Shown here: in pieces, positions 1 to 64,000 of the stretch
Layout of the letters: every line of letters starts with the position of its first letter
Numbering within the stretch: position 1 is the stretch's first letter
Assembly: GCA_020344415.1 (NCBI GenBank)
Contig: CP070825.1
Location: 4,221,299-4,285,298 of the forward strand
Direction of reading: 5' to 3'
DNA from: Candidatus Aminicenantes bacterium
GTDB lineage: Bacteria > Acidobacteriota > Aminicenantia > Aminicenantales > Aminicenantaceae
Length of the DNA stretch: 64,000 bases
The notes under the pieces: generated by a model
Told to the model about the DNA's origin: nothing
Seen by the model: only the letters and a program-made list of their open reading frames with translations
Databases searched by the model: none
Made by a program: the position numbers and the translations under genes

Positions 1-435
1 CAGTACACGTTAACCCTGGCATCGACAGAAGGAGGAAGCATCGATCCATCCGCTGGCGCTTATTTGTATGATGAGGGAACAGAAGTGACAATAACAGCCG
101 CACCCTCCCAGGGATATAGATTCAGCGGCTGGACAGGTGATGTGCCTTCAGGGCAGCAAAGTGACAATCCTCTTACAGTCACCATGGATTCAGATAGATC
201 GATTACAGCCAATTTCATCCGGCAGTACACGTTAACCCTGGCATCGACAGAAGGAGGGACGACAGATCCCTCGCCGGGAACCCATCTATGTGATGAGGGA
301 ACAGAGATTACAGTAAAGGCAATCCCGGACATAGATTACAAGTTCAGTGGATGGAGCGGGGATGCCTCAGGAGAGGATAATCCGATCATTATTTCCATGG
401 ATTCTGATAAAACAGTAACCGCCAATTTCACTCGC
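1..435 (+). repeat. In-frame tandem repeat, 222 nt + 213 nt, encoding the two B-repeat modules
   Basis: Positions 1-35 and 223-257 are identical (cagtacacgttaaccctggcatcgacagaaggagg). The rest of each unit is diverged but colinear. Confidence 0.85.
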
Positions 436-735
436 ATTATCTATCCTCCTTTAAATTTTGCAGGGCAGAAGATTTCAAATCGGGCTCTTTTTTATATTGA
501 ATTCATCAACGAACTTTCCTGGAATGCAAACCCGAAGAATGCAGACGCTGATATAGCAAAATACCGGATTTACCAGGTAGATGGAGGAAGCAGGAGTCAG
601 TTGGTTGAGTTAGATGCCGATACTTTTAAATATTATCATCGGAATATAGAGCAAAGTAAGACATATGTATACATTTTAGTTGCCGTAGCTAGTGACGGTA
701 ATGAAGGTGAATCGACTTCTGTAACCGTTCTATAG
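1..735 (+). CDS. Secreted/surface protein, 3' part (5' end lies outside the window): two InlB-B-repeat-like (Listeria-Bacteroides repeat) modules plus a C-terminal Fn3-like beta domain
   Basis: The frame of ORF 64..735 stays open back to position 1 (CAG TAC ACG = QYT). Two copies of QYTLTLASTEGG..DEGTE(V/I)T..GY(R/K)FSGW(T/S)GD..NP..MDSD..(I/V)TANF, the pattern of divergent InlB B-repeat domains. The last ~95 aa are beta-rich. Confidence 0.7.
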   Translation, partial: QYTLTLASTEGGSIDPSAGAYLYDEGTEVTITAAPSQGYRFSGWTGDVPSGQQSDNPLTVTMDSDRSITANFIRQYTLTLASTEGGTTDPSPGTHLCDEGTEITVKAIPDIDYKFSGWSGDASGEDNPIIISMDSDKTVTANFTRIIYPPLNFAGQKISNRALFYIEFINELSWNANPKNADADIAKYRIYQVDGGSRSQLVELDADTFKYYHRNIEQSKTYVYILVAVASDGNEGESTSVTVL

Positions 736-914
736 GCACAATGAAACCACATCTTGCTTCTCGCTTCTATCCGATTTTTCGTATCAAATCAGTTTGACTT
801 CTGATTTTCCATATGGTAGAAGCTACAGAGTGAATTAATAGGCGAAAGTGAAACAAAAAAGAGTGAGAATCGCATCGTTAGCAATATAAAATTGCCAATG
901 CATATAAAGGAGAG

Positions 915-1133
915 ATGAGCATGGTTATATGGACTGTCATTGTTTTGGTGTTAGCTTTCATAGGAATTCTTACAAACCTTATATGGGGAAATGTTATTAA
1001 AATGCCTTTCCAGGACATTCTCCTGTTCTTGATTGCCCTGGGTATATTGGTGAGGATTAGGTATAAATCCAAAGAAGCTGAAAAGGAGAAGCTGAAAGAA
1101 AAAGTTGATGAGCTGAGTTCGGAGAACGAATAG
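915..1133 (+). CDS. Small membrane protein (2 predicted TM helices, charged coiled-coil tail), unknown function
   Basis: 72-aa ORF with AAGGAG upstream. Hydrophobic segments VIWTVIVLVLAFIGIL and ILLFLIALGILV, then a KSKEAEKEKLKEKVDEL tail. No family recognised. Confidence 0.4.
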   Translation: MSMVIWTVIVLVLAFIGILTNLIWGNVIKMPFQDILLFLIALGILVRIRYKSKEAEKEKLKEKVDELSSENE

Positions 1134-1319
1134 CAGGAACAAGAATTTTTTAGTTACCTTACCGTCTCAATTCCGCTGTCATATTTGTGCTTGATTTTCT
1201 ATATGAAAACTGTAGCTGTGTATCCCCCAGTCAAATACGCGCTGTTTGTTTCCCTGCTAATTATACAACTAAGTCCGTCTAAACTGGGGTAAATGACAAT
1301 TAATTAAGGAGGAATGAGG

Positions 1320-3074
1320 ATGAAACTTAAAACTCTTCTTTGTTTAATTATAGCTATGGCTTGCCTCATATGCATTGTGATGGAGGCAGATGGCCTGACC
1401 AAAGAAAAGAGGGCGATTCTTATTTATGCTTCCCGGTATGGAAGCACTGCCCAGACATCCGAATGGATTGCTGAAGGCATGAAGGGGTTGCCAAGAGTCG
1501 TCTCTACTAAGGAAGCCGGCGATCTGACCTCTTTCGATGTAGTGATCCTGGGATCGCCCATCTACATGGAAAAGCTTCACGTGGATATGCAGACTTTCCT
1601 GGATGCGAGAAAAGAAGAGCTCAAAGGCAAAGAAGTCATTATTTTTGTAGTGTGTAGTACTCCTCCTCCTGAGGCCCAGAAATATCTTGATATGTTTGCT
1701 TCCGAAGGCGGGGTAACTCCCGTCTTGATGAAAGCGTTTGGGGGTTGGATAAAAAAAGACCTGCTCTCCCCCCAGGACTATAAGCTCTTGGAGAATTATT
1801 TTAAGAACATAAACCAGCCTTTTGAAGATTCTGACCAGACGGATAAAATCTTATGCCTTCAGTTCGGCAGAGAGATACTTGAAAGGATTTCAACTAAAGA
1901 GAAACAGGAACAGATTCTTGCAATCAAGAACGCTCATATCTATCCAGTGACAAGCAGTGAGATTCCATCAGGAGTATTGTTGGTAAAGGGAAATAGGATT
2001 ATGGCCGTGGGAGCTGATGTTTCAATTCCTGCTGAAGCACGTGTGATTGATGCTCAAGGGAAGCATGTCATTCCAGGGATAATAGAAAGCCATTCCCACA
2101 TGGGGCAGAAGCTACTCTGGAAAGGTCCTGTAACAGGCTCTGACAACAATGAGCTGTCCGAGCCGGTCAATGCCCATTGCCGTGCCATAGACGGATTGGA
2201 TACGAGCGATGTTGCATTCGGGACAGCCCTTGAAGGTGGAATCACATCCATGAACATAATAACTGGGAGCCGAAGTCCGAACAGCGGTCAGGCTGTAGTA
2301 GTAAAGCTCCGCGGCGGAACAGCAGAAGAGATGTTCCTGGCCCATGGAGGGATGAAGTTCGCCATTCGTGCCACAGAGCGCCGCAGAAATTTCCCCAAAA
2401 ATATTGAAGAAGTGGGTACATTGTTGCGCTATCAGCTCAAAGCTGCCCAAGACTATATGAAAGCATGGGAACAGTATAGATCCGGCGAGATCACCGAAGC
2501 ACCGAAGAGAGACCTTAAACTCGAAGCGCTCAGCAAAGTTCTCACAAGGGAATGGATCGTTGGTGTACACTCGAGCACAGAGAAACTAATGCGTATTCCC
2601 GTGGAGTTAAAAAAGGAATTTAATCTTGACCTTTATATTATCCACGGATTTGGCGTGGAAGATTTAGCAGAGGAGCTTGCAGAGCTTGGAATTCCTGTAA
2701 GTTTTGGTCCTGTCTTTTCTGGATCTAACAGAGAACACCCGTGGTTGGAAGGTCCGGTGAAGTTTGTAAGGTTAGGGGGAAAATTGAGTTTCCAGGAGGA
2801 CCACCCTGATGGTCCTCAGTACTATCTCCGGCACAGCGCTGCCCTTTTCGTCCGAAAGGGATTGTCAAAGGAAGATGCTCTTCGTGCCCTTACGATCAAT
2901 CCAGCAGAGTTGTTGAGGCTCAAAGAGCGTATCGGGAGTCTTGAGCCTGGAAAAGATGCAGATTTCTTGATTTTGAGCGGACCGCCACTCGAATGGGAAA
3001 GCCTTGTGGAAAAGGTGTTCGTCGAAGGAAAAGAGGTCTACAACCGCAATACTAGATATAATGTCTTTAAATAA
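1320..3074 (+). CDS. Flavodoxin-like domain fused to a metal-dependent amidohydrolase (imidazolonepropionase/Xaa-Pro-dipeptidase-like), with N-terminal signal/anchor
   Basis: The second ATG (1320) has AAGGAGG 7 nt upstream. The N-terminus KLKTLLCLIIAMACLICIV is hydrophobic. ILIYASRYGSTAQTSEW..VVILGSPIY fits a flavodoxin-like (HemG/Flavodoxin_5-type) fold. PGIIESHSHMG is the amidohydrolase HxH motif. The C-terminal GSLEPGKDADFLIL..VFVEGKEVY is a typical amidohydrolase end. Confidence 0.8.
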   Translation: MKLKTLLCLIIAMACLICIVMEADGLTKEKRAILIYASRYGSTAQTSEWIAEGMKGLPRVVSTKEAGDLTSFDVVILGSPIYMEKLHVDMQTFLDARKEELKGKEVIIFVVCSTPPPEAQKYLDMFASEGGVTPVLMKAFGGWIKKDLLSPQDYKLLENYFKNINQPFEDSDQTDKILCLQFGREILERISTKEKQEQILAIKNAHIYPVTSSEIPSGVLLVKGNRIMAVGADVSIPAEARVIDAQGKHVIPGIIESHSHMGQKLLWKGPVTGSDNNELSEPVNAHCRAIDGLDTSDVAFGTALEGGITSMNIITGSRSPNSGQAVVVKLRGGTAEEMFLAHGGMKFAIRATERRRNFPKNIEEVGTLLRYQLKAAQDYMKAWEQYRSGEITEAPKRDLKLEALSKVLTREWIVGVHSSTEKLMRIPVELKKEFNLDLYIIHGFGVEDLAEELAELGIPVSFGPVFSGSNREHPWLEGPVKFVRLGGKLSFQEDHPDGPQYYLRHSAALFVRKGLSKEDALRALTINPAELLRLKERIGSLEPGKDADFLILSGPPLEWESLVEKVFVEGKEVYNRNTRYNVFK

Positions 3075-3111
3075 TATTGAGATATGAGTTAGGTCATGAA
3101 AGGATTCTGCG

Positions 3112-4293
3112 ATGGTTAAAAACTATTTAAGAATTATCATAATAACCTTTCTCCTTTTGTGGGTTCCCATCAGTGCTTTAACAGAGAAGAGCCTTCTTGT
3201 CATAAAAGGAGGAGAGATTCACACTATTTCAGCAGGCGTGATTCAAGACGGCATGATCTTCCTAGAGAATGGAAAGATTCGCTCAGTCGGAAAGAACATT
3301 TCGATTCCCAAAGGGGCAAGGATCATCGACGCCGATGGTTTGATTGTCACACCAGGAATTATCGATGCGCGGTCCAGATTTAGCTTGAGGGTACCACGGA
3401 GAAGCAAAAACTTTTTTAATTCCGCCCGGAAGGCTATAGACTTCTTCAAGCCTGTAGAAGAATCAACATGGCTCAAGTGCGGGGTCACTGCGACTTATAT
3501 TACGCCTCCAGCGCAAGATCTTCTCGGAGGTTTCGGAGCCGTTGTGAAACTCGTTGGGGGCAAAGAAGAAGCGGTAGTAAGTGATGCAGCAGGTATGAGC
3601 GTATCTTTTGGAGAATCCGCACTTAAAGGCCTCAACACTCCAACCACTCGGCAGGGTAGAGTTGGAAGGTTACGGCAGGAATTTGTTCGTGCCAACGAGT
3701 ATAAGGAGCTAGGAAAAAAAGGGGCAGAGACAGAAACAGCTGATCCCCAGTATGAAGCCATCCTTAGAGTATTGAGCCGCGAGGTTCCTCTTCGGGTTTT
3801 CGCGAACAATCCAGACGATATCATGACATCTCTTCGCTTTGCAAAGGAGTTTAACCTGAGGATTGTCATCGATTCAGGCGCAGCAGCCCATAGGGTTGCT
3901 CGTTTTCTTGCAAAGGCACAAGTCCCTGTCGTGGTCGGTCCGAGCATCATGGGGCTTGGAAGTGGCGGACCATTGGAAATGATTGCCCACACACCAGAAA
4001 ATGCAGGCCGGCTGTACAGGGCTGGAGTCAAAGTTGCCCTCAGTACTGACAGCCGTGGCGGCCGCTCTGTTCTCTCAGAAGGAGTTATCGCCAAGAGCCA
4101 TGGGCTTCCAGAAGACATTGCATTGCGAGCAGTAACTCTGAGCGCTGCTGAAATACTCGGCGTTGCTGACCGTTTAGGAAGTATAGAGCCGGGAAAAGAC
4201 GCAGACATCATCATATGGAAGGGACATCCGTTGAACACATGGGGAGAAACAAGAATAGTCATCGTTAGCGGTAAAGTCGTATATGAAAGATAA
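3112..4293 (+). CDS. Amidohydrolase-family paralogue lacking the HxH metal motif (possible pseudoenzyme or partner subunit), signal peptide
   Basis: Colinear with the upstream amidohydrolase domain (PGIID-ARSRF aligns to PGIIE-SHSHM, so both His are replaced by Arg). C-terminal GSIEPGKDADIIIW..VIVSGKVVYE. 37-nt gap to the upstream gene. Confidence 0.8.
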   Translation: MVKNYLRIIIITFLLLWVPISALTEKSLLVIKGGEIHTISAGVIQDGMIFLENGKIRSVGKNISIPKGARIIDADGLIVTPGIIDARSRFSLRVPRRSKNFFNSARKAIDFFKPVEESTWLKCGVTATYITPPAQDLLGGFGAVVKLVGGKEEAVVSDAAGMSVSFGESALKGLNTPTTRQGRVGRLRQEFVRANEYKELGKKGAETETADPQYEAILRVLSREVPLRVFANNPDDIMTSLRFAKEFNLRIVIDSGAAAHRVARFLAKAQVPVVVGPSIMGLGSGGPLEMIAHTPENAGRLYRAGVKVALSTDSRGGRSVLSEGVIAKSHGLPEDIALRAVTLSAAEILGVADRLGSIEPGKDADIIIWKGHPLNTWGETRIVIVSGKVVYER

Positions 4294-4303
4294 GGAAAAA
4301 GGA

Positions 4304-4323
4304 ATCAGGTCTTGCTTTTTGCC
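4304..4323. repeat. Single copy of intergenic repeat module A (ATCAGGTCTTGCTTTTTGCC)
   Basis: Near-identical to 11764-11781, 34076-34094 and 56314-56332. It lies 11 nt after the stop at 4293. Confidence 0.5.
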
Positions 4324-4425
4324 TAAACCCACTTTCCAATCTTCTACCACACCATTTTTAAAATAGCTGTTACCTTTTTACTATTGTTGACCACGTTATT
4401 TTCTGTGTGCTATGTTTATTAATGG

Positions 4426-6270
4426 ATGACCACAGCAAAGAACGGTAGGATTTGGCAAGGGATTGGCCGAGCCGATAAAAAAGTAGTCTCAATATTTATA
4501 TTAGCAGTTTTCATCCTCCTTTCTCTTTTGCTCAACTGGCCCTACCTAAAAGGTGGATTCTATGGGGACGACCTTCTCTTCCTGAATATGCTGCATCAGG
4601 ACCCTCTGCCTTTTTCATGGTGGAAGGGATTATGGTCAGTAACAGACGTATCGGATTTCGCCAACCTCTGGTGGATGGAAGCAAGCAGCACAGGAGAGGG
4701 ATTCTGGAGACCAGTGGCAAGCTTTGTCTATATCGGCTTTATAGAAGTATTCGGCGAAACTGCCTTTCCTCTTCACTTGCTGTCCGTGCTCCTCCATGGA
4801 TGCGTTGCTTTCACGCTCTTCCTCATTGTCAGGAGACTCACGCAGAAAACGCTTATAGCCTTTCTTTCCGGGCTTTTTTTTCTATCCTGTGAAGATCACA
4901 GCATGGTCATAGGATGGATCGCAACCATGACTGATATTCTGTGTGTCTTTTTTATCAATCTTTCCATCCTCTGCCATATAGCCTGGCTTAAGAAACGGCG
5001 CCTTTGGATCATGGCTTGTTCTCTGATAGCTCTGGTCCTTGCACTAGGATGCAAGGAAAGCGCAGCTGTTGCCCCTCTTGTTTTGATTCTTATGGCGTTT
5101 CTGATGCCTGAAGGAAGGGATAAGGAAGGGACAACCATAAGTATGAAAACAACCCGAAGACGCATTCCTCCATTCCTTCGTGATTGGTCGTCATGGCTCC
5201 CTGCCCTACTGATTCTTGTCATATATATGGTCCTTTACAACATTCTTAAACTCGGGGGCATAAACAGTTTGATGTATGTTGATCCTTTTACGCAACCAGT
5301 TAACTATCTTTCCCATCTTGTATCCAATCTGCCCGTCATGTGGCTTGCTGCCCTCTCGCCTGTTCCTCCCAGTATATTCTGGTTTTTTCCTGCAACTCTT
5401 ATCTTTCTTGCCCTAGCTGGATTTGTTCTTTTTGCTCTGTGGATATGGGCTCTATTTCCATTTATCCGCAGACCTCTTGTCTTATGGGCCTTGATTGTTT
5501 TCCTTCTTGCTCTTCTTCCTCAAATGGGAACTGACGCCAGCGAAAGGGGGCTTTATTTTCCGATTGCAGCTGCAGGGATTCTCCTTGCCATATCTCTCGC
5601 TCAGATCGGTCCCTTGGCCAAACGATTGATGCCGCAGGGGCCGCGAATGCCAGCCTTAACGAGAATCTTTGGGTGGTTTGTTCTCGTGGGAGTCCTTGTA
5701 CCAGGATTAGTCCTGTCCTCCTTCTATCCCTTCAGCTTCCTCCCAAGTTTTAATAAGATGGAGAAAGATGCTTTGACAGCCAAGCCTTTCATAGAGGAGA
5801 GAAGACCCGATCATATTATTGTTCTTAATACGAACGGTCCTTTTATCACTTTTTACTTTGGAGGGACTCTTAAATATTATTTAGGATATCCCGTTGACCT
5901 AAGAGTGCTTTCCGCATGTAATGCCGTTATCTCAGTGGAGCCCACTGGAGATAATTCATTTGTCATTCGCGCCGACAGGAAAGGATGGCTTTCCAATGCG
6001 TTTGCCAAAATTTTAAGAACAGACCCTACGCTGCAGAAAGGAAAAGTTTACAAGAATAATCTGTTTTCAGCTACACTTCTTGAATTAACTCCAGACAAAA
6101 CAGATGTTCTCTCTGTCCGTTTTGACATAGCTAAATCCTTAGTGCATCAGTCTCTGCTGTTCCTTTATTGGGACGGCAAGAGCTTTCGCGCCATGGATTT
6201 TGGAGCATTGGGCGAGGGAGAGGAAGTCGTGCTGGCTGACACCTCTAACATTTGGGACAGCATGTATTAG
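4426..6270 (+). CDS. Polytopic membrane protein, GT-C-like (ArnT/PMT family 39-like glycosyltransferase candidate)
   Basis: 614 aa with more than 10 hydrophobic helices. There is an acidic YGDDLLFLN motif after TM1, as in the first periplasmic loop of GT-C enzymes, and a soluble C-terminal ~170 aa. The function call is tentative. Confidence 0.55.
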   Translation: MTTAKNGRIWQGIGRADKKVVSIFILAVFILLSLLLNWPYLKGGFYGDDLLFLNMLHQDPLPFSWWKGLWSVTDVSDFANLWWMEASSTGEGFWRPVASFVYIGFIEVFGETAFPLHLLSVLLHGCVAFTLFLIVRRLTQKTLIAFLSGLFFLSCEDHSMVIGWIATMTDILCVFFINLSILCHIAWLKKRRLWIMACSLIALVLALGCKESAAVAPLVLILMAFLMPEGRDKEGTTISMKTTRRRIPPFLRDWSSWLPALLILVIYMVLYNILKLGGINSLMYVDPFTQPVNYLSHLVSNLPVMWLAALSPVPPSIFWFFPATLIFLALAGFVLFALWIWALFPFIRRPLVLWALIVFLLALLPQMGTDASERGLYFPIAAAGILLAISLAQIGPLAKRLMPQGPRMPALTRIFGWFVLVGVLVPGLVLSSFYPFSFLPSFNKMEKDALTAKPFIEERRPDHIIVLNTNGPFITFYFGGTLKYYLGYPVDLRVLSACNAVISVEPTGDNSFVIRADRKGWLSNAFAKILRTDPTLQKGKVYKNNLFSATLLELTPDKTDVLSVRFDIAKSLVHQSLLFLYWDGKSFRAMDFGALGEGEEVVLADTSNIWDSMY

Positions 6271-6422
6271 TATTAGAAAATTAGTTATCTGATATAACGG
6301 GACAGAGGTAGCGAAGCTAAATTTTTCTTTTCCGTAATAAGGAGTGATAAGCTTCAGGTTTAAGGATTTCGACTGATAATAATTTGTTTCTTTGTGTCGT
6401 TTTCTGAGAAAGGAGGCAAATC

Positions 6423-7913
6423 ATGCAAGTAATCCGCTCAAAAACAATTTTTGCTTTTGGGGCAGCATTAGCAATCATTTTTATATCTTTCTGCTGCACT
6501 CAACCAGATGAGCCATCAGGAGAGGATATCATTAAAGGTAATCTTGGCCCTGAGATCGAAACAAAATTGGAATCAATGATTAAAAATGTCATTGAGGCGT
6601 ATGACCTACCGGGTCTGGCTATAGGCATTGTCATGGATAACGAGATCGCTTACGCGCGGGGTTTTGGATTTAAAAACATAGATAAGAGCTGGCCCATAAC
6701 AAGCAAGACATTATTCCATATGGCATCGATTTCGAAGCCTTTTGTAGCTACAGCGATCATGCAGCTGGTCGAGCAGGACAAAATCAACCTGGAAGCTCCA
6801 GTCACCACTTACCTTCCATACTTCAAACTTAATGATGAGCGCTACAAAGAAATCACGATACAACAGATGCTTAGTCATGTTTCCGGCATGCCTGATGTCA
6901 TGGATTATGAGTGGGATAAGCCCCAATACGACCCAGGGGCGCTGGAAAGGTACGTGCGCAGCCTGACCGATCGAAAAATGCGATTTCGCCCCGGTCAAAG
7001 ATACGCATACAGCAATATGGCTTTTGAATGCCTGGGAGATGTTATCGCAAAAGTCTCTGGTATGTCCTTTGCTGATTACGAAAAGAAACACATCCTTGAT
7101 CCGGCTGGAATGAAGGATAGTACTTTCCTTAAGCCTCATCATCTTCCCGAAAACTGGGCGGCCGGTCACCTCCGGAGCATCAAGACCATTGCCTGGGATG
7201 GGTATCCTTACAACCGGAGGCATGGACCAAGCTCTACGCTCCACTCGAATGCTCTGGAGATGTGTAACTGGGCGATAACCAACATAAACCGGGGGACTTT
7301 CCAGAAGAATCAAATCCTAAAGTCCTCAAGTTATGATGTACTCTGGAAGCCTTGGACCCAAACCGGAAGGAAAGGAATTGGGCAATCAGTTGGGTTGAGC
7401 TGGTTCCTGGGGGAATATAAGGGCGAAAAAACCGTTGGACACGGAGGAGGAGATGTGGGTTTTAACACGAACTTTATCATGCTTCCTGAAAAATCCATGG
7501 CTGTTGTCGTGCTTTGCAACTTCATCCCAGCTCCGGTCAGCTATATATCAGACGCGGCTCTGGACATCCTGCATGGTTATGAGCCCAGGGGTTTCACGCC
7601 TCCCGCGAGTATTCGGGTCGGCAAAACATTGGCGGAGAAGGGTCCTGAGGCAGCCGTTAAACAATGGAATTCCATGAAAGAAGAGCACGCTGCTGAATAT
7701 GATTTCAATCCGAGGCAGTATTATCGCCTTGTAGGTCCGACCCTGGAATTGAATAGGGCAGAAGATGTAAAAAAGCTTATTCAGCTATGCCTGAAGATAT
7801 TACCGGAACATGATATGAAAAATATCACAAGAGTTATTACATCTTATGTGAAGCGCCATCCGGATAACAAGGCTGGCCCGGCTGCGCTGGAAATCCTCAG
7901 GAAAAGACAATGA
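6423..7913 (+). CDS. Serine hydrolase, beta-lactamase/PBP fold (class-C/EstB-like), exported
   Basis: SxxK motif (ASISKPF), YxN motif (YAYSNMAF) and HGG in the KTG position (GHGGGDVGF). Hydrophobic N-terminus. RBS GAAAGGAGG. Confidence 0.85.
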   Translation: MQVIRSKTIFAFGAALAIIFISFCCTQPDEPSGEDIIKGNLGPEIETKLESMIKNVIEAYDLPGLAIGIVMDNEIAYARGFGFKNIDKSWPITSKTLFHMASISKPFVATAIMQLVEQDKINLEAPVTTYLPYFKLNDERYKEITIQQMLSHVSGMPDVMDYEWDKPQYDPGALERYVRSLTDRKMRFRPGQRYAYSNMAFECLGDVIAKVSGMSFADYEKKHILDPAGMKDSTFLKPHHLPENWAAGHLRSIKTIAWDGYPYNRRHGPSSTLHSNALEMCNWAITNINRGTFQKNQILKSSSYDVLWKPWTQTGRKGIGQSVGLSWFLGEYKGEKTVGHGGGDVGFNTNFIMLPEKSMAVVVLCNFIPAPVSYISDAALDILHGYEPRGFTPPASIRVGKTLAEKGPEAAVKQWNSMKEEHAAEYDFNPRQYYRLVGPTLELNRAEDVKKLIQLCLKILPEHDMKNITRVITSYVKRHPDNKAGPAALEILRKRQ

Positions 7914-8125
7914 GTTAGAGCGAACGAGATAATCCTAGCGTCCTTGTCCCCCCTGCGGTGATATAAATAGTAACGCTTGTTGCTGGCATAATTCTTCACC
8001 TTCTAAGTCTTGTTCGCCTCCTGCCTTGTCTCTGGATACAACCGGCGACAAGCCCCCCCCTCTTTGGGATGGGGTTCGTTCTATTTCGAACCATTATCCA
8101 ATTTCGGAAGAGGAAATTAAGGCTT

Positions 8126-10555
8126 TTACTCGTATCTCAACGAATCAACAGGGTCGGCAGTCGCGGCCCTGACAGCCTTCGTGCTGATGGTTAAAAGGGC
8201 GATTATCAAGGCAATCAGCCCAGACAGAATGAATATCCAGAGCTCAACCTCTATGCGATAGGCAAAATTCTGGAGCCATTTGTTCATAGCGAAGTAGGCG
8301 AAAGGCCAGGCGATCACATTGGCGAGCATCACCCATTTTGTGAATTCTCTGGACAGGAGTAGAACAACATTGGACACAGAGGCACCCAGCACCTTACGGA
8401 TGCCGATCTCCTTTGTCCTCTGTTCGGCTGTGAATGAGGCCAGTCCGAAAAGACCCAAACACGCAATGAAAATTGCAATCAGGGTAAAGGATATGAAGAC
8501 CTGCCCCATGCGCTGCTCTGAGCGGTAAAGGCGGTCGAACGATTCATCCACAAAAACATAGTGAAACGGATACGCCGGTTCTATCTGCTGCCACTGCTTT
8601 TCGATCGCACGGAGAGTTTCGGATAGATTTTCCGGATTCAGTTTGGCCGAGATTCTACTATAGAGCTCTCCAGGCAGCTTCATCAGATAACCCCGGATTT
8701 TTTGATGCAGGGATTCGAAGTGAAAATCTCGGACAACGCCAATGACTGTGTAAGAAACTTCAACGAATTTTCGGTCGATGACATCAGTCATGATAACGGT
8801 TTTTCCTAGAGGATTATCCCAGCCGAGCTGTTTGACTAGCGTCTCATTGAGTATGATAGCTCGTTTATCGGAAGGGCGGTCCTTGGACAGATTCCTTCCG
8901 GCTGCCAGTTCTATACCAAAAGTATCAAGATAGTCATCATCCGCTTCTACATAGGGCATGATCTGCTTTTCCTGCGTGACTCCTTCGAACGAGAACGTGG
9001 TCTCATTCATGCCGATCCCGGGTACATGGGATGAACAAGTGGCATTGACTACTCCCGGGATGCGTAGGATTTCGTTTTTGAAAACGTCGGATTTTTGATG
9101 AGCTTGGCCCTTCAAGGATATAACAGCGATCTGTTCCTTGTTGAATCCTAAATCGTGATTCTTGACATGATGCAATTGATAAAAAATTACTAATGTACAG
9201 AAAATCAGTGTTATGGAGATGACATACTGCAGACTGACCAGCCCATGCCGGAAGAAGCGGTGCCCTTTTCCGGCCTTAAACCGGGATTTCAAGATTTCAA
9301 GGGGGGCAAATGAAGAAAGAAAGAAAGCTGGATAGACTCCTGCGATAAGTCCGACCAGAAGAGTTATCCCTACAAGGCCAAGAATAATGATTCCATTTTG
9401 CATGGGGTTGAATGCAAGATCTTTGCTGACGAGTCGGTTAAAGATGGGCAGCATGATTTGGATGAGGATGACAGCGATGACTAGACTGATAAAACTGAGT
9501 AGCATGGATTCTCCGAGGAATTGAGCGATCAGTTTTCCTCTGGGAGCTCCGAGGACTTTTCTCATCCCTACTTCCTTGGCCCGCTGAGCGGATTGTGCCG
9601 TAGAAAGGTTCATAAAATTGATACATGCGATAAGGAGAATGAAAAGGGCAATACTCGTCAGGATTCGGATATAAGCTGGGTTCCCTGGAGGTTCCATTTC
9701 TCCTTCCATATGAGAATGAAGGTGGATACTTTGAAGCGGCTGTAGAAAGAGGCTGATCTTCACTCCGAGTTTTTTGACCTGATCCGGAAGGTTGGCCATG
9801 AGGAGCTCGTGATATTTCTTTGTGATTTCCTCAGTGTTTGGTTTTCCCGTTAGGAGGATATAGGTGAAGAAATTGAAGTTCATCCACATGTTCATGTCTC
9901 CACGCAGCCGGTTCAAGGTGGAGAGCGATGCCAGCATATTGTATTTAAAGTGAGAGTTCTCAGGCATTTTCTTGACAACGCCTGTTATGGTGTACATATG
10001 CTCGTTGTCCAGCTTGAGCATCTTGCCTATTGGATCTTCGCTTCCGAAGTATTTTTCTGTCATTTCTTCAGTGAGCACTAAGCTGAACGGTGCTTCCAGC
10101 ATGGTTTCCGGATCGCCGTTAACGAGCGAGATGGCGAAAACATCAAAAAGGCCCGGGTCTGCATAATAGATCCTGGATTCTTCAAACAGTTTGTCCTCAA
10201 AGGAAACGATTTTTCTTCCCTCTCGTCGCAGTCTGGCCACACCGGCTATCTCAGGAAACTGTTCGACCAGGGCCGGGCCGAAGGGCGGCGGCACAGTCGG
10301 GATTTCCATGTGACGGTCCTGAATGTCTAGGTTGAGCGCCACGCGGTAGATGCTTTCACTGTTTTCGTGAAAACGATCATAAGTCACCTCATTCAGGACC
10401 AGCAAAAGAATGAGAAAACAAACGGCCATGCCAATAGCCAGGCCAGCAACGTTGATGAGAGAGAAGCTCTTTCTCTTTAAAAGATTTCTGACAGCGGTTT
10501 TGAGATAATTTCCTAACATGTTAGAAAAAATCGCTTTAGTTGTTTTGAAATTCAT
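8126..10555 (-). CDS. Duplicated FtsX/MacB-type ABC permease (two MacB periplasmic plus FtsX domains); no ATPase gene adjacent
   Basis: 809 aa. N-terminal NYLKTAVRNLLKRKSFSLINVAGLAIGMA. Two KEVGMRKVLGA / KEIGIRKVLGA FtsX signature segments, each followed by three TM helices. Confidence 0.85.
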   Translation of the reverse strand: MNFKTTKAIFSNMLGNYLKTAVRNLLKRKSFSLINVAGLAIGMAVCFLILLLVLNEVTYDRFHENSESIYRVALNLDIQDRHMEIPTVPPPFGPALVEQFPEIAGVARLRREGRKIVSFEDKLFEESRIYYADPGLFDVFAISLVNGDPETMLEAPFSLVLTEEMTEKYFGSEDPIGKMLKLDNEHMYTITGVVKKMPENSHFKYNMLASLSTLNRLRGDMNMWMNFNFFTYILLTGKPNTEEITKKYHELLMANLPDQVKKLGVKISLFLQPLQSIHLHSHMEGEMEPPGNPAYIRILTSIALFILLIACINFMNLSTAQSAQRAKEVGMRKVLGAPRGKLIAQFLGESMLLSFISLVIAVILIQIMLPIFNRLVSKDLAFNPMQNGIIILGLVGITLLVGLIAGVYPAFFLSSFAPLEILKSRFKAGKGHRFFRHGLVSLQYVISITLIFCTLVIFYQLHHVKNHDLGFNKEQIAVISLKGQAHQKSDVFKNEILRIPGVVNATCSSHVPGIGMNETTFSFEGVTQEKQIMPYVEADDDYLDTFGIELAAGRNLSKDRPSDKRAIILNETLVKQLGWDNPLGKTVIMTDVIDRKFVEVSYTVIGVVRDFHFESLHQKIRGYLMKLPGELYSRISAKLNPENLSETLRAIEKQWQQIEPAYPFHYVFVDESFDRLYRSEQRMGQVFISFTLIAIFIACLGLFGLASFTAEQRTKEIGIRKVLGASVSNVVLLLSREFTKWVMLANVIAWPFAYFAMNKWLQNFAYRIEVELWIFILSGLIALIIALLTISTKAVRAATADPVDSLRYE

Positions 10556-10972
10556 TTATATAGACGAAATTTCAGCTAGAAAGGTTCTATTTTTTCAGAG
10601 TTACCTTTAATTTATTCAATTGCTCCCAGGCTTCCCATATGATATATACATTGATAAGACTTGTTCACAAGAATTAAACTAAAGCGGTGGGAAAAATGTT
10701 TCCTAATTCTCCATCGCTAAATAGATAAGAAAAGATTGTTAAAACTGTCTTTAAGCACAAAATCCTTAGAATACTCTGGCAAGTAGAAAAGAAGCAAGGA
10801 TTTTTTGCAGCTAATACTTGTTTTTGAACTTAAGTATTTTAAATTCCGTATATGAAGATGGAGGGAAGTCTAGAAGTATTGGTGGCAATAGAGTGATAAT
10901 GAGATGTAATATCAATTGATAGATTATTCGTTAACTTTATATAGAATGAAATAAAATTAAGGAGAAATTTGA

Positions 10973-11617
10973 ATGAAAATCAATCGTAGGGCATTCTTTC
11001 AGAAGGGCGCTGTTTTAGGTGCTGGGCTGGCACTTGGGAGTTCTGGGCTCTTGGCTGAGAGGAAGGATAGTTCTTTGCAGAGTGATGAGCATGACATTTT
11101 TGAGGTGATTAAAAACCGACGTTCTGTTCGAAAATTCAAATCGACACCAATTCCGAAGGAACATCTCACTAAAATATTAGAAGCTGCCAATTCCGCACCG
11201 ACTCCAAGTAATAGACAGGCATGGAAATTTTTTGTCATACAGGAAAGAAAAACGCTAGATCAGATCAAGGAAGCATGCATTAAAAGGTCTGGAGAGAGAA
11301 GCAGGCAATACTTTACAGATTATCTTTCAGCTCCGGTATACGTAGTTGTGCTTGCGAATACAAAGACGAGAAATCCCGTGAATGACATCACAGCTGGCGC
11401 TTTGGCTGCTGAGAACTTAATGCTGGCCGCGAGGGCACTGGGTTATGGCACTGTTTTCTGTGCGAATTCTATAAGGGAAGAGGTTACCAAGGAGGTTTTG
11501 AACATTCCCGACGACTATAAACGCATATGCATTACCCCCATCGGTGTTCCTGTAGAGTGGCCAAAGACCCCGGAAAAGAAAAGCCTGGAAGACGTTGTAT
11601 TGTACGAGAGATTTTGA
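10973..11617 (+). CDS. Nitroreductase-family flavoprotein with twin-arginine signal peptide
   Basis: MKINRRAFFQKGAVLGAGLALG is a Tat motif. IKNRRSVRKF..APTPSNRQAWKFFVI is the nitroreductase N-terminal signature. RBS AAGGAG. Confidence 0.85.
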   Translation: MKINRRAFFQKGAVLGAGLALGSSGLLAERKDSSLQSDEHDIFEVIKNRRSVRKFKSTPIPKEHLTKILEAANSAPTPSNRQAWKFFVIQERKTLDQIKEACIKRSGERSRQYFTDYLSAPVYVVVLANTKTRNPVNDITAGALAAENLMLAARALGYGTVFCANSIREEVTKEVLNIPDDYKRICITPIGVPVEWPKTPEKKSLEDVVLYERF

Positions 11618-11763
11618 TTCAGCTGCTTCCCGTCACGCCTAATTCTGTTGCTCCTGTTTCAGTATTCGAAATAATCGATTACAAGCGGGCATACGAAGGG
11701 AACAATGGAATAATGAGTGCTTAATGTATGGCTTCGTAATATAATTAGAATAGTAGAATAGGA

Positions 11764-11836
11764 GCAGGTCTTGTTTTTTGCTTAATTGGGATGGTTGATT
11801 ATGTCTAGAGAGAGGCAAAAAGCAAAACCTGAACCC
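11764..11836. repeat. Inverted pair of repeat module A (GCAGGTCTTGTTTTTTGC ... GCAAAAAGCAAAACCTGAACCC) with a 33-nt spacer
   Basis: The reverse complement of the right arm (gggttcaggttttgctttttgc) matches the left arm apart from a few mismatches. Intergenic, downstream of the nitroreductase gene. Confidence 0.6.
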
Positions 11837-11870
11837 TTTAATAGGCTATACTTTAATCGAGGAGGTTCTT

Positions 11871-12290
11871 ATGCCAAAAATATTTAAAAATTCTTTAATC
11901 GGCTTTACGTTCTGTCTTGCATTCATGCTCTTTGCTTTTAATTCTGCATCTTTTTCTCAAGAAAAAAAACAGGAAAAGAAAGCAGATGCCAAGCTCTTAG
12001 ACGAGATTGCCGGAAGTTACGAGTTTGATTATCAAGGACAAATTATCGTATTCGTATTTTCTGTCGAAGACGGTAAGCTGATGGGCGCACCCGAAGGAGA
12101 AGGCCAGGAAGTGATAGAACCTGTAGAGGGAGAAGAGATGACATTTGTCGGTTATTCACCTGACGGGACAGAATATCAATTCAAATTTGAGAGGGATGAA
12201 GAAGGCAAAATAACAAAATGCACTGCCAGTCTTCCGGCAATGGGAATAAAGGTAGAAGGCATTAAGATAAAAGATGGGAACGTGAAATAG
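11871..12290 (+). CDS. Small secreted protein, unknown function
   Basis: 139 aa with RBS GAGGAGG and a signal-like N-terminus (LIGFTFCLAFMLFAFNSASF). No family recognised. Confidence 0.5.
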   Translation: MPKIFKNSLIGFTFCLAFMLFAFNSASFSQEKKQEKKADAKLLDEIAGSYEFDYQGQIIVFVFSVEDGKLMGAPEGEGQEVIEPVEGEEMTFVGYSPDGTEYQFKFERDEEGKITKCTASLPAMGIKVEGIKIKDGNVK

Positions 12291-12468
12291 CAAAAACCGT
12301 TCATTTTTCAAAGAGGAAGATCCTTAAATATTAGCCTTTTTTGAAAAAAGGGAGGCGTCTCTCACATCTTGGAAACCATTTTTTGATTGGGTGCGTATTT
12401 ATGATAAGAGGAGTTTATTCTGTAAAAGACTTCCTCTGCAGATAAATGCTGATAAAAGGAGGATCGAG

Positions 12469-14013
12469 GTGAAGAAAGTCATCACGAAAAATACATTCAT
12501 AATCGTCATGATTTGTCTTTTAATTCCCGTTGGACAAAATCTTGCACAGGAATCTGTACCTTTAAAAACTGGTGTGGATAAGAAGGCTTTAATATCTGAA
12601 CTAGAGGAGATTATTCCGCAGTTGATGAAAAAGGCAGAGATTCCAGGGCTTTCCATAGCTGTGATAATCGATGGGAAGATCATATGGTCCCGCGGCTTTG
12701 GTATAAAAAACACCAAAACAGGTGAATCTGTTACCGATGACACCATTTTTGAAGCAGCTTCTCTCACAAAGCCCTTTTTCGCTTATGCAGCCATGAAATT
12801 GGTGGAAAAAGGTGAGTTGGATTTGGACACTCCTTTGATCAAATATGCTCCTCAAAGTTATCTGGAAAAAAAGTACATAAGGCATCCTGTGGATTTAACA
12901 GGATTCCGAAAGGACTGGTTCGAGAAGATAACGGCTCGAATGGTCTTGAGCCATTCCTCCGGCTTGCCCCATGGAGGTCCCCGTAAGCCCCTTCCCATCC
13001 TTTTTGAACCAGGTCAAAAATACCGCTACTCCGCTGATGGTTATATGTATCTTCAGAGAATCATTGAACACCTTAAAGGTGACTCCCTTCGTGAAATAAT
13101 GAGAAAGCTGGTCATAGAACCGCTTAAAATGAAAAACAGCAGCATGGTCTGGCAGGAAAAATACGAGACTCAATCGGCGGTGGGGCATGATATATTCAGC
13201 GAGACAACCGGGAGATTCAGGAAGAGAAAAAGGGCGCATGCAGCGGCAAGTCTCTATACAACAGCATACGATTATGCTCGATTTGTTATTGCCATGTTGA
13301 ATGATATAGGGCTTAAAAAAGAGACTGTAAAGCAAATGCTCACGCCTCAGATCGACGTTGAGAAAGACGTTTTTTGGGGGCTTGGCTTTGGGTTGGAGCA
13401 TACAGATTCTGGTGATGCTTTCTGGCAGTGGGGAGATTATGTGATATTCAGAAATTATATCGTTGCCTATAAAAAACAGAAGATCGGAGTTGTCTATTTA
13501 ACAAATAGTAATAACGGATTGAGCATTGGTCCTGAAATTGTCAAACGCGCAATCGGCGGGGGTAAAGAGCTTGCCTTGGCCTATTTGGATTATGCCCTTT
13601 ATGATTCGCCGTCCATGGTTTTTGTCCGGACAATCAAAAATAAGGGGATTGAAGAAGCGGTTAAGCTCTTCCATGAATTGAGGAAGGAAAATCCGGATGA
13701 TCTCAGTGAAGGTTCAATAAACAGCGTTGGATACACTCTGTTGAACTCAAGAAGGATTCCAGAAGCAATTGAAATTTTTAAATTGAACGTTGAAACTTTT
13801 CCGAATTCTGCCAATGTCTATGACAGTTTAGCTGAAGCTTATGTGAGAAAGGGCGACAGCGAGCTTGCTATTAAATACTATAAAAAGACCTTAGAGATGA
13901 TTCCAAAAGATACCAAGGCTGATAAAGCATTTTTAGAAAGACTCAAAAAAGGGGCATTGGAGAATTTAAAGAAGCTTGAAAAAAAGGAAAAACAATATCA
14001 GCGTGGAGCATAA
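12469..14013 (+). CDS. Serine hydrolase, beta-lactamase fold, with C-terminal TPR module; paralogue of 6423..7913
   Basis: The GTG at 12469 is preceded by AGGAGG (5-nt spacer). The longer ORF from 12391 adds an implausible N-terminus. SxxK (AASLTKPF), YSADG, C-terminal TPR (NVYDSLAEAYVRKGDSELAIKYYKKTLE). Confidence 0.85.
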   Translation: MKKVITKNTFIIVMICLLIPVGQNLAQESVPLKTGVDKKALISELEEIIPQLMKKAEIPGLSIAVIIDGKIIWSRGFGIKNTKTGESVTDDTIFEAASLTKPFFAYAAMKLVEKGELDLDTPLIKYAPQSYLEKKYIRHPVDLTGFRKDWFEKITARMVLSHSSGLPHGGPRKPLPILFEPGQKYRYSADGYMYLQRIIEHLKGDSLREIMRKLVIEPLKMKNSSMVWQEKYETQSAVGHDIFSETTGRFRKRKRAHAAASLYTTAYDYARFVIAMLNDIGLKKETVKQMLTPQIDVEKDVFWGLGFGLEHTDSGDAFWQWGDYVIFRNYIVAYKKQKIGVVYLTNSNNGLSIGPEIVKRAIGGGKELALAYLDYALYDSPSMVFVRTIKNKGIEEAVKLFHELRKENPDDLSEGSINSVGYTLLNSRRIPEAIEIFKLNVETFPNSANVYDSLAEAYVRKGDSELAIKYYKKTLEMIPKDTKADKAFLERLKKGALENLKKLEKKEKQYQRGA

Positions 14014-14097
14014 AGAATTCCCGAAGATGGAAAGAAATGGATGAAGAGAGTGTTGTTTAGCTTATAATTAGAGGAATAGAGACTAAGGCTTTCTAGA

Positions 14098-14796
14098 TTA
14101 TTTCTGTTTGATTGCGTTGAAAATGGTTTCCCTATAATAATCTCCTATGGGGAGATACTCTTCGTTTATTTTTAGCTGGTCGCTCTCGATCAAATCCACA
14201 TGAGAAAAATTAACAATATACGATTTATGGATCCGGAAAAACATTTTTGAAGACAGCATCTCGGATACTGCTTTCATAGTCAGAAGCGACAGAATCTCTT
14301 TTTTCTTCGTGACAAATGTCACATAATTACCGGTGCCTCTTATATAAAGGATGTCGTTCAGCTTAATTTTATAATACTCTGTGCCGCTTTTAATCAGGAT
14401 GAAATCGCCTTCTTGAATGAAGGGCGTCATACGGCTTGTTTTAATTTGATATTGTTTGAAGGCTTTATTGATGGCCTTAAGGAACCTGTCAAACTCAATT
14501 GGCTTTAAAAGATAATCCACCGCATCATAATCGTAGCTTTCCAGAGCATATTTGGAATAGGCAGTCGTGAATATGACAAGAGGTTGAGATTCTAGAGATT
14601 TTAGGAATTGGATCCCGGTCAAGTCAGGCATATTTATGTCCAGTAAAATCAGGTCGACAGGGTTTTTCTGGATAAAATTCAGAGCCTTTAGAGGATCTCG
14701 GAAAGTTCCAGCGCACTCCAGAAAGGGGACCTTTTCCACATAGTCCCTGAGTATTTCAATGGCAGTGGGCTCGTCGTCGATGATAAGGCATTTCAT
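14098..14796 (-). CDS. LytTR-family response regulator (CheY receiver + LytTR DNA-binding domain)
   Basis: MKCLIIDDEP...LDINMPDLTGI is the receiver domain. C-terminal FFRIHKSYIVN is the LytTR signature. The ATG overlaps the kinase stop (ATGA). Confidence 0.9.
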   Translation of the reverse strand: MKCLIIDDEPTAIEILRDYVEKVPFLECAGTFRDPLKALNFIQKNPVDLILLDINMPDLTGIQFLKSLESQPLVIFTTAYSKYALESYDYDAVDYLLKPIEFDRFLKAINKAFKQYQIKTSRMTPFIQEGDFILIKSGTEYYKIKLNDILYIRGTGNYVTFVTKKKEILSLLTMKAVSEMLSSKMFFRIHKSYIVNFSHVDLIESDQLKINEEYLPIGDYYRETIFNAIKQK

Positions 14797-15830
14797 GGGC
14801 GTTTTTTTCCCTTATTTTTTAAAGTCAGATTGACTTCAAATGTATTGGCGGATTTGTGGGTTGTCAGCTCGTGAGAGTCGGGGTATAAAAGCTCCAGCCT
14901 GCGTTTGACATTCTGCAATCCCAACCCCGAGTTGTTCATGTCTCTTTCGCCTCTTCCGGCATGAATGCTGTTCCTGACCGAGAATTGAAGACCGTTCTCT
15001 TGGGCTTTTAAATGGATATGGATAAAGGATGGAGATTTAATGCTGATTCCGTGTTTGAACGCATTCTCTACAAAAGGAATCAGAAGCATTGGAGGGATTT
15101 GAACCTTCTTTGTATCGCCCTCAACTTTAAAACCAATGTCAATTTCATCATCTTTGGAAAAGCGGAGTTTTTGCAGTTCGATGAGCCGCTTGATCTGATG
15201 GGTTTCTTTATCCAGGTTTATTCTGTCCACATTGCTTTCATAAATCATATATCTCATGAGATGAGATAATCCGGCGATACCGTCTGCTGTGGCCTTGTCC
15301 TGCTTTCGGGCCATTCCGAATAGATTATTCAGGGTATTGAACAGGAAATGCGGATTTATCTGAGCTTTGAGCAGGTTCAGCTCGGTCTGGACTTGTTTGG
15401 CCTTGATTTCCTGCAAAAGGAATCTCTCGTTAATGCTGCGCTTCAAGACTTTGAGAGAAGTGGAAATGAAGATAATAAACGCCAAGAACAATATTTGACT
15501 GATGTATTCGATTCTTACATTAAAAACAAATAAAACAAATGCCTTAACAAGATAGACATATAAAATTAAGGCTGGGATAAGGATAATTACATAGATCGAG
15601 TACCGTCTTCTGAAGAAGTATTTTTCAAAGAGGAAAAAGTGAAAATAAACAGGAAATAGAGCCGGACCGAGCATTCTCAATCCATATGTGGCCCTCGTAG
15701 AAAGATTCATTTCTTCTTTGCCTGGTAGTATGAAAAAAAGGAGCAGGAAGAAAGCCCAGAAGTAGAGGTGGTAAGCAATACGGGAGGTCAGTGTTTTTCG
15801 TATTTTATTATTCTCAGATAAAAATTTCAT
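14793..15830 (-). CDS. LytS/YehU-type sensor histidine kinase (membrane, His_kinase + HATPase)
   Basis: About 4 TM helices, then LKAQINPHFLFNTLNNL (H-box of LytS-type kinases) and NSGLGLQNV (G-box). Confidence 0.85.
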   Translation of the reverse strand: MKFLSENNKIRKTLTSRIAYHLYFWAFFLLLFFILPGKEEMNLSTRATYGLRMLGPALFPVYFHFFLFEKYFFRRRYSIYVIILIPALILYVYLVKAFVLFVFNVRIEYISQILFLAFIIFISTSLKVLKRSINERFLLQEIKAKQVQTELNLLKAQINPHFLFNTLNNLFGMARKQDKATADGIAGLSHLMRYMIYESNVDRINLDKETHQIKRLIELQKLRFSKDDEIDIGFKVEGDTKKVQIPPMLLIPFVENAFKHGISIKSPSFIHIHLKAQENGLQFSVRNSIHAGRGERDMNNSGLGLQNVKRRLELLYPDSHELTTHKSANTFEVNLTLKNKGKKRP

Positions 15831-16012
15831 GCATCTCTATTAAAATCCAATTTCGACATCTTTTCAAGGACCAGTCATCCAGAATTTAAAAGGATTTATC
15901 AATTTTTCCCACAAGTTTGTCAATCTCCTGACACAAACGTTTCTGGGAAGCCTATATTTGCTTATGTGAGGAGGGAACATTTCACAAATATTAATTAAAA
16001 GGAGGTTGTATC

Positions 16013-17647
16013 ATGTGCCACAAAAAGATAATCGTCGCAGTAATATTGCTTGTCTTGTTCTTGTTTGTCACACAAGCCTTTTCGAATGAAATTCATCAGG
16101 CAGCAATGAAAGGAGACCTCGCCGGAGTAAAGAAGATACTGGCAAAAAAACCGGATTCAGTGAACTCTAAGGACGAAGATGGAAAAACGCCTTTGCACTT
16201 TGCGGTTCAAAGCGGCAACAAAGAAGTCGCCGAATTCCTCTTCGCTCAAGGTGCAGATATCAATGCCAAGGACGCCAAAGGGAATACTCCATTACATAGT
16301 GCATTGGCCCACAAACGTGCTGATATCGCCCGGTTTTTGCTGTCAAAAGGTGCTGACGTGAAGATTAAGGCTGCGGACGGCACGCCTGTAATTGTTATTG
16401 CATTAATGAGAGGTTTAAAGGAATTGGTCGTGCCGATATTGGATTATGGGCAAGATGTAAATGAAAAATTTGAGGGTGGTTTAAGAATTATCCACATGGC
16501 TTCTCTTCTGGGTGATAAAGAAATTGTTGAGATTTTGCTTGATAGGGGAGCGGATATCAATGTCAAATCAGACGAAAATATTACACCATTGTATGCTGCG
16601 ATTTTCTTGGGTAATACAGGCATGGCTGACTTGCTCCTTTCCAGAGGAGCCGCAAAAGACTATGTAGAGACTCAAACAGGGCGGACTTACCTCCATCTTG
16701 CAGTAATCAAAGGATATGGAGACATGATGGAACTTTTTAGAGCAAAGGGATTGGATGTCAATGCTCGAGATAACAGCGGAAAAACTCCACTCCAGTATGC
16801 GGCTAAATACGGACACAAGAAGATAGCGGATTTACTTATCAAACATGGTGCTCGAGCAAAGGATTTGGAAGAAAACTACGGCATGTCTCCCTTTTTAAAA
16901 AAGAAGCTTAATTCTGGAGATGCTGTTGTCTGGTACCTAGGAACCAGCGGTTGGGCCGTAAAAACAAAGAATAAATTGCTGATATTCGATTACCATATAT
17001 TCGGCAGAAAACCGGATGAACCCTTTCTTTCAAACGGACATATCATTCCGGAAGAGATGCTAGGGCAGAAAATTTATGTCTTTGTTACTCATGGACATAA
17101 CGACCATTTTAATCCAGTAATTTTTGAATGGAAAAAATCTGTCGGTGATATTGTCTACATCCTTGGCTTTAAGCCCAAAAAAGCACCTGAGTATATTTAT
17201 ATGAACCCCAGGGAAAAGAAAATGATCGATGGCATGGTGATTTCAACCATAGAATCAAACGATGCCGGTGTGGGATTTCTTGTGAATGTGGATGGCCTTG
17301 TCCTTTTCCATGCAGGTGATCATGCATGTAAGCAGCAAGATATGAAGGGACCATATTCTGGAGAGATAGATTTTCTAGCAGAAAATGGAAATAAACCTGA
17401 TATTGCTTTTCTTCCGATAACTGGGTGCGGTTTCAGAGATCCGGCTGCTGTCAGAAAAGGTGTTTATTATACACTAGAGAAGCTACAGCCCAAAGTCATG
17501 TTTCCGATGCATGCCGCTGGGTTTGAGTACCTTTACAAAGACTTTGTCAAGGAAGCTTCCAAGGATAAATTCAAAGCCAAAACAAAATTTATCTGCTCCG
17601 GAAACAAGGGAGACCGGTTCATTTACTCAAAAGGCAAGATCAAGTAA
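16013..17647 (+). CDS. Exported ankyrin-repeat protein fused to a metallo-beta-lactamase-fold (UlaG/Lactamase_B_3-like) domain
   Basis: Signal peptide (IIVAVILLVLFLFVTQAFS). About 7 ANK repeats (GKTPLHFAV..G..EV.EFL...GADINAKD, repeated). VFVTHGHNDHF is the HxHxDH motif. RBS AAGGAGG. Confidence 0.85.
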   Translation: MCHKKIIVAVILLVLFLFVTQAFSNEIHQAAMKGDLAGVKKILAKKPDSVNSKDEDGKTPLHFAVQSGNKEVAEFLFAQGADINAKDAKGNTPLHSALAHKRADIARFLLSKGADVKIKAADGTPVIVIALMRGLKELVVPILDYGQDVNEKFEGGLRIIHMASLLGDKEIVEILLDRGADINVKSDENITPLYAAIFLGNTGMADLLLSRGAAKDYVETQTGRTYLHLAVIKGYGDMMELFRAKGLDVNARDNSGKTPLQYAAKYGHKKIADLLIKHGARAKDLEENYGMSPFLKKKLNSGDAVVWYLGTSGWAVKTKNKLLIFDYHIFGRKPDEPFLSNGHIIPEEMLGQKIYVFVTHGHNDHFNPVIFEWKKSVGDIVYILGFKPKKAPEYIYMNPREKKMIDGMVISTIESNDAGVGFLVNVDGLVLFHAGDHACKQQDMKGPYSGEIDFLAENGNKPDIAFLPITGCGFRDPAAVRKGVYYTLEKLQPKVMFPMHAAGFEYLYKDFVKEASKDKFKAKTKFICSGNKGDRFIYSKGKIK

Positions 17648-17652
17648 TAGCA

Positions 17653-17682
17653 GGAAAAAGAGGACAGGCTACTTTTTTACCC
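17653..17682. repeat. Single copy of intergenic repeat module B (GGAAAAAGAGGACAGGCTACTTTTTTACCC)
   Basis: Shares the 17-mer ggacaggctactttttt with 57107-57123. It sits between convergent genes and overlaps the last codons of the minus-strand TPR gene. Confidence 0.7.
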
Positions 17683-18445
17683 TATCTTTTATTAATTTCA
17701 AATATTCGTTGATTTTATCTTTGAGCGATTGGTCTTTGACATGGGGAAGTACATTTTCGAATAATATGCGAGCCTTTTCAAACTCTCTGTTATTGATGTA
17801 GGCGATACCCAGATTGATCCTTATGATGATCTCATTCGGGGAAATCTTCAAGGCGCTTTGAAAACTCATGATGGCTTCTAGAAGACGTCCCATCTTGTTC
17901 AGAATAACTCCTTGCAGATTATAGACTGCTGATGCGCGGGCGTTTTTCTGGATCGATTTCTGGACATAATCCAAGGCAAGTTCCAGCTTGTCTTGTCCGA
18001 GGTAAAGCTTGGCCAGGTTGAAGCTGGCATTATGGTTGCTGTCCATGGCGTAAGCTTTCTTGTATTCTTCTTCTGCTTTATCGAGGAAATCCAATTCTTG
18101 ATAGATGAATCCAAGGTCGTTGTGTACCTCTGACAAATCGGGATTCAATTCTAGACATTTCTTATAGGCTGAAGCAGCCTCAAGCAAGTTCTTCTTCTTG
18201 AAATGAGCAATTCCGAGAAGCTTATAGGACTCGTAATGGGTAGGGTCCAGGGCAAGGGCTTCATTCAGGTATTTTATGGCTTCATCCACCAGCCCATAAT
18301 TCATGGCAACAATAGCTTTTTCATACTGGTACTGAGGGTCGTTTTCGCGTTCGACCTTTTTGCTCTCAACTTTGCTTTGAGATGTGGCACAGAAGGTCAA
18401 GAAAAGGCTAGTAGCTAAAAGAATCAGAATTTTTTCAAATTTCAT
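17669..18445 (-). CDS. TPR-repeat lipoprotein
   Basis: The ATG at 18445 (MKFEKILILLATSLFLTFCATS, with a lipobox) has AAAGGA upstream. The body is consecutive TPR units (A.Y.LG..Y....F.KA...F). Confidence 0.8.
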   Translation of the reverse strand: MKFEKILILLATSLFLTFCATSQSKVESKKVERENDPQYQYEKAIVAMNYGLVDEAIKYLNEALALDPTHYESYKLLGIAHFKKKNLLEAASAYKKCLELNPDLSEVHNDLGFIYQELDFLDKAEEEYKKAYAMDSNHNASFNLAKLYLGQDKLELALDYVQKSIQKNARASAVYNLQGVILNKMGRLLEAIMSFQSALKISPNEIIIRINLGIAYINNREFEKARILFENVLPHVKDQSLKDKINEYLKLIKDRVKK

Positions 18446-18566
18446 GGTCATCCTTTCTGGCAATTTTTTTCATCTTTCTTCATCATCTTAAGATTAATCC
18501 AACACACAATAATACCTCAATTTGTCTCTTTCAGTAAATGAAATCACTAGAAGATAATATTTTTAG

Positions 18567-18916
18567 CTCCAAATCGGATTCGTTCTGGCATTTCCAGAGG
18601 ACTTTATCAGGAAGCTGGAGAGGGCGAGAGACATGGAGCCAGGCTTCAAGTATATCCATGTGCATGCCCCTTGCTCTCCAGGGAGGAAATCCCTAAAGAT
18701 AAGACTATCGAAGTAGCACGCCTGGCTGTGAAGACAGGCTTCTGGATTCTGTATGAAATGGATCATGGCACATTGAGAGTCACATATCGTCCAAAGGAGA
18801 GAAAATCGATTAAGGATTATCTTCAGATTCAGGGTCGATTTACCGGATTACGCAAAAAGCATATCGAAACCCCTCAGGATTGGGTGGATGAGAAATGCAA
18901 AGAGCTCGGCTTGTGA
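18567..18916 (+). pseudogene. 5'-truncated, frameshifted remnant of a pyruvate/2-oxoacid:ferredoxin oxidoreductase beta subunit (PorB-like C-terminus)
   Basis: Frame A (18567-18683) reads LQIGFVLAFPEDFIRKLERARDMEPGFKYIHVHAPCSPG. The shifted frame (from about 18686) reads EEIPKDKTIEVARLAVKTGFWILYEMDHGTLRVTYRP...YLQIQGRF. Together they match the conserved C-terminal ~110 aa of PorB. The TPP-binding N-terminal part is absent, a stop (TAG 18564) precedes it, and there are no porA/D/G genes nearby. Confidence 0.6.
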
Positions 18917-18993
18917 GCAAAGAATTCCTTTCTCGTTGACACCCCTCTTTTTAAGTATTATTCTAAGGCAAAAAATTAAAAGGACTGTTTAGG

Positions 18994-20133
18994 ATGAAGT
19001 GTCCCAAATGCAATTCAGACAATCCAGATGGTTCCATTTTTTGCGGTAAGTGTGGTGCCAGGCTGGGCGAAGTGGGATTAAAGAAGACTGAACTGGATAC
19101 TCCTGCTCTCTGGGTGGATCTAGTCCAGTTAGAAGAGAATATCGCTTTATTATCCGCGTGCTTTAGGAAGGCAGTTATCAACTGGCGACCTCATATGAAA
19201 GGCATAAGATCACCTGCAATCGCGCACAAACTCATTGCAGCAGGCGCAATAGGGATCACTTGTGCCAAATTAGGCGAAGCAGAAGTCATGGTCGCAGCAG
19301 GAATCGAAGATATACTCATAGCAAACCAGGTTGTGGGAACTCGAAAGTATGCCCGCGTTGCTGAACTCAAGCGACATGCGGATGTGAAAATTGCCGTGGA
19401 TAGTGAGGCAACTCTATCTGACCTTGGCAAAGCAGCTCTGTCGAAAGGAGTTGAGATCGGTATTGTGGTCGAATTGGATACAGGGATGGGCCGGGCAGGC
19501 ATCCAGCCAGGAAAGCCAGCGCAAGAGCTTTCTCTCCTTGTCCATGATACCCCTGGCCTTCACTATCTAGGGCTTATGACATGGGAAGGTCATGCAGTGT
19601 GGATCGATAATCCAGACTCGAAACGCAAGGAAATCGAGAAGTCTATCAAAGAACTGAGAGATAGCGCTGAGCTCTGTCGTCAAGCTGGCCTGCCTGTGAG
19701 CATAGTCAGTTGTGGCGGGAGTGGAACATACACCATCACTTCTCAGCTTGCTGGTATTACTGAGATACAGGCAGGCGGTGCGATTTTTTGTGATGTCACT
19801 TATCAGAAATGGGGTGTAAAAACAAAACCCGCTTTGTTTGTGCGGAGCACAGTAACAAGCCGGCCAACATCCGATCGCATCATCTTTGATGCGGGTTTTA
19901 AGACAATGCCGGCATGGTTCAATCCTCCAAGACCTATCGGTATATCCAACATCAAGAGCATCGTGATGTCTGCAGAGCATGGAGTTTTAACTCTTGAAAA
20001 ACCTAACGATAGTGTTAAAGTAGACGATATCTTCGATTTTATCCCTGGCTATGGAGACATGACAGTCTTCCTCCACGATTATCTCTACGGAATTCGTGAG
20101 AATATTGTGGAGGAGATTTGGGGAATAGGATGA
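18994..20133 (+). CDS. Zinc-ribbon fused to a fold-type-III PLP enzyme of the D-serine dehydratase / D-threonine aldolase (DSD1, alanine-racemase-N) family
   Basis: N-terminal MKCPKCNSDNPDGSIFCGKCGARL (CxxC-x11-CxxC). Then TPALWVDLVQLEENI...WRPHMKGIRSPAIAHKLIAAGAIGITCAKLGEAEVM, which resembles the PLP-lysine region of DSD1-type enzymes. Confidence 0.75.
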   Translation: MKCPKCNSDNPDGSIFCGKCGARLGEVGLKKTELDTPALWVDLVQLEENIALLSACFRKAVINWRPHMKGIRSPAIAHKLIAAGAIGITCAKLGEAEVMVAAGIEDILIANQVVGTRKYARVAELKRHADVKIAVDSEATLSDLGKAALSKGVEIGIVVELDTGMGRAGIQPGKPAQELSLLVHDTPGLHYLGLMTWEGHAVWIDNPDSKRKEIEKSIKELRDSAELCRQAGLPVSIVSCGGSGTYTITSQLAGITEIQAGGAIFCDVTYQKWGVKTKPALFVRSTVTSRPTSDRIIFDAGFKTMPAWFNPPRPIGISNIKSIVMSAEHGVLTLEKPNDSVKVDDIFDFIPGYGDMTVFLHDYLYGIRENIVEEIWGIG

Positions 20134-20227
20134 ATGTCAGATATTTGAATCCCTATTCTTCATGTATCAAAAATATCAAATAACAGTGTGCAGCTCCTAA
20201 TGCAGTATTTATTTTGATGGAGTCGAT

Positions 20228-21358
20228 CTATCCGAGTATCTCCTTGTAAACCCGCATGAAGTTTTCTCCCATGATTTTCTTGATATCTGGCGTCGAGTAG
20301 CCGCGTTGGGTAAGCCTTTCTGCTATGATATACATCTTCTCCGGGACATCGATTTCTTCAATAAATGGCGGCCAGCGAAGGTCGACTCCCGGCTTGAAGT
20401 GAAATTGATCGTGAAAATCGAAGAAAGCTTTCTCTGTAGGGAAGGAAATCCGCCAACCACCAATACTTGAGTCAGAGCCGATTCCAACGTGGTCAATTCC
20501 GACGAGTTTGATGACATGTTCAATATGATTGATATAGTCATCGAGTGTAGACCGCGGCTTCTTGCTGATGAAGAAGTTTACCGTCGCAACGCCCATGACT
20601 CCGCCTTTTGCAGCCAGCTTCTTGATTTGATCATCCCACTTGCCTCTGGGATTGTCACACAGAGCGCGGCAAACAGTATGAGAAAAGATAGGGGTTTTTT
20701 TTGAGACTTCGATCGCATCAAGGGTTGTCTTCACCCCGCAGTGAGAAAGATCCACGAGTATGCCCAGCTCGTTCATCCTGTGGACGACCTTTACACCGAA
20801 GTCGCTCAAGCCGGAATCCTTCCGCTCAGTGCATCCTGCTCCGAGGGCATTCAAAGAGTTGTAGGTCAGTTGAATTTGCCGGATTCCAAGGTTATAGAAG
20901 AAATCGACATTCTTTATGTCGCGCGCAAGATGGGTAGCATTTTGAAAACCGAGCATGAGAGCTATTTTCCCTGTTTTCTTTGCTTCAAGGATGTCGCGAG
21001 TCGTCCTTACCCTGATGAGTACCTCTTCAAAACGATCGAAGATTCCGTGATACATGGCCAGGTCTTTGACAGCCTGTTCGTAACCAAAGGTAGGGTCCCC
21101 TTGGGCGCCAAGGGTTGTCTCGATCATGGTGAGACCTGAGCGTTTGATCTCGTCCTCTCCTTCTTTTCCTAGCCTCAGGCCGCCCAGTGCATCGATAAAG
21201 ATCCAATCCTTATACTTAGCATAAGCTTCTCTTGGAGTTTGGCCGTTGTTTCCATTTTTTATAGAGGCCATTGCAGATCGGACGTTGCCGCCTGGGAGCC
21301 CGAAAGTCAAGATGCTCGCGAAAGCACTCTTCACGAAATTACGCCGTGAAATACTCAT
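20228..21358 (-). CDS. M19 (renal/membrane dipeptidase) family protein with twin-arginine signal; first metal-site residues appear substituted
   Basis: MSISRRNFVKSAF is a Tat motif. VDLSHCG, IFSHT and IGSDS are M19 motifs. The paralogue 25238..26260 has IDVHSDV and FEGVE where this protein has IDALGG and FQNAT. RBS AGGAG. Confidence 0.85.
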   Translation of the reverse strand: MSISRRNFVKSAFASILTFGLPGGNVRSAMASIKNGNNGQTPREAYAKYKDWIFIDALGGLRLGKEGEDEIKRSGLTMIETTLGAQGDPTFGYEQAVKDLAMYHGIFDRFEEVLIRVRTTRDILEAKKTGKIALMLGFQNATHLARDIKNVDFFYNLGIRQIQLTYNSLNALGAGCTERKDSGLSDFGVKVVHRMNELGILVDLSHCGVKTTLDAIEVSKKTPIFSHTVCRALCDNPRGKWDDQIKKLAAKGGVMGVATVNFFISKKPRSTLDDYINHIEHVIKLVGIDHVGIGSDSSIGGWRISFPTEKAFFDFHDQFHFKPGVDLRWPPFIEEIDVPEKMYIIAERLTQRGYSTPDIKKIMGENFMRVYKEILG

Positions 21359-21473
21359 CTCTTATCTCCTTTCTTTTCGCCCGCACGCATGTTAGCGCGC
21401 GATCAGCCAAAATATATCCAAATCTGTCAAAAGTACAAATTTTAAATGGAGATATCCTGGTCTTTAATAAAGA

Positions 21474-22577
21474 TCATTTTACTTCAGGATTAAAGAGAAA
21501 ATAGTCATAAAGAGCTCTCGAGATTTGAGCAATCACCTGCTCACGCTTTTCATTTTCCACTTTCGATTCCTTAATATAAATGGCGGCGATAATATTACCG
21601 GCATTGTCAGGAAGAGAAATGATTCCAGCATCGTTTAAAGTCCCCCCGATAGTACCTGTCTTATGGTATACAACGGTCCCTTCAGGCAAGATGCCTCTGA
21701 TTCTACCCAATCCGGTTTCACAGCGTTTCATGATATCGAGCATCAGAGCAGAGCTTTCCTCAGTCAGGATTTCTCTGTTCCAGATCTTCTTGAGCAATAG
21801 GGCCATACCTTCAGGAGTGGTCGTGTCTTTGGGATCCGCGTTAAAGGCTTCACCAGCCTTTTTCTGCTCCTCAGGTGGAATCTTTTTGAGCAATTCCATG
21901 AGTTCTTCGATGGTTATTCTTGCATCGTTAGGTATCTCTTTAATGCCCAAATATTCATTGATGATACCGAGGACGGTCCGGTCTACTCTTATGCCTTCAA
22001 TGCCGATATCCCTCATATACTGTGTGACCGCCGCGGTTCCTCCGGCCGTCCGTATGCATAGATCAGTCGCGCTGTTATCGCTGATGATGAGCATGAGTTT
22101 CATGAGATTCAAAACCGAGAGTTCAACACCTGGATCGTCGAAAAGATTTGTGAGTGTTCCACTTCCAAGACGACGGTCTCCGGCTTCAACGGGAATCATA
22201 TCGTCAAGCTTGAGTTTTCCTTGATCAACCAGGCTGAGCAGCTTTACGGCTATAGGAACCTTAAAGGTGCTCGCCATTGGAAATCCGACAGATTTGTTCA
22301 AGTAAACCTCTCGTCCTGTTTCTAAATGAATTGCGCCAACACCCACAACGCCTTGGGCGCCTTTTGCTAGGCGGGCGATTTCCTTTTCCAGCCGTACCAA
22401 TCCAGGATCGTCTCCGACGTGAGAGGCATCCTGAGCAAAGAGTGTCAAGCCCCCAAAAGCAAGAAGAATAAAAACACAACAGCCTAGAAACGAACTCAAC
22501 AGTACTCTTCCCGGTTGCCAGAGTTGAAAGATACCCTTTGCCGCTTTCCTGCTTTTCCAAGAGAAAGAATAATCCAT
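21474..22577 (-). CDS. Class-A beta-lactamase-fold serine hydrolase, membrane-anchored/exported
   Basis: STFK (SxxK), SDN (IISDNSATD), KTG (HKTGTIGG). N-terminal hydrophobic segment. RBS AAGGAGG. Confidence 0.8.
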   Translation of the reverse strand: MDYSFSWKSRKAAKGIFQLWQPGRVLLSSFLGCCVFILLAFGGLTLFAQDASHVGDDPGLVRLEKEIARLAKGAQGVVGVGAIHLETGREVYLNKSVGFPMASTFKVPIAVKLLSLVDQGKLKLDDMIPVEAGDRRLGSGTLTNLFDDPGVELSVLNLMKLMLIISDNSATDLCIRTAGGTAAVTQYMRDIGIEGIRVDRTVLGIINEYLGIKEIPNDARITIEELMELLKKIPPEEQKKAGEAFNADPKDTTTPEGMALLLKKIWNREILTEESSALMLDIMKRCETGLGRIRGILPEGTVVYHKTGTIGGTLNDAGIISLPDNAGNIIAAIYIKESKVENEKREQVIAQISRALYDYFLFNPEVK

Positions 22578-22614
22578 TATATACCTCCTTCACAGATTTT
22601 AAGCATCAGAAAAA

Positions 22615-23706
22615 TTATTTCTTAAGAATCTTATATAATCCAAGCGTCATTAGAGGCACAAAATAGATAAAGAAAACTCCCCAGCTCATCAATCCATATC
22701 CTTTGGCAACCAGATTGATTATTCCAAAAGACGATAGACATAAGCTTATAAGAAGCATGAGTACACCTATGACTGGCCTCATCCAGCGTGGAAAGACTTT
22801 CCCTCTAGCCTGAAAAGCAGATTGTATTCTCTCATTGACAGAATGGATAAAGCCTGTTCCTGTCTCAATCAGTGTTCCAACCAACATGACAAGAAAAATA
22901 ACCAGTAGGAACGGAACCCCTGCTTCTTGAATAACGAAAACTGCTGGTATTTCTTCAGTTACTACTGCAGGATAGTAACCAAGGATAGCAATGTAGAAAA
23001 AAAAGCCGGGCAGAAGACCTATGAGTGCAGCGATAGCGCCTGCAGAGATAGCCTCCTTTCTTGTTTCAATATTTCTAATACAAAAAAGAACGGCTGGGAA
23101 GACACTCATATTATAGAGACCGTATTTTAAGCCTCCGATCGCCCATTTAGGGAGTATGATGCCACTGGTCAGGTTTTTCTGGATCAGGGGACCAAACTTA
23201 ATGATGGCAATAATGAGAAAAAGAGCATAGACAACATAAATAAAAATGGACCAGCCAGAAAGGAATTTTTCTATGAGGCCGCTACCTTTGAAAGTCAAAA
23301 ACCCAACTGAGGCCAGCATGATTCCTACACCAAATAGATAAGGGAATCCAAAAAAATCACGCAGTAAAACACCTGCTGCAGAGCCAATGACAGCCAATAC
23401 TACGATCAGAAGAACAATAAAAAATACCTCAAAGATAAGCCAAAAACGACCAAGAAGATTCAATAGAAGAGATCGGTAATCATAGAGCTTGAATTTACGA
23501 GAAAACTCGAATGTCGCAGCCAGTATGAGTGACCATAAAACCAAGGTGATGAGAAACATCCCCAATATTCCACCTAAAGGTCCGTATTTCATGAAATACT
23601 CGACAAGCTCACGACCGGTTCCATAGCCGCCACCTATAAGAACCCCCTGGAATATAAGACCAGGTACAAAGTACCTCCTGAAGAATGAAGCTTTTCCGTT
23701 AGTCAT
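22615..23706 (-). CDS. YkvI-family polytopic membrane protein (putative amino-acid/small-solute transporter)
   Basis: About 11 TM helices. The N-terminal FQGVLIGGGYGTGRELVEYF motif is characteristic of the YkvI family. Confidence 0.75.
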   Translation of the reverse strand: MTNGKASFFRRYFVPGLIFQGVLIGGGYGTGRELVEYFMKYGPLGGILGMFLITLVLWSLILAATFEFSRKFKLYDYRSLLLNLLGRFWLIFEVFFIVLLIVVLAVIGSAAGVLLRDFFGFPYLFGVGIMLASVGFLTFKGSGLIEKFLSGWSIFIYVVYALFLIIAIIKFGPLIQKNLTSGIILPKWAIGGLKYGLYNMSVFPAVLFCIRNIETRKEAISAGAIAALIGLLPGFFFYIAILGYYPAVVTEEIPAVFVIQEAGVPFLLVIFLVMLVGTLIETGTGFIHSVNERIQSAFQARGKVFPRWMRPVIGVLMLLISLCLSSFGIINLVAKGYGLMSWGVFFIYFVPLMTLGLYKILKK

Positions 23707-23771
23707 TTTTATCTACACCTAATCCTTAGAGTCCTAATTTACAATCATGGTGAATGTTAATTCGTGATTGT

Positions 23772-25124
23772 TTATTTTTTCTTTTCTTCAAGTTCTCTTT
23801 TTACCCTGCGAAGCCGAAGTTCGTCAGCAATCAGGGAAGGCATGGCGCACAGATAACAATCGTTTGGAAGCGCAGCGGGTTCGAAAGCATCCACGCCGTG
23901 TTTGAGGCGAATGTCAGCGATCTTTTTAACCATTTCCACAAACCATTCTGCCTGTGGAGCGCGAAATCCATCGTATTTTGTGCCTTTCACCGGACTCCAA
24001 ACAAGAGGGATGGATCCGATGCCGCGTTCCGAGCACCACTCGATTCCCTCAAGTAGACTCTCCTCAGGCTCGATGAATCCTGTGACAAAGTGAGTGCTCA
24101 CCCTTCCAGGCCCGTAGACCTCAGCTGCCACCTCCAAAGCCCTCAGCCAGTGGTCTCTGCCCTGAACCTTATCTTTCCCCGGGCAGTACTTCTTAAACAG
24201 AGTAGGATCCCACACCTCAAGGTTATAGGCGACAGAATAGGCTCCTTTTTTCTTGTGTTCTTCGATGCTTTTGAGATCCTTATCCTCTGGAGCGGTACGG
24301 ATCACGTTAACCGGTATATCATCCCTTTTGAGAGCCTCTTGCTGAGCATGGATGATGTCCAGGATCATTTTGTCTTCCCTGTCTATTTCCTCTCCAGTTT
24401 TCTTTTTGTGCTTGCTCAAGTACCCGCCTGTCAGCAGAATGTGTTTTAAACATCCTTCATCGAACGCTGCCTTGGTCGTCTTGAGAATCTGGTCGAAGCT
24501 CCGTTTGGTAACCTGAAGATCGTCTTTTGTCCAGCGCATATTCGGGACAATATTGCAGAATTGACAGCCATCATCGGTTGTCCAATACATGCAGAAGGGA
24601 GCGTAATTCAAGACGAGACAGTCCTGCCCCCGTTTGGGAGCGATGCGCCTCATGATGATCCCTGGAGATGCTTCCATGCTGTAGTATTTTGGCCGGGGAA
24701 TATGCCGGCATTCTATAACGAATTTCCCGTCCCGCTTGAGAACCATAGCCCCGTCTTCGACCGTACACATCCATCGGGAATCACTATTCTCCCTGACCTG
24801 AACCACACTATCCATCGGAAGCAGCAATTCTTCGGGAAGATAGTAACGGTGCTCACTGATGTTCCAGTCGAAAAGCCAACGAGACTGTTCCCTGTAGACA
24901 TCGCAGATACCTTCCAGTGCAGAATCATCAAACCGCAGGCCATCGGCCAGGAGGCTGGCTTTCACCCATATCTCCTTCTCCAATCCTTCTGGAGTAGGAT
25001 CGAGTGGAGGCTTTATCTGGGGAGCCTTTAGGTTTTTAACATAGTAGGTAGCCTTGTGCCATTCCTCATATTTTTTATTGATATCAGTAAAGAGCCTGTT
25101 CGTTTCCACATTCATAGGAGACAT
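23772..25124 (-). CDS. Radical-SAM-like TIM-barrel protein with non-canonical Cys spacing (C-x8-C-x2-C) and a ~170-aa N-terminal domain of unknown function
   Basis: FCMYWTTDDGCQFCN (aromatic residue before the last Cys, as in CxxxCx-Phi-C), ILLTGG (GGE-like), and HFVTGFIEPEESLLEGIEWCSERGIGSIPLVWSPVKGT (BioB/HydE-like segment). RBS AGGAGG 6 nt upstream. Confidence 0.55.
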   Translation of the reverse strand: MSPMNVETNRLFTDINKKYEEWHKATYYVKNLKAPQIKPPLDPTPEGLEKEIWVKASLLADGLRFDDSALEGICDVYREQSRWLFDWNISEHRYYLPEELLLPMDSVVQVRENSDSRWMCTVEDGAMVLKRDGKFVIECRHIPRPKYYSMEASPGIIMRRIAPKRGQDCLVLNYAPFCMYWTTDDGCQFCNIVPNMRWTKDDLQVTKRSFDQILKTTKAAFDEGCLKHILLTGGYLSKHKKKTGEEIDREDKMILDIIHAQQEALKRDDIPVNVIRTAPEDKDLKSIEEHKKKGAYSVAYNLEVWDPTLFKKYCPGKDKVQGRDHWLRALEVAAEVYGPGRVSTHFVTGFIEPEESLLEGIEWCSERGIGSIPLVWSPVKGTKYDGFRAPQAEWFVEMVKKIADIRLKHGVDAFEPAALPNDCYLCAMPSLIADELRLRRVKRELEEKKK

Positions 25125-25130
25125 GGTTCT

Positions 25131-25241
25131 TTACCTCCTTGAGTTTAATATTAAATCCATTAAATAACTACATATGTCTTTATCATTAGGACAAGCATCT
25201 TTACAATACTTGCATTGATAGACCATATTTGTTGGCTTCAT
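25131..25241 (-). CDS. Unannotated 36-aa Cys-rich ORF: MKPTNMVYQCKYCKDACPNDKDICSYLMDLILNSRR
   Basis: Hand-translated on the minus strand. The ATG overlaps the TGA of the upstream dipeptidase gene (ATGA). The last codons AGG AGG double as the RBS of the downstream radical-SAM-like gene. It is below the 60-aa cutoff of the ORF track. Confidence 0.35.
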   Translation of the reverse strand: MKPTNMVYQCKYCKDACPNDKDICSYLMDLILNSRR

Positions 25242-26260
25242 TTCCAAACACTTTTGAATACACGGAGGAAATTCTTGGCCGAAATGAGCTCAATCTCCTC
25301 ATTGCCGTAGCCCCTCTTCTTGAGCCCTTCGATTACTGCCGGGATATCCTCGTCCTTTGTGAGATTGTTCGATGGAGAAGTCACAAAGGCATCCTTCGGT
25401 AATCGCATATGTTCCTCTTCGGATAAATATTTCATGAGATATTCATAAAAATCAAAGCCGAATCCCACATTCTCCACTCCGGCCACTTTTACCACATAAT
25501 CTAAATGGTCTAATATATGGTCAACAGTTCGGCTTCCTCCGGATTTCGGCGCAAAACAAAAATGCAACACTCCGATAACCCCTCCTCTTTCCGCTACTGC
25601 TTTAATCTGGTCATCGGTGAGATTCCTGGGATGATCACATAGGGAGCGGCAGTTTGAATGGGTGGCTATCACTGGAGATTTCACATGTTCCATAACATCC
25701 CAGAAGCCTTCATCATTCAAATGCGTCACATCTACCAATATCCCCAATTCCTCTGCTTCTTGTAGAAGTTCAATCCCAAATTCAGAAAGGCCTCCAGGCT
25801 TTCCCATTTTTCCTGGAGAGAAAAGAGATCCGTCCCCGGCAAAGTTTCTTCGGCTGTGGGTCAAAGCCATGATTCTCAAGCCCAATTTGTAAAATACAAA
25901 GAGAAGATTTTTATCATTCAGGAGAGGCTCTACGCCTTCAAATGCAAGAATGAGCCCAATCTTGCCGCTCGCCAGAGATTTTTCAATATCTTCGAAATTG
26001 CGACACACGGATATGCTCGGAGATTCATTTTCCTCTGCGAGCAAGGCACTGACCATATCCAGTGCTCTTCTCAGAGCCATATCAGGAACGAAGGCTTCGT
26101 CGATATATATCGATGCGACTCGCAGATTTAGCCCTGCTTTTCTCATCGCAGGAACCCAGTCTTCTTCAAAGACTTTTATCCTGCCCAATGCCCGTTTCCT
26201 AATGATATCCATCAATACATCAGAATGGACATCAATAAGCGAAAGGTTTTCTTTTTTCAC
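25238..26260 (-). CDS. M19 dipeptidase (renal-dipeptidase family), cytoplasmic, canonical metal ligands
   Basis: IDVHSDV (HxD), LAFEGVE, VDVTHLN, IATHSN, GFGFDF. GTG start with GGGAG upstream. Confidence 0.85.
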   Translation of the reverse strand: MKKENLSLIDVHSDVLMDIIRKRALGRIKVFEEDWVPAMRKAGLNLRVASIYIDEAFVPDMALRRALDMVSALLAEENESPSISVCRNFEDIEKSLASGKIGLILAFEGVEPLLNDKNLLFVFYKLGLRIMALTHSRRNFAGDGSLFSPGKMGKPGGLSEFGIELLQEAEELGILVDVTHLNDEGFWDVMEHVKSPVIATHSNCRSLCDHPRNLTDDQIKAVAERGGVIGVLHFCFAPKSGGSRTVDHILDHLDYVVKVAGVENVGFGFDFYEYLMKYLSEEEHMRLPKDAFVTSPSNNLTKDEDIPAVIEGLKKRGYGNEEIELISAKNFLRVFKSVWK

Positions 26261-26416
26261 TTACGTTCACTCCCAATTTTTTTGTCCAATGTTATCAAAT
26301 TAGATTCTTGTATGGCAATATCATTCTGTTCCTACAGTATAGAGCTCAGGTGAATTTGAACTGATCAATATGGGACGGTTTAGTTTTGAAAAAAGAGAAC
26401 CGTCTCCAGTCTCGAA

Positions 26417-27841
26417 TTACTTCTCAAAGATGTACTTCATGGCATCGAAATCGAGTGTCCAGGAGGAATACTGGCGCAGAAATCGATGCGAAATCAGTCC
26501 ATCCTGAATATATCCTGAACCCCAATAGGATTCTGGCGGTCTGGCTCCATACGTTCCCTTGACGTTGGATTGGATCAGGCTGCCCATACTGATTGTCTTG
26601 ATCGGGAAAATCCCGGAAGCCCACTTTCCTCCTCCGCCTCCGACACTTTCCTTATCAATCTTTGTCTCAGGCACCGGAATACCGACATAGTTCAGGGTTT
26701 GAATAGGCGCTGTGAAACAGGCCTCGCCTTCAAGACCAGAGTCCACAAAGAAGGTCAGACCGTCTTTGTCGTTCAAACCTCCTCTGGTCATCATCATATG
26801 GGTGGCGTCCAGCACAAAAGGCACTTCAGCGGCAATCCTGCCTTTGAGCTCTTCCTGAAGTTTACGAGCGTTTTCCTTTATCCTTTCTTGCAGGATCATC
26901 CGGCCGTTCTTATAATCAATGGTCGAAAGAAACTGACGCATGGCAGCTGTGCCGATGGCACCTCCTATCGTGTATTTCCCTTCTTCAAAGGCTTTGGAGA
27001 ATCGCTTGGTCGGAAGAATAATGATTGGCACCTGCTTCAGCGTAACATCACCCAACTTGACGCTGTCTACTTTTCCGAATCCGATCTCGCTTGTCTTTCC
27101 TCCTCCAAATGAGCCCGTGGCTTTTGCGCTCCATTCGATACCCAGTGCGGATGCGATCTCGTTATCCAAAATGAACGTATCTGCACCGGTGTCGAAGAAT
27201 ACAATTACCGGTAGTCCATTGAATTCGATCTCTAGTACTGGCAGGGAATCAGTCATCAGAAACTGTATTATCGAGACCTTTTCCTCGCTGTGCCATTCCT
27301 TTTGATAGGGATTTTCTTCAAATCTCTTTATGGCTTCCACGTTGGGAAGCTTGACCCCTGGCGGAAACTCCAATTCTTTAATTTTGTTAAATCGGTCCAT
27401 CTGGTAGTACGTAAACATCAACCCAACATTGGCCATGACCTGGCCGGACATGTCCCCGGCCTTCGCTTCGACAAGCCGTTTGTAAAGCTTTTCGGCTTCG
27501 CTGTAGTTTCCAATAAGATACTCAAGCTTCGCCGCTACAGATAATGCCTCATCTGAGGGTTTTGAATCCTGGACTAGAAGCGCAATCACATCTCTTGCTT
27601 TCCAGAATTCACCGGACTGGTAGAGTAGGTTTCCGTACTTGAACCGGATTTCTTTATCGCCAGGATTTTTCTTGAACTCGGGCTCGGTCTTTTTAATTTC
27701 AGCCAGAATATCTGCGCGAGTCTTTTCCCCTTTAGGCGGCTTGGCTTCCTGGTTTTCAGACATAATATTGCCTTTTGTCATTGTGAAAGAAAAGCTCATT
27801 GAGAATAAAAGGATAAAGCATGCCCTTAAAGTTGAGCCCAA
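26417..27841 (-). CDS. Secreted protease with N-terminal TPR and two retropepsin-like aspartic protease lobes
   Basis: Signal-like N-terminus (TTG start). VFFDTGADTFILD (D-T-G) and FFVDSGLEGE (D-S-G) lie about 140 aa apart. TPR-like region at aa 50-140. Confidence 0.7.
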   Translation of the reverse strand: MGSTLRACFILLFSMSFSFTMTKGNIMSENQEAKPPKGEKTRADILAEIKKTEPEFKKNPGDKEIRFKYGNLLYQSGEFWKARDVIALLVQDSKPSDEALSVAAKLEYLIGNYSEAEKLYKRLVEAKAGDMSGQVMANVGLMFTYYQMDRFNKIKELEFPPGVKLPNVEAIKRFEENPYQKEWHSEEKVSIIQFLMTDSLPVLEIEFNGLPVIVFFDTGADTFILDNEIASALGIEWSAKATGSFGGGKTSEIGFGKVDSVKLGDVTLKQVPIIILPTKRFSKAFEEGKYTIGGAIGTAAMRQFLSTIDYKNGRMILQERIKENARKLQEELKGRIAAEVPFVLDATHMMMTRGGLNDKDGLTFFVDSGLEGEACFTAPIQTLNYVGIPVPETKIDKESVGGGGGKWASGIFPIKTISMGSLIQSNVKGTYGARPPESYWGSGYIQDGLISHRFLRQYSSWTLDFDAMKYIFEK

Positions 27842-27874
27842 ATTGAGTTTTGATAACGTTTGTTCTTACCTCCC

Positions 27875-28963
27875 TTATTTATATCCATGTTTGCCCCGTG
27901 CATATGCGAGGCTGAAGTCTATCTTTTCACCAGTAGGAGAAAAATCTCGATCCTTCCAATCAGGCAATTTCGCCTGAGCCTTCTTAAGAATATCGCGACC
28001 TCCTTCTTCATTACTAACGGCCTCCACCATCTTCCTATATGTTATATGCGCGGTATAGTTGGAGAGCAGTCTAAAGGTGAGGTAAGCTTCCAAGAAACTC
28101 TCAGTAGTGATACTCACTGTCTTGTTGTCAACTTCTTTTGCCCCTGGAAAGTCCATTGCCATCGTAGCATGAACTGGCAGCGTATATTTGAACAGGTTCT
28201 TGAAAGGTTCATTTAGTTCCTGAGGTTTCCAGACCGGAATATCCTTCAGATTGCGAAGCGCCCGTTCCGCAGCAGCTTCTATTTCTGCAGAAACCTGCTC
28301 TTGTGGTCTTGGTACAGCTTTAAAAAAGTCCACTGCCTTTTTCACCACTACATATTCAGTTCTTGGAGAAAACTCCTTAATTTCCTGCTCCAGAACATCA
28401 TCTCCTGCGACTAGAATAAGCGGAATGTCGAACCGCGCCGCTGAAGCTGCAACAAGCATACTCTCGTTCATATCAAAACCAGCCATGATCCATTTGGTAT
28501 GGATATAATAGGTATGAGCAATTTGACCTTTTGCACCTGCGCGGCTGTGCATGCCCATGCACACCACTGCATCGAAGGTCTCATCCAGTGTGTCGATATA
28601 GGCATCATACACCTCATCACGGATGTCAAAGCGGGCTCCCTCGGGCAATCGGTCAACTATGTAATCGGGTTCAGGATTTCCACTCCCATGAGCATCGGTC
28701 AAGACAACCTCACGGGCTCCAGACTTGAGCAATCCTCTAATGGCTGCGTTCACATCCTCAGTGAGTGATTCTCGCGCAGCTTGATAGGTGGGGGAATAGG
28801 AGAGAACATCATTAAAATTGGTCACGCCTGAGGCACCGTCCATGTCGATAACTATAAGGACCTTGGGTCCTGCTTGCTTACACCCGGGCACAACATAGAA
28901 TATCAGCAGAATAGCTGTCCCTATTCCAATCGCTGTAAGCCAGTAAAATTTTTTTGGACGCAT
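27875..28963 (-). CDS. M55 family D-aminopeptidase (DppA-like), membrane-anchored/exported
   Basis: VLIVIDMDGASGV resembles the DppA D-M-E-G-x-x-G start. VVLTDAHGSG, CMGMHSRAG. Hydrophobic N-terminus. RBS AAGGAGG. Confidence 0.8.
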   Translation of the reverse strand: MRPKKFYWLTAIGIGTAILLIFYVVPGCKQAGPKVLIVIDMDGASGVTNFNDVLSYSPTYQAARESLTEDVNAAIRGLLKSGAREVVLTDAHGSGNPEPDYIVDRLPEGARFDIRDEVYDAYIDTLDETFDAVVCMGMHSRAGAKGQIAHTYYIHTKWIMAGFDMNESMLVAASAARFDIPLILVAGDDVLEQEIKEFSPRTEYVVVKKAVDFFKAVPRPQEQVSAEIEAAAERALRNLKDIPVWKPQELNEPFKNLFKYTLPVHATMAMDFPGAKEVDNKTVSITTESFLEAYLTFRLLSNYTAHITYRKMVEAVSNEEGGRDILKKAQAKLPDWKDRDFSPTGEKIDFSLAYARGKHGYK

Positions 28964-29086
28964 TGTCTTCCTCCTTACATAAAATATTCCCCAACTCTCA
29001 GCCCTAGCATTGTAATTCGCTATGACTATTTTTCGAAGCCTTTATAATCAAAAATTGATAGCCTGTATAATCAAATTGAAAAAACT

Positions 29087-30556
29087 TTACGCTTTTTTGA
29101 GCTTTCCCCAAAATGTCGAAACAACTTTATCCGACGGTTTGGGTGTAAACGCACTGACCAGGATATAAACAACAACGGAGCTCAACACAGAGAGGAATGA
29201 AGGATGTGTACCCCATACTTTAATTTCTGGGACTATAGTGTTCGCCAGCGCATATATAATCATTCCCCAGATTATCGAGGCGATGGCTCCCCATTTATTT
29301 CCTCTTTTCCAAAACATCCCCAACAGTATTGGTCCGAATGTTGCAGTTACCAACCCGCCGATCGCAAAAAAGATTATCCATTGTATCAATGTGGGCTGAA
29401 ACAATGCGAGGGCAATCGCTATTGTAAGGCAAGCTCCCATTGTTAACCTTGATGCCAGCTTCACCTCTTTCCCTGATACATCCGGTTTGAGCTCTTTGAG
29501 AAGGTTTCTTGCAATGCTGGAGGTTATGATTATAGCCATTGCTGCCACAGTGGTCTGGATTCCGGCTACAATGCCGGCAAGCACAATTCCTCCCAGAGCT
29601 TTTGGCATCACATTCATTGCTAACCAGGGGCTGATTTCATCTGGCACAGAAAGCTCTGGAATTATTGCGCGGCCTAGGACTCCTGACATGCAGAGAAGGA
29701 TTGTCCATAGAAAAACTAAAATAGCTCCCATCCATATTCCTCTTTTGAGTGCTCTTGTATTTTTGTATGTCAAAGCGCCGAGCATGGCGTGGGGCATCCC
29801 AATGATAAAAAATCCTGTCATGCACGCGAGCGAGAAGGCAAACATTGGCGGAAATTCGCCCAGTTTGGTAGGCGAGAGAAAGCTCATATCCAGGGCTGTG
29901 ATGGCCTCGGTCGATTTTTGAAATCCACCTGCATACACTACAGTTCCTATGAAAAGTATTATGCAACCTATGGTTATGACAACGCCCTGCAGGAGAATCG
30001 CTATAGATGTCCCTCGCATGCCGCCTAATACACAGTAGACCAGTACGACCGAAGACCCGAGGGCGAGAGAGGCAAAATATCCCATCCCCGTCATCTGGGC
30101 AATAACCCTTGCAGCTCCCACAAACTGGGTTGCCATATAAGGCAGTAAGAATATTGTCACCAAAACGGCTAGAATCACGACGATGGCCTTACTCTCATAC
30201 CTAGCTTTAAAAACGTCCAGGTATGTTATGGCGTTTACTCTCCGGGCGACAATTCCCACCATTATGCCTATCGGGGCCAGCAGCAAAAGATTCATGAATA
30301 TCTGAAAATTATTGATAAGCACCCAGGAATAACCGTAGGCATAAGTCATTCCCGGACCTGCGATAAATGTTCCCGCGCTTGCTAGCCCCCCTGCAATTAT
30401 CAGGGCGACAACTATTCCTCCCAATCCCCTCCCTGCAGCATAAAATTCTTTCTCGTATTTTGCGATGGGGACTCTTTCTACAATCCGGTATGACCATATC
30501 CCTATTGCTAATAATATGGCTGTATATATGAAAAAAGATAATATTGCTGGGTTCAT
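29087..30556 (-). CDS. Sodium:solute symporter family (SSS; PutP/PanF-like) transporter
   Basis: 489 aa with about 13 TM helices. N-terminal YAAGRGLGG and a GGMRG segment are typical of the SSS family. The ATG overlaps the stop of the upstream small ORF (ATGA). Confidence 0.85.
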   Translation of the reverse strand: MNPAILSFFIYTAILLAIGIWSYRIVERVPIAKYEKEFYAAGRGLGGIVVALIIAGGLASAGTFIAGPGMTYAYGYSWVLINNFQIFMNLLLLAPIGIMVGIVARRVNAITYLDVFKARYESKAIVVILAVLVTIFLLPYMATQFVGAARVIAQMTGMGYFASLALGSSVVLVYCVLGGMRGTSIAILLQGVVITIGCIILFIGTVVYAGGFQKSTEAITALDMSFLSPTKLGEFPPMFAFSLACMTGFFIIGMPHAMLGALTYKNTRALKRGIWMGAILVFLWTILLCMSGVLGRAIIPELSVPDEISPWLAMNVMPKALGGIVLAGIVAGIQTTVAAMAIIITSSIARNLLKELKPDVSGKEVKLASRLTMGACLTIAIALALFQPTLIQWIIFFAIGGLVTATFGPILLGMFWKRGNKWGAIASIIWGMIIYALANTIVPEIKVWGTHPSFLSVLSSVVVYILVSAFTPKPSDKVVSTFWGKLKKA

Positions 30557-30822
30557 TTTTCCTCACTTTCTTCTTCATCATTATCTGTCAGGGGAATGTC
30601 GGGTATAAGTTTTTCAGCCACGAATATTAACGCGATCACGAATACGATGGGGATTAGAAGGTTTCCGATGGCCACCCAGCGGGGTAATCCGAAGATGTAT
30701 GGTTTTATCCCTAAGACATAAGACAATACCAATATGACTATAAGATAGACAGCAAAAAAGATCCAAGCTATGGCAAGCCCCCTCTTTGCTACTTTTATTC
30801 TCGGGTCTTGAATGAATTTCAT
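30553..30822 (-). CDS. Small 2-TM membrane protein translationally coupled to the SSS transporter (YhdT/DUF997-like arrangement), acidic tail
   Basis: The ATG at 30822 is preceded by AAGGAGGTG. Two hydrophobic helices. C-terminal DNDEEESEEK. 4-nt overlap with the SSS gene, as for yhdT-panF in E. coli. Confidence 0.55.
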   Translation of the reverse strand: MKFIQDPRIKVAKRGLAIAWIFFAVYLIVILVLSYVLGIKPYIFGLPRWVAIGNLLIPIVFVIALIFVAEKLIPDIPLTDNDEEESEEK

Positions 30823-30946
30823 TTTCACACCTCCTTCAAAGTCTTTGAGATTTATTGATGTATACGAGGATTCAAGCAACTAAAAAATATAATATTTAAA
30901 GATATTATTCTAATTTTCAGATTGAATTGAAACAAAAAAAATATGA

Positions 30947-32074
30947 TTATCCATAAAGCAGGCTGGGTGAACTGAGATAATTATCGATTTCTGCAGCGTC
31001 TGCATCTATGGATAATCCGAAAGCTGGGTTGTTCATTGTGGCCTGAATTTTCTCAACTAGACTTTTGGTGATCGGCCCGGGACGGCCATCTCCTATCACT
31101 TTACCTATTACCGAAATAACAGGCAGAACTCCTGCACCCGTGCCAGTCATAAAGCACTCTCTGTTCTCGCCCATGAGGTCGATCGGCATCATGTCTGCAT
31201 CATCATCGACAGTATAACCTTCCTCCTTAAGTAATTTTATAGTGAGCGCTCTTGTGATGCCAATTAGACAGTACTGAGCCCGCGGTGTTCGGGCAACTAC
31301 CTTTGATGTATCGCTCTCCCAATCTTTGTTGCGCTCTATTGAAAATATATTATCTACTGTGGCTTCAGCGATAAATCCTCTTTCAGTCAGCATAATTGAT
31401 TCCATATCCGTTTCAGCCGCACCTTCCAATAGTCCGAGTACATTATTAATATAGTTATTGGATTTTATATTGGGGTTGAGAATTTGGGCGTTTGGACGAC
31501 GGATATTTCTCGATACCCCCAGGGAAATTCCTTGTTCATAATAGGATCGGGGATATAGATTAATGCTCGAAGCTAAAGCGAAAAGAGTAGCACCGATGCA
31601 TTTTGCTGGATTTATTCCCAAATCACCCATACCACGACTGACCACAAGGCGGATATAGCCCTGTTCTCTCAATGAAGGATCAACGGCCTGACATGTACGC
31701 AGTAGCAATTCAGTCAATTGTTTGGGGCTGTATGGAATACTGATGTGGAGCATCTCGGCTGATTTGAAAAATCGCTCTATGTGTTCTTGCCATAAAAAGA
31801 TTTGATTGTTTTTAATAAGGATTCCTTCAAAACACCCATCCCCATATAATGCAAGATGATCGAGAACAGATAAAGAAGCCTCTTTAAGCGAGAAAATTCC
31901 ATGCCTTCGTTCTAGACCTTCATCCGTATTTGCTCGTTCAGCTTGTTTTTGATCATCGAGACATGCGGGCGTAGCATTTTCAACGACAGGCATGCTGAGG
32001 AAGACTCGCGCATGAATGCCTACTTCTTTGAGCGCTTCATACGCCTTTCTTAATCTTTCATCACTTATGTTCAT
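30947..32074 (-). CDS. Class IV (fold-type IV) aminotransferase, D-amino-acid / branched-chain aminotransferase family, with ~65-aa N-terminal extension
   Basis: LYGDGCFEGI, VSRGMGDLGINP, TERGFIAEATVDNIF and FMTGTGAGVLPV are all class IV signatures. Confidence 0.85.
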   Translation of the reverse strand: MNISDERLRKAYEALKEVGIHARVFLSMPVVENATPACLDDQKQAERANTDEGLERRHGIFSLKEASLSVLDHLALYGDGCFEGILIKNNQIFLWQEHIERFFKSAEMLHISIPYSPKQLTELLLRTCQAVDPSLREQGYIRLVVSRGMGDLGINPAKCIGATLFALASSINLYPRSYYEQGISLGVSRNIRRPNAQILNPNIKSNNYINNVLGLLEGAAETDMESIMLTERGFIAEATVDNIFSIERNKDWESDTSKVVARTPRAQYCLIGITRALTIKLLKEEGYTVDDDADMMPIDLMGENRECFMTGTGAGVLPVISVIGKVIGDGRPGPITKSLVEKIQATMNNPAFGLSIDADAAEIDNYLSSPSLLYG

Positions 32075-32632
32075 AAATGCACTCCTTATATTTACCTGAA
32101 TTATTCACAAAAACGGCCGACACCTTCACTGATTTTCAATGACGCAAACATTTTGTATTAATTTTTGCCCAAGCTAAAGATCAAGCCTTCTCCGGTGGAT
32201 TAATTTAAACTTTCTGTCGCCATTTTTATGAATTATCCGGGTTACCAAGATTGGTATGAAAAATGGCATTCCAATCAATATCATTAACACCAAAACATGT
32301 CAACTAGTACAGAGCCTAAGAAATCCCTGATAGAACATGAGGATGGGCTCTGTCGCGGTGTGTCCCTATCTGTCCTCGCTCCACCTATCCTAATGTGGCC
32401 AATCGGTGATCTTTTCTTCTCAAATTTCGTTTGGATTGACTATGTGAATGTTCTAGTGGTATGTTCATCTGTTCTACTATCAATCCTCCGGATATTATAA
32501 AGACAGAAGTTCTGTACACAATCCTGGGAGGAAAGATCATATACGAGAAGCCTTCTGAAAAATAGGTTAAGAGAAAATTTTAATTCTTCTAGGCGGAATA
32601 GAATTTTTCATTGAATAAATAAGTATATATTA

Positions 32633-32890
32633 ATGAGAGAAGAAAAAATGTCTTTTCCAAAAAGCGTGCGCAAGATCGGGCGCTGGATTTGGGTATATCT
32701 AGTTATAACCGCTATCTTATCCGTTATTTTTGGAGTGATTTTTTTCTCTGCCATTCTTGATAAATATGGTTTTTGGGCGTCACTTTTTTGGACTCTGCTG
32801 GGGATTATTTTTATATGGATATTCTCCCTTCTGAAAGCGTATATCATAGAAAGCATTATATTGAAAAAAAAGAAAGAGAAGCAGATATAA
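32633..32890 (+). CDS. Possible small membrane protein (3 hydrophobic segments) in an AT-rich region
   Basis: 85-aa ORF with no recognisable family and no clear RBS. Confidence 0.3.
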   Translation: MREEKMSFPKSVRKIGRWIWVYLVITAILSVIFGVIFFSAILDKYGFWASLFWTLLGIIFIWIFSLLKAYIIESIILKKKKEKQI

Positions 32891-33101
32891 CAACTTATTA
32901 TAATATCTTCTTGTATCCGTAGAAAAAATTTCTTTTTGTATTCGCATCAAATCCTTTATAGTTTCGTCCAATATCGAGCCGATGAGTTGGCGAGATAAAC
33001 ATATCATAGGCAAAATGACGTGGTCGACAGGAGGGAAAAGGACATGTGAATCTTGACAATAAATGACATTTTCAAAATAATATCAAAAACAGGAGGATGT
33101 C

Positions 33102-34058
33102 TTGAGCTTCTTTAAAATGACAAGGAAAAATATTTTCAGGCCCAGAAATCTTTGTATTGTAAGGAAAGTTACTTTATGTATAAGTTTGCTGCTAGTAGCG
33201 ATACCGCTTTTTGGGCAAAACGAATCTATTTTGAAGAAATTTTTCGAAGGTAAAACAATAGTTGTGAAGATCGATATGCCAGCAACGAAAGAGGGAGTAG
33301 ATTTATACCCCTTAAGAGAGCAACCAATCAACTTCAATAAATATGGCGATAGAATAAAAAAATACGGTACTGCTGTATTTGCAGATGAGAAAATTATGAT
33401 TACGAAGATAAAAATTAAATCGAAACATATCGAGTTTCAACTTGGCGGCGGAGGATACGGTACTGCAGGGGATGATATGGGATATGTTGCTGTACCTTAT
33501 GTGAGAAAATCCAAACGTGAGAAAGATCTTGAAAAAGCAGTTAAGAGAGAACCCAACACGGAGAGAAAGAAAGAACTTCAGAGAGAACTCGATTATTTAA
33601 GAAGGGAACGCCAACGGGAGGAAAAAAGGCTTCGCATCGAAGCGGAGCAACAAAGAGCAATAAATGAGTCGATTGTACGCGAGAAAGCACAACAAGCGGG
33701 TTCACGTTTCAATATTCGTTATGATTATGACTTACGATTAGAAGAAAAAACACCTGAATCTGTTATGGCTGCACTCCAGGAATATGTTGAATTTCTCCCA
33801 GAGTCCTTTGGAGGCGTGGGCGGGTCAGAGAAATCCGGGATGAAAAGCGATTCATCAAAGTGGCTTGGTTCAGATAGCTTGCGAAAGGGATTGTTGTGGG
33901 AAGAGGTGGCCTCAATGTTAGGCGCTCCTACCAGCATCAACGAACGCATGGAAGGGAAGTTGAAAGTCATAACTTGCACGTTTATCAAGGGAGAACAAAA
34001 AATCGAAGCCGAATTTGTAGAGGGTGTTCTGATAAAATATACTATTTCTTCAAAGTGA
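33102..34058 (+). CDS. Secreted protein with central highly charged coiled-coil and a small C-terminal beta domain, unknown function
   Basis: TTG start, 5 nt after AGGAGG. Signal-like VTLCISLLLVAIPLFG. KREKDLEKAVKREPNTERKKELQRELDYLRRERQREEKRLRIEAEQQR. Confidence 0.5.
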   Translation: MSFFKMTRKNIFRPRNLCIVRKVTLCISLLLVAIPLFGQNESILKKFFEGKTIVVKIDMPATKEGVDLYPLREQPINFNKYGDRIKKYGTAVFADEKIMITKIKIKSKHIEFQLGGGGYGTAGDDMGYVAVPYVRKSKREKDLEKAVKREPNTERKKELQRELDYLRRERQREEKRLRIEAEQQRAINESIVREKAQQAGSRFNIRYDYDLRLEEKTPESVMAALQEYVEFLPESFGGVGGSEKSGMKSDSSKWLGSDSLRKGLLWEEVASMLGAPTSINERMEGKLKVITCTFIKGEQKIEAEFVEGVLIKYTISSK

Positions 34059-34072
34059 ATATAACAGATTGC

Positions 34073-34120
34073 GGGTTAGGTCTTGTTTTTTGCCCAAAAA
34101 ACAATACCTGACCCTTTTTT
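34073..34120 (+). terminator. Intrinsic-terminator-like hairpin built from an inverted pair of repeat module A
   Basis: GGGTTAGGTCTTGTTTTTT-GCCC-AAAAAACAATACCTGACCC (17 of 19 positions pair), followed by TTTTTT, 15 nt after the stop at 34058. Confidence 0.6.
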
Positions 34121-34155
34121 ACGTTTTTGGAAATCTTTATAAGAGGTAATTAATC

Positions 34156-36777
34156 ATGAAAGTTAAAACACGGTTTATTTTCGCAATTATATTTCTTATT
34201 ACAGGAACTTGTGCCTTTATTCGGGCGCATGAAACGAAGAGTCCTCTCCTTGAATCATGGGAGCAATACTTGAAACTGAAAAAGAATTCAGAGTTCGGCC
34301 TCGAATGGATTTCTCTCGGTCCGGTCATGAATGCGGCAAGGGTTGAAGCTATTCAGTTGGATTCGGCTAAGCCTGGAACAATGTATGTTGCTTTCGGCTC
34401 GGGGAACCTATGGAAAACAACCAACAGCGGCCTGACCTGGAAGCCAATCTTCGAGAACCAATCAGCCCTTGGTATCGGCGACATAGCACTGGCGCCTTCA
34501 AATCCCGATATCATCTGGCTTGGCTCAGGGGAAAGCCTTAAAAAGGCACGCAATTTCACTATGCCGGGCACGGGCGTGTTTCGCTCAAATGATGGAGGTC
34601 AGACTTGGAGAAACGTGGGGCTTCACGATTCTTATCATATTGGCGAGATTACAGTTCATCCGGAAAACCCGGATATTGTATTTGTAGCCGTGCTGGGACA
34701 TTTCTGGTCGACCAATAAAAATCGAGGGCTTTACAGGTCAATAGATGGAGGAGAGACATGGGAACATGTTCTTTATGTTAATGAGCACACTGGAGCTAAT
34801 GACGTTGTTATCGCACCGTCCAATCCAGACATCATCTATGCTTCCATGTGGGAAAACAATCCCGGCATTTACGGAAAAGAAAGCGGCATATATAAAAGTA
34901 CTGATGGCGGTAAAACGTGGGTCAGGTTGATAAAAGGTCTGCCAGAAGGCTCAAAAACAGGCCGAATCGGATTGGCTGTTTCCTGGTCCAATCCTGACAA
35001 AGTTTATGCCCTGGTTGACAACCTGAACAAAGATAGAAATACCGCTTCAGAGGTATACCGTACCCTTGATGGCGGAGAAAGCTGGGAAAGAACCCACAAG
35101 TCCGAACTCTATATTTTCCCTGGAATTGGATGGTATTTTGCCGACTGTTATGTAAATCCCCAGAACGATGAAGAGGTCTTTGCACTGGGAGTCAGGATGG
35201 CGCATAGTACAGATGGGGGTAAAACATTCAGGTTGATCGGTGGAGATATATTTCACTTCTTTCCCAACCCGGCCGATTTCCTGCATCTCGACCATTGTGA
35301 GCTCTGGATCAATCCCCTTAACCCCAGCCATCTGGCCCTTGGGAATGATGGGGGCTTCTATGTGAGTTATGACAAGGGGGAATCCTGGATGCATTACAAT
35401 AACATTCCGGCCGGGGAATTCTATGACATTTCTGTTGATAATCAGGATCCCTATTATGTATATGGAGGGGTTCAGGATGATTCATCCGTGTTTGGCTTGG
35501 CAAGAGAATGGAATCCCAAATACCCTGATGGATGGAAGTATGTCTGGCTCGATGCGTGGGCAGGAGGCGACGGATGTTTTACGCTGCCCGACCCAGAGGA
35601 CTCGAATACGGTCTATTTCTCAATGCAGTACGGAGCAGTAAGACGCAAGGATATGCGGAAGGACCGTTCTGTGAGGATTCGCCCCCAGTTACCCAAAGAG
35701 CATCCAGGAAGATTGGCTTATACCTTTGTAACTCCTTATTTTATTTCTCCTCACAATCGTCTGACACTCTATCATGCTGCGAACTACGTTTTTAAAAGCC
35801 TGAACAGGGGAGACTCTTGGAATCTGGTCAGTCCTGACCTGTCAAAGTCTTCACACAAAGAGAAAACATCCAGGGCAATCGGCGCCATAGCCGAATCTCC
35901 CATGAAGCCAGGTCTTCTATATGCAGGGACCGATAGAGGCGCCTTCTGGGTCACCCAGAATGACGGAATTGAATGGACAGAGCATTCCGAAGGACTTCCG
36001 AACAGATATATCAGGTTCATCTGCCCTTCCCGTTTCAGTCAATCGAGGGTTTATACTGCTGTCACGGGCATCAATGATGATGATCTGAATAATTATATTT
36101 TTATGTCAGAGGATTATGGGAAAACCTGGAAGTCGATCACCTCCAACCTCCCCAATGAAGTCGCATATGTCATTCTGGAAGACCCCTTGAAGGAAAACAT
36201 TCTTTATGCGGGCATGTACAGAGGGGTCTATGTATCTGTGGACTGTGGGCAAAGCTGGTCTTTGCTGGGACCCAGCTTGGCAGCTACTTGTATTTCTGAC
36301 CTGGTTATCCAGGAGAGGGAAATGGACCTTGTAGTTGGGACTCATGGCAGAGGAATCTACAAAATGAATATCAGCCCCATACAGGAGGCATTTAAAAATG
36401 GCAATCCCCAGAGCCATATCCTCTTTAAGACGCCTGTCGCGCGCCTCCCCTGGATCAACGATACCCACCGTGACCCGAGATACAGCACAGTGGAGAAAGT
36501 TCCGATCACTTTTTATCTTATGAATGAGGCCGTGGTTACCCTCAATGTGAAAGACAAGAAGGGCAGGATTGTTTGGTCCCGTAACCTCGAAGCCCAGAGA
36601 GGATTCAATCAAGTCAGATGGGACCTGATAACAAAGAAAGTGGATAGTCCGCGACCATATTTTGTCAATTATTATAGATTTGCCAGTCCAGGGATTTATG
36701 AGATTCAGGTTAGCGGGGAGGGAATCGACCTGAAAGGCGGACTGAGTATTATCCACCGCGAGTCGCCGGATCTTTAA
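34156..36777 (+). CDS. Exported BNR/Asp-box repeat beta-propeller protein (sortilin/VPS10 or GH74-like fold)
   Basis: At least eight S-x-D-x-G-x-(T/S)-W boxes: SNDGGQTW, SIDGGETW, STDGGKTW, TLDGGESW, STDGGKTF, SYDKGESW, SEDYGKTW, SVDCGQSW. Signal peptide present. Confidence 0.8.
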   Translation: MKVKTRFIFAIIFLITGTCAFIRAHETKSPLLESWEQYLKLKKNSEFGLEWISLGPVMNAARVEAIQLDSAKPGTMYVAFGSGNLWKTTNSGLTWKPIFENQSALGIGDIALAPSNPDIIWLGSGESLKKARNFTMPGTGVFRSNDGGQTWRNVGLHDSYHIGEITVHPENPDIVFVAVLGHFWSTNKNRGLYRSIDGGETWEHVLYVNEHTGANDVVIAPSNPDIIYASMWENNPGIYGKESGIYKSTDGGKTWVRLIKGLPEGSKTGRIGLAVSWSNPDKVYALVDNLNKDRNTASEVYRTLDGGESWERTHKSELYIFPGIGWYFADCYVNPQNDEEVFALGVRMAHSTDGGKTFRLIGGDIFHFFPNPADFLHLDHCELWINPLNPSHLALGNDGGFYVSYDKGESWMHYNNIPAGEFYDISVDNQDPYYVYGGVQDDSSVFGLAREWNPKYPDGWKYVWLDAWAGGDGCFTLPDPEDSNTVYFSMQYGAVRRKDMRKDRSVRIRPQLPKEHPGRLAYTFVTPYFISPHNRLTLYHAANYVFKSLNRGDSWNLVSPDLSKSSHKEKTSRAIGAIAESPMKPGLLYAGTDRGAFWVTQNDGIEWTEHSEGLPNRYIRFICPSRFSQSRVYTAVTGINDDDLNNYIFMSEDYGKTWKSITSNLPNEVAYVILEDPLKENILYAGMYRGVYVSVDCGQSWSLLGPSLAATCISDLVIQEREMDLVVGTHGRGIYKMNISPIQEAFKNGNPQSHILFKTPVARLPWINDTHRDPRYSTVEKVPITFYLMNEAVVTLNVKDKKGRIVWSRNLEAQRGFNQVRWDLITKKVDSPRPYFVNYYRFASPGIYEIQVSGEGIDLKGGLSIIHRESPDL

Positions 36778-36908
36778 ATCGTAAAACCGCTGGTCAGACA
36801 GCAGCTCTGTGCTATAATAACTATTTTAGGTTCTCGGAACAAAAAAGGATGTGAAAGCGGTTCCATTCATGATTAATGATTGGCAAGATTGGTTAAAGGA
36901 GGAATAGA

Positions 36909-37445
36909 ATGAAATCTTTAAGTGTCTTCTGCTTTTTCTGTTTGTTTCTCTTATTAGTGGTTTCTGCGTCCACTGTGGCCAGTGATAAGAATGCCGCTGA
37001 TGATGATGTCTTTGTGAATCCTGAGAGCTTAGTGCGAGGTCTGTATGCGGCTGTAACCTTTGATCCTGGAACAACGCCTGACTGGGATTATGTGAGGAAA
37101 TTCTTCATCCCTGAGGCAGTTTTTGCGATGAGGAAGACTCGAACTTCCATGGCAGTTATGAACGTCGAGGAGTTTGTGGGGTGGTTCGAAGCCGACGTGG
37201 AAAAGTACAACATGAAAGAGAGAGGATTCGAGGAAATCATTCAGAAAATGAAGACAACAGTGTTTGGTCATACGGCTCATTGCTTTGTGGTTTATAAAGT
37301 GAGATTTAAGACGCCCGCAGACCTTCCAGGCCAGCTCGGAATGGATAGTTTTGGTTTGATGAAGAAAGACGGGCGCTGGTGGATCGTATCAGTAACGAAC
37401 GATATTGTGACGCCACAGAATCCGCTTCCAGAAGAATTGAGGTAG
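36909..37445 (+). CDS. Secreted small alpha+beta (NTF2/SnoaL-like) protein, unknown function
   Basis: Signal peptide. The C-terminal GRWWIVSVTND resembles the NTF2-like cone terminus. RBS AAGGAGG. Confidence 0.5.
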   Translation: MKSLSVFCFFCLFLLLVVSASTVASDKNAADDDVFVNPESLVRGLYAAVTFDPGTTPDWDYVRKFFIPEAVFAMRKTRTSMAVMNVEEFVGWFEADVEKYNMKERGFEEIIQKMKTTVFGHTAHCFVVYKVRFKTPADLPGQLGMDSFGLMKKDGRWWIVSVTNDIVTPQNPLPEELR

Positions 37446-37512
37446 TCTGCACGTTTTAATCTTGAACCCGAGAGATGATAATCAATCATCCAAGGAGGAA
37501 AGGAAGTAAAAA

Positions 37513-38664
37513 TTGATAGAAAAGAAAGAATCAAGAATTTTGAATCTCCTGTTCGGAATGCAAAATCCTGTAATGATCCTGCCCGGAGTGGCTCTTGCTG
37601 TCTTAATCACATTAGTAGGATTCCAGTCGACAAAGTGGATAGCTTTAGTTCTAGACCTAGAAAAAAGCCCCATCAGCGCTATAATGATGGCAATCTTATT
37701 GGGAGTACTGGTCAAGAACACAATCGGTGTTCATCGAGATTTACAACCCGGCGTGAGCTTTGGCCTCAAGAAGCTGCTCAGATTAGGGATTATACTAATG
37801 GGAATCCGGCTCAGCATATTTGAAGTACTAAAAATAGGGGCGCTCAGCACAGTAATCATCATTGTCTGCATAGCATCAGGAATCTTTTTGGTCCTTTTTG
37901 TCACGAAGAAACTTGCCCTTCCAGAGAGGTTGGGGATACTGATAGGAGTGGGTACAGGGATCTGTGGTGCAAGCGCCATAGTAGCCACAGGTCCTGCCAT
38001 CAAAGCCAAAGAGGAAGAGATAGCTTATGCAGTGGGGATAATTACGATATTCGGAATAGCGGCCATGTTTTTCTATCCCTATTTGAGTCATCTGGTGTTG
38101 TCACTATCCCATGTAGAGTCAGGGATATTCATGGGGACATCCATCCATGAAACGGCTCAGGTGGCGGGTGCCGGGATCATGTACGATCACCTATGGATTG
38201 GTGCTGACTCAACGATAAATCCGACGGGCGCGGATGTTGCTATCGTGACAAAACTTGTGCGCAATGCGTTCCTGGCTGTTGTTATTCCTTTGATGGCTTA
38301 TATCTATATTAGAAGGAAAAAGGAGGAGTCTAAAAAAACCATCAGCGTTTTCTCTCTGTTTCCAGCTTTTATCCTTGGTTTTATTGCTCTGGCCGTTTTT
38401 CGTTCCGTCGGTGACTTTGCAATAGTCAACAAGAATCTCCTGTGGAATTCAGAAGGCTGGAGTTTCTTTTGTTCTTTAATCAAACAATGGGCGGGATATT
38501 TTCTTGCGGTTGCTATGGCTGGTGTTGGCCTCGGAACAGATATCAAGAAATTGAAGCAATTGGGAGTCAAACCCTTTTTGGCAGGGCTGTGCGCCGCTCT
38601 TTCAGTAGGAATAATGAGTTTTGTATTGATAAAGATTTTTGCGTCTTTTCTGGCTGCAATATAG
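37513..38664 (+). CDS. YeiH/UPF0324 family membrane protein (putative sulfate exporter family)
   Basis: About 10 TM helices. GVGTGICGASAIVA and SIHETAQVAGAG motifs are typical of YeiH. Confidence 0.8.
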   Translation: MIEKKESRILNLLFGMQNPVMILPGVALAVLITLVGFQSTKWIALVLDLEKSPISAIMMAILLGVLVKNTIGVHRDLQPGVSFGLKKLLRLGIILMGIRLSIFEVLKIGALSTVIIIVCIASGIFLVLFVTKKLALPERLGILIGVGTGICGASAIVATGPAIKAKEEEIAYAVGIITIFGIAAMFFYPYLSHLVLSLSHVESGIFMGTSIHETAQVAGAGIMYDHLWIGADSTINPTGADVAIVTKLVRNAFLAVVIPLMAYIYIRRKKEESKKTISVFSLFPAFILGFIALAVFRSVGDFAIVNKNLLWNSEGWSFFCSLIKQWAGYFLAVAMAGVGLGTDIKKLKQLGVKPFLAGLCAALSVGIMSFVLIKIFASFLAAI

Positions 38665-38686
38665 TCAGCAAAGAGAGAGAGGATAG

Positions 38687-40474
38687 ATGCGAAATAGACT
38701 GAGATTCGGAGCTGGAATTATCATCGTGTTCTTATGGACGGCATTTGCTTTTTCTCAGGAAGCGCCCCCAGATCAAATTATCCAGGTCCAAAGCCTGGTA
38801 TCTCTTGATAAGGTATATCCTGGCAGCAGATTTGAACTGGCTATTGTTGTAGATGTTGCGCCTGGCTGGCACATTAACAGCAAAGAACCTTTGGACGAAT
38901 TCTTAGTGCCTTCAGAGATTGTTTTTGATGAGAAAGAGGCTATAGCATATGGCGAAGTCATCTATCCGGATCACATCCTTCAAAAATTTGCTTTTTCAGA
39001 GAGTGAAGTATCTGTTTATGAGGGGAAGGTAGTATTTGGAATAAGAGTGACTCTGCCAGCGGATTTCCCCTTGGGAGCTACCGTTGTATCGGGGAGGCTC
39101 ATATATCAAGCGTGCGATGACCAGAGCTGTTTGCCTCCCGCTGAGATTTCAATCGAGATCCCGGTTAAAGTAGTGGGGCTCTCTGAGCCAGTCAACGCAA
39201 TAAACCAGGAGATTTTTTCCAAGATTGACTTTAGCACAGCAGAGATTGAAGTTCCTGAAGAAAGCGAACTCGCTCGATTCATTCAAGAGAAAGGCATGTT
39301 TGTGGCATTTTTCTTTATATTCCTCGGGGGATTGGCGCTGAATCTGACTCCGTGTATCTATCCCCTCATTCCCATTACGATCAGCTATTTTGGTGGTCAG
39401 AGTCAGGGAAAATCAGGAAAGACTTTTATATTGGCCTTGTTTTATGTGCTGGGTATTGCCACTACATACTCAATTCTCGGTGTTATTGCTGCATCAACAG
39501 GCAGCATGTTAGGAGCTGCCCTGCAGAATCCTTTGGTTTTGATTTTTATAGCTGGAGTTTTAGGTGCTCTGGCGCTGGGCATGTTCGGAGTCTACGAGAT
39601 TCGCCTTCCTTCCTTTCTTGCCAACTTTGGCGGTGCGAGCAAGAAAGGCTATGGGGGAGCGCTTTTCATGGGACTCACAGTGGGCATAGTGGCTGCTCCT
39701 TGCATAGGGCCTTTCGTTTTAGGCTTGTTAACATATGTGGCAGCCACAGGTAATCCTTTCCTGGGATTTTGGATGTTTTTCACACTGGCGTTGGGATTGG
39801 GTGTGCCTTTTCTGATTCTCGGGACATTTTCCGGATCTATCAACCGTCTCCCGCGCTCAGGCGTATGGATGGTTTGGGTGAGGAAGATATTCGGCTTTGT
39901 TTTGATCGGCATGGCAATTTACTTCCTGAGGACTTTGATTCCTCAAGCAGTGTATCCCTTTCTTTTGCCTATCCTTGCCCTTATTGCAGGTGTCTATCTG
40001 GGTTGGGTAGAAAAATCAGAAGCTGTGACCATGGCTTTTCGATGGGTTAGGAATGTCGTAGGGATTCTGTTTATTGCGCTCAGCATCTGGCTTTTTATCC
40101 CTAAAGCCGAAGCCGAGACCATTCAGTGGCAGCCGTATAGTGAAGAGTTCTTAACAGAAGCCCATCAAACAGAAAAGCCTGTTGTAATCGATTTCTCTGC
40201 TGAGTGGTGCTTGCCTTGTAAAGAACTGGACAAGCACACCTTTTCCGACTCAGAGGTTATCAAACTTTCTCGAGGCTTTATTCGCCTTAAAGCGGATTTA
40301 ACCAAATCAGGAGATGACTCTGTGAAAGAGTTGAGAGAGAAGTTTGGTATTATCGGCGTTCCCACTATTGTTTTTATCGATTCCCAAGGAGCAGAAGCAA
40401 AGGAATTGAGAGTGACAGGGTTTATGGAGGCAAAGGAATTTTTGGAAAGAATGAAGAAAGTGATTGATGAATGA
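38687..40474 (+). CDS. dsbD: Thiol:disulfide interchange protein DsbD (N-terminal DsbD-alpha, CcdA-type membrane core, C-terminal thioredoxin)
   Basis: YQACDDQSCLPP (alpha domain), LNLTPCIYPLIP and AAPCIGPF (membrane Cys pair), WCLPCKELD (thioredoxin CxxC). Confidence 0.9.
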   Translation: MRNRLRFGAGIIIVFLWTAFAFSQEAPPDQIIQVQSLVSLDKVYPGSRFELAIVVDVAPGWHINSKEPLDEFLVPSEIVFDEKEAIAYGEVIYPDHILQKFAFSESEVSVYEGKVVFGIRVTLPADFPLGATVVSGRLIYQACDDQSCLPPAEISIEIPVKVVGLSEPVNAINQEIFSKIDFSTAEIEVPEESELARFIQEKGMFVAFFFIFLGGLALNLTPCIYPLIPITISYFGGQSQGKSGKTFILALFYVLGIATTYSILGVIAASTGSMLGAALQNPLVLIFIAGVLGALALGMFGVYEIRLPSFLANFGGASKKGYGGALFMGLTVGIVAAPCIGPFVLGLLTYVAATGNPFLGFWMFFTLALGLGVPFLILGTFSGSINRLPRSGVWMVWVRKIFGFVLIGMAIYFLRTLIPQAVYPFLLPILALIAGVYLGWVEKSEAVTMAFRWVRNVVGILFIALSIWLFIPKAEAETIQWQPYSEEFLTEAHQTEKPVVIDFSAEWCLPCKELDKHTFSDSEVIKLSRGFIRLKADLTKSGDDSVKELREKFGIIGVPTIVFIDSQGAEAKELRVTGFMEAKEFLERMKKVIDE

Positions 40475-40572
40475 AATGGGGAGCGTTATAGCCCGGGTGA
40501 CCTGGTTGAAGATTTTCCTGCTTACTTCTATCTAATCCTGTAATCTTAAAGAATTTTGTAGCAGGGGAAATA

Positions 40573-42072
40573 TTATTCCGTAATCCTGAAGGGGGGCATC
40601 TTCATCGATTCAGTACATGAGACATCCAGGTTTCTGACAGAGCCCGTTTCCAGAAACTGTTGCTGGATGGTTCTGATACATTCTCCTCCAAGGCCGTGCA
40701 CTCCTGGAACAACGAGGTGAAGGCTGTTGGGTAAGTGGCTTGCGGCCTCTTTTCCCCAGCGGGGTGGAGTCACAGGATCTAGAGTTCCAGAAAATAGCAA
40801 AACATGCACATCCACACTTACGGGGTCACCGTAGTTTCTCGGAATGTCGGATTTGGGCCAGAACTCGCACGTAGCTTTCTGCCGGCGCACACGGCCATCT
40901 CCGAGAAATGTCCCTCCTGTGATTTCCACAATTTCTTCCTCGCTGATCCGGGCAAGGTCTTCGGCACAGGTTACACAGAGCAGCATACCCACTGCCAGGT
41001 GCCTGAGGATGCCCCGATTGCTCTGCATTCCGAGCTGGGCAAACGGTTCGTAATCTCCTTCGAATGCCCGATGAATCAGATAGGGAATTCGGCGGTTGTA
41101 TGACATAGAGTACATCATCGTCCGGACCGCTTCGGCAAATGCTGCCCGGCTCAACTTGACAGGAACTCGTTCTTTGGTGACGGGGTGGGTAATTGTCACT
41201 TCGGCAGGTTCATTTTCCAGCCGTTCTATGATGATCTGAAATTCATCTTCGAGGTTTGGAAAAGCGGCATGGCAGTCAGGGTCATTAGCACATTCGGCAA
41301 ACAGAAGTCGGATGGCCTCTTGGGCAGCCGGCGCATGAAAAAGAGGGTTTTTAAATGCGATAGGGGCGATCCCAGTCAAAATTGCAGTTCGGACAGTTTC
41401 TGGATGACGCCTCATATAAACGAGAGCTGCTCTTGTTCCGTAAGACCCTCCAATCACGTTGATTTTGTCATAGCCGAGTGCCAAGCGGACTTCGTTCAAA
41501 TCATCCGCAGCCATAGATGTGGAATATTTTGTCAGGTCGAAATTCTTTTTCAACTCTTCAAGACAGGCGCGGAAGGCCTCCGCATCGAATAACGGGTCCA
41601 GATATCCCTGGATGTTGGAGTCATTTGCGGGTAATTCACAGTCAAGCTTGTTGTCGCCACCTGTACCTCGCTGGCTGACAAGGACGATATCGCGCTCTCC
41701 GCGCATCCGGGATTCTTTATACATCATTGTTCCTTTGGTTGCATCTTCTCCTGGTCCCCCTGAGAGAGGAAAAATCGGATCTGGTTTCGGATCTGATCCA
41801 GTGGCGTGCAGGACGACCACATCGAGTTTGATCATCCTTCCTTCCTGAGCCTTGCGGTCTTCAAAGACCGAAAAGGTTCCTCTTGAAACTTTGGTATTAG
41901 ACTCGGAATCTACCTCAGTTTGAATAACAAGTCGAGACTTGAGCGTTTCTATATCAACAGGAGGGGATTTCTCAACCTTTTGTTCTGGTTTCGAGCACAG
42001 GTTAAAAAGACATACCGCACAAATTATCAGCGCGGCACCAATGATTGAGAGGCGTTTGCTTCTATTTTCCAC
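40573..42072 (-). CDS. S33 alpha/beta-hydrolase, tripeptidyl-aminopeptidase (TAP)-like lipoprotein
   Basis: The GTG at 42072 gives VENRSKRLSIIGAALIICAVCLFNLCSK, which has a lipobox. The 42 aa added by the longer ORF (to 42198) look non-coding. GGSYGT is the nucleophile elbow. LLFSGTLDPVTP is a TAP-like C-terminal motif. Confidence 0.8.
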   Translation of the reverse strand: MENRSKRLSIIGAALIICAVCLFNLCSKPEQKVEKSPPVDIETLKSRLVIQTEVDSESNTKVSRGTFSVFEDRKAQEGRMIKLDVVVLHATGSDPKPDPIFPLSGGPGEDATKGTMMYKESRMRGERDIVLVSQRGTGGDNKLDCELPANDSNIQGYLDPLFDAEAFRACLEELKKNFDLTKYSTSMAADDLNEVRLALGYDKINVIGGSYGTRAALVYMRRHPETVRTAILTGIAPIAFKNPLFHAPAAQEAIRLLFAECANDPDCHAAFPNLEDEFQIIIERLENEPAEVTITHPVTKERVPVKLSRAAFAEAVRTMMYSMSYNRRIPYLIHRAFEGDYEPFAQLGMQSNRGILRHLAVGMLLCVTCAEDLARISEEEIVEITGGTFLGDGRVRRQKATCEFWPKSDIPRNYGDPVSVDVHVLLFSGTLDPVTPPRWGKEAASHLPNSLHLVVPGVHGLGGECIRTIQQQFLETGSVRNLDVSCTESMKMPPFRITE

Positions 42073-42444
42073 AGTGCTTCCCTTATACCAAAGAAGCACG
42101 TAAGGAACAATACCCCTCTTTCTATTAATTGGGCAGCAAGGAAAATCTGAACAGATAATAGAAAAACCGAAGCATCTCCAAATCCGTGATGACAGCATGA
42201 TTTTGGAAATTCCTTTACTCCGTTCAGATTTTTCACGCCATTCCCTTACTGTCCTTCTCCTAAGATATGCGAAGGGTAGTGGGTGAAAAAAACCGTTTAA
42301 AGCCTGAAACCGAGCAGCTTTTTACTCGCTGGGGCAAAAGCTACGTGTTTTCAGAGTCTACTGGCCTGAGCTTTTTCCAGCGCAATCAAAGAGGAAATTC
42401 CCATCGAAAATAATATCTATATTGTGCTGCAGACTAAACGGTTT

Positions 42445-43770
42445 TTAGAGCGTGAGAGTTTGATGAGCCATCACCAGAAGCCCTTGGATGGGAATCCCAT
42501 GCGGACAGCTCTGCTCGCAGAAGCCGGCACAATCCGTGCATAATCCGGCGTTTTTTCCGGTGAGAGAGGCGTATTTACTTAGAGCGTGTTTTTCTCTTCC
42601 CTGCGCGCTGAAGTAGTGGTCATAACGCATGATTGTGTTGACCGGGATTCCATGTGGACAGGCTGATTCGCACTCACCGCAGGCATGCCGGCAGTACAAT
42701 TGTCCGAAAGTGCTATTGTATTCAGCCAGCATTTCGCTTTCGGTTGGTTTGAGTCTCTGTCCAGAGAGGGCCACATAGTTTTCAAGCTCTTCGTGCGTAT
42801 TAATCGTAGGGCATACTGCATGGACGTCAGGATTGCTCAGGCAGAATTTGATAGCGGCGTCGCGGACCATAGCGTTACTCGTAAGGTCGTATTTTTTTTT
42901 GAATACTTCAGCTTTTGCGGCATGGGCTTCATACTCCTCTATCATTTTTACGTACACTTCGGGAATTTTCCTTCCCTTCTCCTTGGCCTGGTCAAACATT
43001 GCCTTGATATCGTTGTAAAATCTCACCGGGTTTGTCTTCATCAGAGTAGTTCCCATTTTCTTATCTTTACATGCTTTCAGGATCTTCTCGCCCTGTTCTT
43101 TCTGGATAAAGTTATAGACAAAGAGCACGACATCTAACCGCCCATCTTCAGCAGCGGCCAGGACAACCTTTTCCATTGGATCTTTGGCTGGCCCGGCGAG
43201 CCTGTGTTCCAATCCATGGCTGGAAAGGCCGGTATAGCGGACTTTTCCCTCAGCCTTGAGTTCCCTGATGGCTTCATGGTAGGGCTCGTGCTTAACCTGA
43301 TCAGCAGTGGGGGTCATGTGGATCATCAGGCAATCGACATAATCCAGTTGAAGTCTTTCCAGGCATCTGAGAGCTCTTGCTTTTAGACCTTCTTTATCCC
43401 GTTTCCCCATAAATAGGTTCAACTTCGTTGTAATGAACACAGACTTTCGATCTCTAGTCTTCATGACCTGTCCGATGGTGCGTTCTGAATTGCCTCTGCC
43501 GTAATGTTCGGCTGTGTCGATGTAGTTGATCCCCATATCCAGAGCCGCTTCCAGCAGTGCGGTGTCGTTCAGATTTCCTGCTCCAAGACTGATGTCAGAG
43601 ACTTTAAAACCGGTGCGTCCCAGAGTCCGGTATTCCCTGATCTTAGGTTTATCAGCCGATTCCGTTTGGGCATCACCATACAGTTTATTCTTACCCAAGA
43701 TTCCAAAACCGGTCATAGCCGCAAGTGAACTTCCGATAAACCCACGTCTGCTGATTCCTCGTTTATTCAT
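42445..43770 (-). CDS. Twin-arginine-exported aldo/keto reductase fused to a C-terminal 2x[4Fe-4S]-type Cys module
   Basis: The ATG at 43770 lies 5 nt after AAGGAG. MNKRGISRRGFIGSS is a Tat motif. INYIDTAEHYGRGNSE is the AKR signature. CRHACGECESACPHGIP and CTDCAGFCEQSCPHGIP are the Cys modules. Confidence 0.8.
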   Translation of the reverse strand: MNKRGISRRGFIGSSLAAMTGFGILGKNKLYGDAQTESADKPKIREYRTLGRTGFKVSDISLGAGNLNDTALLEAALDMGINYIDTAEHYGRGNSERTIGQVMKTRDRKSVFITTKLNLFMGKRDKEGLKARALRCLERLQLDYVDCLMIHMTPTADQVKHEPYHEAIRELKAEGKVRYTGLSSHGLEHRLAGPAKDPMEKVVLAAAEDGRLDVVLFVYNFIQKEQGEKILKACKDKKMGTTLMKTNPVRFYNDIKAMFDQAKEKGRKIPEVYVKMIEEYEAHAAKAEVFKKKYDLTSNAMVRDAAIKFCLSNPDVHAVCPTINTHEELENYVALSGQRLKPTESEMLAEYNSTFGQLYCRHACGECESACPHGIPVNTIMRYDHYFSAQGREKHALSKYASLTGKNAGLCTDCAGFCEQSCPHGIPIQGLLVMAHQTLTL

Positions 43771-44167
43771 TAATTCTCCTTTCATGATTCCTTCGTCCCA
43801 ATCTTTTAAAATATCTTATTTCTATATACGAATTCAATAGAGAAAATGTTTTGAGAAATCGCTAAATACTTTTCTCGCCTATTGAGGGGAGATAGAGGCG
43901 CAAATAAATCATTGAAAAATAACCCCCCGATTCATCTCAAAAGGCGATTGACCCTGCTCTGGCAAATATACAGAATTTATATGAATTTTTTTCCGATAAA
44001 CTATTGCTTGTGTCTTTGCACAGGCAAGAAATGACTGACATTAATCGTCATTTCAAAACCTGTAAATAGCAGGTCGAAGGAAGCTTAGCTTCTATGCGGG
44101 TATCTGAGTGAAACTCAGCAGGCTAAGATTTAAGGTTACTTAAGCGTTTTAGAGGCAGGAGACCCAT

Positions 44168-46465
44168 ATGTTTTTTTTGCTTCCTATAGGTCACGAAAGC
44201 GACAAAGTTCGAAGACTCCCCTGGGTTACATTCTTCATAATGGCAACGTGTTTAATCGTACACATATACGTAACCATTGAAATCAACAAAACAGTTAAAG
44301 AGTTGGAGAGCATGGGGAGAGAGCTCGTGAATTACTATTTTCAACATCCCTACCTCGAACTAGATGAAGAAACCAAAAAGCTTCTTTTCGGAGCACAGAA
44401 CACTGAACAAGTCGATGAAATGATCGAAACCTATCGCGAAGCAGCCTCTCGCCGCGTCCATATCATGCAGGAAGAGGAACAGGAGGAATTAGATCAACTG
44501 GCGGCGGGTCTGAAAAGTCAACTAGACGAATTTCCTTACAGAAAATGGGGATTCATTCCAGCCAAAAAAACCTTCATGGGACTTCTTACTCATATGTTCA
44601 TTCATGGCGGCTGGCTGCATTTGCTTGGGAATTTGCTTTTCCTTTATTTGACAGGCCCTTTTATCGAAGATGTCTGGGGAAGACCGCTTTTTGCAGGCTT
44701 TTATGTGATATCGGGAGTGTTTGCGGCTGCCATGTATGCTACTCACTATCCCAATTTTTCTGGCCCATTGATAGGGGCGTCCGGTGCAATTGCTGGAGTC
44801 ATGGGGGCTTTTCTGATCAGATACTTTACAACGAGAATTAAATTTTTCTATATTTTTCTCCTTGTAGTTAGGGGAACATTCAAGGCTCCCGCCTGGCTGA
44901 TGATGCCGCTATGGCTGGGTTTGGAAGTTATGAATGGCAAGGCCCTGGATGCGATCAATCCTGGAGGCGGTGGTGTTGCCCATTGGGCCCACGTATGGGG
45001 ATTTGTTCTTGGAGTTGTGATAGCATGGGGGATGAAGTCTTTCAAGGTAGAGGAAAAATATATTCATCCAAAGATTGAATCTCAAATCTCATTTGTGGAT
45101 GAAGGATTCGTGGCTCATGATGAAGCACTCAAGTTGAGACTCGAAGGAAGGTTAGATGAAGCCTATGCCCTCCTCCTTGAGACAGCGAGAAAACATCCTA
45201 CGAATCAAGATGTAGTGGAAAACTTATGGAATCTTGGTGTTGAAATAGGGAATGAAAATGAAGCGGCAGAATACTTGATCAGGCTGATTGAGAACGAAGT
45301 CAGGCGTGACCAGGTAGAATTAGCATTGGATCATTTTTTAAGTTTGAAATCGCGAATTCCTCAAGCTTCCATCAGCCTGACATATAAGTTTACGCTTATG
45401 AAGCATTTAGCCGAGCGCCAGAATATTGAAGAAGCAGAAAATTTGGCCAATGAGATTCTTGGCGAAGTCAGTTTGAATACTCCTGCTGGATTACTGCAGA
45501 ATTTTGCCAGCACCACTTTGCAAGTTAATCCTTCAATAGCACAAAAGGTGATAGAAATATGTCTTCAGCATCAGGAGATTCCCGAAGACCAAAAGGATAA
45601 GCTCAAAGCTGATTTGGATGCAGCGCAGAAAGACCAGAAAACCGCTGCAGCCGTCAGAGATATGCAAAACGTAACGACAACACCAGGTATCCCGCCACCA
45701 TCAGGAAGCCCGGTGATGCCTGGAACTCCAGGAGCGCCAAGAAGCCCAACAGTACCTGAAACCTCAGCCACACCTGGCAGTCCGATGGAGCCAGGAAGAC
45801 CGGTGTCACCTGAGAGTTCGCTGGCAACAGAAAGCCCGACCGCGCCAGGGGGGCCAGCAGCGCCAGATACTTCAATGACACCAGGTGCTCCACCGGCTCC
45901 AGGAACTCCAATGGCATCTGAATCCCCAGAGGCAATTCAAAGCCCGATGCCGCCTGAAAGTCGAGCGGTACCAGGAGGTCCGGCAGCACCAGAAACCCCA
46001 GGCGAACCTGAACCCGGTATATCTAGCCAGCCTCGAAGAAGCACTTCAGCGCAGAAATCTATAAGAGTCTACAAAGCAATCCCTCTTGATATTAAAGAAG
46101 ATAAGCTGGATTTGAACACGGAAGAGTTCGGCCAGAAATCGCTTGCGTTCAGTAAAGTAAAGGCCATCGCTGTTGCTGAAATTTCATCCCCCCAGGATCT
46201 GCCTTACGAATTAATTGACCTTTTTCTTGAAGATCCGAAGACAAATGTCCAAAATATTAAAGCTGTCAGGCTTTTCACCACAGGCTTCAACCCGAGAAAG
46301 TTTTTTCCAGATATGCAAGATCAAAATGAGGCATTGAAAGCGCTTATTACGACTGTTCTAGAGAAGAGTAGCGCTACTCCTTACCCTGACAAGAACTCAG
46401 TTCTGCTCGATCCTCCCAATATTTTCGGTTCTATACTGGAATACGAAAGGTCGATTTTATCTTAA
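44168..46465 (+). CDS. Rhomboid-family intramembrane serine protease with cytoplasmic TPR-like region, Pro-rich linker and C-terminal domain of unknown function
   Basis: HMFIHGGWLHLLGNLLFLYLTG, GASGAIAGVMG (GxSG) and HWAHVWGF (catalytic His). Confidence 0.85.
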   Translation: MFFLLPIGHESDKVRRLPWVTFFIMATCLIVHIYVTIEINKTVKELESMGRELVNYYFQHPYLELDEETKKLLFGAQNTEQVDEMIETYREAASRRVHIMQEEEQEELDQLAAGLKSQLDEFPYRKWGFIPAKKTFMGLLTHMFIHGGWLHLLGNLLFLYLTGPFIEDVWGRPLFAGFYVISGVFAAAMYATHYPNFSGPLIGASGAIAGVMGAFLIRYFTTRIKFFYIFLLVVRGTFKAPAWLMMPLWLGLEVMNGKALDAINPGGGGVAHWAHVWGFVLGVVIAWGMKSFKVEEKYIHPKIESQISFVDEGFVAHDEALKLRLEGRLDEAYALLLETARKHPTNQDVVENLWNLGVEIGNENEAAEYLIRLIENEVRRDQVELALDHFLSLKSRIPQASISLTYKFTLMKHLAERQNIEEAENLANEILGEVSLNTPAGLLQNFASTTLQVNPSIAQKVIEICLQHQEIPEDQKDKLKADLDAAQKDQKTAAAVRDMQNVTTTPGIPPPSGSPVMPGTPGAPRSPTVPETSATPGSPMEPGRPVSPESSLATESPTAPGGPAAPDTSMTPGAPPAPGTPMASESPEAIQSPMPPESRAVPGGPAAPETPGEPEPGISSQPRRSTSAQKSIRVYKAIPLDIKEDKLDLNTEEFGQKSLAFSKVKAIAVAEISSPQDLPYELIDLFLEDPKTNVQNIKAVRLFTTGFNPRKFFPDMQDQNEALKALITTVLEKSSATPYPDKNSVLLDPPNIFGSILEYERSILS
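45676..46017 (+). repeat. Low-complexity Pro/Gly/Ser-rich coding repeat (P-G-x-P-x-x-P units) inside the rhomboid gene
   Basis: TPGIPPPSGSPVMPGTPGAPRSPTVPETSATPGSPMEPGRPVSPE...PGGPAAPETPGEPEP, with recurring ccagg(a/t)(a/g)c(t/c)cc DNA units. Confidence 0.7.
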
Positions 46466-46688
46466 AATACAGGTTATAGTATTGACTTCCCCTGCCTTTT
46501 ATTTCTTCAGTTCTTCACTTTTTTAATTTTTTCAAAGCATCAAAAATAAGTTTTCCGTGATTTTTTCTCTATCCCTCGTCCAGAGGAAGAATGAAGATTG
46601 TATAGAGTGTTCTGAATATGGCACAATGCTTATTTGACTTTAGAAGCAAGTAATATTATTTTTCAAAGAAAGTTTAAAGGGATGAAAA

Positions 46689-47108
46689 ATGGCTAAACTC
46701 ATAAGATTCGGCGTTTCTCTTGGAGCAGAATTATTAGGAAAGTTTGATTCACTGATAAGAGCTAGAGGTTACAAAAGCCGCTCAGAAGCCATTCGCGATC
46801 TGATAAGAGAGCAATTGGTATCTGAGGAATGGAGAGAGGAAAAAAAAGAAACTGTGGGCATACTTGGTCTTGTTTATAACCATGAAGAAAGGGAACTGAC
46901 AAAGAAACTCACCAGACTTCAACATAAGTACCTTGATTTGGTTATCTCTTCAACGCACATTCACCTGGATAAACACAACTGCCTGGAAGTTATAGTCTTA
47001 AAAGGAAAAAGCTATTTGATCAAAAATATTTCTGATGAACTCTTGAGCACAGGAAGCGTGAAACACGGAAAATTACTTATGACCACTACGGGTAAGGATA
47101 TTGGCTGA
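46689..47108 (+). CDS. nikR: Nickel-responsive transcriptional regulator NikR (ribbon-helix-helix + ACT-like Ni-binding domain)
   Basis: RFGVSL..LL..FD.LI..RGYKSRSEAIRDLIR, VYNHEERELT, THIHLDKHNCLEVIVLKG (His-x-His and Cys Ni ligands), VKHGKL. Colinear with E. coli NikR. Confidence 0.9.
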   Translation: MAKLIRFGVSLGAELLGKFDSLIRARGYKSRSEAIRDLIREQLVSEEWREEKKETVGILGLVYNHEERELTKKLTRLQHKYLDLVISSTHIHLDKHNCLEVIVLKGKSYLIKNISDELLSTGSVKHGKLLMTTTGKDIG

Positions 47109-47185
47109 ACTTATTTTTCAGAGGTTCTGCATCTCAGTAGATCACCTATAAAGAATTTCTAGGCATCCTGATTACTAAAATAGGC

Positions 47186-47213
47186 TTGACATTTGGGGAA
47201 ATGGTGTTACTAT
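47186..47213 (+). promoter_or_regulatory. Sigma-70-type promoter of the TonB-dependent receptor gene: TTGACA - 16 nt - TACTAT
   Basis: TTGACA at 47186-47191 and TACTAT at 47208-47213, 39 nt upstream of the ATG at 47252, with AAGGAG at 47241-47246. Confidence 0.55.
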
Positions 47214-47230
47214 TTTCAATATAGTAACAC
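47204..47230. promoter_or_regulatory. Candidate NikR operator: perfect palindrome GTGTTACTAT-TTTCAAT-ATAGTAACAC (GTGTTAC-N13-GTAACAC)
   Basis: 10-bp arms are exact reverse complements. It overlaps the -10 element and lies between nikR and the receptor gene. Confidence 0.7.
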
Positions 47231-47251
47231 TAATATTGTAAAGGAGCATAA

Positions 47252-49108
47252 ATGTCTGGGAAAAAAAGCTTTTTTCTTATTCTTCTACTGGTGTTTGTCG
47301 CACTAACCGGCGATTTTGTTCTTGCCCAGAAAACCAAGGAAAAAAAGAGGAGGAAAGAAAAAGAGTCAACCTTTCATCCTCATGAAGAAATTGTTGTTAC
47401 AGCCACCATGACTCCAAGGTCTGTTAAGGACTGTTCAGCCTCGGTGAGCGTTGTCAGCGAAGTTGACATAAAGGCAACAGCAGCAAGCAATGTCCTCAAT
47501 CTTTTGAACAACCAGCCTGGAGTTTTTATTCGCAAAACAGGTGATTTTGGCAGGGCTGATGTGGATATCAGAGGCATTGGCCAGAGAGGACGGAGAATAG
47601 CTATTCTTGTAGATGGACGTCCAGAGAAGATGGGTCTTTTTGGTTGCGCTGTAACACATGCTTTCCCTCTTGATAATGTTGAGAGGATCGAGGTCGTCAG
47701 AGGACCCTCTTCTGTTCTTTACGGTTCAGAAGCTCTGGGTGGTGTGGTCAATATTATCACTCGCATGCCAAGAGAGAAATTCGAGAGCGATTTCAGTGCA
47801 TCTTATGGGAGTTTTAACACTCAGCAATTTAACCTCCGATTTGGAGGAAATTTAAACAGATTCCGCTACTATTTCACTTTGGACCGAAGAAGTAGCGATG
47901 GACATCGGGAAAATTCAAGCTACTCTGGAAACGCTTTTACCGGAAAAATGGCCTATGATCTTTCAGAGCGCTTTCAAGTGAGTTTTCAAGGAAAATATTT
48001 TGATGGGAAAAAGCATGAAGCTGGCCCCATAGATTTTGCGCTCGAAGATTTTTGGAATAGCTATAAGAGAGGAGTCTTGGATTTTAGCTTAACTGGAAAA
48101 GGAGAAAAAGACGAGATTTTCTTAAAAATCTATGGTAATTTCGGACATCATCGATTCTCTGATGGCTGGCACTCAAGAGATTTTATTAACGGAGGGGTAA
48201 TCCGATACACCACGAGAAAGATTTCGAACAACGAATTAACCGTTGGCGCGGATTTTCGTATTCTGGGTGGAAAGAGCTATTACTGGCCCAAGGGAAACTG
48301 GGATAAAAGTGAGGCAGCCATATTCTTTCAGGATGAACATGTATTTTGGAAAAAGTTCATCCTTTCTGTTGGTATGCGTTTTCATAGGGATTCTCTTTTC
48401 GGGATCGAGATCTGCCCTCATGGAGGGCTTGTTTACCAGCTCAGTGAAAAGACTTCTCTAAGGGGGACTATTAACAAAGGGTTTCGCTCGCCTCAACTGA
48501 ATGAGCTATACATGTACCCGGCTGCAAACTCGGAATTAAAACCAGAGAGAGTATGGAACTATGAAATGGGCTTCAAACAGAAAATTGCTCACTGGCTCAC
48601 TTTGGATGGCGCCTTTTATCTGATCAAAGGATTTGATTTGATAGAGACGCAGCCATATGTTTCTCCGCCGCCGGCATTCAAATTTGTAAATATCGGGAAA
48701 TTCGATTTCAAAGGTGCAGAACTTTCCCTTAAAGCAGCTCTCAATAAGAGTCTCTCTGGAATCCTGTTTTATACATATCTAGATCCTGGAGATAAGACAA
48801 AAGGAAGGCCTGGACAGAAATTGGACTTTTCCCTCCGGCTCAGGAAAAAATCCTTTTATGTCTCTCTTCATGCTCAATATGTAACGGATTATTTTGCCAG
48901 TGATTTTTCAGAAGAAGCTTTGCCTTCCTATTTCCTTCTTAACTCAAGGTTGATTGTGGATATTTCCAGAAATATAGAGCTTTTCCTCGACCTCAACAAT
49001 ATCTTTAATAAAGAATACAGTATTTTTGTAGATTTGCCTGGCATAGCAACTGGAATCTACCCTATGCCCGGACTGAATCTGAATATCGGTTTTAGGTTAA
49101 AGCACTGA
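47252..49108 (+). CDS. TonB-dependent outer-membrane receptor (small, BtuB-sized); candidate nickel (or cobalt) uptake receptor
   Basis: Signal peptide. Plug domain (EEIVVTATMTPRS..., IERIEVVRGPSSVLYGSEALGGVVNIIT). Beta-barrel with alternating hydrophobic pattern to the C-terminus. The substrate is inferred only from the NikR context. Confidence 0.85.
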   Translation: MSGKKSFFLILLLVFVALTGDFVLAQKTKEKKRRKEKESTFHPHEEIVVTATMTPRSVKDCSASVSVVSEVDIKATAASNVLNLLNNQPGVFIRKTGDFGRADVDIRGIGQRGRRIAILVDGRPEKMGLFGCAVTHAFPLDNVERIEVVRGPSSVLYGSEALGGVVNIITRMPREKFESDFSASYGSFNTQQFNLRFGGNLNRFRYYFTLDRRSSDGHRENSSYSGNAFTGKMAYDLSERFQVSFQGKYFDGKKHEAGPIDFALEDFWNSYKRGVLDFSLTGKGEKDEIFLKIYGNFGHHRFSDGWHSRDFINGGVIRYTTRKISNNELTVGADFRILGGKSYYWPKGNWDKSEAAIFFQDEHVFWKKFILSVGMRFHRDSLFGIEICPHGGLVYQLSEKTSLRGTINKGFRSPQLNELYMYPAANSELKPERVWNYEMGFKQKIAHWLTLDGAFYLIKGFDLIETQPYVSPPPAFKFVNIGKFDFKGAELSLKAALNKSLSGILFYTYLDPGDKTKGRPGQKLDFSLRLRKKSFYVSLHAQYVTDYFASDFSEEALPSYFLLNSRLIVDISRNIELFLDLNNIFNKEYSIFVDLPGIATGIYPMPGLNLNIGFRLKH

Positions 49109-49115
49109 AATATTC

Positions 49116-49139
49116 TGGTCGGAACCGACCACTCTTTTT
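49116..49139 (+). terminator. Rho-independent terminator after the receptor gene
   Basis: TGGTCGG-AA-CCGACCA followed by CTCTTTTT, 8 nt after the stop. Confidence 0.6.
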
Positions 49140-49555
49140 GATTCTATCCTACAAATAAAGCGGCGTGGCCAAGAAAAGGGTAGAAAGCACGTTTTGCGGC
49201 CCTTAGCTTCATCTTAACTCACCTGTACACTAAACCGCTAAAACGTCGCCAGGATTGTCTCCTCTATTCTGTGGCTGCATAGAATGTGCCTTTATTCATA
49301 CAGACTATGTATCTTTCCTTCCCCACCCAACGGGTTTCGAATAAACAATACAAGCGAGAGAGACTTAGTCCGGCTTGTCCTTAATTTCTTCAGAAGAATG
49401 AAATATTTGCAGACTTATTGAAGTCCAGGTTACGATTAGTATATATTGCTGTTGTTGTGTCACATAGCTGGGATGAGGTGCCAGTATCATTTAATATCTA
49501 CAAGACAAAAAAGGAAAACTCTATTTACTTAAATAAATAAAAGGAGGTATATATC

Positions 49556-50644
49556 ATGCGCTACAAGAGAATTTTATTTTCTATTGTGGCTGTCTTGCTT
49601 TTCTGCTCTTATTTACCAGCCTTTGCTCAGTCTTCAACGGGTGATGAAAGCGCTGAATTGAAGTTTCTTCGCCGGCAGTTCGAGTCGCTGCACCATCGCT
49701 TGGACGAATTGGAGAAGGCCGTAGACGATGTTCTCTGGTACCACAAGGTTGGAGATGTTGCCTATGTGGATAAAGTCCGCATCGTGGGACCGCCGCGCTG
49801 GAAAGAGCCCAATCCGACCGCCCAAGGAGCAGGAAACCCGATCAAGTTTTACTCCTATGTAATTATTCCGAGAGATATAGACCGGAGCAAGAAATATCCT
49901 CTTCTTGTGTTTCCCCACGGCGGTGTACACAGCAACTTCAGTACGTACAATACACACATCATCCGAGAATTAGCGGCACAAGGCTATGTGATTATTGCAG
50001 CCGATTATCGAGGGAGTACAGGATATGGAAGAGGAATGTACGAGCTCATCGATTACGGAGGCCGGGAGGTTGAAGATGTTTATGCCAGCCGTAACTTCAT
50101 GCTGGAAAACTATGACTTTATCGATAAAGAGAGAGTTGGCATTCTTGGATGGAGCCATGGAGGATTGATTACCCTCATGAATATTTTCGATCATCCTGAG
50201 AGTTACAAGGTTGCTTTTGCCGGCGTGCCTGTGAGTGATCTTATCGCTCGGATGGGGTACAAGACCGACGGCTATAGAAAGCTTTATTCGGCCGATTACC
50301 ATATCGGAAAGACGGCTTATGAAAATGTCAATGAATACCGCCGCCGTTCCCCAGCCTGGAATGCGGAAAAGTTAAAGACCCCGCTTTTGATCCATACCAA
50401 CACCAATGATGCTGATGTAAACGTGCTTGAAGTCGAACATCTGATTAAATCACTCAAAGCCGCAGGTAAAAAGTTTGAATACGAGATTTTCCAGGATATT
50501 CCAGGAGGCCATTCGTTCGACAGGTTAGACACAAAAATAGGCAAGGAGATCAGGCTGAAGATCCATCGCTTTATAGCTCGTTATTTGAATCCACCCCATC
50601 CGTTCAAGTCAGTGGATGACCTCTTCAGAGCTGGATACAGATAA
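49556..50644 (+). CDS. S9 (prolyl oligopeptidase/dipeptidyl-peptidase) family alpha/beta hydrolase, catalytic domain only, exported
   Basis: Signal peptide. GILGWSHGG (GxSxG). ADYRGSTGYGR. C-terminal D and H (NTNDADV, PGGHSF). RBS AAAGGAGG. Confidence 0.8.
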   Translation: MRYKRILFSIVAVLLFCSYLPAFAQSSTGDESAELKFLRRQFESLHHRLDELEKAVDDVLWYHKVGDVAYVDKVRIVGPPRWKEPNPTAQGAGNPIKFYSYVIIPRDIDRSKKYPLLVFPHGGVHSNFSTYNTHIIRELAAQGYVIIAADYRGSTGYGRGMYELIDYGGREVEDVYASRNFMLENYDFIDKERVGILGWSHGGLITLMNIFDHPESYKVAFAGVPVSDLIARMGYKTDGYRKLYSADYHIGKTAYENVNEYRRRSPAWNAEKLKTPLLIHTNTNDADVNVLEVEHLIKSLKAAGKKFEYEIFQDIPGGHSFDRLDTKIGKEIRLKIHRFIARYLNPPHPFKSVDDLFRAGYR

Positions 50645-50788
50645 CAACGAGTAATATATACGACACACATTAAAGGTAAGACAAGCAATACAAGCAAAAG
50701 AAACCTGCTTGGATATTTTGCAGAAGCTCCAGTAGAAATGCGAGATTTATGATATAGCAAGATAAACTCAAAAAGGAGAAGAGAGGCA

Positions 50789-51058
50789 ATGCTATATTTA
50801 TTGGTTCGGCACAGAGTAGCAGACTTTGACAAGTGGTACTCGGTTTTCAAATCACACGCTGAGGCTCAGCGGGAAGCTGGCCTTAAGGATCTTCAACTTC
50901 TGAGGGATGCTGCAGATCCCAATATCATTGTCTGTTTATTTAAAGTGGATGATGTGCAGAAAGCGAGAGCTTTTACAGGATCCCGGGAAGCAGGCGATGC
51001 ACAAAGGGAGTCTGGCATCATTGGTGAGCCAGAGATTTTGTTACTGGATGAAATATAG
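50789..51058 (+). CDS. Small (89 aa) alpha+beta protein, possibly dimeric ferredoxin-like (ABM/Dabb-like), unknown function
   Basis: RBS AAAGGAG. The sequence is compact and well balanced. Family not firmly recognised. Confidence 0.4.
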   Translation: MLYLLVRHRVADFDKWYSVFKSHAEAQREAGLKDLQLLRDAADPNIIVCLFKVDDVQKARAFTGSREAGDAQRESGIIGEPEILLLDEI

Positions 51059-51274
51059 AAAGTAGATTCGTCAAAAGCGTATTCATCCCTGTGAAATTTT
51101 GTTTCCGGCTCGAAGAGAATCTCTTGTAGATTTTCGATTTATATATGAGAATTTAATCAGACAGGAAAAATTTTACTCGATCCTTCTCAACAAAATGACT
51201 TCAACTGAGGTAGAATTGAATGAGAATGAACAAGCTATCCATGCTCAAGTAAAATGTTATAGGAGATGTCTCTG

Positions 51275-52450
51275 ATGAAAAAAACATCTGGCTTTTTCAT
51301 TTGTTTTTGTTTGATGTTTTTTCCGCTTGTCTTCTATTCTCTCGAAAAAGAGCACTTTTTCATCGGCCAAGAAGACGGGGACGGCTTTCTGGCTATTCCT
51401 AGACATGTCCAGGAAGGTCCGGATGGAAATATCTATGTTTTCGATTGGGGCGATTTCTTCATAAAAGTCTACTCTCCTGGAGGCAAGTATCTGAGACGGA
51501 TGGGCGGAAGAGGTCAGGGTCCTGGTGAGGTCCAGAGAGCGGATGGAGCAGGTTTTGGTTTCACACAGGATGCAAAGCTGTATTTTACTGAGTTCTTCAG
51601 GGGACACAGGTGGATTACATTTATAGAATTGTCAGGAGAATTCATTAAGGTCTTGACTCCTGAGATAAATGAGTCTTTCGGGATCAACGATGCAATTCCT
51701 TTAGAGGATGGAGGGTTTCTCGTTCATTTTTCGTTCAGCTCCAAACCAGAGATGAAAAAGGATTATTATCTGTATAAAAGCCCGCAGTCTCTGGTTAGAA
51801 TAGACCAGGAAGGAAAGGTTATTTCAGAGATAATTAATAAAGAGCATTTTACTTTGATCTCAAGCCACGGGGATGGCGCCACTTCCAACCTTCCTTTTAT
51901 TCCCGTCTTCGAATGGATTCCCTTCAAGGATGATTCAATTCTCTTTACCGATGGGATGAGCAAAAATTTTAAAGTATACAATTACAAGGGAAGTCTTATC
52001 CGCGAGATCGAGACTGCACTTCCAGCACCTGTGAAAGTAAAATCCAGGGAGCTCAATGCGTGGAGGCAAAGAAGAGAGGAATTAATGATGCAGAGAAATC
52101 CGGGTTGGTATAACCGGTTTGGAAAAGTCATTGAAAAATATAAGAAATCCCTGTATGACAAGCCTAATGTGAGCGGAATTTCTTCGACACCTGAAGGGAA
52201 CTTGATTATCGCTGGCCCAGTTCAGTTTGAAGAAATGGAGAGAGATTACTGGCTTCTGGATGAGAGCGGAAAAATACTGACTCAAATGAGGTCAGCTGTT
52301 TGGGGGATTCGGATGTGCGAGCATTTTATCTTCTTCTACACAACCGATGAAGATCAAAATGAGCTGGTTCACTGTGTAAAGAGGAGAGGGCCTGAAAAAG
52401 AAGATTTTTTAAGAATAAAAGATTACGTTATTTCTTCTTCTTTCCCATAG
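51275..52450 (+). CDS. Exported 6-bladed beta-propeller (NHL-like) protein, unknown function
   Basis: MKKTSGFFICFCLMFF is a signal sequence. IYVFDWGDFFIKVYSPGGKYLRRMGGRGQGPGEV is an NHL-like blade. The ATG at 51275 has AGGAG 9 nt upstream. Confidence 0.55.
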   Translation: MKKTSGFFICFCLMFFPLVFYSLEKEHFFIGQEDGDGFLAIPRHVQEGPDGNIYVFDWGDFFIKVYSPGGKYLRRMGGRGQGPGEVQRADGAGFGFTQDAKLYFTEFFRGHRWITFIELSGEFIKVLTPEINESFGINDAIPLEDGGFLVHFSFSSKPEMKKDYYLYKSPQSLVRIDQEGKVISEIINKEHFTLISSHGDGATSNLPFIPVFEWIPFKDDSILFTDGMSKNFKVYNYKGSLIREIETALPAPVKVKSRELNAWRQRREELMMQRNPGWYNRFGKVIEKYKKSLYDKPNVSGISSTPEGNLIIAGPVQFEEMERDYWLLDESGKILTQMRSAVWGIRMCEHFIFFYTTDEDQNELVHCVKRRGPEKEDFLRIKDYVISSSFP

Positions 52451-52477
52451 GAGCTCTGACCCCATTTACCAGTAAAA

Positions 52478-52651
52478 GTAAAAGGGGACAGTCCCCCTTT
52501 TTCAAAAGGTAAAAGGGGACAGTCCCCCCATTTTTCATGATTAATTGTCATTGCGAGTGAAGCGTGGCAATCTTACAACATTTATGCAGGGGCTTGATGA
52601 ATCAAGCCCCTGCAGTATTGGAAAAAAGTAGCATGCCCCCTTTTTTTTACC
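52478..52651. repeat. Repeat cluster R1, mosaic of modules E-E-D-C-B'
   Basis: E = GTAAAAGGGGACAGTCCCCC at 52478 and 52509 (31-nt period; GC hairpin plus T-run, terminator-like). D = GTCATTGCGAGTGAAGCGTGGCAATCT at 52547-52573. C = perfect 14-bp-arm palindrome TGCAGGGGCTTGAT-GA-ATCAAGCCCCTGCA at 52585-52614. B' = GGAAAAAAGTAGC... at 52619-52651. Confidence 0.8.
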
Positions 52652-52750
52652 CTTTTTTCGTTTTTTCCCAAGAGACCAAATCCTTCTTGTTGTATTGCAT
52701 AATACCGTATAAATTGGTAAAACTACAAAAAATTATAGAAAGGATTAAAG

Positions 52751-54532
52751 ATGAGCGATACAACCAATAAGAACTCAGAAAAATCAGGACTCAAGAAAAA
52801 AGGGACAGTCCCCTTTTCCGCCCCCTCTTCCCCAGTTAAGCCAGGATTCAATCGAAGGAGATTTCTTGAATGTTTTGCTGCGTTGGGTGTTTCTTCGGCT
52901 CTATTGCCCGGGCTTCCCCCTGTCTCTTTAGAAGAGAAGGAAGAAATTACGCTTAAAACGATTGAGGAGGCGGAAAAGATAATCGGCATAAAATTGACTA
53001 ATGAAGAGAGGAAAAGGATTCGCGGGAGATTAAACAGGAATCTTGGAATTTACAAAGGTATTAGAGAAAAGGATTTGGATAACAGCGTCAACTGTGCATT
53101 GGTATTCAATCCGGTTCCACCCGGGATGACTTTCCCAGACAAGAAAAAACGCATCAAGTATGGCGATGTCAAGGTGAAGAAACCTGCGAAATTGGAAGAT
53201 GTCGCATTCTACTCTGTTCTTCAACTGGCAAAGCTGATTAAAAAGAAGCAGATTACTTCAACCGAATTAACGAAAATGTATCTTTCAAGGTTGAAGAGGT
53301 ACGATCCCACATTAAAATTTGTCGTTAATTTGACAGAAGAGCTGGCCCTGGAACAGGCTAAAAGAGCTGATGAAGAGATAAAAAAAGGAAAGTACCGTGG
53401 CCCTTTGCACGGTATCCCTTATGGAGCAAAAGACCTCCTGTCAGTTAAAGGGTATAAAACCACCTGGGGTGCGGAACCGTTTAAGAATCAGATAATAGAC
53501 AGGAACGCGACTGTAGTAGAAAGGCTCGAGGAAGAAGGGGCTGTTTTGGTTGCAAAACTTACGCTGGGAGCACTGGCACAAGGGGATATCTGGTATGGCG
53601 GCAGAACGAGAAATCCATGGAATCCGAAAAGAGGTTCAAGCGGGTCATCAGCAGGTCCCGCATCAGCAACAGCAGCCGGCTGTGTTGGTTTCTCTATAGG
53701 TTCGGAAACCAATGGATCGATTATTTCACCTTGTAACAGGTGCGGAGTGACAGGTTTGAGGCCAACCTTCGGAAGGATAAGCAGATATGGAGCAATGGCC
53801 CTAAGCTGGAGCATGGATAAGATAGGACCAATCTGCCGGACTGTTGAAGACTGTGCTGTTGTATTTAATGCAATCTACGGACCCGATGGAAAAGATAATA
53901 CCCTCATTGATTTACCATTTAACTGGAACCCTAAAATAGACGTAAAGAAATTAAGAGTTGGTTATTTTGAGAAGTACTTTAAAAGAGAACTGAGGGGAAA
54001 ACCGAAAGACAAGAAGCGGAAAGCATCGAGGCAAAAAGAGCAAAGATTGAGTAATCGTGTTCTGGATGTTTTGAAAGGGCTCGGTCTAGAGATTAAACCG
54101 ATAGATGTTGACATTCAGGTATTGGGAACAGGTTTTATACTCTCAACCGAATCTGCAGCAGCATTTGATGATTTTACAAGAAGCACACGGGACGATTTAA
54201 TGAAAAAAAGCTCATGGCCCGATACATTCAGGCAGAGAAGATTTGTACCGGCTGTAGAATTCATTCAGGCTAACCGGTACAGAACCTTACTCATCGAACA
54301 GATGAATGAAGTCATGAAAGATTTTGATGTTATTATTGAAGTGACTCATTCAAATACAACCTTAACGAACTTAACAGGGCACCCGGCTGTGATAGTGCCG
54401 TGCGGATTCATAGATGATCAGCCAGTGACTATTGTATTTAACGGCAAGCTGTTTGGAGAGGCAGAGACTCTTGCTGTTGCCAAGGCTTATCAAGATGCCA
54501 CAAATTTCCACCTGAAGCACCCGAAATTATAA
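52751..54532 (+). CDS. Amidase-signature (AS) family amidase with twin-arginine signal
   Basis: FNRRRFLECFAALGVSS is a Tat motif. GIPYGAKDL (catalytic Lys). GSSGSSAGPASATAAG...GSETNGSIISP (Ser-cisSer signature). Confidence 0.85.
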   Translation: MSDTTNKNSEKSGLKKKGTVPFSAPSSPVKPGFNRRRFLECFAALGVSSALLPGLPPVSLEEKEEITLKTIEEAEKIIGIKLTNEERKRIRGRLNRNLGIYKGIREKDLDNSVNCALVFNPVPPGMTFPDKKKRIKYGDVKVKKPAKLEDVAFYSVLQLAKLIKKKQITSTELTKMYLSRLKRYDPTLKFVVNLTEELALEQAKRADEEIKKGKYRGPLHGIPYGAKDLLSVKGYKTTWGAEPFKNQIIDRNATVVERLEEEGAVLVAKLTLGALAQGDIWYGGRTRNPWNPKRGSSGSSAGPASATAAGCVGFSIGSETNGSIISPCNRCGVTGLRPTFGRISRYGAMALSWSMDKIGPICRTVEDCAVVFNAIYGPDGKDNTLIDLPFNWNPKIDVKKLRVGYFEKYFKRELRGKPKDKKRKASRQKEQRLSNRVLDVLKGLGLEIKPIDVDIQVLGTGFILSTESAAAFDDFTRSTRDDLMKKSSWPDTFRQRRFVPAVEFIQANRYRTLLIEQMNEVMKDFDVIIEVTHSNTTLTNLTGHPAVIVPCGFIDDQPVTIVFNGKLFGEAETLAVAKAYQDATNFHLKHPKL

Positions 54533-54634
54533 ACGTAGGGGTTTTAATCATCAAATCCACCTGCAGGATGTCTTTAAGGGAGATAGAATCAAGAATTGAA
54601 AAGCAAAAAGCACGAACTACCTGCGTTAAACTAT

Positions 54635-56191
54635 TTATTTGTTTCCAAGCTCGAGAATATATTCATAGACCAAGAGTGTTGCCTTATATAAGTGATCGAA
54701 ATCGATCAGATCTATCGTGTCTCCAGGTGTGTGGTGTTCAGGGAACCCTCCTGAACCCAGAATGATAGCTGGAACCTTCTGGAGGTAGAAACTCCATGTG
54801 TCACTTCCTTGAATCACCCTAAGCTGAGAATCGATATTATCGAAATTCAAGTCAATGCTTTTGACTTTTTGATGGGCGGAATACAGGAGATCTCTCTGGG
54901 AGGGCGGTCCAATGGCCCAAATTCCCTTGACATTCCGGTGCTTGCTTCCTATCTGTTCGATATTGATGTTCAGGGCGATTTGCTCGAGCGGAACAGGCGG
55001 ATACTCCAGGAAATGTAAAGACCCGTAATGACCGGCTTCCTCTGCTGTAAAGAGGATAAACATCACAGGCCGCTTGGCAGGATTCTGGGCTAGAGCTTGA
55101 GCGACCTCAAGGATCAATGAGCAGCCGCTTGCATCATCATTCGCTCCGCGGTAGATGATAAACCCATTTTTTCCGAGATGGTCGAGGTGCGCGGCAACAG
55201 CGATATATTCATTGTCCAGTTTAGGATCTGTGCCAGGCAGCAAGGCAATTATGTTGTAACAAGTAAAATACTCCTTGCTTGCATTGACTGTCAATCCAAG
55301 TTCGATTCCGTCCATTACAAAAGTAGCATAGTCGCCGCGTTCCTCAATTGGATTAAAATCCTTCTTATCGAAAACCCTGCCTACTAGATCCCTATTTGCA
55401 ACAACGACTGGGATAGGAGGTTCTCCTGGACTTGATGGCCCATAGCTTTGAGATGCAACAAAATTAAAGCGTTTACGCTGGGACATGATGCGGTCCCAGT
55501 TGTTGGCAAAGCTTTCATCAGGAATAACAATGATAGCCGCAGCATTCTTTTCGATGGCTGCACTGAACCGTAGTAAATCCCCTTTGATACGGTCAGAATA
55601 TTTTCGGCGGACTTTCATGGGCATCTGTATATCGCTGTTCCTGGGTGAAAATCCCATCATCAGAATCGCGATCTTACCGCCCACATCCAGTCCGGCATAA
55701 TCATCCCAGCCAAGCTCCGGTTCATGGATACCGTATCCGATAAAAACCGGAGAGCTCAATGGAATATTCTCATTTCCTTCTCCGGGATAAAGCAGCTCAT
55801 AGCTTTTCCGCCCGGGTGTATATTCTTTGGTTTTTCCATTCCTCTGAATGGTGAGCGCGTTGTTAGATCCAAAACGATAGTGGATGAAGGGTACGGGCTG
55901 GAGAAAAGATTTTTTGTTCCCATCTGGCCACCCGGGCTCTAATGTGAATGATGCAAACTGTTCGGCGGCATAATCGGCAGCTATTTTATACCCGGAAGAA
56001 CCGGTCAAACGTCCTTCCATTTCGTCAGAGGTAAGAACGTTCATATGCTTCTGAAGTCCAGAGATAGTTATCGCTTCTGTATCGGGCGGGATTTCACCTT
56101 TTTGTCTTTGACAACCGGGAAATGAAATGAAAAATGCTGTGGCTGCAATGATCAGGATTTTCTTAGAAAAAACCTTAATTTCTTCTCTCAT
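54635..56191 (-). CDS. M28 family aminopeptidase with PA domain, lipoprotein
   Basis: Lipobox FISFPGC. AAHLDHLG, GANDDASG, FTAEEAGHYGS and PEHHTPGD are M28 zinc-ligand motifs. Confidence 0.85.
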   Translation of the reverse strand: MREEIKVFSKKILIIAATAFFISFPGCQRQKGEIPPDTEAITISGLQKHMNVLTSDEMEGRLTGSSGYKIAADYAAEQFASFTLEPGWPDGNKKSFLQPVPFIHYRFGSNNALTIQRNGKTKEYTPGRKSYELLYPGEGNENIPLSSPVFIGYGIHEPELGWDDYAGLDVGGKIAILMMGFSPRNSDIQMPMKVRRKYSDRIKGDLLRFSAAIEKNAAAIIVIPDESFANNWDRIMSQRKRFNFVASQSYGPSSPGEPPIPVVVANRDLVGRVFDKKDFNPIEERGDYATFVMDGIELGLTVNASKEYFTCYNIIALLPGTDPKLDNEYIAVAAHLDHLGKNGFIIYRGANDDASGCSLILEVAQALAQNPAKRPVMFILFTAEEAGHYGSLHFLEYPPVPLEQIALNINIEQIGSKHRNVKGIWAIGPPSQRDLLYSAHQKVKSIDLNFDNIDSQLRVIQGSDTWSFYLQKVPAIILGSGGFPEHHTPGDTIDLIDFDHLYKATLLVYEYILELGNK

Positions 56192-56226
56192 CGTTAAATC
56201 CTCACTCGAATAATATCATAGAAACA

Positions 56227-56332
56227 GAAAAGGAGACAGGCTGTTTTTTTCTGTAGGGGCTTGATTTATCAAGCCCACCTTTTAGGATATAGGTATCAGG
56301 CTTATAGATAGGGATCAGGTCTTGTTTTTTAC
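56227..56332. repeat. Repeat cluster R2, modules B-variant, C, A
   Basis: AAAAGGAGACAGGCTGTTTTTTT (56227-56250). GGGCTTGAT-TT-ATCAAGCCC palindrome (56257-56276). GGGATCAGGTCTTGTTTTTTAC (56311-56332). Confidence 0.7.
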
Positions 56333-56492
56333 TTTTTTTCTAAAAAATTACTATGTGTCACCATCAGAGGACGTTTTTTTGTAAACATCTTTATTTCTTT
56401 CTCAGTTTCCCCTGGAGGAAATATTGGCACATTTTTTGCTGAATAATACATCAACGAGGATAATTAAAATATCTAGAACAAGGAGAAATAAA

Positions 56493-57098
56493 ATGAAAAA
56501 AGCAGCTTTAGTACTAATCGCGATGTTTGTTCTTGTTTTTTCTGTTTTGGGGGAAGAAGAAAAAGGGGTAACCAAGGCAAAAAAGTTCTCAAAAGGCTCG
56601 ATGTATGTGACCGGTCAGATTGGCTTTAATTCCTATGTCGCAACTGATGAACCTTTCGACGCTATGCCTTTTCCCATAGGTGCAAGTTATGAGTTTTTTA
56701 TAGCGGATAATATAGGAATAGGCAGCAAGATAATGTTTGATAAATGGTGTGATTACCTGGGAGTTTTTGGCGGAAAGTGGACTTTTCGGGTATTCAAACC
56801 ATCGTTATACATCAAATATCATTTTGATTTAAAGGGAGTAGAAGGTATCGGCCTCTTCGCTGGAGCAGATCTCGGTTATAGCGTTTTTTCCGCCAGTAAC
56901 GAATTGGGCAGTGATTATTGGGGCGATCTGAAAAGCGGCCTTCACCTTGCTCCTTTTCTAGGGACAAATCTTTATTTTTGGGAGAACCTGTCAGGTTTTT
57001 TTGATAGATTTTTAGTTACCCTAAAAGCAAATTGGTCTGTAGCCGGCGATTTTTCCGGTTTAGGCGGGACAGTAGGCATCACCTTCAGGATTAAATAA
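56493..57098 (+). CDS. Small outer-membrane beta-barrel protein (OmpW/OmpA-barrel-like)
   Basis: The ATG at 56493 lies 7 nt after AGGAG. MKKAALVLIAMFVLVFSVLG is a signal sequence. Alternating aromatic/aliphatic strands, ending ...GITFRIK. Confidence 0.65.
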   Translation: MKKAALVLIAMFVLVFSVLGEEEKGVTKAKKFSKGSMYVTGQIGFNSYVATDEPFDAMPFPIGASYEFFIADNIGIGSKIMFDKWCDYLGVFGGKWTFRVFKPSLYIKYHFDLKGVEGIGLFAGADLGYSVFSASNELGSDYWGDLKSGLHLAPFLGTNLYFWENLSGFFDRFLVTLKANWSVAGDFSGLGGTVGITFRIK

Positions 57099-57099
57099 T

Positions 57100-57333
57100 G
57101 AGAAAAGGACAGGCTACTTTTTTCCTTTGTCATTGCGGGAGACTGAAGGGAACGTGGCAATCTCATAAAATCGGGAAAAAAGTAGCCTGTATCCTTTTCT
57201 CTGCAGGGGATTGATTCATCAAGCTCACCTTTTGATAATGGATCCTGTTTCCCTTAAAGACATCCTACGGGGGAGCCTGATGAATCAAATCCCTATCTTG
57301 TCTTTTTGTCTAAGCAAAAAAACAAAATCTAAT
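57100..57333. repeat. Repeat cluster R3, B-D-B(inverted)-C'-C'-A'
   Basis: A 26/28-nt inverted repeat, GAGAAAAGGACAGGCTACTTTTTTCC (57100-57125) and GGAAAAAAGTAGCCTGTATCCTTTTCTC (57174-57201), flanks module D (GTCATTGCGGGAG...CGTGGCAATCT, 57129-57163). Then come degenerate C modules (57201-57229, 57269-57293) and an A-like AT hairpin (57296-57333). Confidence 0.8.
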
Positions 57334-57502
57334 CTTTGTTTCTGGAAATGAAGATTCCACCTGAGATGCTGCAACTGCAACAATTTCTTTCCATGATGAA
57401 ACCGGAGATATGAAATAACCAAATTGAGACCTTTTAGGACATTTAAGTAGCTCCTGTCACCTTGATTTAACAGGGGAAAACGGTTATAATAGGCTAAAAT
57501 AG

Positions 57503-59572
57503 ATGAGAAAAAAAAATTTTGTCATTATTCTTATTCTTACTTTTTTCCTCTGTTTAACCGTAGAGACTCTGGCTTCCAGAAAAAATATCAAAGACCTTCC
57601 TGAAAAATATAGAAAATGGGTGGAAGAAGAAGTCATCTACATCATTAGACCCACGGAAAAAGATGTCTTTCTTCAAATGGGAACAGATAGAGAAAGAGAG
57701 ATATTTATCGAAGCTTTCTGGAAACAGAGAGACCCGACTCCTGGTACTCCTGAGAACGAGTTTAAAGAGGAGCATTACCGCCGAATTGCCTATGCCAATA
57801 AATTCTTTAGCCGGGATACGCCCAGACCTGGCTGGAAAACAGATCGAGGCAGAATATATATCGTCTTAGGGGACCCTATTGATATCGATCGCTATGAAGA
57901 GTCCGATAACATTTACCCGGTTGAAGTCTGGTTCTATCAGGGTGATGTAAAATACGGCCTTCCCCCTCACTTCAACATAGCTTTCTTTAAAAGGAGAGGA
58001 ATCGGGGAATATATCCTTTATAGCCCAGTTAATGATGGACCTACAAAGCTACTTAGAAAATACTATGGCAATCCAGCGGATTATGAGGCTGCTTATGAAG
58101 AACTAAAAGGATATGACATGGAATTGGCCCATCTCTCTCTCACGTTAATTCCTGGTGAGAGGCCTTTGATCGGTCATCCTTCCTTGGCTTCAGAGGTAAT
58201 GATAAGCAATGTCATCGATCTCCCCAAGAAAAAAATTGAGGATGTCTACGCGGAGAAGCTCCTTAAATATAAAGATATTGTGGAGGTTGAATACACGGCA
58301 AATTATGTAGGAAGTGATTACTTAGTATCCATCATCAAGGATTCCTCGGATATCTTTTTTGTTCATTTTTCCATAGATCCTAAAACCCTCTCAATCGGTT
58401 CATTTGAGGATAGATACTATTCTTATTTTGAATTGAATACTCAGGTTTCTGATATAGAAGGAAAAACTGTCTTTCAGTACCAAAAAAACTACCCTCTCCG
58501 TTTCAATAAAGAGCAGCTCAATGACATACAGAAAAAATCCTATTCCATCCAAGACATGTTTCCTCTTGTTCCTGGCAGTTATAAGCTAAACGTGCTTCTC
58601 AAAAACACTGTTTCTAAGGAATTTACTTCTTTCGAAGCAGATATTTTTATCCCAGAACTTGCTTCTCTCCAGATGACTTCCTTGCTCTTTAGCTATAAAG
58701 TTGAAGAAAATCCTCTCTCAAAAGAGTTCCACAAGCCTTTTAGAATCGGACGCAATCAATTGTTCTGTCAGCCAAAAAAAGTATTTATCACAAAGGATGA
58801 ACTCGTTGTTTTCTTCCAGATCTACGGACTCAACCAGGAATTAGAAGAAGAGGGATCTCTAATCTACACTTTTTTAAAGGAAGATAAAGAATTTACAACC
58901 AGAACAGTCAAAATAAAGGAAATCAGAGATAAAACAGGCTTTATCCAGAATTTTTCTCTTCAGAGTTTCCCTCCTGGTTATTACTCATTAAAAGTCGCCT
59001 TGGTCGATAAAGAGGGAAAGGAAATTCTTTCTGACAAGAATAACTTCAGCATCTCTTATCTGGAGGGAATAACCAGACCTTGGGTGATTTCCAAGGCTAC
59101 CCCTGTTACTCGCTCCGTTGAATATTCCTTCATATTGGGCAACCAGCTACTCAATAAAGGCCAAAGCGAGAAAGCTAAAGCTGTACTGGAATCTGTATAC
59201 CGAAAAAATCCTCTCTCTTTAAAATTTTCCTATGGTTTCAGTCGAGCGCTCTTTCTCCTCAAAGAATACAAGAAGGTAAAAGAGGTGCTAAAACCTTTAC
59301 TGGAAAATCCTCAAGACGATTACAAATTCCTCTCTTTACTGGGGAGATCTTGTCAAGCTCTTCAAGAATACGAAGAAGCTATTCAATATTACAAACAGTA
59401 CTTAACTCATCTGGGAACAAACCTTCTTATTTTGAACTCCATAGGAGAGTGCTATTACCTAGAGGGAAAGAATGAGGAAGCTCTGGCAGCTTGGGAGAAA
59501 TCCTTGGAGATTGACCCCAATCAACAGGAGATCAAAGAAAAAGTTAAATCCATAAAGGAGAATAAATTATAA
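57503..59572 (+). CDS. GWxTD-domain protein with large middle region and C-terminal TPR
   Basis: REIFIEAFWKQRDPTPGTPENEFKEEHYRRIAYANKFF...RPGWKTDRGRIYIVLGDP...EVWFY is the GWxTD-domain signature. Signal peptide present. TPR units in the last ~130 aa. Confidence 0.8.
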   Translation: MRKKNFVIILILTFFLCLTVETLASRKNIKDLPEKYRKWVEEEVIYIIRPTEKDVFLQMGTDREREIFIEAFWKQRDPTPGTPENEFKEEHYRRIAYANKFFSRDTPRPGWKTDRGRIYIVLGDPIDIDRYEESDNIYPVEVWFYQGDVKYGLPPHFNIAFFKRRGIGEYILYSPVNDGPTKLLRKYYGNPADYEAAYEELKGYDMELAHLSLTLIPGERPLIGHPSLASEVMISNVIDLPKKKIEDVYAEKLLKYKDIVEVEYTANYVGSDYLVSIIKDSSDIFFVHFSIDPKTLSIGSFEDRYYSYFELNTQVSDIEGKTVFQYQKNYPLRFNKEQLNDIQKKSYSIQDMFPLVPGSYKLNVLLKNTVSKEFTSFEADIFIPELASLQMTSLLFSYKVEENPLSKEFHKPFRIGRNQLFCQPKKVFITKDELVVFFQIYGLNQELEEEGSLIYTFLKEDKEFTTRTVKIKEIRDKTGFIQNFSLQSFPPGYYSLKVALVDKEGKEILSDKNNFSISYLEGITRPWVISKATPVTRSVEYSFILGNQLLNKGQSEKAKAVLESVYRKNPLSLKFSYGFSRALFLLKEYKKVKEVLKPLLENPQDDYKFLSLLGRSCQALQEYEEAIQYYKQYLTHLGTNLLILNSIGECYYLEGKNEEALAAWEKSLEIDPNQQEIKEKVKSIKENKL

Positions 59573-59616
59573 AAAAAATATCGGCTCTCCTCACCCTGAT
59601 TGTTGTTTCTTGCTTT

Positions 59617-60492
59617 ATGCTTCTTGTCTGTTGTGGATCATACCAATTAGAAAAAAAACTAAATCCTAAGGAACAGGAATTTCTTTCCATAGTGAGATTC
59701 ATAATCACTAAAAATGAACGTAAAATCTTTCTCCGCTTAGATCCTTCAGAGAGGAAATCTTTCATTGAAGAATTTTGGGCGAAAAGAGATCCTGATCCCT
59801 TTACGGAAGAAAACGAATACAAGGAAGAATATTTTTCCAGAATAGAAAGAGCCAACCGGCTCTTCCGCGGAGAAGGAACTCCTGGCTGGTTAACCGATAG
59901 AGGTCGAGTCTACATCCTCTTTGGGGCACCGTTTAGCCGAAAAAGCTATCCTGCTGATTATAATGGAGGCATTACTAGACCACGCGAAGTCTGGTATTAC
60001 GGCAATTTCCCGATTGTCTTTGTCGATAGATACAGTTCTGGAGTCTTTAGGCTGGTGACTACAAACTTAGCAATCTTGAATGAAATCAACGTTGCTTTAA
60101 GAAGAGTCAGAGAAGAGCAGGAAAAACAAATTAACAAAATCACAGACCTACTCATAGACTTCAATCTAGAACTGGCAAAATCTTCAAACGTTCCTGTTAT
60201 TCTGGTCAAGATTCCTTATAAAAATATATGGTTTGAAGAAAAAGATAATGTTCTGGAAACAACCCTATATTTAGCTATAAGGATTCTAAACACCGCTGAA
60301 AAAATAGTCCTCCAACATGATGACGATTACTTCATCTCATTAAATGAAAAATCTCTACTTAGCAAAGAGGGTGAGGAATATGTCATCGAGATTCCTCTTA
60401 TTCTCGCAAAGGGAGAGTACTCAATCCAAGTCGCTCTGGAAAATGAAACCAGAGGAAAAAAAGTCTTCAAAGAACTGAAGATTAAGATTTAA
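59617..60492 (+). CDS. Second, shorter GWxTD-domain protein (lipoprotein?), start codon uncertain
   Basis: RKSFIEEFWAKRDPDPFTEENEYKEEYFSRIERANRLF...TPGWLTDRGRVYILFGAP...EVWYY. The in-frame sequence upstream of the ATG encodes KKISALLTLIVVSCF, which looks like the missing part of the signal peptide. Confidence 0.75.
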   Translation: MLLVCCGSYQLEKKLNPKEQEFLSIVRFIITKNERKIFLRLDPSERKSFIEEFWAKRDPDPFTEENEYKEEYFSRIERANRLFRGEGTPGWLTDRGRVYILFGAPFSRKSYPADYNGGITRPREVWYYGNFPIVFVDRYSSGVFRLVTTNLAILNEINVALRRVREEQEKQINKITDLLIDFNLELAKSSNVPVILVKIPYKNIWFEEKDNVLETTLYLAIRILNTAEKIVLQHDDDYFISLNEKSLLSKEGEEYVIEIPLILAKGEYSIQVALENETRGKKVFKELKIKI

Positions 60493-60553
60493 TTTAAGAG
60501 TAATTTATACCGATTTAGATAATAATTCTCTTTCTTTTATGGAGGATTTCAAG

Positions 60554-62740
60554 ATGAGTTACAAAATCGTTAAAATATCTACGCCAATCCTTTTTTCTCT
60601 AATTGTATTTCTGACTTTCAATAACAACATTTCCTCATCTCCTCAAACTCAAGAAAAACCTTTGGAACATAAAGTAGAAGTGGTTTTAATCGAAATTCCT
60701 GTCTATGTTGTTGATAAAGATGGAAATTCTATTCTCGACCTCAAACCAGAAGATTTTATTCTCTACGAAGACGGGAAAAGACGGAATATTTCGCATTTTG
60801 CTCTAGTCAAGAACGACTCGCCTGAAATTGCAAGTCTTGCCCGTCGCTATCCTGCGGCAAGGAGGCAATTTTTTCTCCTCTTTGATCTTTCTTTCTCATC
60901 TCCAAAAGGAATATTGAGGGCTCGAGAAGCTGGCCTCAAATTTATCAGGGAGAATATCCTTCCTCATGATTTGGCCGCTGTGGCCACCTCTTCTGTCTTT
61001 CAAGGGATTCAAATATTGACCAACTTCATTAACGATAAATCACAACTTGAGAGTTCTATAGAATCTTTGGGTTTAGTACCGACAACTCAAATTTCTAAGG
61101 GTCCTGTTGGCTTTCTCTTCAGCCCTGTGATTGCTTCCCAAGTCCATACAGTTGAAGCAGAGAGAGCCAGGGAAAAATCAGCGGCCCTGGAAGACCAACT
61201 GAGTAGCGCAGCTAAGCAGCTTCAGAACGCACAATGGCAAGACTACAAAGGATATGTCCAAGACTATGTGGCTGCTTTCAAAACGCTAGGTCAGGCCCTT
61301 AATATCATTAAAGGAAGAAAACATCTTGTTCTTTTTTCCGAAGGTTTTGATATAAAGGTTCTAACAGGAAAAACCCTAAAGGAGCTAAACGAAGAGACGG
61401 AGGCTATTGCATTTGATAGGGTAGCTATCTCAAGAGCAGATAAAGACCGCTTTGGCGACCCTTCCCTCAGATTAGCTTTAAACCAAGCTTTGCAACATAT
61501 CTCTTCCTCTGATTGCCTTATTCACACTATCGATGTCGGCGGGCTTAGAGCCCCAGGCGAGATAGAGGATACTAAGCAAAGAGATATTTATTTGTCTGGC
61601 CGGCGAGGTCAGGACACTCTCCACCTCATGGCTGCAGATACAGGAGGAAAGGCCTATCGCAATGTGAATGAATTGGATAAGCCTTTAGATGACCTTATGC
61701 GATTAACCAATTCTTATTACTTATTGGGATATTATCCTGAGGATAAGAAGAAAGAGGGAAAATTCCGAAAACTCAAGATAGAAGTTATAAGACCAGATTT
61801 ACAGGTATCCCACCGCAAGGGATATTATGAGGAAAAGTCATATGAAAAATACACTGATTTTGAGAAGAGACTGCATCTGGCCGAGCTTATAACAAAAGAT
61901 ATTCATCGAGATGACATAGTGGTGGATAGTTTTGTTTCAGGTTTTGAGGGTTCAAAAGATATTGCCAGAGTTGGAGTTTTTCTTAAATTCCCGGGGGGTC
62001 AATTTCTTGATGAAAAAAAGAAGGAAGTTAAGCTTGAAATATACGGCTATGCTATCGACAGCAGCGGCAAGTTTAGAGATTTCTTTTGTAACCCTTTAAA
62101 TATCGATGTCAAAAAGGCTCGAGATAAACTGCGAACACATGGTATAAAATATTTTGATTTACTTCTGGTTCCGCCAGGAGATTACAAGATAAGATGCCTT
62201 ATAAGAAATAGTCAGACAGGAGAAATTGGAGCTGTCACCAAAGAACTTTCAATACCAAATTATAATGACCCGAAACTCAAAGTCAGCCCTCCAATTTTTA
62301 TCGATAAAGATCCCCAGTGGTTATCCGTCCCGGGCTATGATCCTTTGAAACCCACAGGCCGTAAAGTAGGCGAAGGTCTACCCATTGACTACCCTTACTC
62401 TATTGGTGGAGAAGAATTTCTGCCGGGCATCGTCCCTACATATTTTGAACACACGCAGGCACAATTTCTGTTGAGGGTCCACAATCTAAAGCTTCATCCT
62501 GTGGCTAAAATCCCTCAGACAGATATGAAATTTGAAGTCATGGATGATACAGGCGTCTCTTATAAAGCTGTACAGATTCTCTCCATCAAGCCCTTCAGGG
62601 TCAAACAGAATTTATTCGAGCTCCTCTTCCAATTCGAACTCAAATCTCTTCCCCCGGGCTCTTACCGATTCAAAGTCATTTTAACCGATACTTTGGCCCA
62701 ACAAACTGTACAGACTTCTTCCCCTTTTATATATAAATAA
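60554..62740 (+). CDS. VWA-domain protein of the VWFA-related 'acidobacterial' type, exported
   Basis: The ATG at 60554 lies 7 nt after GGAGGA. The N-terminal VEVVLIEIPVYVVDKDGNSILDLKPEDFILYEDGKRRNISHF is typical of the VWFA-related domain family. FFLLFDLSFSS is a DxSxS MIDAS-like motif. Confidence 0.8.
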   Translation: MSYKIVKISTPILFSLIVFLTFNNNISSSPQTQEKPLEHKVEVVLIEIPVYVVDKDGNSILDLKPEDFILYEDGKRRNISHFALVKNDSPEIASLARRYPAARRQFFLLFDLSFSSPKGILRAREAGLKFIRENILPHDLAAVATSSVFQGIQILTNFINDKSQLESSIESLGLVPTTQISKGPVGFLFSPVIASQVHTVEAERAREKSAALEDQLSSAAKQLQNAQWQDYKGYVQDYVAAFKTLGQALNIIKGRKHLVLFSEGFDIKVLTGKTLKELNEETEAIAFDRVAISRADKDRFGDPSLRLALNQALQHISSSDCLIHTIDVGGLRAPGEIEDTKQRDIYLSGRRGQDTLHLMAADTGGKAYRNVNELDKPLDDLMRLTNSYYLLGYYPEDKKKEGKFRKLKIEVIRPDLQVSHRKGYYEEKSYEKYTDFEKRLHLAELITKDIHRDDIVVDSFVSGFEGSKDIARVGVFLKFPGGQFLDEKKKEVKLEIYGYAIDSSGKFRDFFCNPLNIDVKKARDKLRTHGIKYFDLLLVPPGDYKIRCLIRNSQTGEIGAVTKELSIPNYNDPKLKVSPPIFIDKDPQWLSVPGYDPLKPTGRKVGEGLPIDYPYSIGGEEFLPGIVPTYFEHTQAQFLLRVHNLKLHPVAKIPQTDMKFEVMDDTGVSYKAVQILSIKPFRVKQNLFELLFQFELKSLPPGSYRFKVILTDTLAQQTVQTSSPFIYK

Positions 62741-62795
62741 TCTCACAATTAGCCCCGCTTGACTTTCTGTTTTAGCTTTTCCCGAAGATTTCGTT

Positions 62796-64000
62796 TTACT
62801 TTATCTTAGACTTAAAAAACGCAAGAGCCTGTTCAGCCTTCTTCCTGAGAGATATATCTTTCGCAGGCGCGGAAGTTAAATACTTCTCCAAATACTTCAC
62901 CGCTTCAACATATCTTTGTAATTCCCCAGATGCAAGCCCTAGGAGAAAATAAGAACTGGGATTAGAATGCAATTCTAGCTCTTTAGAAAGGTATCTTATT
63001 GCCTTTTCAAAATCTTTTTTATAATAATATATTATCCCTAAGTTATTGTATGGCATTGGGTTGTCAGGCATTTTATTCAGAATATATTCGTATTCTTTGA
63101 TTGCTTTTTCATGTTTTTTAGCAAAGGTCAATTTCTGGGCGTATTCTAATCTCATCTCCAGTTTAGATGGAACAACGTTAACTGCTTTTTCTAAATAATT
63201 TAATGACTGATCTATCTCATTTAGAGATTTATATAAAGAAGCTAAGAAAAGCAGTGATTTAAGATGCTTCGGATTCATATTTAGAGCAGCCTCACTCGTT
63301 TTTATCGCCTCTTCAATCATTCCCTTTCCATAATAGCTCTTGGCCAGCATATAATAAGTATCTATATCAGCAGGATTGATTTTTATGATTTCTTGGAATT
63401 CCTTTATGGCTTTATCCCATTCCCCTTTCTTTTGATAGATCTCTCCTAAGGAATGATGAATCATCGCATTTTCAGGATCTTGCTTCATTATTTCTATCAA
63501 AATCTTCTCCCCTTCATCTAGTCTTCCCCCTTTTAAAGCCTGCTTGCCTTTGCTTATGTGTTCTAATAGCAAGATTTTATCTTTTGGGTCTGGACGCTCT
63601 TTCTCTTTGATATCAGAAGGCAGCCTCCCACTCACATATCCTAAAGCCCTTAATTTTTCTTGATCTTCCGGAGTCAATTCTCTTATTGATGGTTTCAATC
63701 CAGAAGATATTCTTTTCTCTAATTTTTTTAATCTATCCCTAAGCCCAACTGCAATTTTTTTATTCTCTTTAAATAGATTATTTTTCTCTTCAGGATCATT
63801 TTCTAGATTATACAGCTCTGACTTTGGGGCTTGAATATATTTCCATTTGTTAGTTCTGATTGATTTCAACGCTGACCATCCATATGAAATAGAGGGGTAA
63901 TAAGTCTCAGCATAAGATTCTTCTATTGCTTTAATTTTCTTATCTCTCATGAGAGGAATTAAGCTCGCCCCCTGACAATATTCAGGAATATCTATCTTCA
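62796..64000 (-). CDS. Sulfatase-family C-terminal region fused to a long TPR array (5' part of the gene lies beyond the right edge)
   Basis: The frame stays open upstream of the M at 63950 (..KIDIPEYCQGASLIPLMRDKK..). KWKYIQAPKSELYNLENDPEEKNNL is a typical sulfatase C-terminal motif. It is followed by about 7 TPR units. Confidence 0.75.
   Translation of the reverse strand, partial: KIDIPEYCQGASLIPLMRDKKIKAIEESYAETYYPSISYGWSALKSIRTNKWKYIQAPKSELYNLENDPEEKNNLFKENKKIAVGLRDRLKKLEKRISSGLKPSIRELTPEDQEKLRALGYVSGRLPSDIKEKERPDPKDKILLLEHISKGKQALKGGRLDEGEKILIEIMKQDPENAMIHHSLGEIYQKKGEWDKAIKEFQEIIKINPADIDTYYMLAKSYYGKGMIEEAIKTSEAALNMNPKHLKSLLFLASLYKSLNEIDQSLNYLEKAVNVVPSKLEMRLEYAQKLTFAKKHEKAIKEYEYILNKMPDNPMPYNNLGIIYYYKKDFEKAIRYLSKELELHSNPSSYFLLGLASGELQRYVEAVKYLEKYLTSAPAKDISLRKKAEQALAFFKSKIK

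Follow-up and report, generated by a model that had tools for sequence, protein, structure and literature searches.

A strain-variable neighbourhood of peptidase and transporter genes in a sediment Aminicenantes genome

The closest described counterparts of the locus considered here handle cell-wall peptides: dppABCDE-ykfABCD of Bacillus subtilis is a murein-peptide utilisation locus, and Mpp, LdcA, MpaA and YcjG are recycling enzymes of Escherichia coli. Single members of the locus, in turn, resemble PBP-A, a DD-carboxy/endopeptidase acting on muropeptides (PMC11189452), LRA-5, a class-A fold protein that is inactive and carries Val as residue 166 (PMC12777564), and PvdM, a periplasmic, zinc-less, non-hydrolytic M19 homologue (PMC9305348).

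We analysed a 64,000-nucleotide stretch (the window) from a sediment Aminicenantes (Acidobacteriota) genome, in which positions 20228-32074 carry a minus-strand run of eleven open reading frames (ORFs) facing a convergent gene for a PLP enzyme. An earlier note had tentatively read these genes as one functional unit for D-residue-containing peptides. The eleven ORFs and the convergent gene lie where that note placed them, and profile searches upheld nearly all of its family calls. The genes are neighbours with a common theme, not a fixed pathway, and we consider it reasonably probable that they form a strain-variable neighbourhood for scavenging detrital protein and peptides.

Gene content and family assignments

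The features of the locus, from its upstream end, are as follows.

32249..32314, minus strand: conserved non-coding element with TTGACA, ahead of the aminotransferase gene
30947..32074, minus strand: class IV aminotransferase, 375 aa including an N-terminal extension of 60 aa (PF01063, 129 bits)
30553..30879, minus strand: DUF997 / YhdT-like small membrane protein (PF06196, 38 bits; PRK10633, 41 bits)
29087..30556, minus strand: Na+/solute symporter, PanF-like branch (PF00474 (SSS), 181 bits)
27875..28963, minus strand: long-form M55 (DppA-like) aminopeptidase (PF04951, 192 bits)
26417..27841, minus strand: TPR-headed bilobal aspartic protease, predicted exported (TPR and Asp_protease_2)
25238..26260, minus strand: canonical M19 dipeptidase, cytoplasmic (PF01244, 277 bits)
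25131..25241, minus strand: 36-codon four-Cys ORF, with an ATGA overlap at the M19 stop and its end 6 nt before the radical SAM start
23772..25124, minus strand: variant radical SAM enzyme, CX8CX2C, with a 165-aa N-terminal domain (NF045502 variant_rSAM, 318 bits)
22615..23706, minus strand: YkvI-family polytopic membrane protein, putative permease (language-model (Atlas) match of 0.98 to YkvI-named clusters)
21474..22577, minus strand: class-A beta-lactamase-fold serine hydrolase, predicted exported (Beta-lactamase2, 184 bits)
20228..21358, minus strand: M19-fold protein, predicted Tat-exported (PF01244, 261 bits, profile positions 59-319 only; SRRNFVK Tat motif)
18994..20133, plus strand: DSD1 / D-threonine-aldolase-family PLP enzyme (Ala_racemase_N and D-ser_dehydrat, N-terminal zinc ribbon)

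Intergenic gaps from the 32074 end downwards measure 67, -4, 123, 33, 156, -4, 6, 65, 37 and 115 nt, the first overlap joining the DUF997 and symporter genes, and the run may be co-transcribed. Most of the eleven starts carry a clear Shine-Dalgarno sequence; the DUF997 and aspartic-protease start codons are TTG and uncertain. Promoter-like and terminator-like sites were no more frequent in the locus than in shuffled sequence. The non-coding element, which found no match in an Rfam search, is 95% identical to its counterpart in a genome of the same genus (G001), compared with 87% for the adjoining coding DNA, and possibly represents a promoter.

The M55 protein begins with a membrane/lipoprotein-like signal ending in VPGC and aligns to the DppA structure 1hi9 (E 4e-17) with its metal positions mostly retained, at a score of 102 against a cut-off of 430 for the DppA equivalog model. 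More than 250 homologues of equal length are 52-64% identical to it, and its top match among 61 relatives reaches just 41%. The two-lobed nature of the aspartic protease was borne out by DTG (D217) and DSG (D367) motifs invariant in 60 family members and by an AlphaFold model (pLDDT 92.6), whose top fold matches were a B. fragilis endopeptidase (9iy9), followed by pepsin-like bilobal proteases; we found no characterised protein in this bacterial family. Hydrophobic N-termini were read from the sequences of both this protease and the class-A fold protein. The canonical M19 dipeptidase has all metal ligands (HxD, FEG, THL, THS and GFDF motifs), its nearest relatives being 47-50% identical. As to the second M19 homologue, family and Tat motif were as previously described; its zinc site is not intact, since three of five ligands are missing (HxD, bridging Glu), and the best-matching structure, 2i5g, has the same IDxL and GFQNA substitutions.

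The class-A fold protein scored 216 against NF033103 (cut-off 200) and matched Tll2115/PBP-A at E 8e-28. STFK, SDN and KTG are present and Glu166 is absent: V202 takes the place of LRA-5 Val166 in the alignment, Glu is missing from this position in five of five orthologues, and E224 and E236 of the loop are invariant. As Val166 recalls LRA-5 and the missing Glu166 recalls PBP-A, the label 'DD-peptidase-like' used before is a fair one.

The class IV enzyme, in contrast to the D-amino-acid type previously entertained, groups with IlvE-type enzymes by profile scores (246/191/183 bits for BCAT models versus 113/112 bits for D-transaminase models), by its nearest solved structures (archaeal BCATs of A. 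fulgidus and Geoglobus, E 1e-47) and by its FEGI and YIR motifs. Its IlvE score of 183 falls short of the cut-off of 246, and a canonical IlvE is encoded elsewhere in the genome (G000 2531647); on sequence grounds, we class it as a divergent BCAT-like paralogue and not as D-type. Against the panF model TIGR02119, the symporter scored 318, just under the cut-off of 328, and this nearness to pantothenate permease speaks against the scavenging reading. The YkvI-family protein matched no Pfam or NCBIfam profile. The PLP enzyme aligns to 4v15 (E 1e-55) with the PLP lysine retained (K69) and a metal-ligand His replaced by Tyr353.

The middle of the locus holds the stand-alone radical SAM enzyme. C178, C187 and C190 are invariant, C169, C314, C423 and C426 nearly so, and the folds nearest to its predicted model (pLDDT 88) are LipA, HydE, BioB and PylB. 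The 36-codon ORF upstream of it exists where the earlier note reported it; whether it is a real gene is doubtful, judging from a GC content of 29% versus 40-49% in neighbours, no family match in profile searches and no counterpart upstream of seven radical SAM orthologues.

Conservation in relatives

The claim of one functional unit failed on synteny, as relatives do not keep the set in synteny and its content differs even within the genus. G001 has only the aminotransferase (90% identical), aspartic protease (82-88%) and YkvI (85%) genes of the cluster, in this order and followed by a TPR gene, plus 80 nt left over from the class-A fold gene; YkvI comes directly after the aspartic protease gene, and spacers of 241 and 105 nt stand where the present genome has three extra genes each. 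Another relative (G031) shows the order S9, aspartic protease, M1, MBL, YkvI. The expanded form persists, as contigs from other studies bridge YkvI and the radical SAM gene (94% identity) and the symporter, DUF997 and aminotransferase genes (96%). Such variation between relatives points to a loose scavenging neighbourhood and not to a fixed D-peptide pathway.

Some partnerships recur. DUF997 accompanied the symporter without exception in nine relatives. Symporter orthologues, 78-83% identical in eight same-family genomes, adjoin S15 X-Pro dipeptidyl peptidases, amidohydrolases and PF00144 hydrolases. The pair recurs with an exopeptidase, namely S15 in five relatives, M55 here and M19 in one: the S15 gene adjoins it in G018, G011 and G037, is at most about 3 kb away in G031 and at most 6 kb away in G008, whose neighbourhood also has M19, PF00144 and amidohydrolase genes. 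These exopeptidase neighbours suggest an amino acid or small peptide as the symporter substrate. In the same line, the aspartic protease recurs near M55, M24, M1 or S9 peptidases; among its orthologues in metagenomes, two are followed by M55, whereas M24 or a DDE transposase precedes others or their neighbours are unrelated genes.

Other members travel independently. The class-A fold gene occurs in 23 of 61 relatives, always as a single copy, which fits housekeeping on the cell's own wall and counts against scavenging; all four neighbourhoods examined were free of other cluster genes. Radical SAM orthologues, 65-86% identical across phyla, occupy unrelated contexts and never adjoin other cluster genes; their neighbours encode a class IV aminotransferase and a LivJ-type binding protein, an HMGL-like enzyme and a TRAP transporter, or MttB. 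The enzyme has no demonstrable tie to peptides, which counts against the scavenging reading. The PLP enzyme had no match at E<=1e-40 in 36 same-family genomes searched, and its gene body is missing from related populations.

Genome-wide, we counted seven M19 and four M55 loci. Three of them fall inside 8.7 kb, a clustering beyond chance expectation (P ~0.002 under random placement), although gene density or a hot spot of recombination, instead of common function, may account for part of it, given how many peptidase genes these genomes carry. Co-location of M55 and M19 was seen in none of 60 relatives searched. The wider window also carries PF00144 hydrolases, amidohydrolases and a TAP-like hydrolase.

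Readings of the locus

In the scavenging reading, peptides would be cut outside the cytoplasm by four proteins predicted to be exported. These are the TPR-headed, bilobal aspartic endoprotease, the lipoprotein-like M55 aminopeptidase, the class-A-fold serine hydrolase of PBP-A / LRA-5 type without Glu166 and the Tat-exported, zinc-site-less M19-fold protein, the last of which may just bind peptides. Products would enter through secondary carriers, the DUF997 and PanF-like symporter pair and the YkvI-family permease. In the cytoplasm, the canonical M19 enzyme would split dipeptides, the BCAT-like aminotransferase would deaminate L-branched-chain-type amino acids and the D-threonine-aldolase-like enzyme could take D-beta-hydroxy amino acids. 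For M55, canonical M19, the PBP-A-like protein and the D-threonine-aldolase-like enzyme, a part in handling D-residues is plausible.

An unlikely competing explanation is that the genes share no function and that housekeeping genes became co-directional by chance in a region prone to recombination, the class-A fold protein remodelling the cell's own wall, the symporter carrying pantothenate, the aminotransferase serving branched-chain metabolism and the radical SAM enzyme working independently. It accommodates the differing content of close relatives, the transposase beside one aspartic protease orthologue, the solitary class-A fold gene, the near-threshold panF score with a YhdT-like partner as in E. 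coli and the scattered radical SAM orthologues. However, the symporter pair lies repeatedly beside exopeptidases across nine relatives, the aspartic protease keeps peptidase company, M19 and M55 genes cluster, and the genes are closely spaced, two pairs overlapping by 4 nt.

Rather improbable is a dedicated D-peptide pathway that would break down peptidoglycan stem peptides or natural peptides with D-residues, take up what is released and deaminate or transaminate the D-amino acids. M55, canonical M19, the PBP-A/LRA-5-like class-A fold protein and the D-threonine-aldolase-like enzyme do lie inside 13 kb, PBP-A itself works on muropeptides (PMC11189452), and the orthologous symporter of G008 has M19 genes and another kind of beta-lactamase-fold hydrolase (PF00144) as neighbours. 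Set against this are the BCAT-type aminotransferase, a gene set unconserved even inside the genus, the lack of M55-M19 co-location in the 60 relatives searched, the missing zinc site of the Tat M19 homologue and the absence of the D-threonine-aldolase-like gene from close populations, with no match at E<=1e-40 in the 36 same-family genomes searched. Moreover, the cluster is without racemase, D-amino-acid dehydrogenase, peptide ABC importer, S66 LD-carboxypeptidase and muropeptide amidase; the alanine racemase gene is 690 kb distant, and no S66 peptidase was found across the genome. Of the earlier interpretation, two points find support, namely the clustering of M19 and M55 genes beyond chance and the placement of four members (M55, canonical M19, class-A fold and PLP enzyme) in families whose characterised proteins act at D-centres; its extension to the aminotransferase does not.

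Finally, a RiPP-like cassette, in which the radical SAM enzyme modifies the 36-aa Cys peptide and nearby peptidases and membrane proteins process or export it, draws on the apparent translational coupling and four Cys of the ORF and on the adjoining genes, but is very hard to credit given the intergenic-like composition and missing homologues of the ORF, an enzyme family found across phyla beside metabolic genes, and Foldseek E-values for the maturases SuiB and SkfB that are ~100- to 500-fold weaker than for the nearest folds.

Comparison with described systems

Among described proteins, archaeal-type BCATs (A. fulgidus 5mqz, Geoglobus 5cm0/5e25) are closest in sequence to the aminotransferase and have FEGI, YIR, the PLP lysine and the TGT loop in common with it; the N-terminal extension and a 14-aa insertion set it apart. 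PBP-A of Thermosynechococcus (Tll2115) and soil-metagenome LRA-5 share SxxK, SDN, KTG and the lack of Glu166 with the class-A fold protein, although likeness is only about 30-35%, residue 69 is Ala here and not Tyr, and the omega loop, with its two invariant Glu, is 38 residues longer. The Tat-exported protein has the M19 fold, export and replaced zinc ligands in common with PvdM and the P. aeruginosa 'amidohydrolase' 2i5g. It is far nearer 2i5g (169 bits) than the PvdM structure 3b40 (78 bits), retains two second-site His where PvdM keeps just one ligand, and is Tat-exported instead of membrane-anchored; no pyoverdine genes are present. The aspartic protease shares a single-chain bilobal fold with DTG and DSG with the putative endopeptidase 9iy9 of Bacteroides fragilis and the pepsin family, but is TPR-headed and only ~15% identical.

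The symporter pair has the gene order and best-scoring families of E. coli yhdT-panF; it differs in adjoining exopeptidases in this bacterial family and in scoring just below the panF cut-off. Compared with B. subtilis dpp-ykf and the E. coli recycling enzymes, the cluster is without ABC peptide importer, S66 LD-carboxypeptidase, L-Ala-D/L-Glu epimerase and NlpC/P60 endopeptidase, and its M55 protein is a long, apparently exported form. What it has in common with them is a D-wall-peptide theme, with a DppA-type M55 enzyme encoded beside uptake genes and peptidases.

Layout and gene families of the locus

The window spans 4.22-4.29 Mb of a 4.43-Mb genome assembled as one contig. Within it, the locus comprises eleven ORFs, all on the minus strand from 32074 down to 20228. 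Successive gaps in that direction measure 67, -4, 123, 33, 156, -4, 6, 65, 37 and 115 nt, and most ORF starts carry a clear Shine-Dalgarno sequence. Judged by co-direction and short gaps, the eleven genes represent a candidate operon. Profile searches bore out the families listed in an earlier note, matching a class IV aminotransferase, DUF997 with a sodium:solute symporter, an M55 peptidase, a TPR plus retropepsin-like domain protein, an M19 dipeptidase, a radical SAM (rSAM) protein (NF045502, 'variant_rSAM'), a class-A beta-lactamase fold and an M19 fold behind the Tat motif SRRNFVK; the convergent gene matched Ala_racemase_N/D-ser_dehydrat and a zinc ribbon. The exception was the YkvI protein, which had no HMM match in these searches and owes its name to a language-model match (0.98) to clusters named YkvI. 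Export signals were called by eye from the sequence, and substrates are putative, assigned by family membership.

Features of the locus
20228-21358, minus strand: M19 homologue with predicted Tat export (motif SRRNFVK), lacking a complete set of binuclear zinc ligands
21474-22577, minus strand: class-A beta-lactamase-fold protein with STFK, SDN and KTG motifs; NF033103 score 216.3, cut-off 200
23772-25124, minus strand: variant rSAM protein with a CX8CX2C motif; NF045502 score 318 bits
25238-26260, minus strand: canonical M19 dipeptidase, all binuclear zinc ligands present
26417-27841, minus strand: TPR-headed bilobal aspartic protease with DTG and DSG motifs; structure model
32249-32314, minus strand: non-coding element of 66 nt, upstream of the aminotransferase gene

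The non-coding element is 95% identical to its counterpart in G001, a same-genus genome, compared with 87% in the adjoining coding DNA. It contains TTGACA, followed 17 nt downstream by an AT-rich hexamer, and may be a promoter or operator. Promoter and terminator scans returned sites no more commonly than in shuffled sequence, an Rfam scan of window positions 17000-35000 gave no match, and neither a PorB relic (18567-18916) nor an amidohydrolase relic (32440-32565), both proposed earlier, had a Pfam match in the ORF scan.

Of eleven M19/M55 loci in the genome, three are packed into 8.7 kb (P about 0.002). The wider window carries further exported hydrolases (among 1314-4293, 6423-7913, 12391-14013 and 40573-42198). 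Two are amidohydrolases, of which one is fused to a flavodoxin-like domain; two are PF00144 beta-lactamase-fold hydrolases, with TPR in one of them; and the fifth is a TAP-like alpha/beta hydrolase. The hydrolase-rich stretch thus reaches well past the cluster.

Gene content in related genomes

The expectation that the same genes would be adjacent in related genomes, as in a conserved cluster serving a single pathway, was not borne out. In G001, the aminotransferase (90% identical), aspartic protease (82-88%), YkvI (85%) and a TPR gene follow each other directly; only the first three are common to both loci, and the remaining genes were found dispersed or not at all. DNA alignment located the differences as follows.

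Window segments and their state in G001
27809-30938 (DUF997, symporter, M55): 241-nt spacer instead
23716-26417 (M19, 36-codon Cys ORF, rSAM): 105-nt spacer instead
18536-21473 and 21554-22603 (PLP enzyme, Tat M19, the bulk of the class-A fold gene): absent
21474-21553 (3' end of the class-A fold gene): 80-nt piece remains, 85% identical

The remnant, a deletion scar at L045:6160-6237 between the YkvI and TPR genes, indicates that at least the class-A fold difference is a deletion in G001. Variable blocks and shared genes could not be told apart by GC content. On contigs of other studies, YkvI is linked to rSAM (94% identity) and the symporter to DUF997 and the aminotransferase (96%), so the expanded form does not stem from misassembly of this genome. 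In two other studies, one a groundwater run and one a marine-sediment run, contigs connect 19038 directly with 20068; the missing 1029 nt are an in-frame loss that removes the body of the PLP enzyme and leaves its zinc-ribbon start and last 22 codons. Contig joints from 17678 to 20266 or 32090 were set aside, as their sides span only 23-24 letters.

Certain pairs recur. Orthologues of the DUF997-symporter pair occur in eight genomes of the same family (78-83% identity) and in the relative G037 (67%). An S15 X-Pro dipeptidyl peptidase directly adjoins the pair in three relatives (G018, G011 and G037) and lies within about 3 kb in G031 and 6 kb in G008; amidohydrolases, PF00144 hydrolases, M19 genes and TonB-type outer-membrane proteins are further company. 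Where G037 has the order DUF997, symporter, S15, this genome has DUF997, symporter, M55. An analogous island in G008, of a related genus (L030, G008:C122:1-20000), contains S9, DUF997-symporter (81% identical), two Tat-signal M19 genes, a PF00144+DUF3471 serine hydrolase, a canonical M19, an amidohydrolase, S15 and a TonB-type outer-membrane protein.

The aspartic protease is likewise accompanied by exopeptidases. In G031, the gene set reads S9, aspartic protease, M1, MBL, YkvI, while metagenome orthologues have M55 downstream (twice), M24 upstream, a DDE transposase upstream, or unrelated genes. The transposase (PF13701; L054:3-725) lies directly upstream of an 85%-identical orthologue on a metagenome contig, which fits a recombination-prone locus.

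Within the order, 23 of 61 genomes carry the class-A fold gene (39-54% identity), which constitutes a conserved family, and no other cluster gene adjoined it in the four orthologue neighbourhoods examined. M55 homologues with 52-64% identity exist, and a phylum-wide sample of 300 genomes contained no close orthologue. No other genome among the 61 co-locates M55 and M19. A G050 aminotransferase near an M55 gene was rejected as a case of co-location, being the housekeeping IlvE in an ilv cluster. The PLP enzyme had no match at E<=1e-40 in the 36 same-family genomes searched.

Predicted activities of the encoded proteins

Between D-amino-acid and branched-chain transaminases, models, structures and motifs all placed the class IV enzyme with the IlvE type. 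It scored 246, 191 and 183 bits against branched-chain aminotransferase (BCAT) models versus 113 and 112 bits against D-transaminase models. The IlvE model TIGR01122 (182.8 bits) is its best-matching class, yet falls under the cut-off of 245.55 bits, and the D-transaminase equivalog TIGR01121 (112.5 bits) is under its cut-off of 277 bits. D-transaminases (DAAT) are recognized by a carboxylate-binding R-x-H strand and a Y-E motif; the enzyme instead carries FEGI and YIRLVVSRG, the BCAT pattern, and its nearest solved structures are archaeal BCATs (E 1e-47). A canonical IlvE is encoded elsewhere (G000 2531647, 344 bits), no gene of the genome exceeds the D-transaminase cut-off, and the alanine racemase gene is far from the cluster. 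Directly downstream of a 74%-identical aminotransferase orthologue in the relative G028, we observed a 90-aa ORF (L040:7493-7765), rich in Cys, that has CxC and CxxC motifs and no Pfam match.

The M55 protein matched PF04951 above cut-off (192 bits) and keeps the D, H, H and E metal positions of 1hi9, with one Glu replaced by Asp; against the DppA equivalog NF058634 it reached 102 bits, the cut-off being 430. It is a long form, whose N-terminus, read from sequence, resembles a membrane or lipoprotein signal. The canonical M19 dipeptidase retains HxD, the bridging Glu, two His and the catalytic Asp (motifs IDVHSDV, LAFEGVE, VDVTHLN, IATHSN and GFGFDF). The Tat M19 homologue has IDALGG in place of HxD and LGFQNAT in place of the Glu strand, keeps only the two later His among the zinc ligands, and matches Pfam over profile positions 59-319 only. 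Its closest structure, P. aeruginosa 2i5g, shares these ligand substitutions, and PvdM is a precedent for a periplasmic M19 homologue without zinc that is non-hydrolytic (PMC9305348). The D-stereochemistry reading is weakened for this protein.

The class-A fold protein lacks Glu166: V202 aligned to Val166 of LRA-5, and the residue there is T, T, C and C in four orthologues of related genomes. Wild-type LRA-5 is not an active beta-lactamase (PMC12777564). The family's omega loop is ~38 residues longer than that of LRA-5 and holds two invariant Glu (E224 and E236). An invariant Glu elsewhere in the enlarged loop may conceivably substitute for Glu166. PBP-A (Tll2115) is a DD-carboxy/endopeptidase (PMC11189452) and matched the protein at E 8e-28; the PBP-A-type likeness is one of fold, motifs and this match only. 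The PLP enzyme has both fold-type III domains and the PLP lysine K69. It is closest to D-threonine aldolase (4v15, E 1e-55), keeping metal ligand Asp355 and replacing His347 with Tyr353, and scored 221 against the BhcC equivalog (cut-off 690). The symporter reached 318 bits against PanF TIGR02119, under the cut-off of 328 bits, and has a YhdT-like partner.

The description of the aspartic protease as two-lobed proved right, since DTG and DSG are invariant across its family and the structure model (pLDDT 92.6) best matched a B. fragilis endopeptidase, followed by pepsin-like bilobal enzymes. A lobe-versus-lobe BLAST was not significant, and Pfam did not see the second lobe. The protein belongs to a large, uncharacterised bacterial family (1477 cluster representatives at a threshold of E<=0.001, 197 at one of E<=1e-30), whose only solved relative is the B. 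fragilis 'putative endopeptidase' 9iy9.

Motif, profile and fold assign the rSAM protein to the radical SAM superfamily. Its variant CX8CX2C motif is invariant in 29 members; Pfam PF04055 scored 28.9, the cut-off being 29.5. A sequence search against solved structures gave no match, and the nearest folds to its model are LipA, HydE, BioB and PylB. A further four Cys are nearly invariant, which hints at an auxiliary cluster. CX8CX2C groups are described as uncharacterised variants in PMC9477430. The family (L008, L009, L012) spans Acidobacteriota, Gemmatimonadales, Alpha- and Deltaproteobacteria and Bacteroidales at 65-86% identity, after which identity drops to 37%. In another Aminicenantes family, a deltaproteobacterium, Gemmatimonadales and Desulfonema, orthologues show 70-86% identity, none with another cluster gene beside it; their neighbours are TetR, a class IV aminotransferase and a LivJ-type binding protein in one set, GntR, an HMGL-like enzyme and a TRAP transporter in a second, and MttB in a third. 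The 36-codon ORF (GC 29%) is tightly coupled to its neighbouring genes and has no counterpart elsewhere. A RiPP cluster was rejected, as a conserved precursor beside the maturase was not found: no small Cys ORF lay upstream of seven rSAM orthologues.

A plastic locus and its possible substrates

Uncultured and abundant in sediments, Aminicenantes are presumed to feed on detrital protein. Our findings fit a plastic locus that scavenges protein and peptides from detritus, with modules that would be exchanged, acquired and lost around a small number of recurrent pairs. The locus shows how the Aminicenantes peptidase repertoire is organized: cassettes of a transporter and an exopeptidase recur, as does an unusual bilobal aspartic protease, and accessory hydrolases come and go between close relatives.

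The proposal of a D-peptide salvage pathway held in part. D-stereochemistry survives as a putative trait of four members, by family analogy only; the aminotransferase contradicts the proposal, synteny does not favour it and the Tat M19 homologue weakens it. The earlier note counted two combinations against the proposal: absent synteny with independent transcription, and an IlvE-type aminotransferase with peptidases that prefer all-L substrates. The first half of each was observed here, and we rate the interpretation as partly supported. A bolder reading, which we consider improbable as a whole, is that some sediment Aminicenantes populations have brought together, in a single plastic locus, a set of extracytoplasmic tools directed at bacterial cell-wall necromass. 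It would include a PBP-A-like DD-peptidase and a long-form M55 D-aminopeptidase, both exported, together with an M19 dipeptidase and a D-hydroxy-amino-acid aldolase, and the highly conserved CX8CX2C enzyme would act on a released amino acid. In a deltaproteobacterial MAG, a member of the rSAM family likewise neighbours a class IV aminotransferase and a LivJ-type binding protein. If the D-specific members do act on cell-wall debris, this would bear on the recycling of D-amino-acid-rich necromass in sediments.

The CX8CX2C rSAM family, the TPR-pepsin-like protease family and the Glu166-less class-A fold family with its enlarged omega loop merit separate study. On present evidence, the locus is an ordinary scavenging neighbourhood. 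Two features typical of murein-peptide recycling loci are absent, as the cluster has no ABC importer and no S66 peptidase was found anywhere in this genome.

Follow-up and report, generated by a model that had tools for sequence, protein, structure and literature searches.

The window analyzed here, a stretch of 64,000 nucleotides from contig CP070825.1 of a Candidatus Aminicenantes bacterium, contains a 36-codon open reading frame (mini-ORF) between an M19 dipeptidase gene and a gene for a 450-amino acid radical SAM enzyme. The mini-ORF is very probably a chance by-product in an ordinary AT-rich operon spacer, and the downstream gene encodes a stand-alone enzyme of the 'variant_rSAM' family. 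A chance open frame is the most likely explanation because related genomes do not retain the frame. The original prediction was that the mini-ORF encodes a hidden precursor or partner peptide of the enzyme, which, if true, would have been a lead to a new class of peptide-modifying systems.

The mini-ORF is located on the minus strand (25131..25241), and its translation, read from 25241 to 25131, is MKPTNMVYQCKYCKDACPNDKDICSYLMDLILNSRR*. Its four cysteines form the pattern C-x2-C-x3-C-P-x6-C. As originally described, the ATG overlaps the TGA of the 340-amino acid M19 dipeptidase gene (25238..26260, minus strand; Pfam PF01244, 277 bits) in the string ggaaATGAag, and the final sense codons are AGG AGG, followed by TAA (25139..25131). 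The six bases AGAACC separate this stop codon from the ATG of the 450-amino acid gene at 25124. These last two sense codons are at the same time the AGGAGG Shine-Dalgarno sequence of the radical SAM gene (25134..25139, minus strand), located 9 nt before its ATG. The spacer between the dipeptidase and radical SAM genes (25125..25237, minus strand) is 113 nt in length, AT-rich (GC 0.30), and most likely noncoding; the open frame is present in the sequence, and we judge it to be a chance ORF and not a gene.

ATGA overlaps and ORF ends that contain a Shine-Dalgarno sequence can come purely from the signals of the flanking genes themselves. The terminal codons of the dipeptidase gene, AAA TGA (Lys-stop), form the ATGA that is the source of the mini-ORF start codon. 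The ATG is supplied by the terminal lysine codon and stop codon (AA-ATG-A), and the end of the mini-ORF is a Shine-Dalgarno sequence followed by TAA. The ~100 nt between these forced ends happen to have no in-frame stop, with the four cysteines arising from TGT or TGC codons in AT-rich DNA, and the sole functional element of the 113-nt spacer is most likely the AGGAGG ribosome-binding site of the downstream gene. Equivalents of AGGAGG precede the orthologs at four homologous loci (L049, L051, L057, and L060), and at L060 an identical TCAAGGAGGTAA string occurs upstream of the radical SAM gene with no ORF running into it.

The relatives compared share at most 85–89% protein identity with the window; one identical copy (L050) was also included. 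This copy is the only other instance of the mini-ORF that we found. Over 4,024 nt it matches the window at 100% identity; it is hence from the same organism, and we rejected it as independent support for the mini-ORF. Locus L049 is syntenic with the window, retaining the order M19, radical SAM, YkvI, β-lactamase-like, and M19, with the M19, radical SAM, and YkvI proteins being 84%, 85%, and 79% identical, respectively, to those of the window. Its M19 gene likewise ends in TGG AAA TGA, and the frame of the resulting ATG reads ATG AGA TAG. In the 112-nt spacer of L049, every one of the six frames contains a stop and there are 1-nt indels, and the spacer DNA is 57% identical to the window spacer, as compared to 75–80% for the flanking genes. 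At L051, whose radical SAM protein is also 85% identical, just 15 nt separate the M19 stop codon from the radical SAM ATG, and at L060 an M19-type gene is followed by a 56-nt gap without an ORF and then the radical SAM gene. The preservation of frame and residues in syntenic relatives expected of a small gene is therefore lacking, the frame being disrupted in L049 and the gap being only 15 nt in L051. Loss or disruption of the ORF with nonconserved cysteines at homologous loci, which the original prediction had itself named as evidence against a gene, is what we observed at L049, L051, and L060.

Nothing above noise was found by tblastn of the 36-amino acid peptide against three sets of fetched loci (22, 26, and 12). 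Among ~55 homologous loci, there was no recurrent cysteine-rich small ORF within 450 nt of family members and no peptide related to the mini-ORF product, and the exact peptide was absent from a collection of 15 billion proteins. The NCBIfam scan of the peptide produced no match, and its Pfam Fer4 score was below threshold (13.6 bits versus a cut-off of 21.1; E = 0.061). The 4Fe-4S ferredoxin motif is C-x2-C-x2-C-x3-C-P; the C-x2-C-x3-C-P of the peptide weakly resembles part of this motif, but its spacing differs from the ferredoxin pattern.

We evaluated how often such a frame would occur by chance by shuffling the interior of the mini-ORF 20,000 times, with dinucleotides preserved and the forced ends left unchanged. 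No stop interrupted the frame in 3.7% of these sequences, and 0.18% had both an open frame and at least four cysteines. With 29 gaps of 80 nt or more in the window, and 3.7% per gap, about one open gap is expected per window. The mini-ORF gap is the only one of the 29 to be filled end to end by an ATG-initiated ORF, and it also has the highest cysteine count. The joint probability of an open frame and the cysteines, 0.0018 per gap, corresponds to roughly 0.05 per window and counts against a chance ORF; the mini-ORF thus exceeds chance expectation only marginally. The composition and codon make-up of the mini-ORF are intergenic-like and not coding-like for this genome. Its GC content of 0.288 is matched or undercut by only 0.8% of genic 36-codon windows and falls within the range of the other spacers in the same operon (0.28–0.33). 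In codon log-odds (coding against intergenic), the mini-ORF scores −0.19 per codon where genes score 0.21 ± 0.12; values this low occur in only 0.2% of genic windows.

Three other explanations of the spacer were considered. The mini-ORF could be translated to carry ribosomes from the ATGA to the TAA located six nt before the radical SAM ATG, with the act of translation mattering and the peptide not, and translation could also melt a small hairpin that pairs the Shine-Dalgarno sequence with codons 2–4. The geometry suits termination-reinitiation at both ends, and the tight coupling of the M19 and radical SAM genes at L051, through a 15-nt gap alone, makes their coupling plausible in this lineage. 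We did find an 8-bp hairpin that pairs AGGAGGUA with UGUCUCCU (minimum free energy −8 kcal/mol). However, this hairpin does not exceed those of shuffled sequences in stability (z = −0.45), and L049 and L051 lack it; we rejected it as a means of sequestering the Shine-Dalgarno sequence. Furthermore, L049 has a spacer of similar length without any ORF to act as a relay, the radical SAM gene has its own strong AGGAGG, and the mini-ORF ATG has no Shine-Dalgarno sequence of its own beyond the dipeptidase coding sequence. Both the ribosome relay and the melting of the hairpin thus appear quite unlikely. We regard it as very unlikely that the spacer instead contains an element that regulates the radical SAM gene, such as an internal promoter, attenuator, or riboswitch, with the ORF being incidental. 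The spacer does have the AT richness of promoter regions, and in other lineages the orthologs (L002, L007, and L059) have their own promoter-like TTGACA-17-TAAGAT and a ~110-nt leader. Within the window spacer, however, the minus strand has no σ70-like site, which led us to reject an internal promoter. A riboswitch or structured RNA was likewise rejected, as the spacer has no Rfam match and its folding is not unusual (z = −1.24 in the window and +0.86 in L049). The spacer sequence is also not conserved in L049 and is dispensable in L051.

In the remaining explanation, which in our judgment is highly improbable, the mini-ORF is a very young lineage-specific gene, and the radical SAM enzyme would either modify its cysteine-rich product as a RiPP-type substrate or work with it as a small partner that binds metal or Fe-S. 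In its favor are the four cysteines within 15 residues of open frame, with the joint shuffle probability given above, the position of the ORF immediately before a radical SAM gene, and the faint Fer4-like match. If this were true, a radical SAM scaffold resembling BioB and LipA, with neither SPASM nor RRE, would underlie a RiPP-like or partner system. RiPP radical SAM maturases of the sactipeptide and ranthipeptide type carry an auxiliary-cluster domain (SPASM or twitch) at the C-terminus and, in most cases, an RRE (PqqD-like). None of these three was found in the 450-amino acid protein, for which Pfam and NCBIfam scans gave the radical SAM core only. The ORF is conserved in no syntenic or nonsyntenic relative, its composition is intergenic-like, and no RiPP protease or exporter is adjacent. 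Orthologs that are 70–86% identical occur across metagenome-assembled genomes (MAGs) of several labeled phyla, among metabolic genes and without the peptide, and the function of the enzyme therefore cannot depend on the mini-ORF peptide. The suggested RiPP precursor is not supported, there being no conserved ORF, no SPASM, twitch, or RRE, and neighbors that are catabolic enzymes and transporters; nor is a metal-binding partner, the ORF being absent or disrupted at the three loci above and without a peptide homolog at the ~55 loci. A chance frame in a noncoding spacer is the explanation that we favor.

The protein encoded downstream (23772..25124, minus strand) belongs to NCBIfam NF045502, 'variant_rSAM', within the 'biotin synthase-related' lineage of COG2516. 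It scores 318.2 bits against a cut-off of 125, with residues 49–406 aligned to positions 2–355 of the 357-position profile. In the canonical radical SAM motif, C-x3-C-x2-C, the three cysteines ligate the SAM-binding [4Fe-4S] cluster and are located in the loop after barrel strand β1. The 450-amino acid protein has the noncanonical triad C178-x8-C187-x2-C190 (codons 24593–24591, 24566–24564, and 24557–24555), along with an LLTGG motif and an HFVTGF...PLVWSPVKGT segment, all of which had been noted previously. Among 126 family representatives clustered at 50% identity, the triad cysteines are present in 123–124, with x8 spacing in 115 and x9 spacing in four. C178, C187, and C190 are invariant in alignments down to 21–37% identity, and T232-G233-G234, E303, and P315-G316-K317 are also conserved in the family. 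Conservation is partial for C314 and for the C423-x2-C426 pair, the latter being the sole cysteines near the C-terminus and found in fewer than half of the representatives. The protein narrowly misses the gathering threshold of Pfam PF04055 (28.9 versus 29.5 bits), with the alignment beginning at profile position 10, because the variant loop displaces the first cysteine; most orthologs carry a precomputed PF04055 match.

As modeled by AlphaFold2 (pLDDT 91.5, pTM 0.92), the 450-amino acid protein is a genuine radical SAM enzyme with the expected barrel. The cysteine triad is located directly after the strand predicted at residues 169–175. Foldseek returned 54 matches with E ≤ 0.001, and the best 50 of these 54 are all radical SAM enzymes. 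Among the PDB matches listed, LipA ranks highest (5exi, E = 4e-8, probability 1.00), followed by HydE, LIAS, MiaB, and BioB. By sequence, the only PDB match to the enzyme was spurious (E = 0.7). The family-wide triad, the NF045502 score, and this confident model with its radical SAM barrel matches together bear out the proposal of an atypical radical SAM enzyme. The same proposal described a ~170-amino acid N-terminal domain preceding the motifs. A family-specific, β-rich N-terminal domain is indeed predicted (about residues 45–170), but it is not an add-on of unknown function, since from residue 49 onward it lies inside the NF045502 model and aligns in distant relatives.

An exhaustive search of representatives identified 1,189 clusters at E ≤ 0.001, and a profile search from the A2 alignment added almost no further relatives. 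When clustered at 50% identity, the tight ortholog group (>65% identity) reduces to a single full-length cluster and a few fragments, and several of its members have been named 'biotin synthase-related radical SAM superfamily protein' by JGI. These orthologs, at the 70–86% identity noted above, come from MAGs labeled Aminicenantes, Acidobacteriota, Gemmatimonadales, Desulfobacterota-type, and Alphaproteobacteria, and as a group they are unusually well conserved. No functional study of the ortholog group was found in the literature on MSMEG_0568 radical SAM, COG2516, or the oxidoreductase/cupin context.

The M19 and radical SAM genes belong to a run of 11 co-directional genes (20228..32074, minus strand), as delineated by Pfam scans and the ORF map. 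In transcription order, the first part of the run encodes a class IV aminotransferase, a DUF997 protein, an SSF symporter, an M55 D-aminopeptidase, and a TPR/aspartyl protease, and the rest encodes the M19 dipeptidase, the radical SAM enzyme, a YkvI-type protein, a class-A β-lactamase-like protein, and a second M19 dipeptidase. The YkvI-type membrane protein (22615..23706, minus strand; 363 amino acids) is a putative transporter, with homologs named 'uncharacterized membrane protein YkvI' by JGI and no Pfam, NCBIfam, or PDB sequence match of its own. We considered it as a novel partner of the enzyme and rejected this, as YkvI-type membrane proteins are common and this one has 1,558 relatives. 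In L049, L051, and L053 its gene likewise comes after the radical SAM gene, and it is the conserved downstream neighbor in the sub-lineage of the window.

In this sub-lineage, the neighbors of the radical SAM gene are peptidases and the YkvI transporter. Elsewhere, subunits of a 2-oxoacid:ferredoxin oxidoreductase are encoded directly upstream and co-directionally at nine loci (L027, L028, L031–L034, L052, L057, and L058). A Cupin_2 protein is encoded directly downstream of the ortholog in at least nine loci, as counted from Pfam-annotated loci and plus-strand clusters (ORF clustering of GC-rich loci gave some wrong-strand ORFs). Further neighbors of the orthologs include a class IV aminotransferase, an ELFV dehydrogenase, PanB-like and HMGL-like proteins, a CoA-transferase, and TRAP and branched-chain ABC transporters. 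This gene context points to small-molecule catabolism. In the model, C178, C187, and C190 would bind a [4Fe-4S] cluster from an extended loop that follows the first barrel strand, and the cluster would reductively cleave S-adenosylmethionine to a 5'-deoxyadenosyl radical that abstracts hydrogen from a small-molecule substrate. Going by gene neighborhood only, this substrate is most likely an amino acid or 2-oxo acid from peptide or (D-)amino-acid catabolism, and in many genomes the electron donor is likely to be reduced ferredoxin from the adjacent 2-oxoacid:ferredoxin oxidoreductase. The assignment of substrate and reaction is a loose one because neighborhoods differ by lineage (oxidoreductase and cupin versus peptidases). 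For the study of uncharacterized radical SAM chemistry in the anaerobic breakdown of amino acids, the ortholog group is a reasonable, albeit not urgent, target.

The resemblance of the locus to sactipeptide and ranthipeptide (SCIFF-type) loci is limited to a superficial layout in one genome, namely a cysteine-rich ORF upstream of a radical SAM gene. Unlike those systems, there is no leader/core architecture, protease, or exporter, the peptide is not conserved, and the neighbors are metabolic. With respect to structure, the closest known enzymes are LipA, HydE, and BioB (5exi, followed by 3cix and 8vcw, among others; TM-score to target 0.5–0.6). However, these are only 13–20% identical to the 450-amino acid protein, use C-x3-C-x2-C, and lack its N-terminal β-rich domain, and the cysteine sets of the LipA and BioB auxiliary clusters are not evident in it. 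The LipS2 lipoyl synthase (NF053743) matches residues 263–393 partially, at 31.8 bits against a cut-off of 270.

The nearest named subfamily is TIGR04043 (MSMEG_0568, the Nit1C radical SAM), whose members P0072, P0080, and P0081 have the same variant cysteine spacing. Nit1C radical SAM genes have been described as closest to COG2516 (PMC1199592). The 450-amino acid protein falls outside this subfamily, scoring 105 bits against a cut-off of 303.7 at 24–27% identity, and the Nit1C context (nitrilase, GNAT, AIR-synthase-like) has no counterpart among its neighbors in the window. With distant members of NF045502/COG2516, on the other hand, it shares the C-x8-C-x2-C, TGG, E303, and PGK motifs, and nothing at the family level sets it apart. 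The enzyme family is therefore already catalogued but uncharacterized. The pair had been thought undescribed, but for the enzyme this does not hold, as NCBIfam provides a curated model of the family and RadicalSAM.org lists radical SAM clusters with C-x8-C-x2-C, together with a C-x9-C-x2-C sister cluster (PMC9477430). The 450-amino acid protein has the same noncanonical spacing and would fall in the same BioB-like subgroup, to judge by motif and fold only, and the sister cluster fits the four of 126 representatives that have x9 spacing.

The minus-strand M19 dipeptidase gene (25238–26260; PF01244, 277 bits) ends in TGG AAA TGA, and the 36-codon frame that follows it (the mini-ORF; 25241..25131, minus strand) starts in an A-ATG-A overlap with this end. 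The mini-ORF reads MKPTNMVYQCKYCKDACPNDKDICSYLMDLILNSRR and then a stop, its 3' end being AGG AGG TAA, after which come AGAACC and the ATG at 25124 of the 450-amino acid ORF (23772–25124, minus strand). The original prediction was correct at this level: the frame, its Cys pattern C-x2-C-x3-C-P-x6-C, and the enzyme segments FCMYWTTDDGCQFCN, LLTGG, and HFVTGF...PLVWSPVKGT are all present. The mini-ORF itself, however, is very probably an open frame that arose by chance in a spacer within the operon.

The decisive evidence on this point is a comparison across loci. The 450-amino acid protein has many close relatives, and 22 genomic and 26 metagenomic loci were compared, plus 12 obtained by exact-protein look-up. 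The mini-ORF is present in L050, but this locus is 100% identical to the window across 4,024 nt and is therefore the same organism and uninformative. Locus L049 shows genuine synteny with the window, having the order SSF symporter, TPR/aspartyl protease, M19, radical SAM enzyme, 363-amino acid protein, beta-lactamase-like protein, and M19, with protein identities to the window of 84% (M19), 85% (radical SAM), and 79% (363-amino acid protein). DNA identity between the two is 75–80% in coding sequence and 57% in the 112-nt spacer, which contains 1-nt indels and has stops in six of six frames, the conserved ATGA reading ATG AGA TAG. In L051, whose radical SAM protein is 85% identical, just 15 nt (TAGaaaggaggacttgacATG) separate the M19 stop and the radical SAM ATG. 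In L060, an M19-type gene is followed by a 56-nt gap and the radical SAM gene; the string TCAAGGAGGTAA precedes the radical SAM ATG, as in the window, and no ORF leads into it. With stops and indels in one relative, a 15-nt gap in another, and no ORF in a third, the proposed gene is not conserved. It follows that the three features giving the mini-ORF its coupled appearance belong to the neighboring genes. Its ATG is formed by the dipeptidase Lys and stop codons, and AGGAGG with the following TAA is the ribosome-binding region of the enzyme gene.

We also asked how often such a frame arises by chance. The mini-ORF interior was shuffled 20,000 times with dinucleotides preserved, both ends, which are forced by the flanking genes, being held fixed. 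No in-frame stop arose in 3.7% of the shuffled sequences, and 0.18% combined an uninterrupted frame with four or more Cys. Among the 29 intergenic gaps in the window that are 80 nt or longer, about one is expected to be open from end to end. The mini-ORF gap is the only such one and has the highest Cys count, which makes the mini-ORF mildly unusual (roughly 0.05 per window with Cys counted). Its composition looks like that of a spacer rather than a gene. The GC content is 0.288, as compared with 0.44 ± 0.06 in genic 36-codon windows (0.8% of which are as low), and equals that of other spacers in the same operon (0.28–0.33). The coding-versus-intergenic log-odds per codon is -0.19, as compared with 0.21 ± 0.12 for genic windows (0.2% as low).

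The original prediction proposed that the peptide could be a RiPP precursor or a small metal-binding partner of the enzyme. The four Cys and the adjacent radical SAM gene are consistent with such a role, but the frame is not kept in relatives and no SPASM, twitch, or RRE domain was detected in the enzyme by Pfam and NCBIfam scans. Searching the compared loci with the peptide by tblastn yielded nothing above noise, and no recurring partner emerged when ORFs of 20–90 amino acids with three or more Cys were sought up to 450 nt from each family gene. The peptide has no entry in a 15-billion-protein collection and matched no NCBIfam model; in Pfam, Fer4 alone was hit, below threshold (13.6 vs. 21.1 bits). 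This role is not supported, and we consider it highly improbable. Slightly less improbable, though still a minor possibility, is that the frame acts independently of its sequence, its translation serving only to bring ribosomes that finish the dipeptidase to the start of the enzyme gene; its position would suit such a relay, but nothing in the data requires one. The spacer had no Rfam match, no promoter-like site was found within it on the minus strand, and its folding is unremarkable (z = -1.24 in the window and +0.86 in L049). An 8-bp hairpin pairs the Shine-Dalgarno sequence with codons 2–4 of the enzyme gene in the window, but its stability does not exceed that of shuffled sequence (z = -0.45), and neither L049 nor L051 has it.

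The mini-ORF lies within a run of 11 co-directional genes (20228–32074, minus strand) with a peptide and D-amino acid flavor, which encodes an M55 D-aminopeptidase, two M19 dipeptidases, a class-A beta-lactamase-like protein, a class IV aminotransferase, and an SSF symporter. The wider cluster (18994–32074) is strongly suggestive of D-amino acid and peptide catabolism, including also a TPR-retropepsin-like aspartyl protease, a small DUF997 partner of the symporter, and, adjoining the run, a zinc-ribbon-fused Ala_racemase_N/D-Ser-dehydratase-like gene. The 363-amino acid protein (22615–23706, minus strand) had no sequence match in Pfam, NCBIfam, or the PDB; it belongs to a family of 1,558 matches with the JGI name 'uncharacterized membrane protein YkvI', and is probably a transporter. 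Between the divergent class IV aminotransferase gene and a 318-amino acid ORF without a Pfam match is 1 kb devoid of genes (32075–33101, GC 0.36), presumably the promoter/regulatory region of the minus-strand cluster. Elsewhere in the window (16013–17647, plus strand) is a protein with six ankyrin repeats and a C-terminal metallo-beta-lactamase-fold domain (Lactamase_B_3).

Orthologues of the enzyme at 68–86% identity were surveyed for their neighbors. Subunits of a 2-oxoacid:ferredoxin oxidoreductase are directly upstream and co-directional in L027, L028, L031–L034, L052, L057, and L058, and adjoin divergently in L054, while a Cupin_2 protein (104–121 amino acids) is directly downstream in at least nine loci. 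The order oxidoreductase, radical SAM, Cupin_2 (~110 amino acids) is very often seen (L054, 8001–9798; L055, 8001–9753; L057, 1493–3222; L052, 3424–5771; and others), and forms a conserved, uncharacterized module. Variable neighbors include class IV aminotransferase, Glu/Leu/Phe/Val-type dehydrogenase, PanB-like and HMGL-like proteins, family III CoA-transferase, and TRAP or branched-chain ABC transporters. In the sub-lineage of the window (with L049, L051, L053, and additionally L026, L029, and L060), peptidase genes surround the enzyme gene, and the YkvI-type protein follows it. The window retains a truncated, frameshifted remnant of the oxidoreductase beta subunit (18585–18913, plus strand) inside a 530-nt 'gap' (18464–18993), as two tblastn segments in different frames (69% and 57% identical to residues 158–267 of the L052 subunit). 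Along with the intact gene directly upstream of the radical SAM gene in many genomes, this suggests that an ancestral arrangement was disrupted in the window's lineage. The enzyme is probably a stand-alone radical SAM enzyme with a small-molecule substrate from amino acid or 2-oxo acid catabolism, with ferredoxin reduced by the neighboring oxidoreductase a plausible electron donor.

Identity within the orthologue group is 70–86% across MAGs labelled Aminicenantes, Acidobacteriota, Gemmatimonadales, Desulfonema/delta-proteobacteria, and Alphaproteobacteria. In three Aminicenantes-type loci (L002, 5856–5992; L007, 5856–5990; L059, 54–190), the gene is preceded by a conserved promoter-like TTGACA-17-TAAGAT of its own and by a 5' leader of ~110 nt that is conserved in part, for which there was no Rfam match and, among the three sequences, no convincing covariation.

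The assignment of the 450-amino acid protein as an atypical radical SAM enzyme was borne out. AlphaFold2 gave a high-confidence model (pLDDT 91.5, pTM 0.92) that places C178 directly after strand 169–175, the cluster-loop position of radical SAM enzymes; the top Foldseek matches in the PDB are all radical SAM enzymes (M. tuberculosis LipA 5exi, E = 4e-8; HydE; human LIAS; MiaB; and BioB). Among 126 representatives, C178, C187, and C190 are present in 123–124, with a first spacing of x8 in 115, x9 in four, and other values in four; G234, G349, E303, and P315-G316-K317 are near-invariant as well. Because the first Cys is displaced, PF04055 narrowly misses its threshold (28.9 vs. 29.5 bits). NCBIfam NF045502 'variant_rSAM', on the other hand, matches residues 49–406 with 318 bits against a cut-off of 125.

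The variant motif is not new: radical SAM clusters with C-x8-C-x2-C spacing appear in the RadicalSAM.org paper (PMC9477430). An exhaustive search with the protein returned 1,189 clusters (50% identity) at E ≤ 0.001, in which the orthologues of the window protein form one full-length cluster and a few fragments; the next full-length relative is 44% identical. The enzyme is a real, uncharacterized member of an already catalogued variant radical SAM family. TIGR04043 (MSMEG_0568/Nit1C type; 105 vs. 303.7 bits) and LipS2 (31.8 vs. 270 bits) are distant relatives only; a 2005 paper (PMC1199592) connected the related Nit1C radical SAM genes with the 'biotin synthase-related' enzymes of COG2516.
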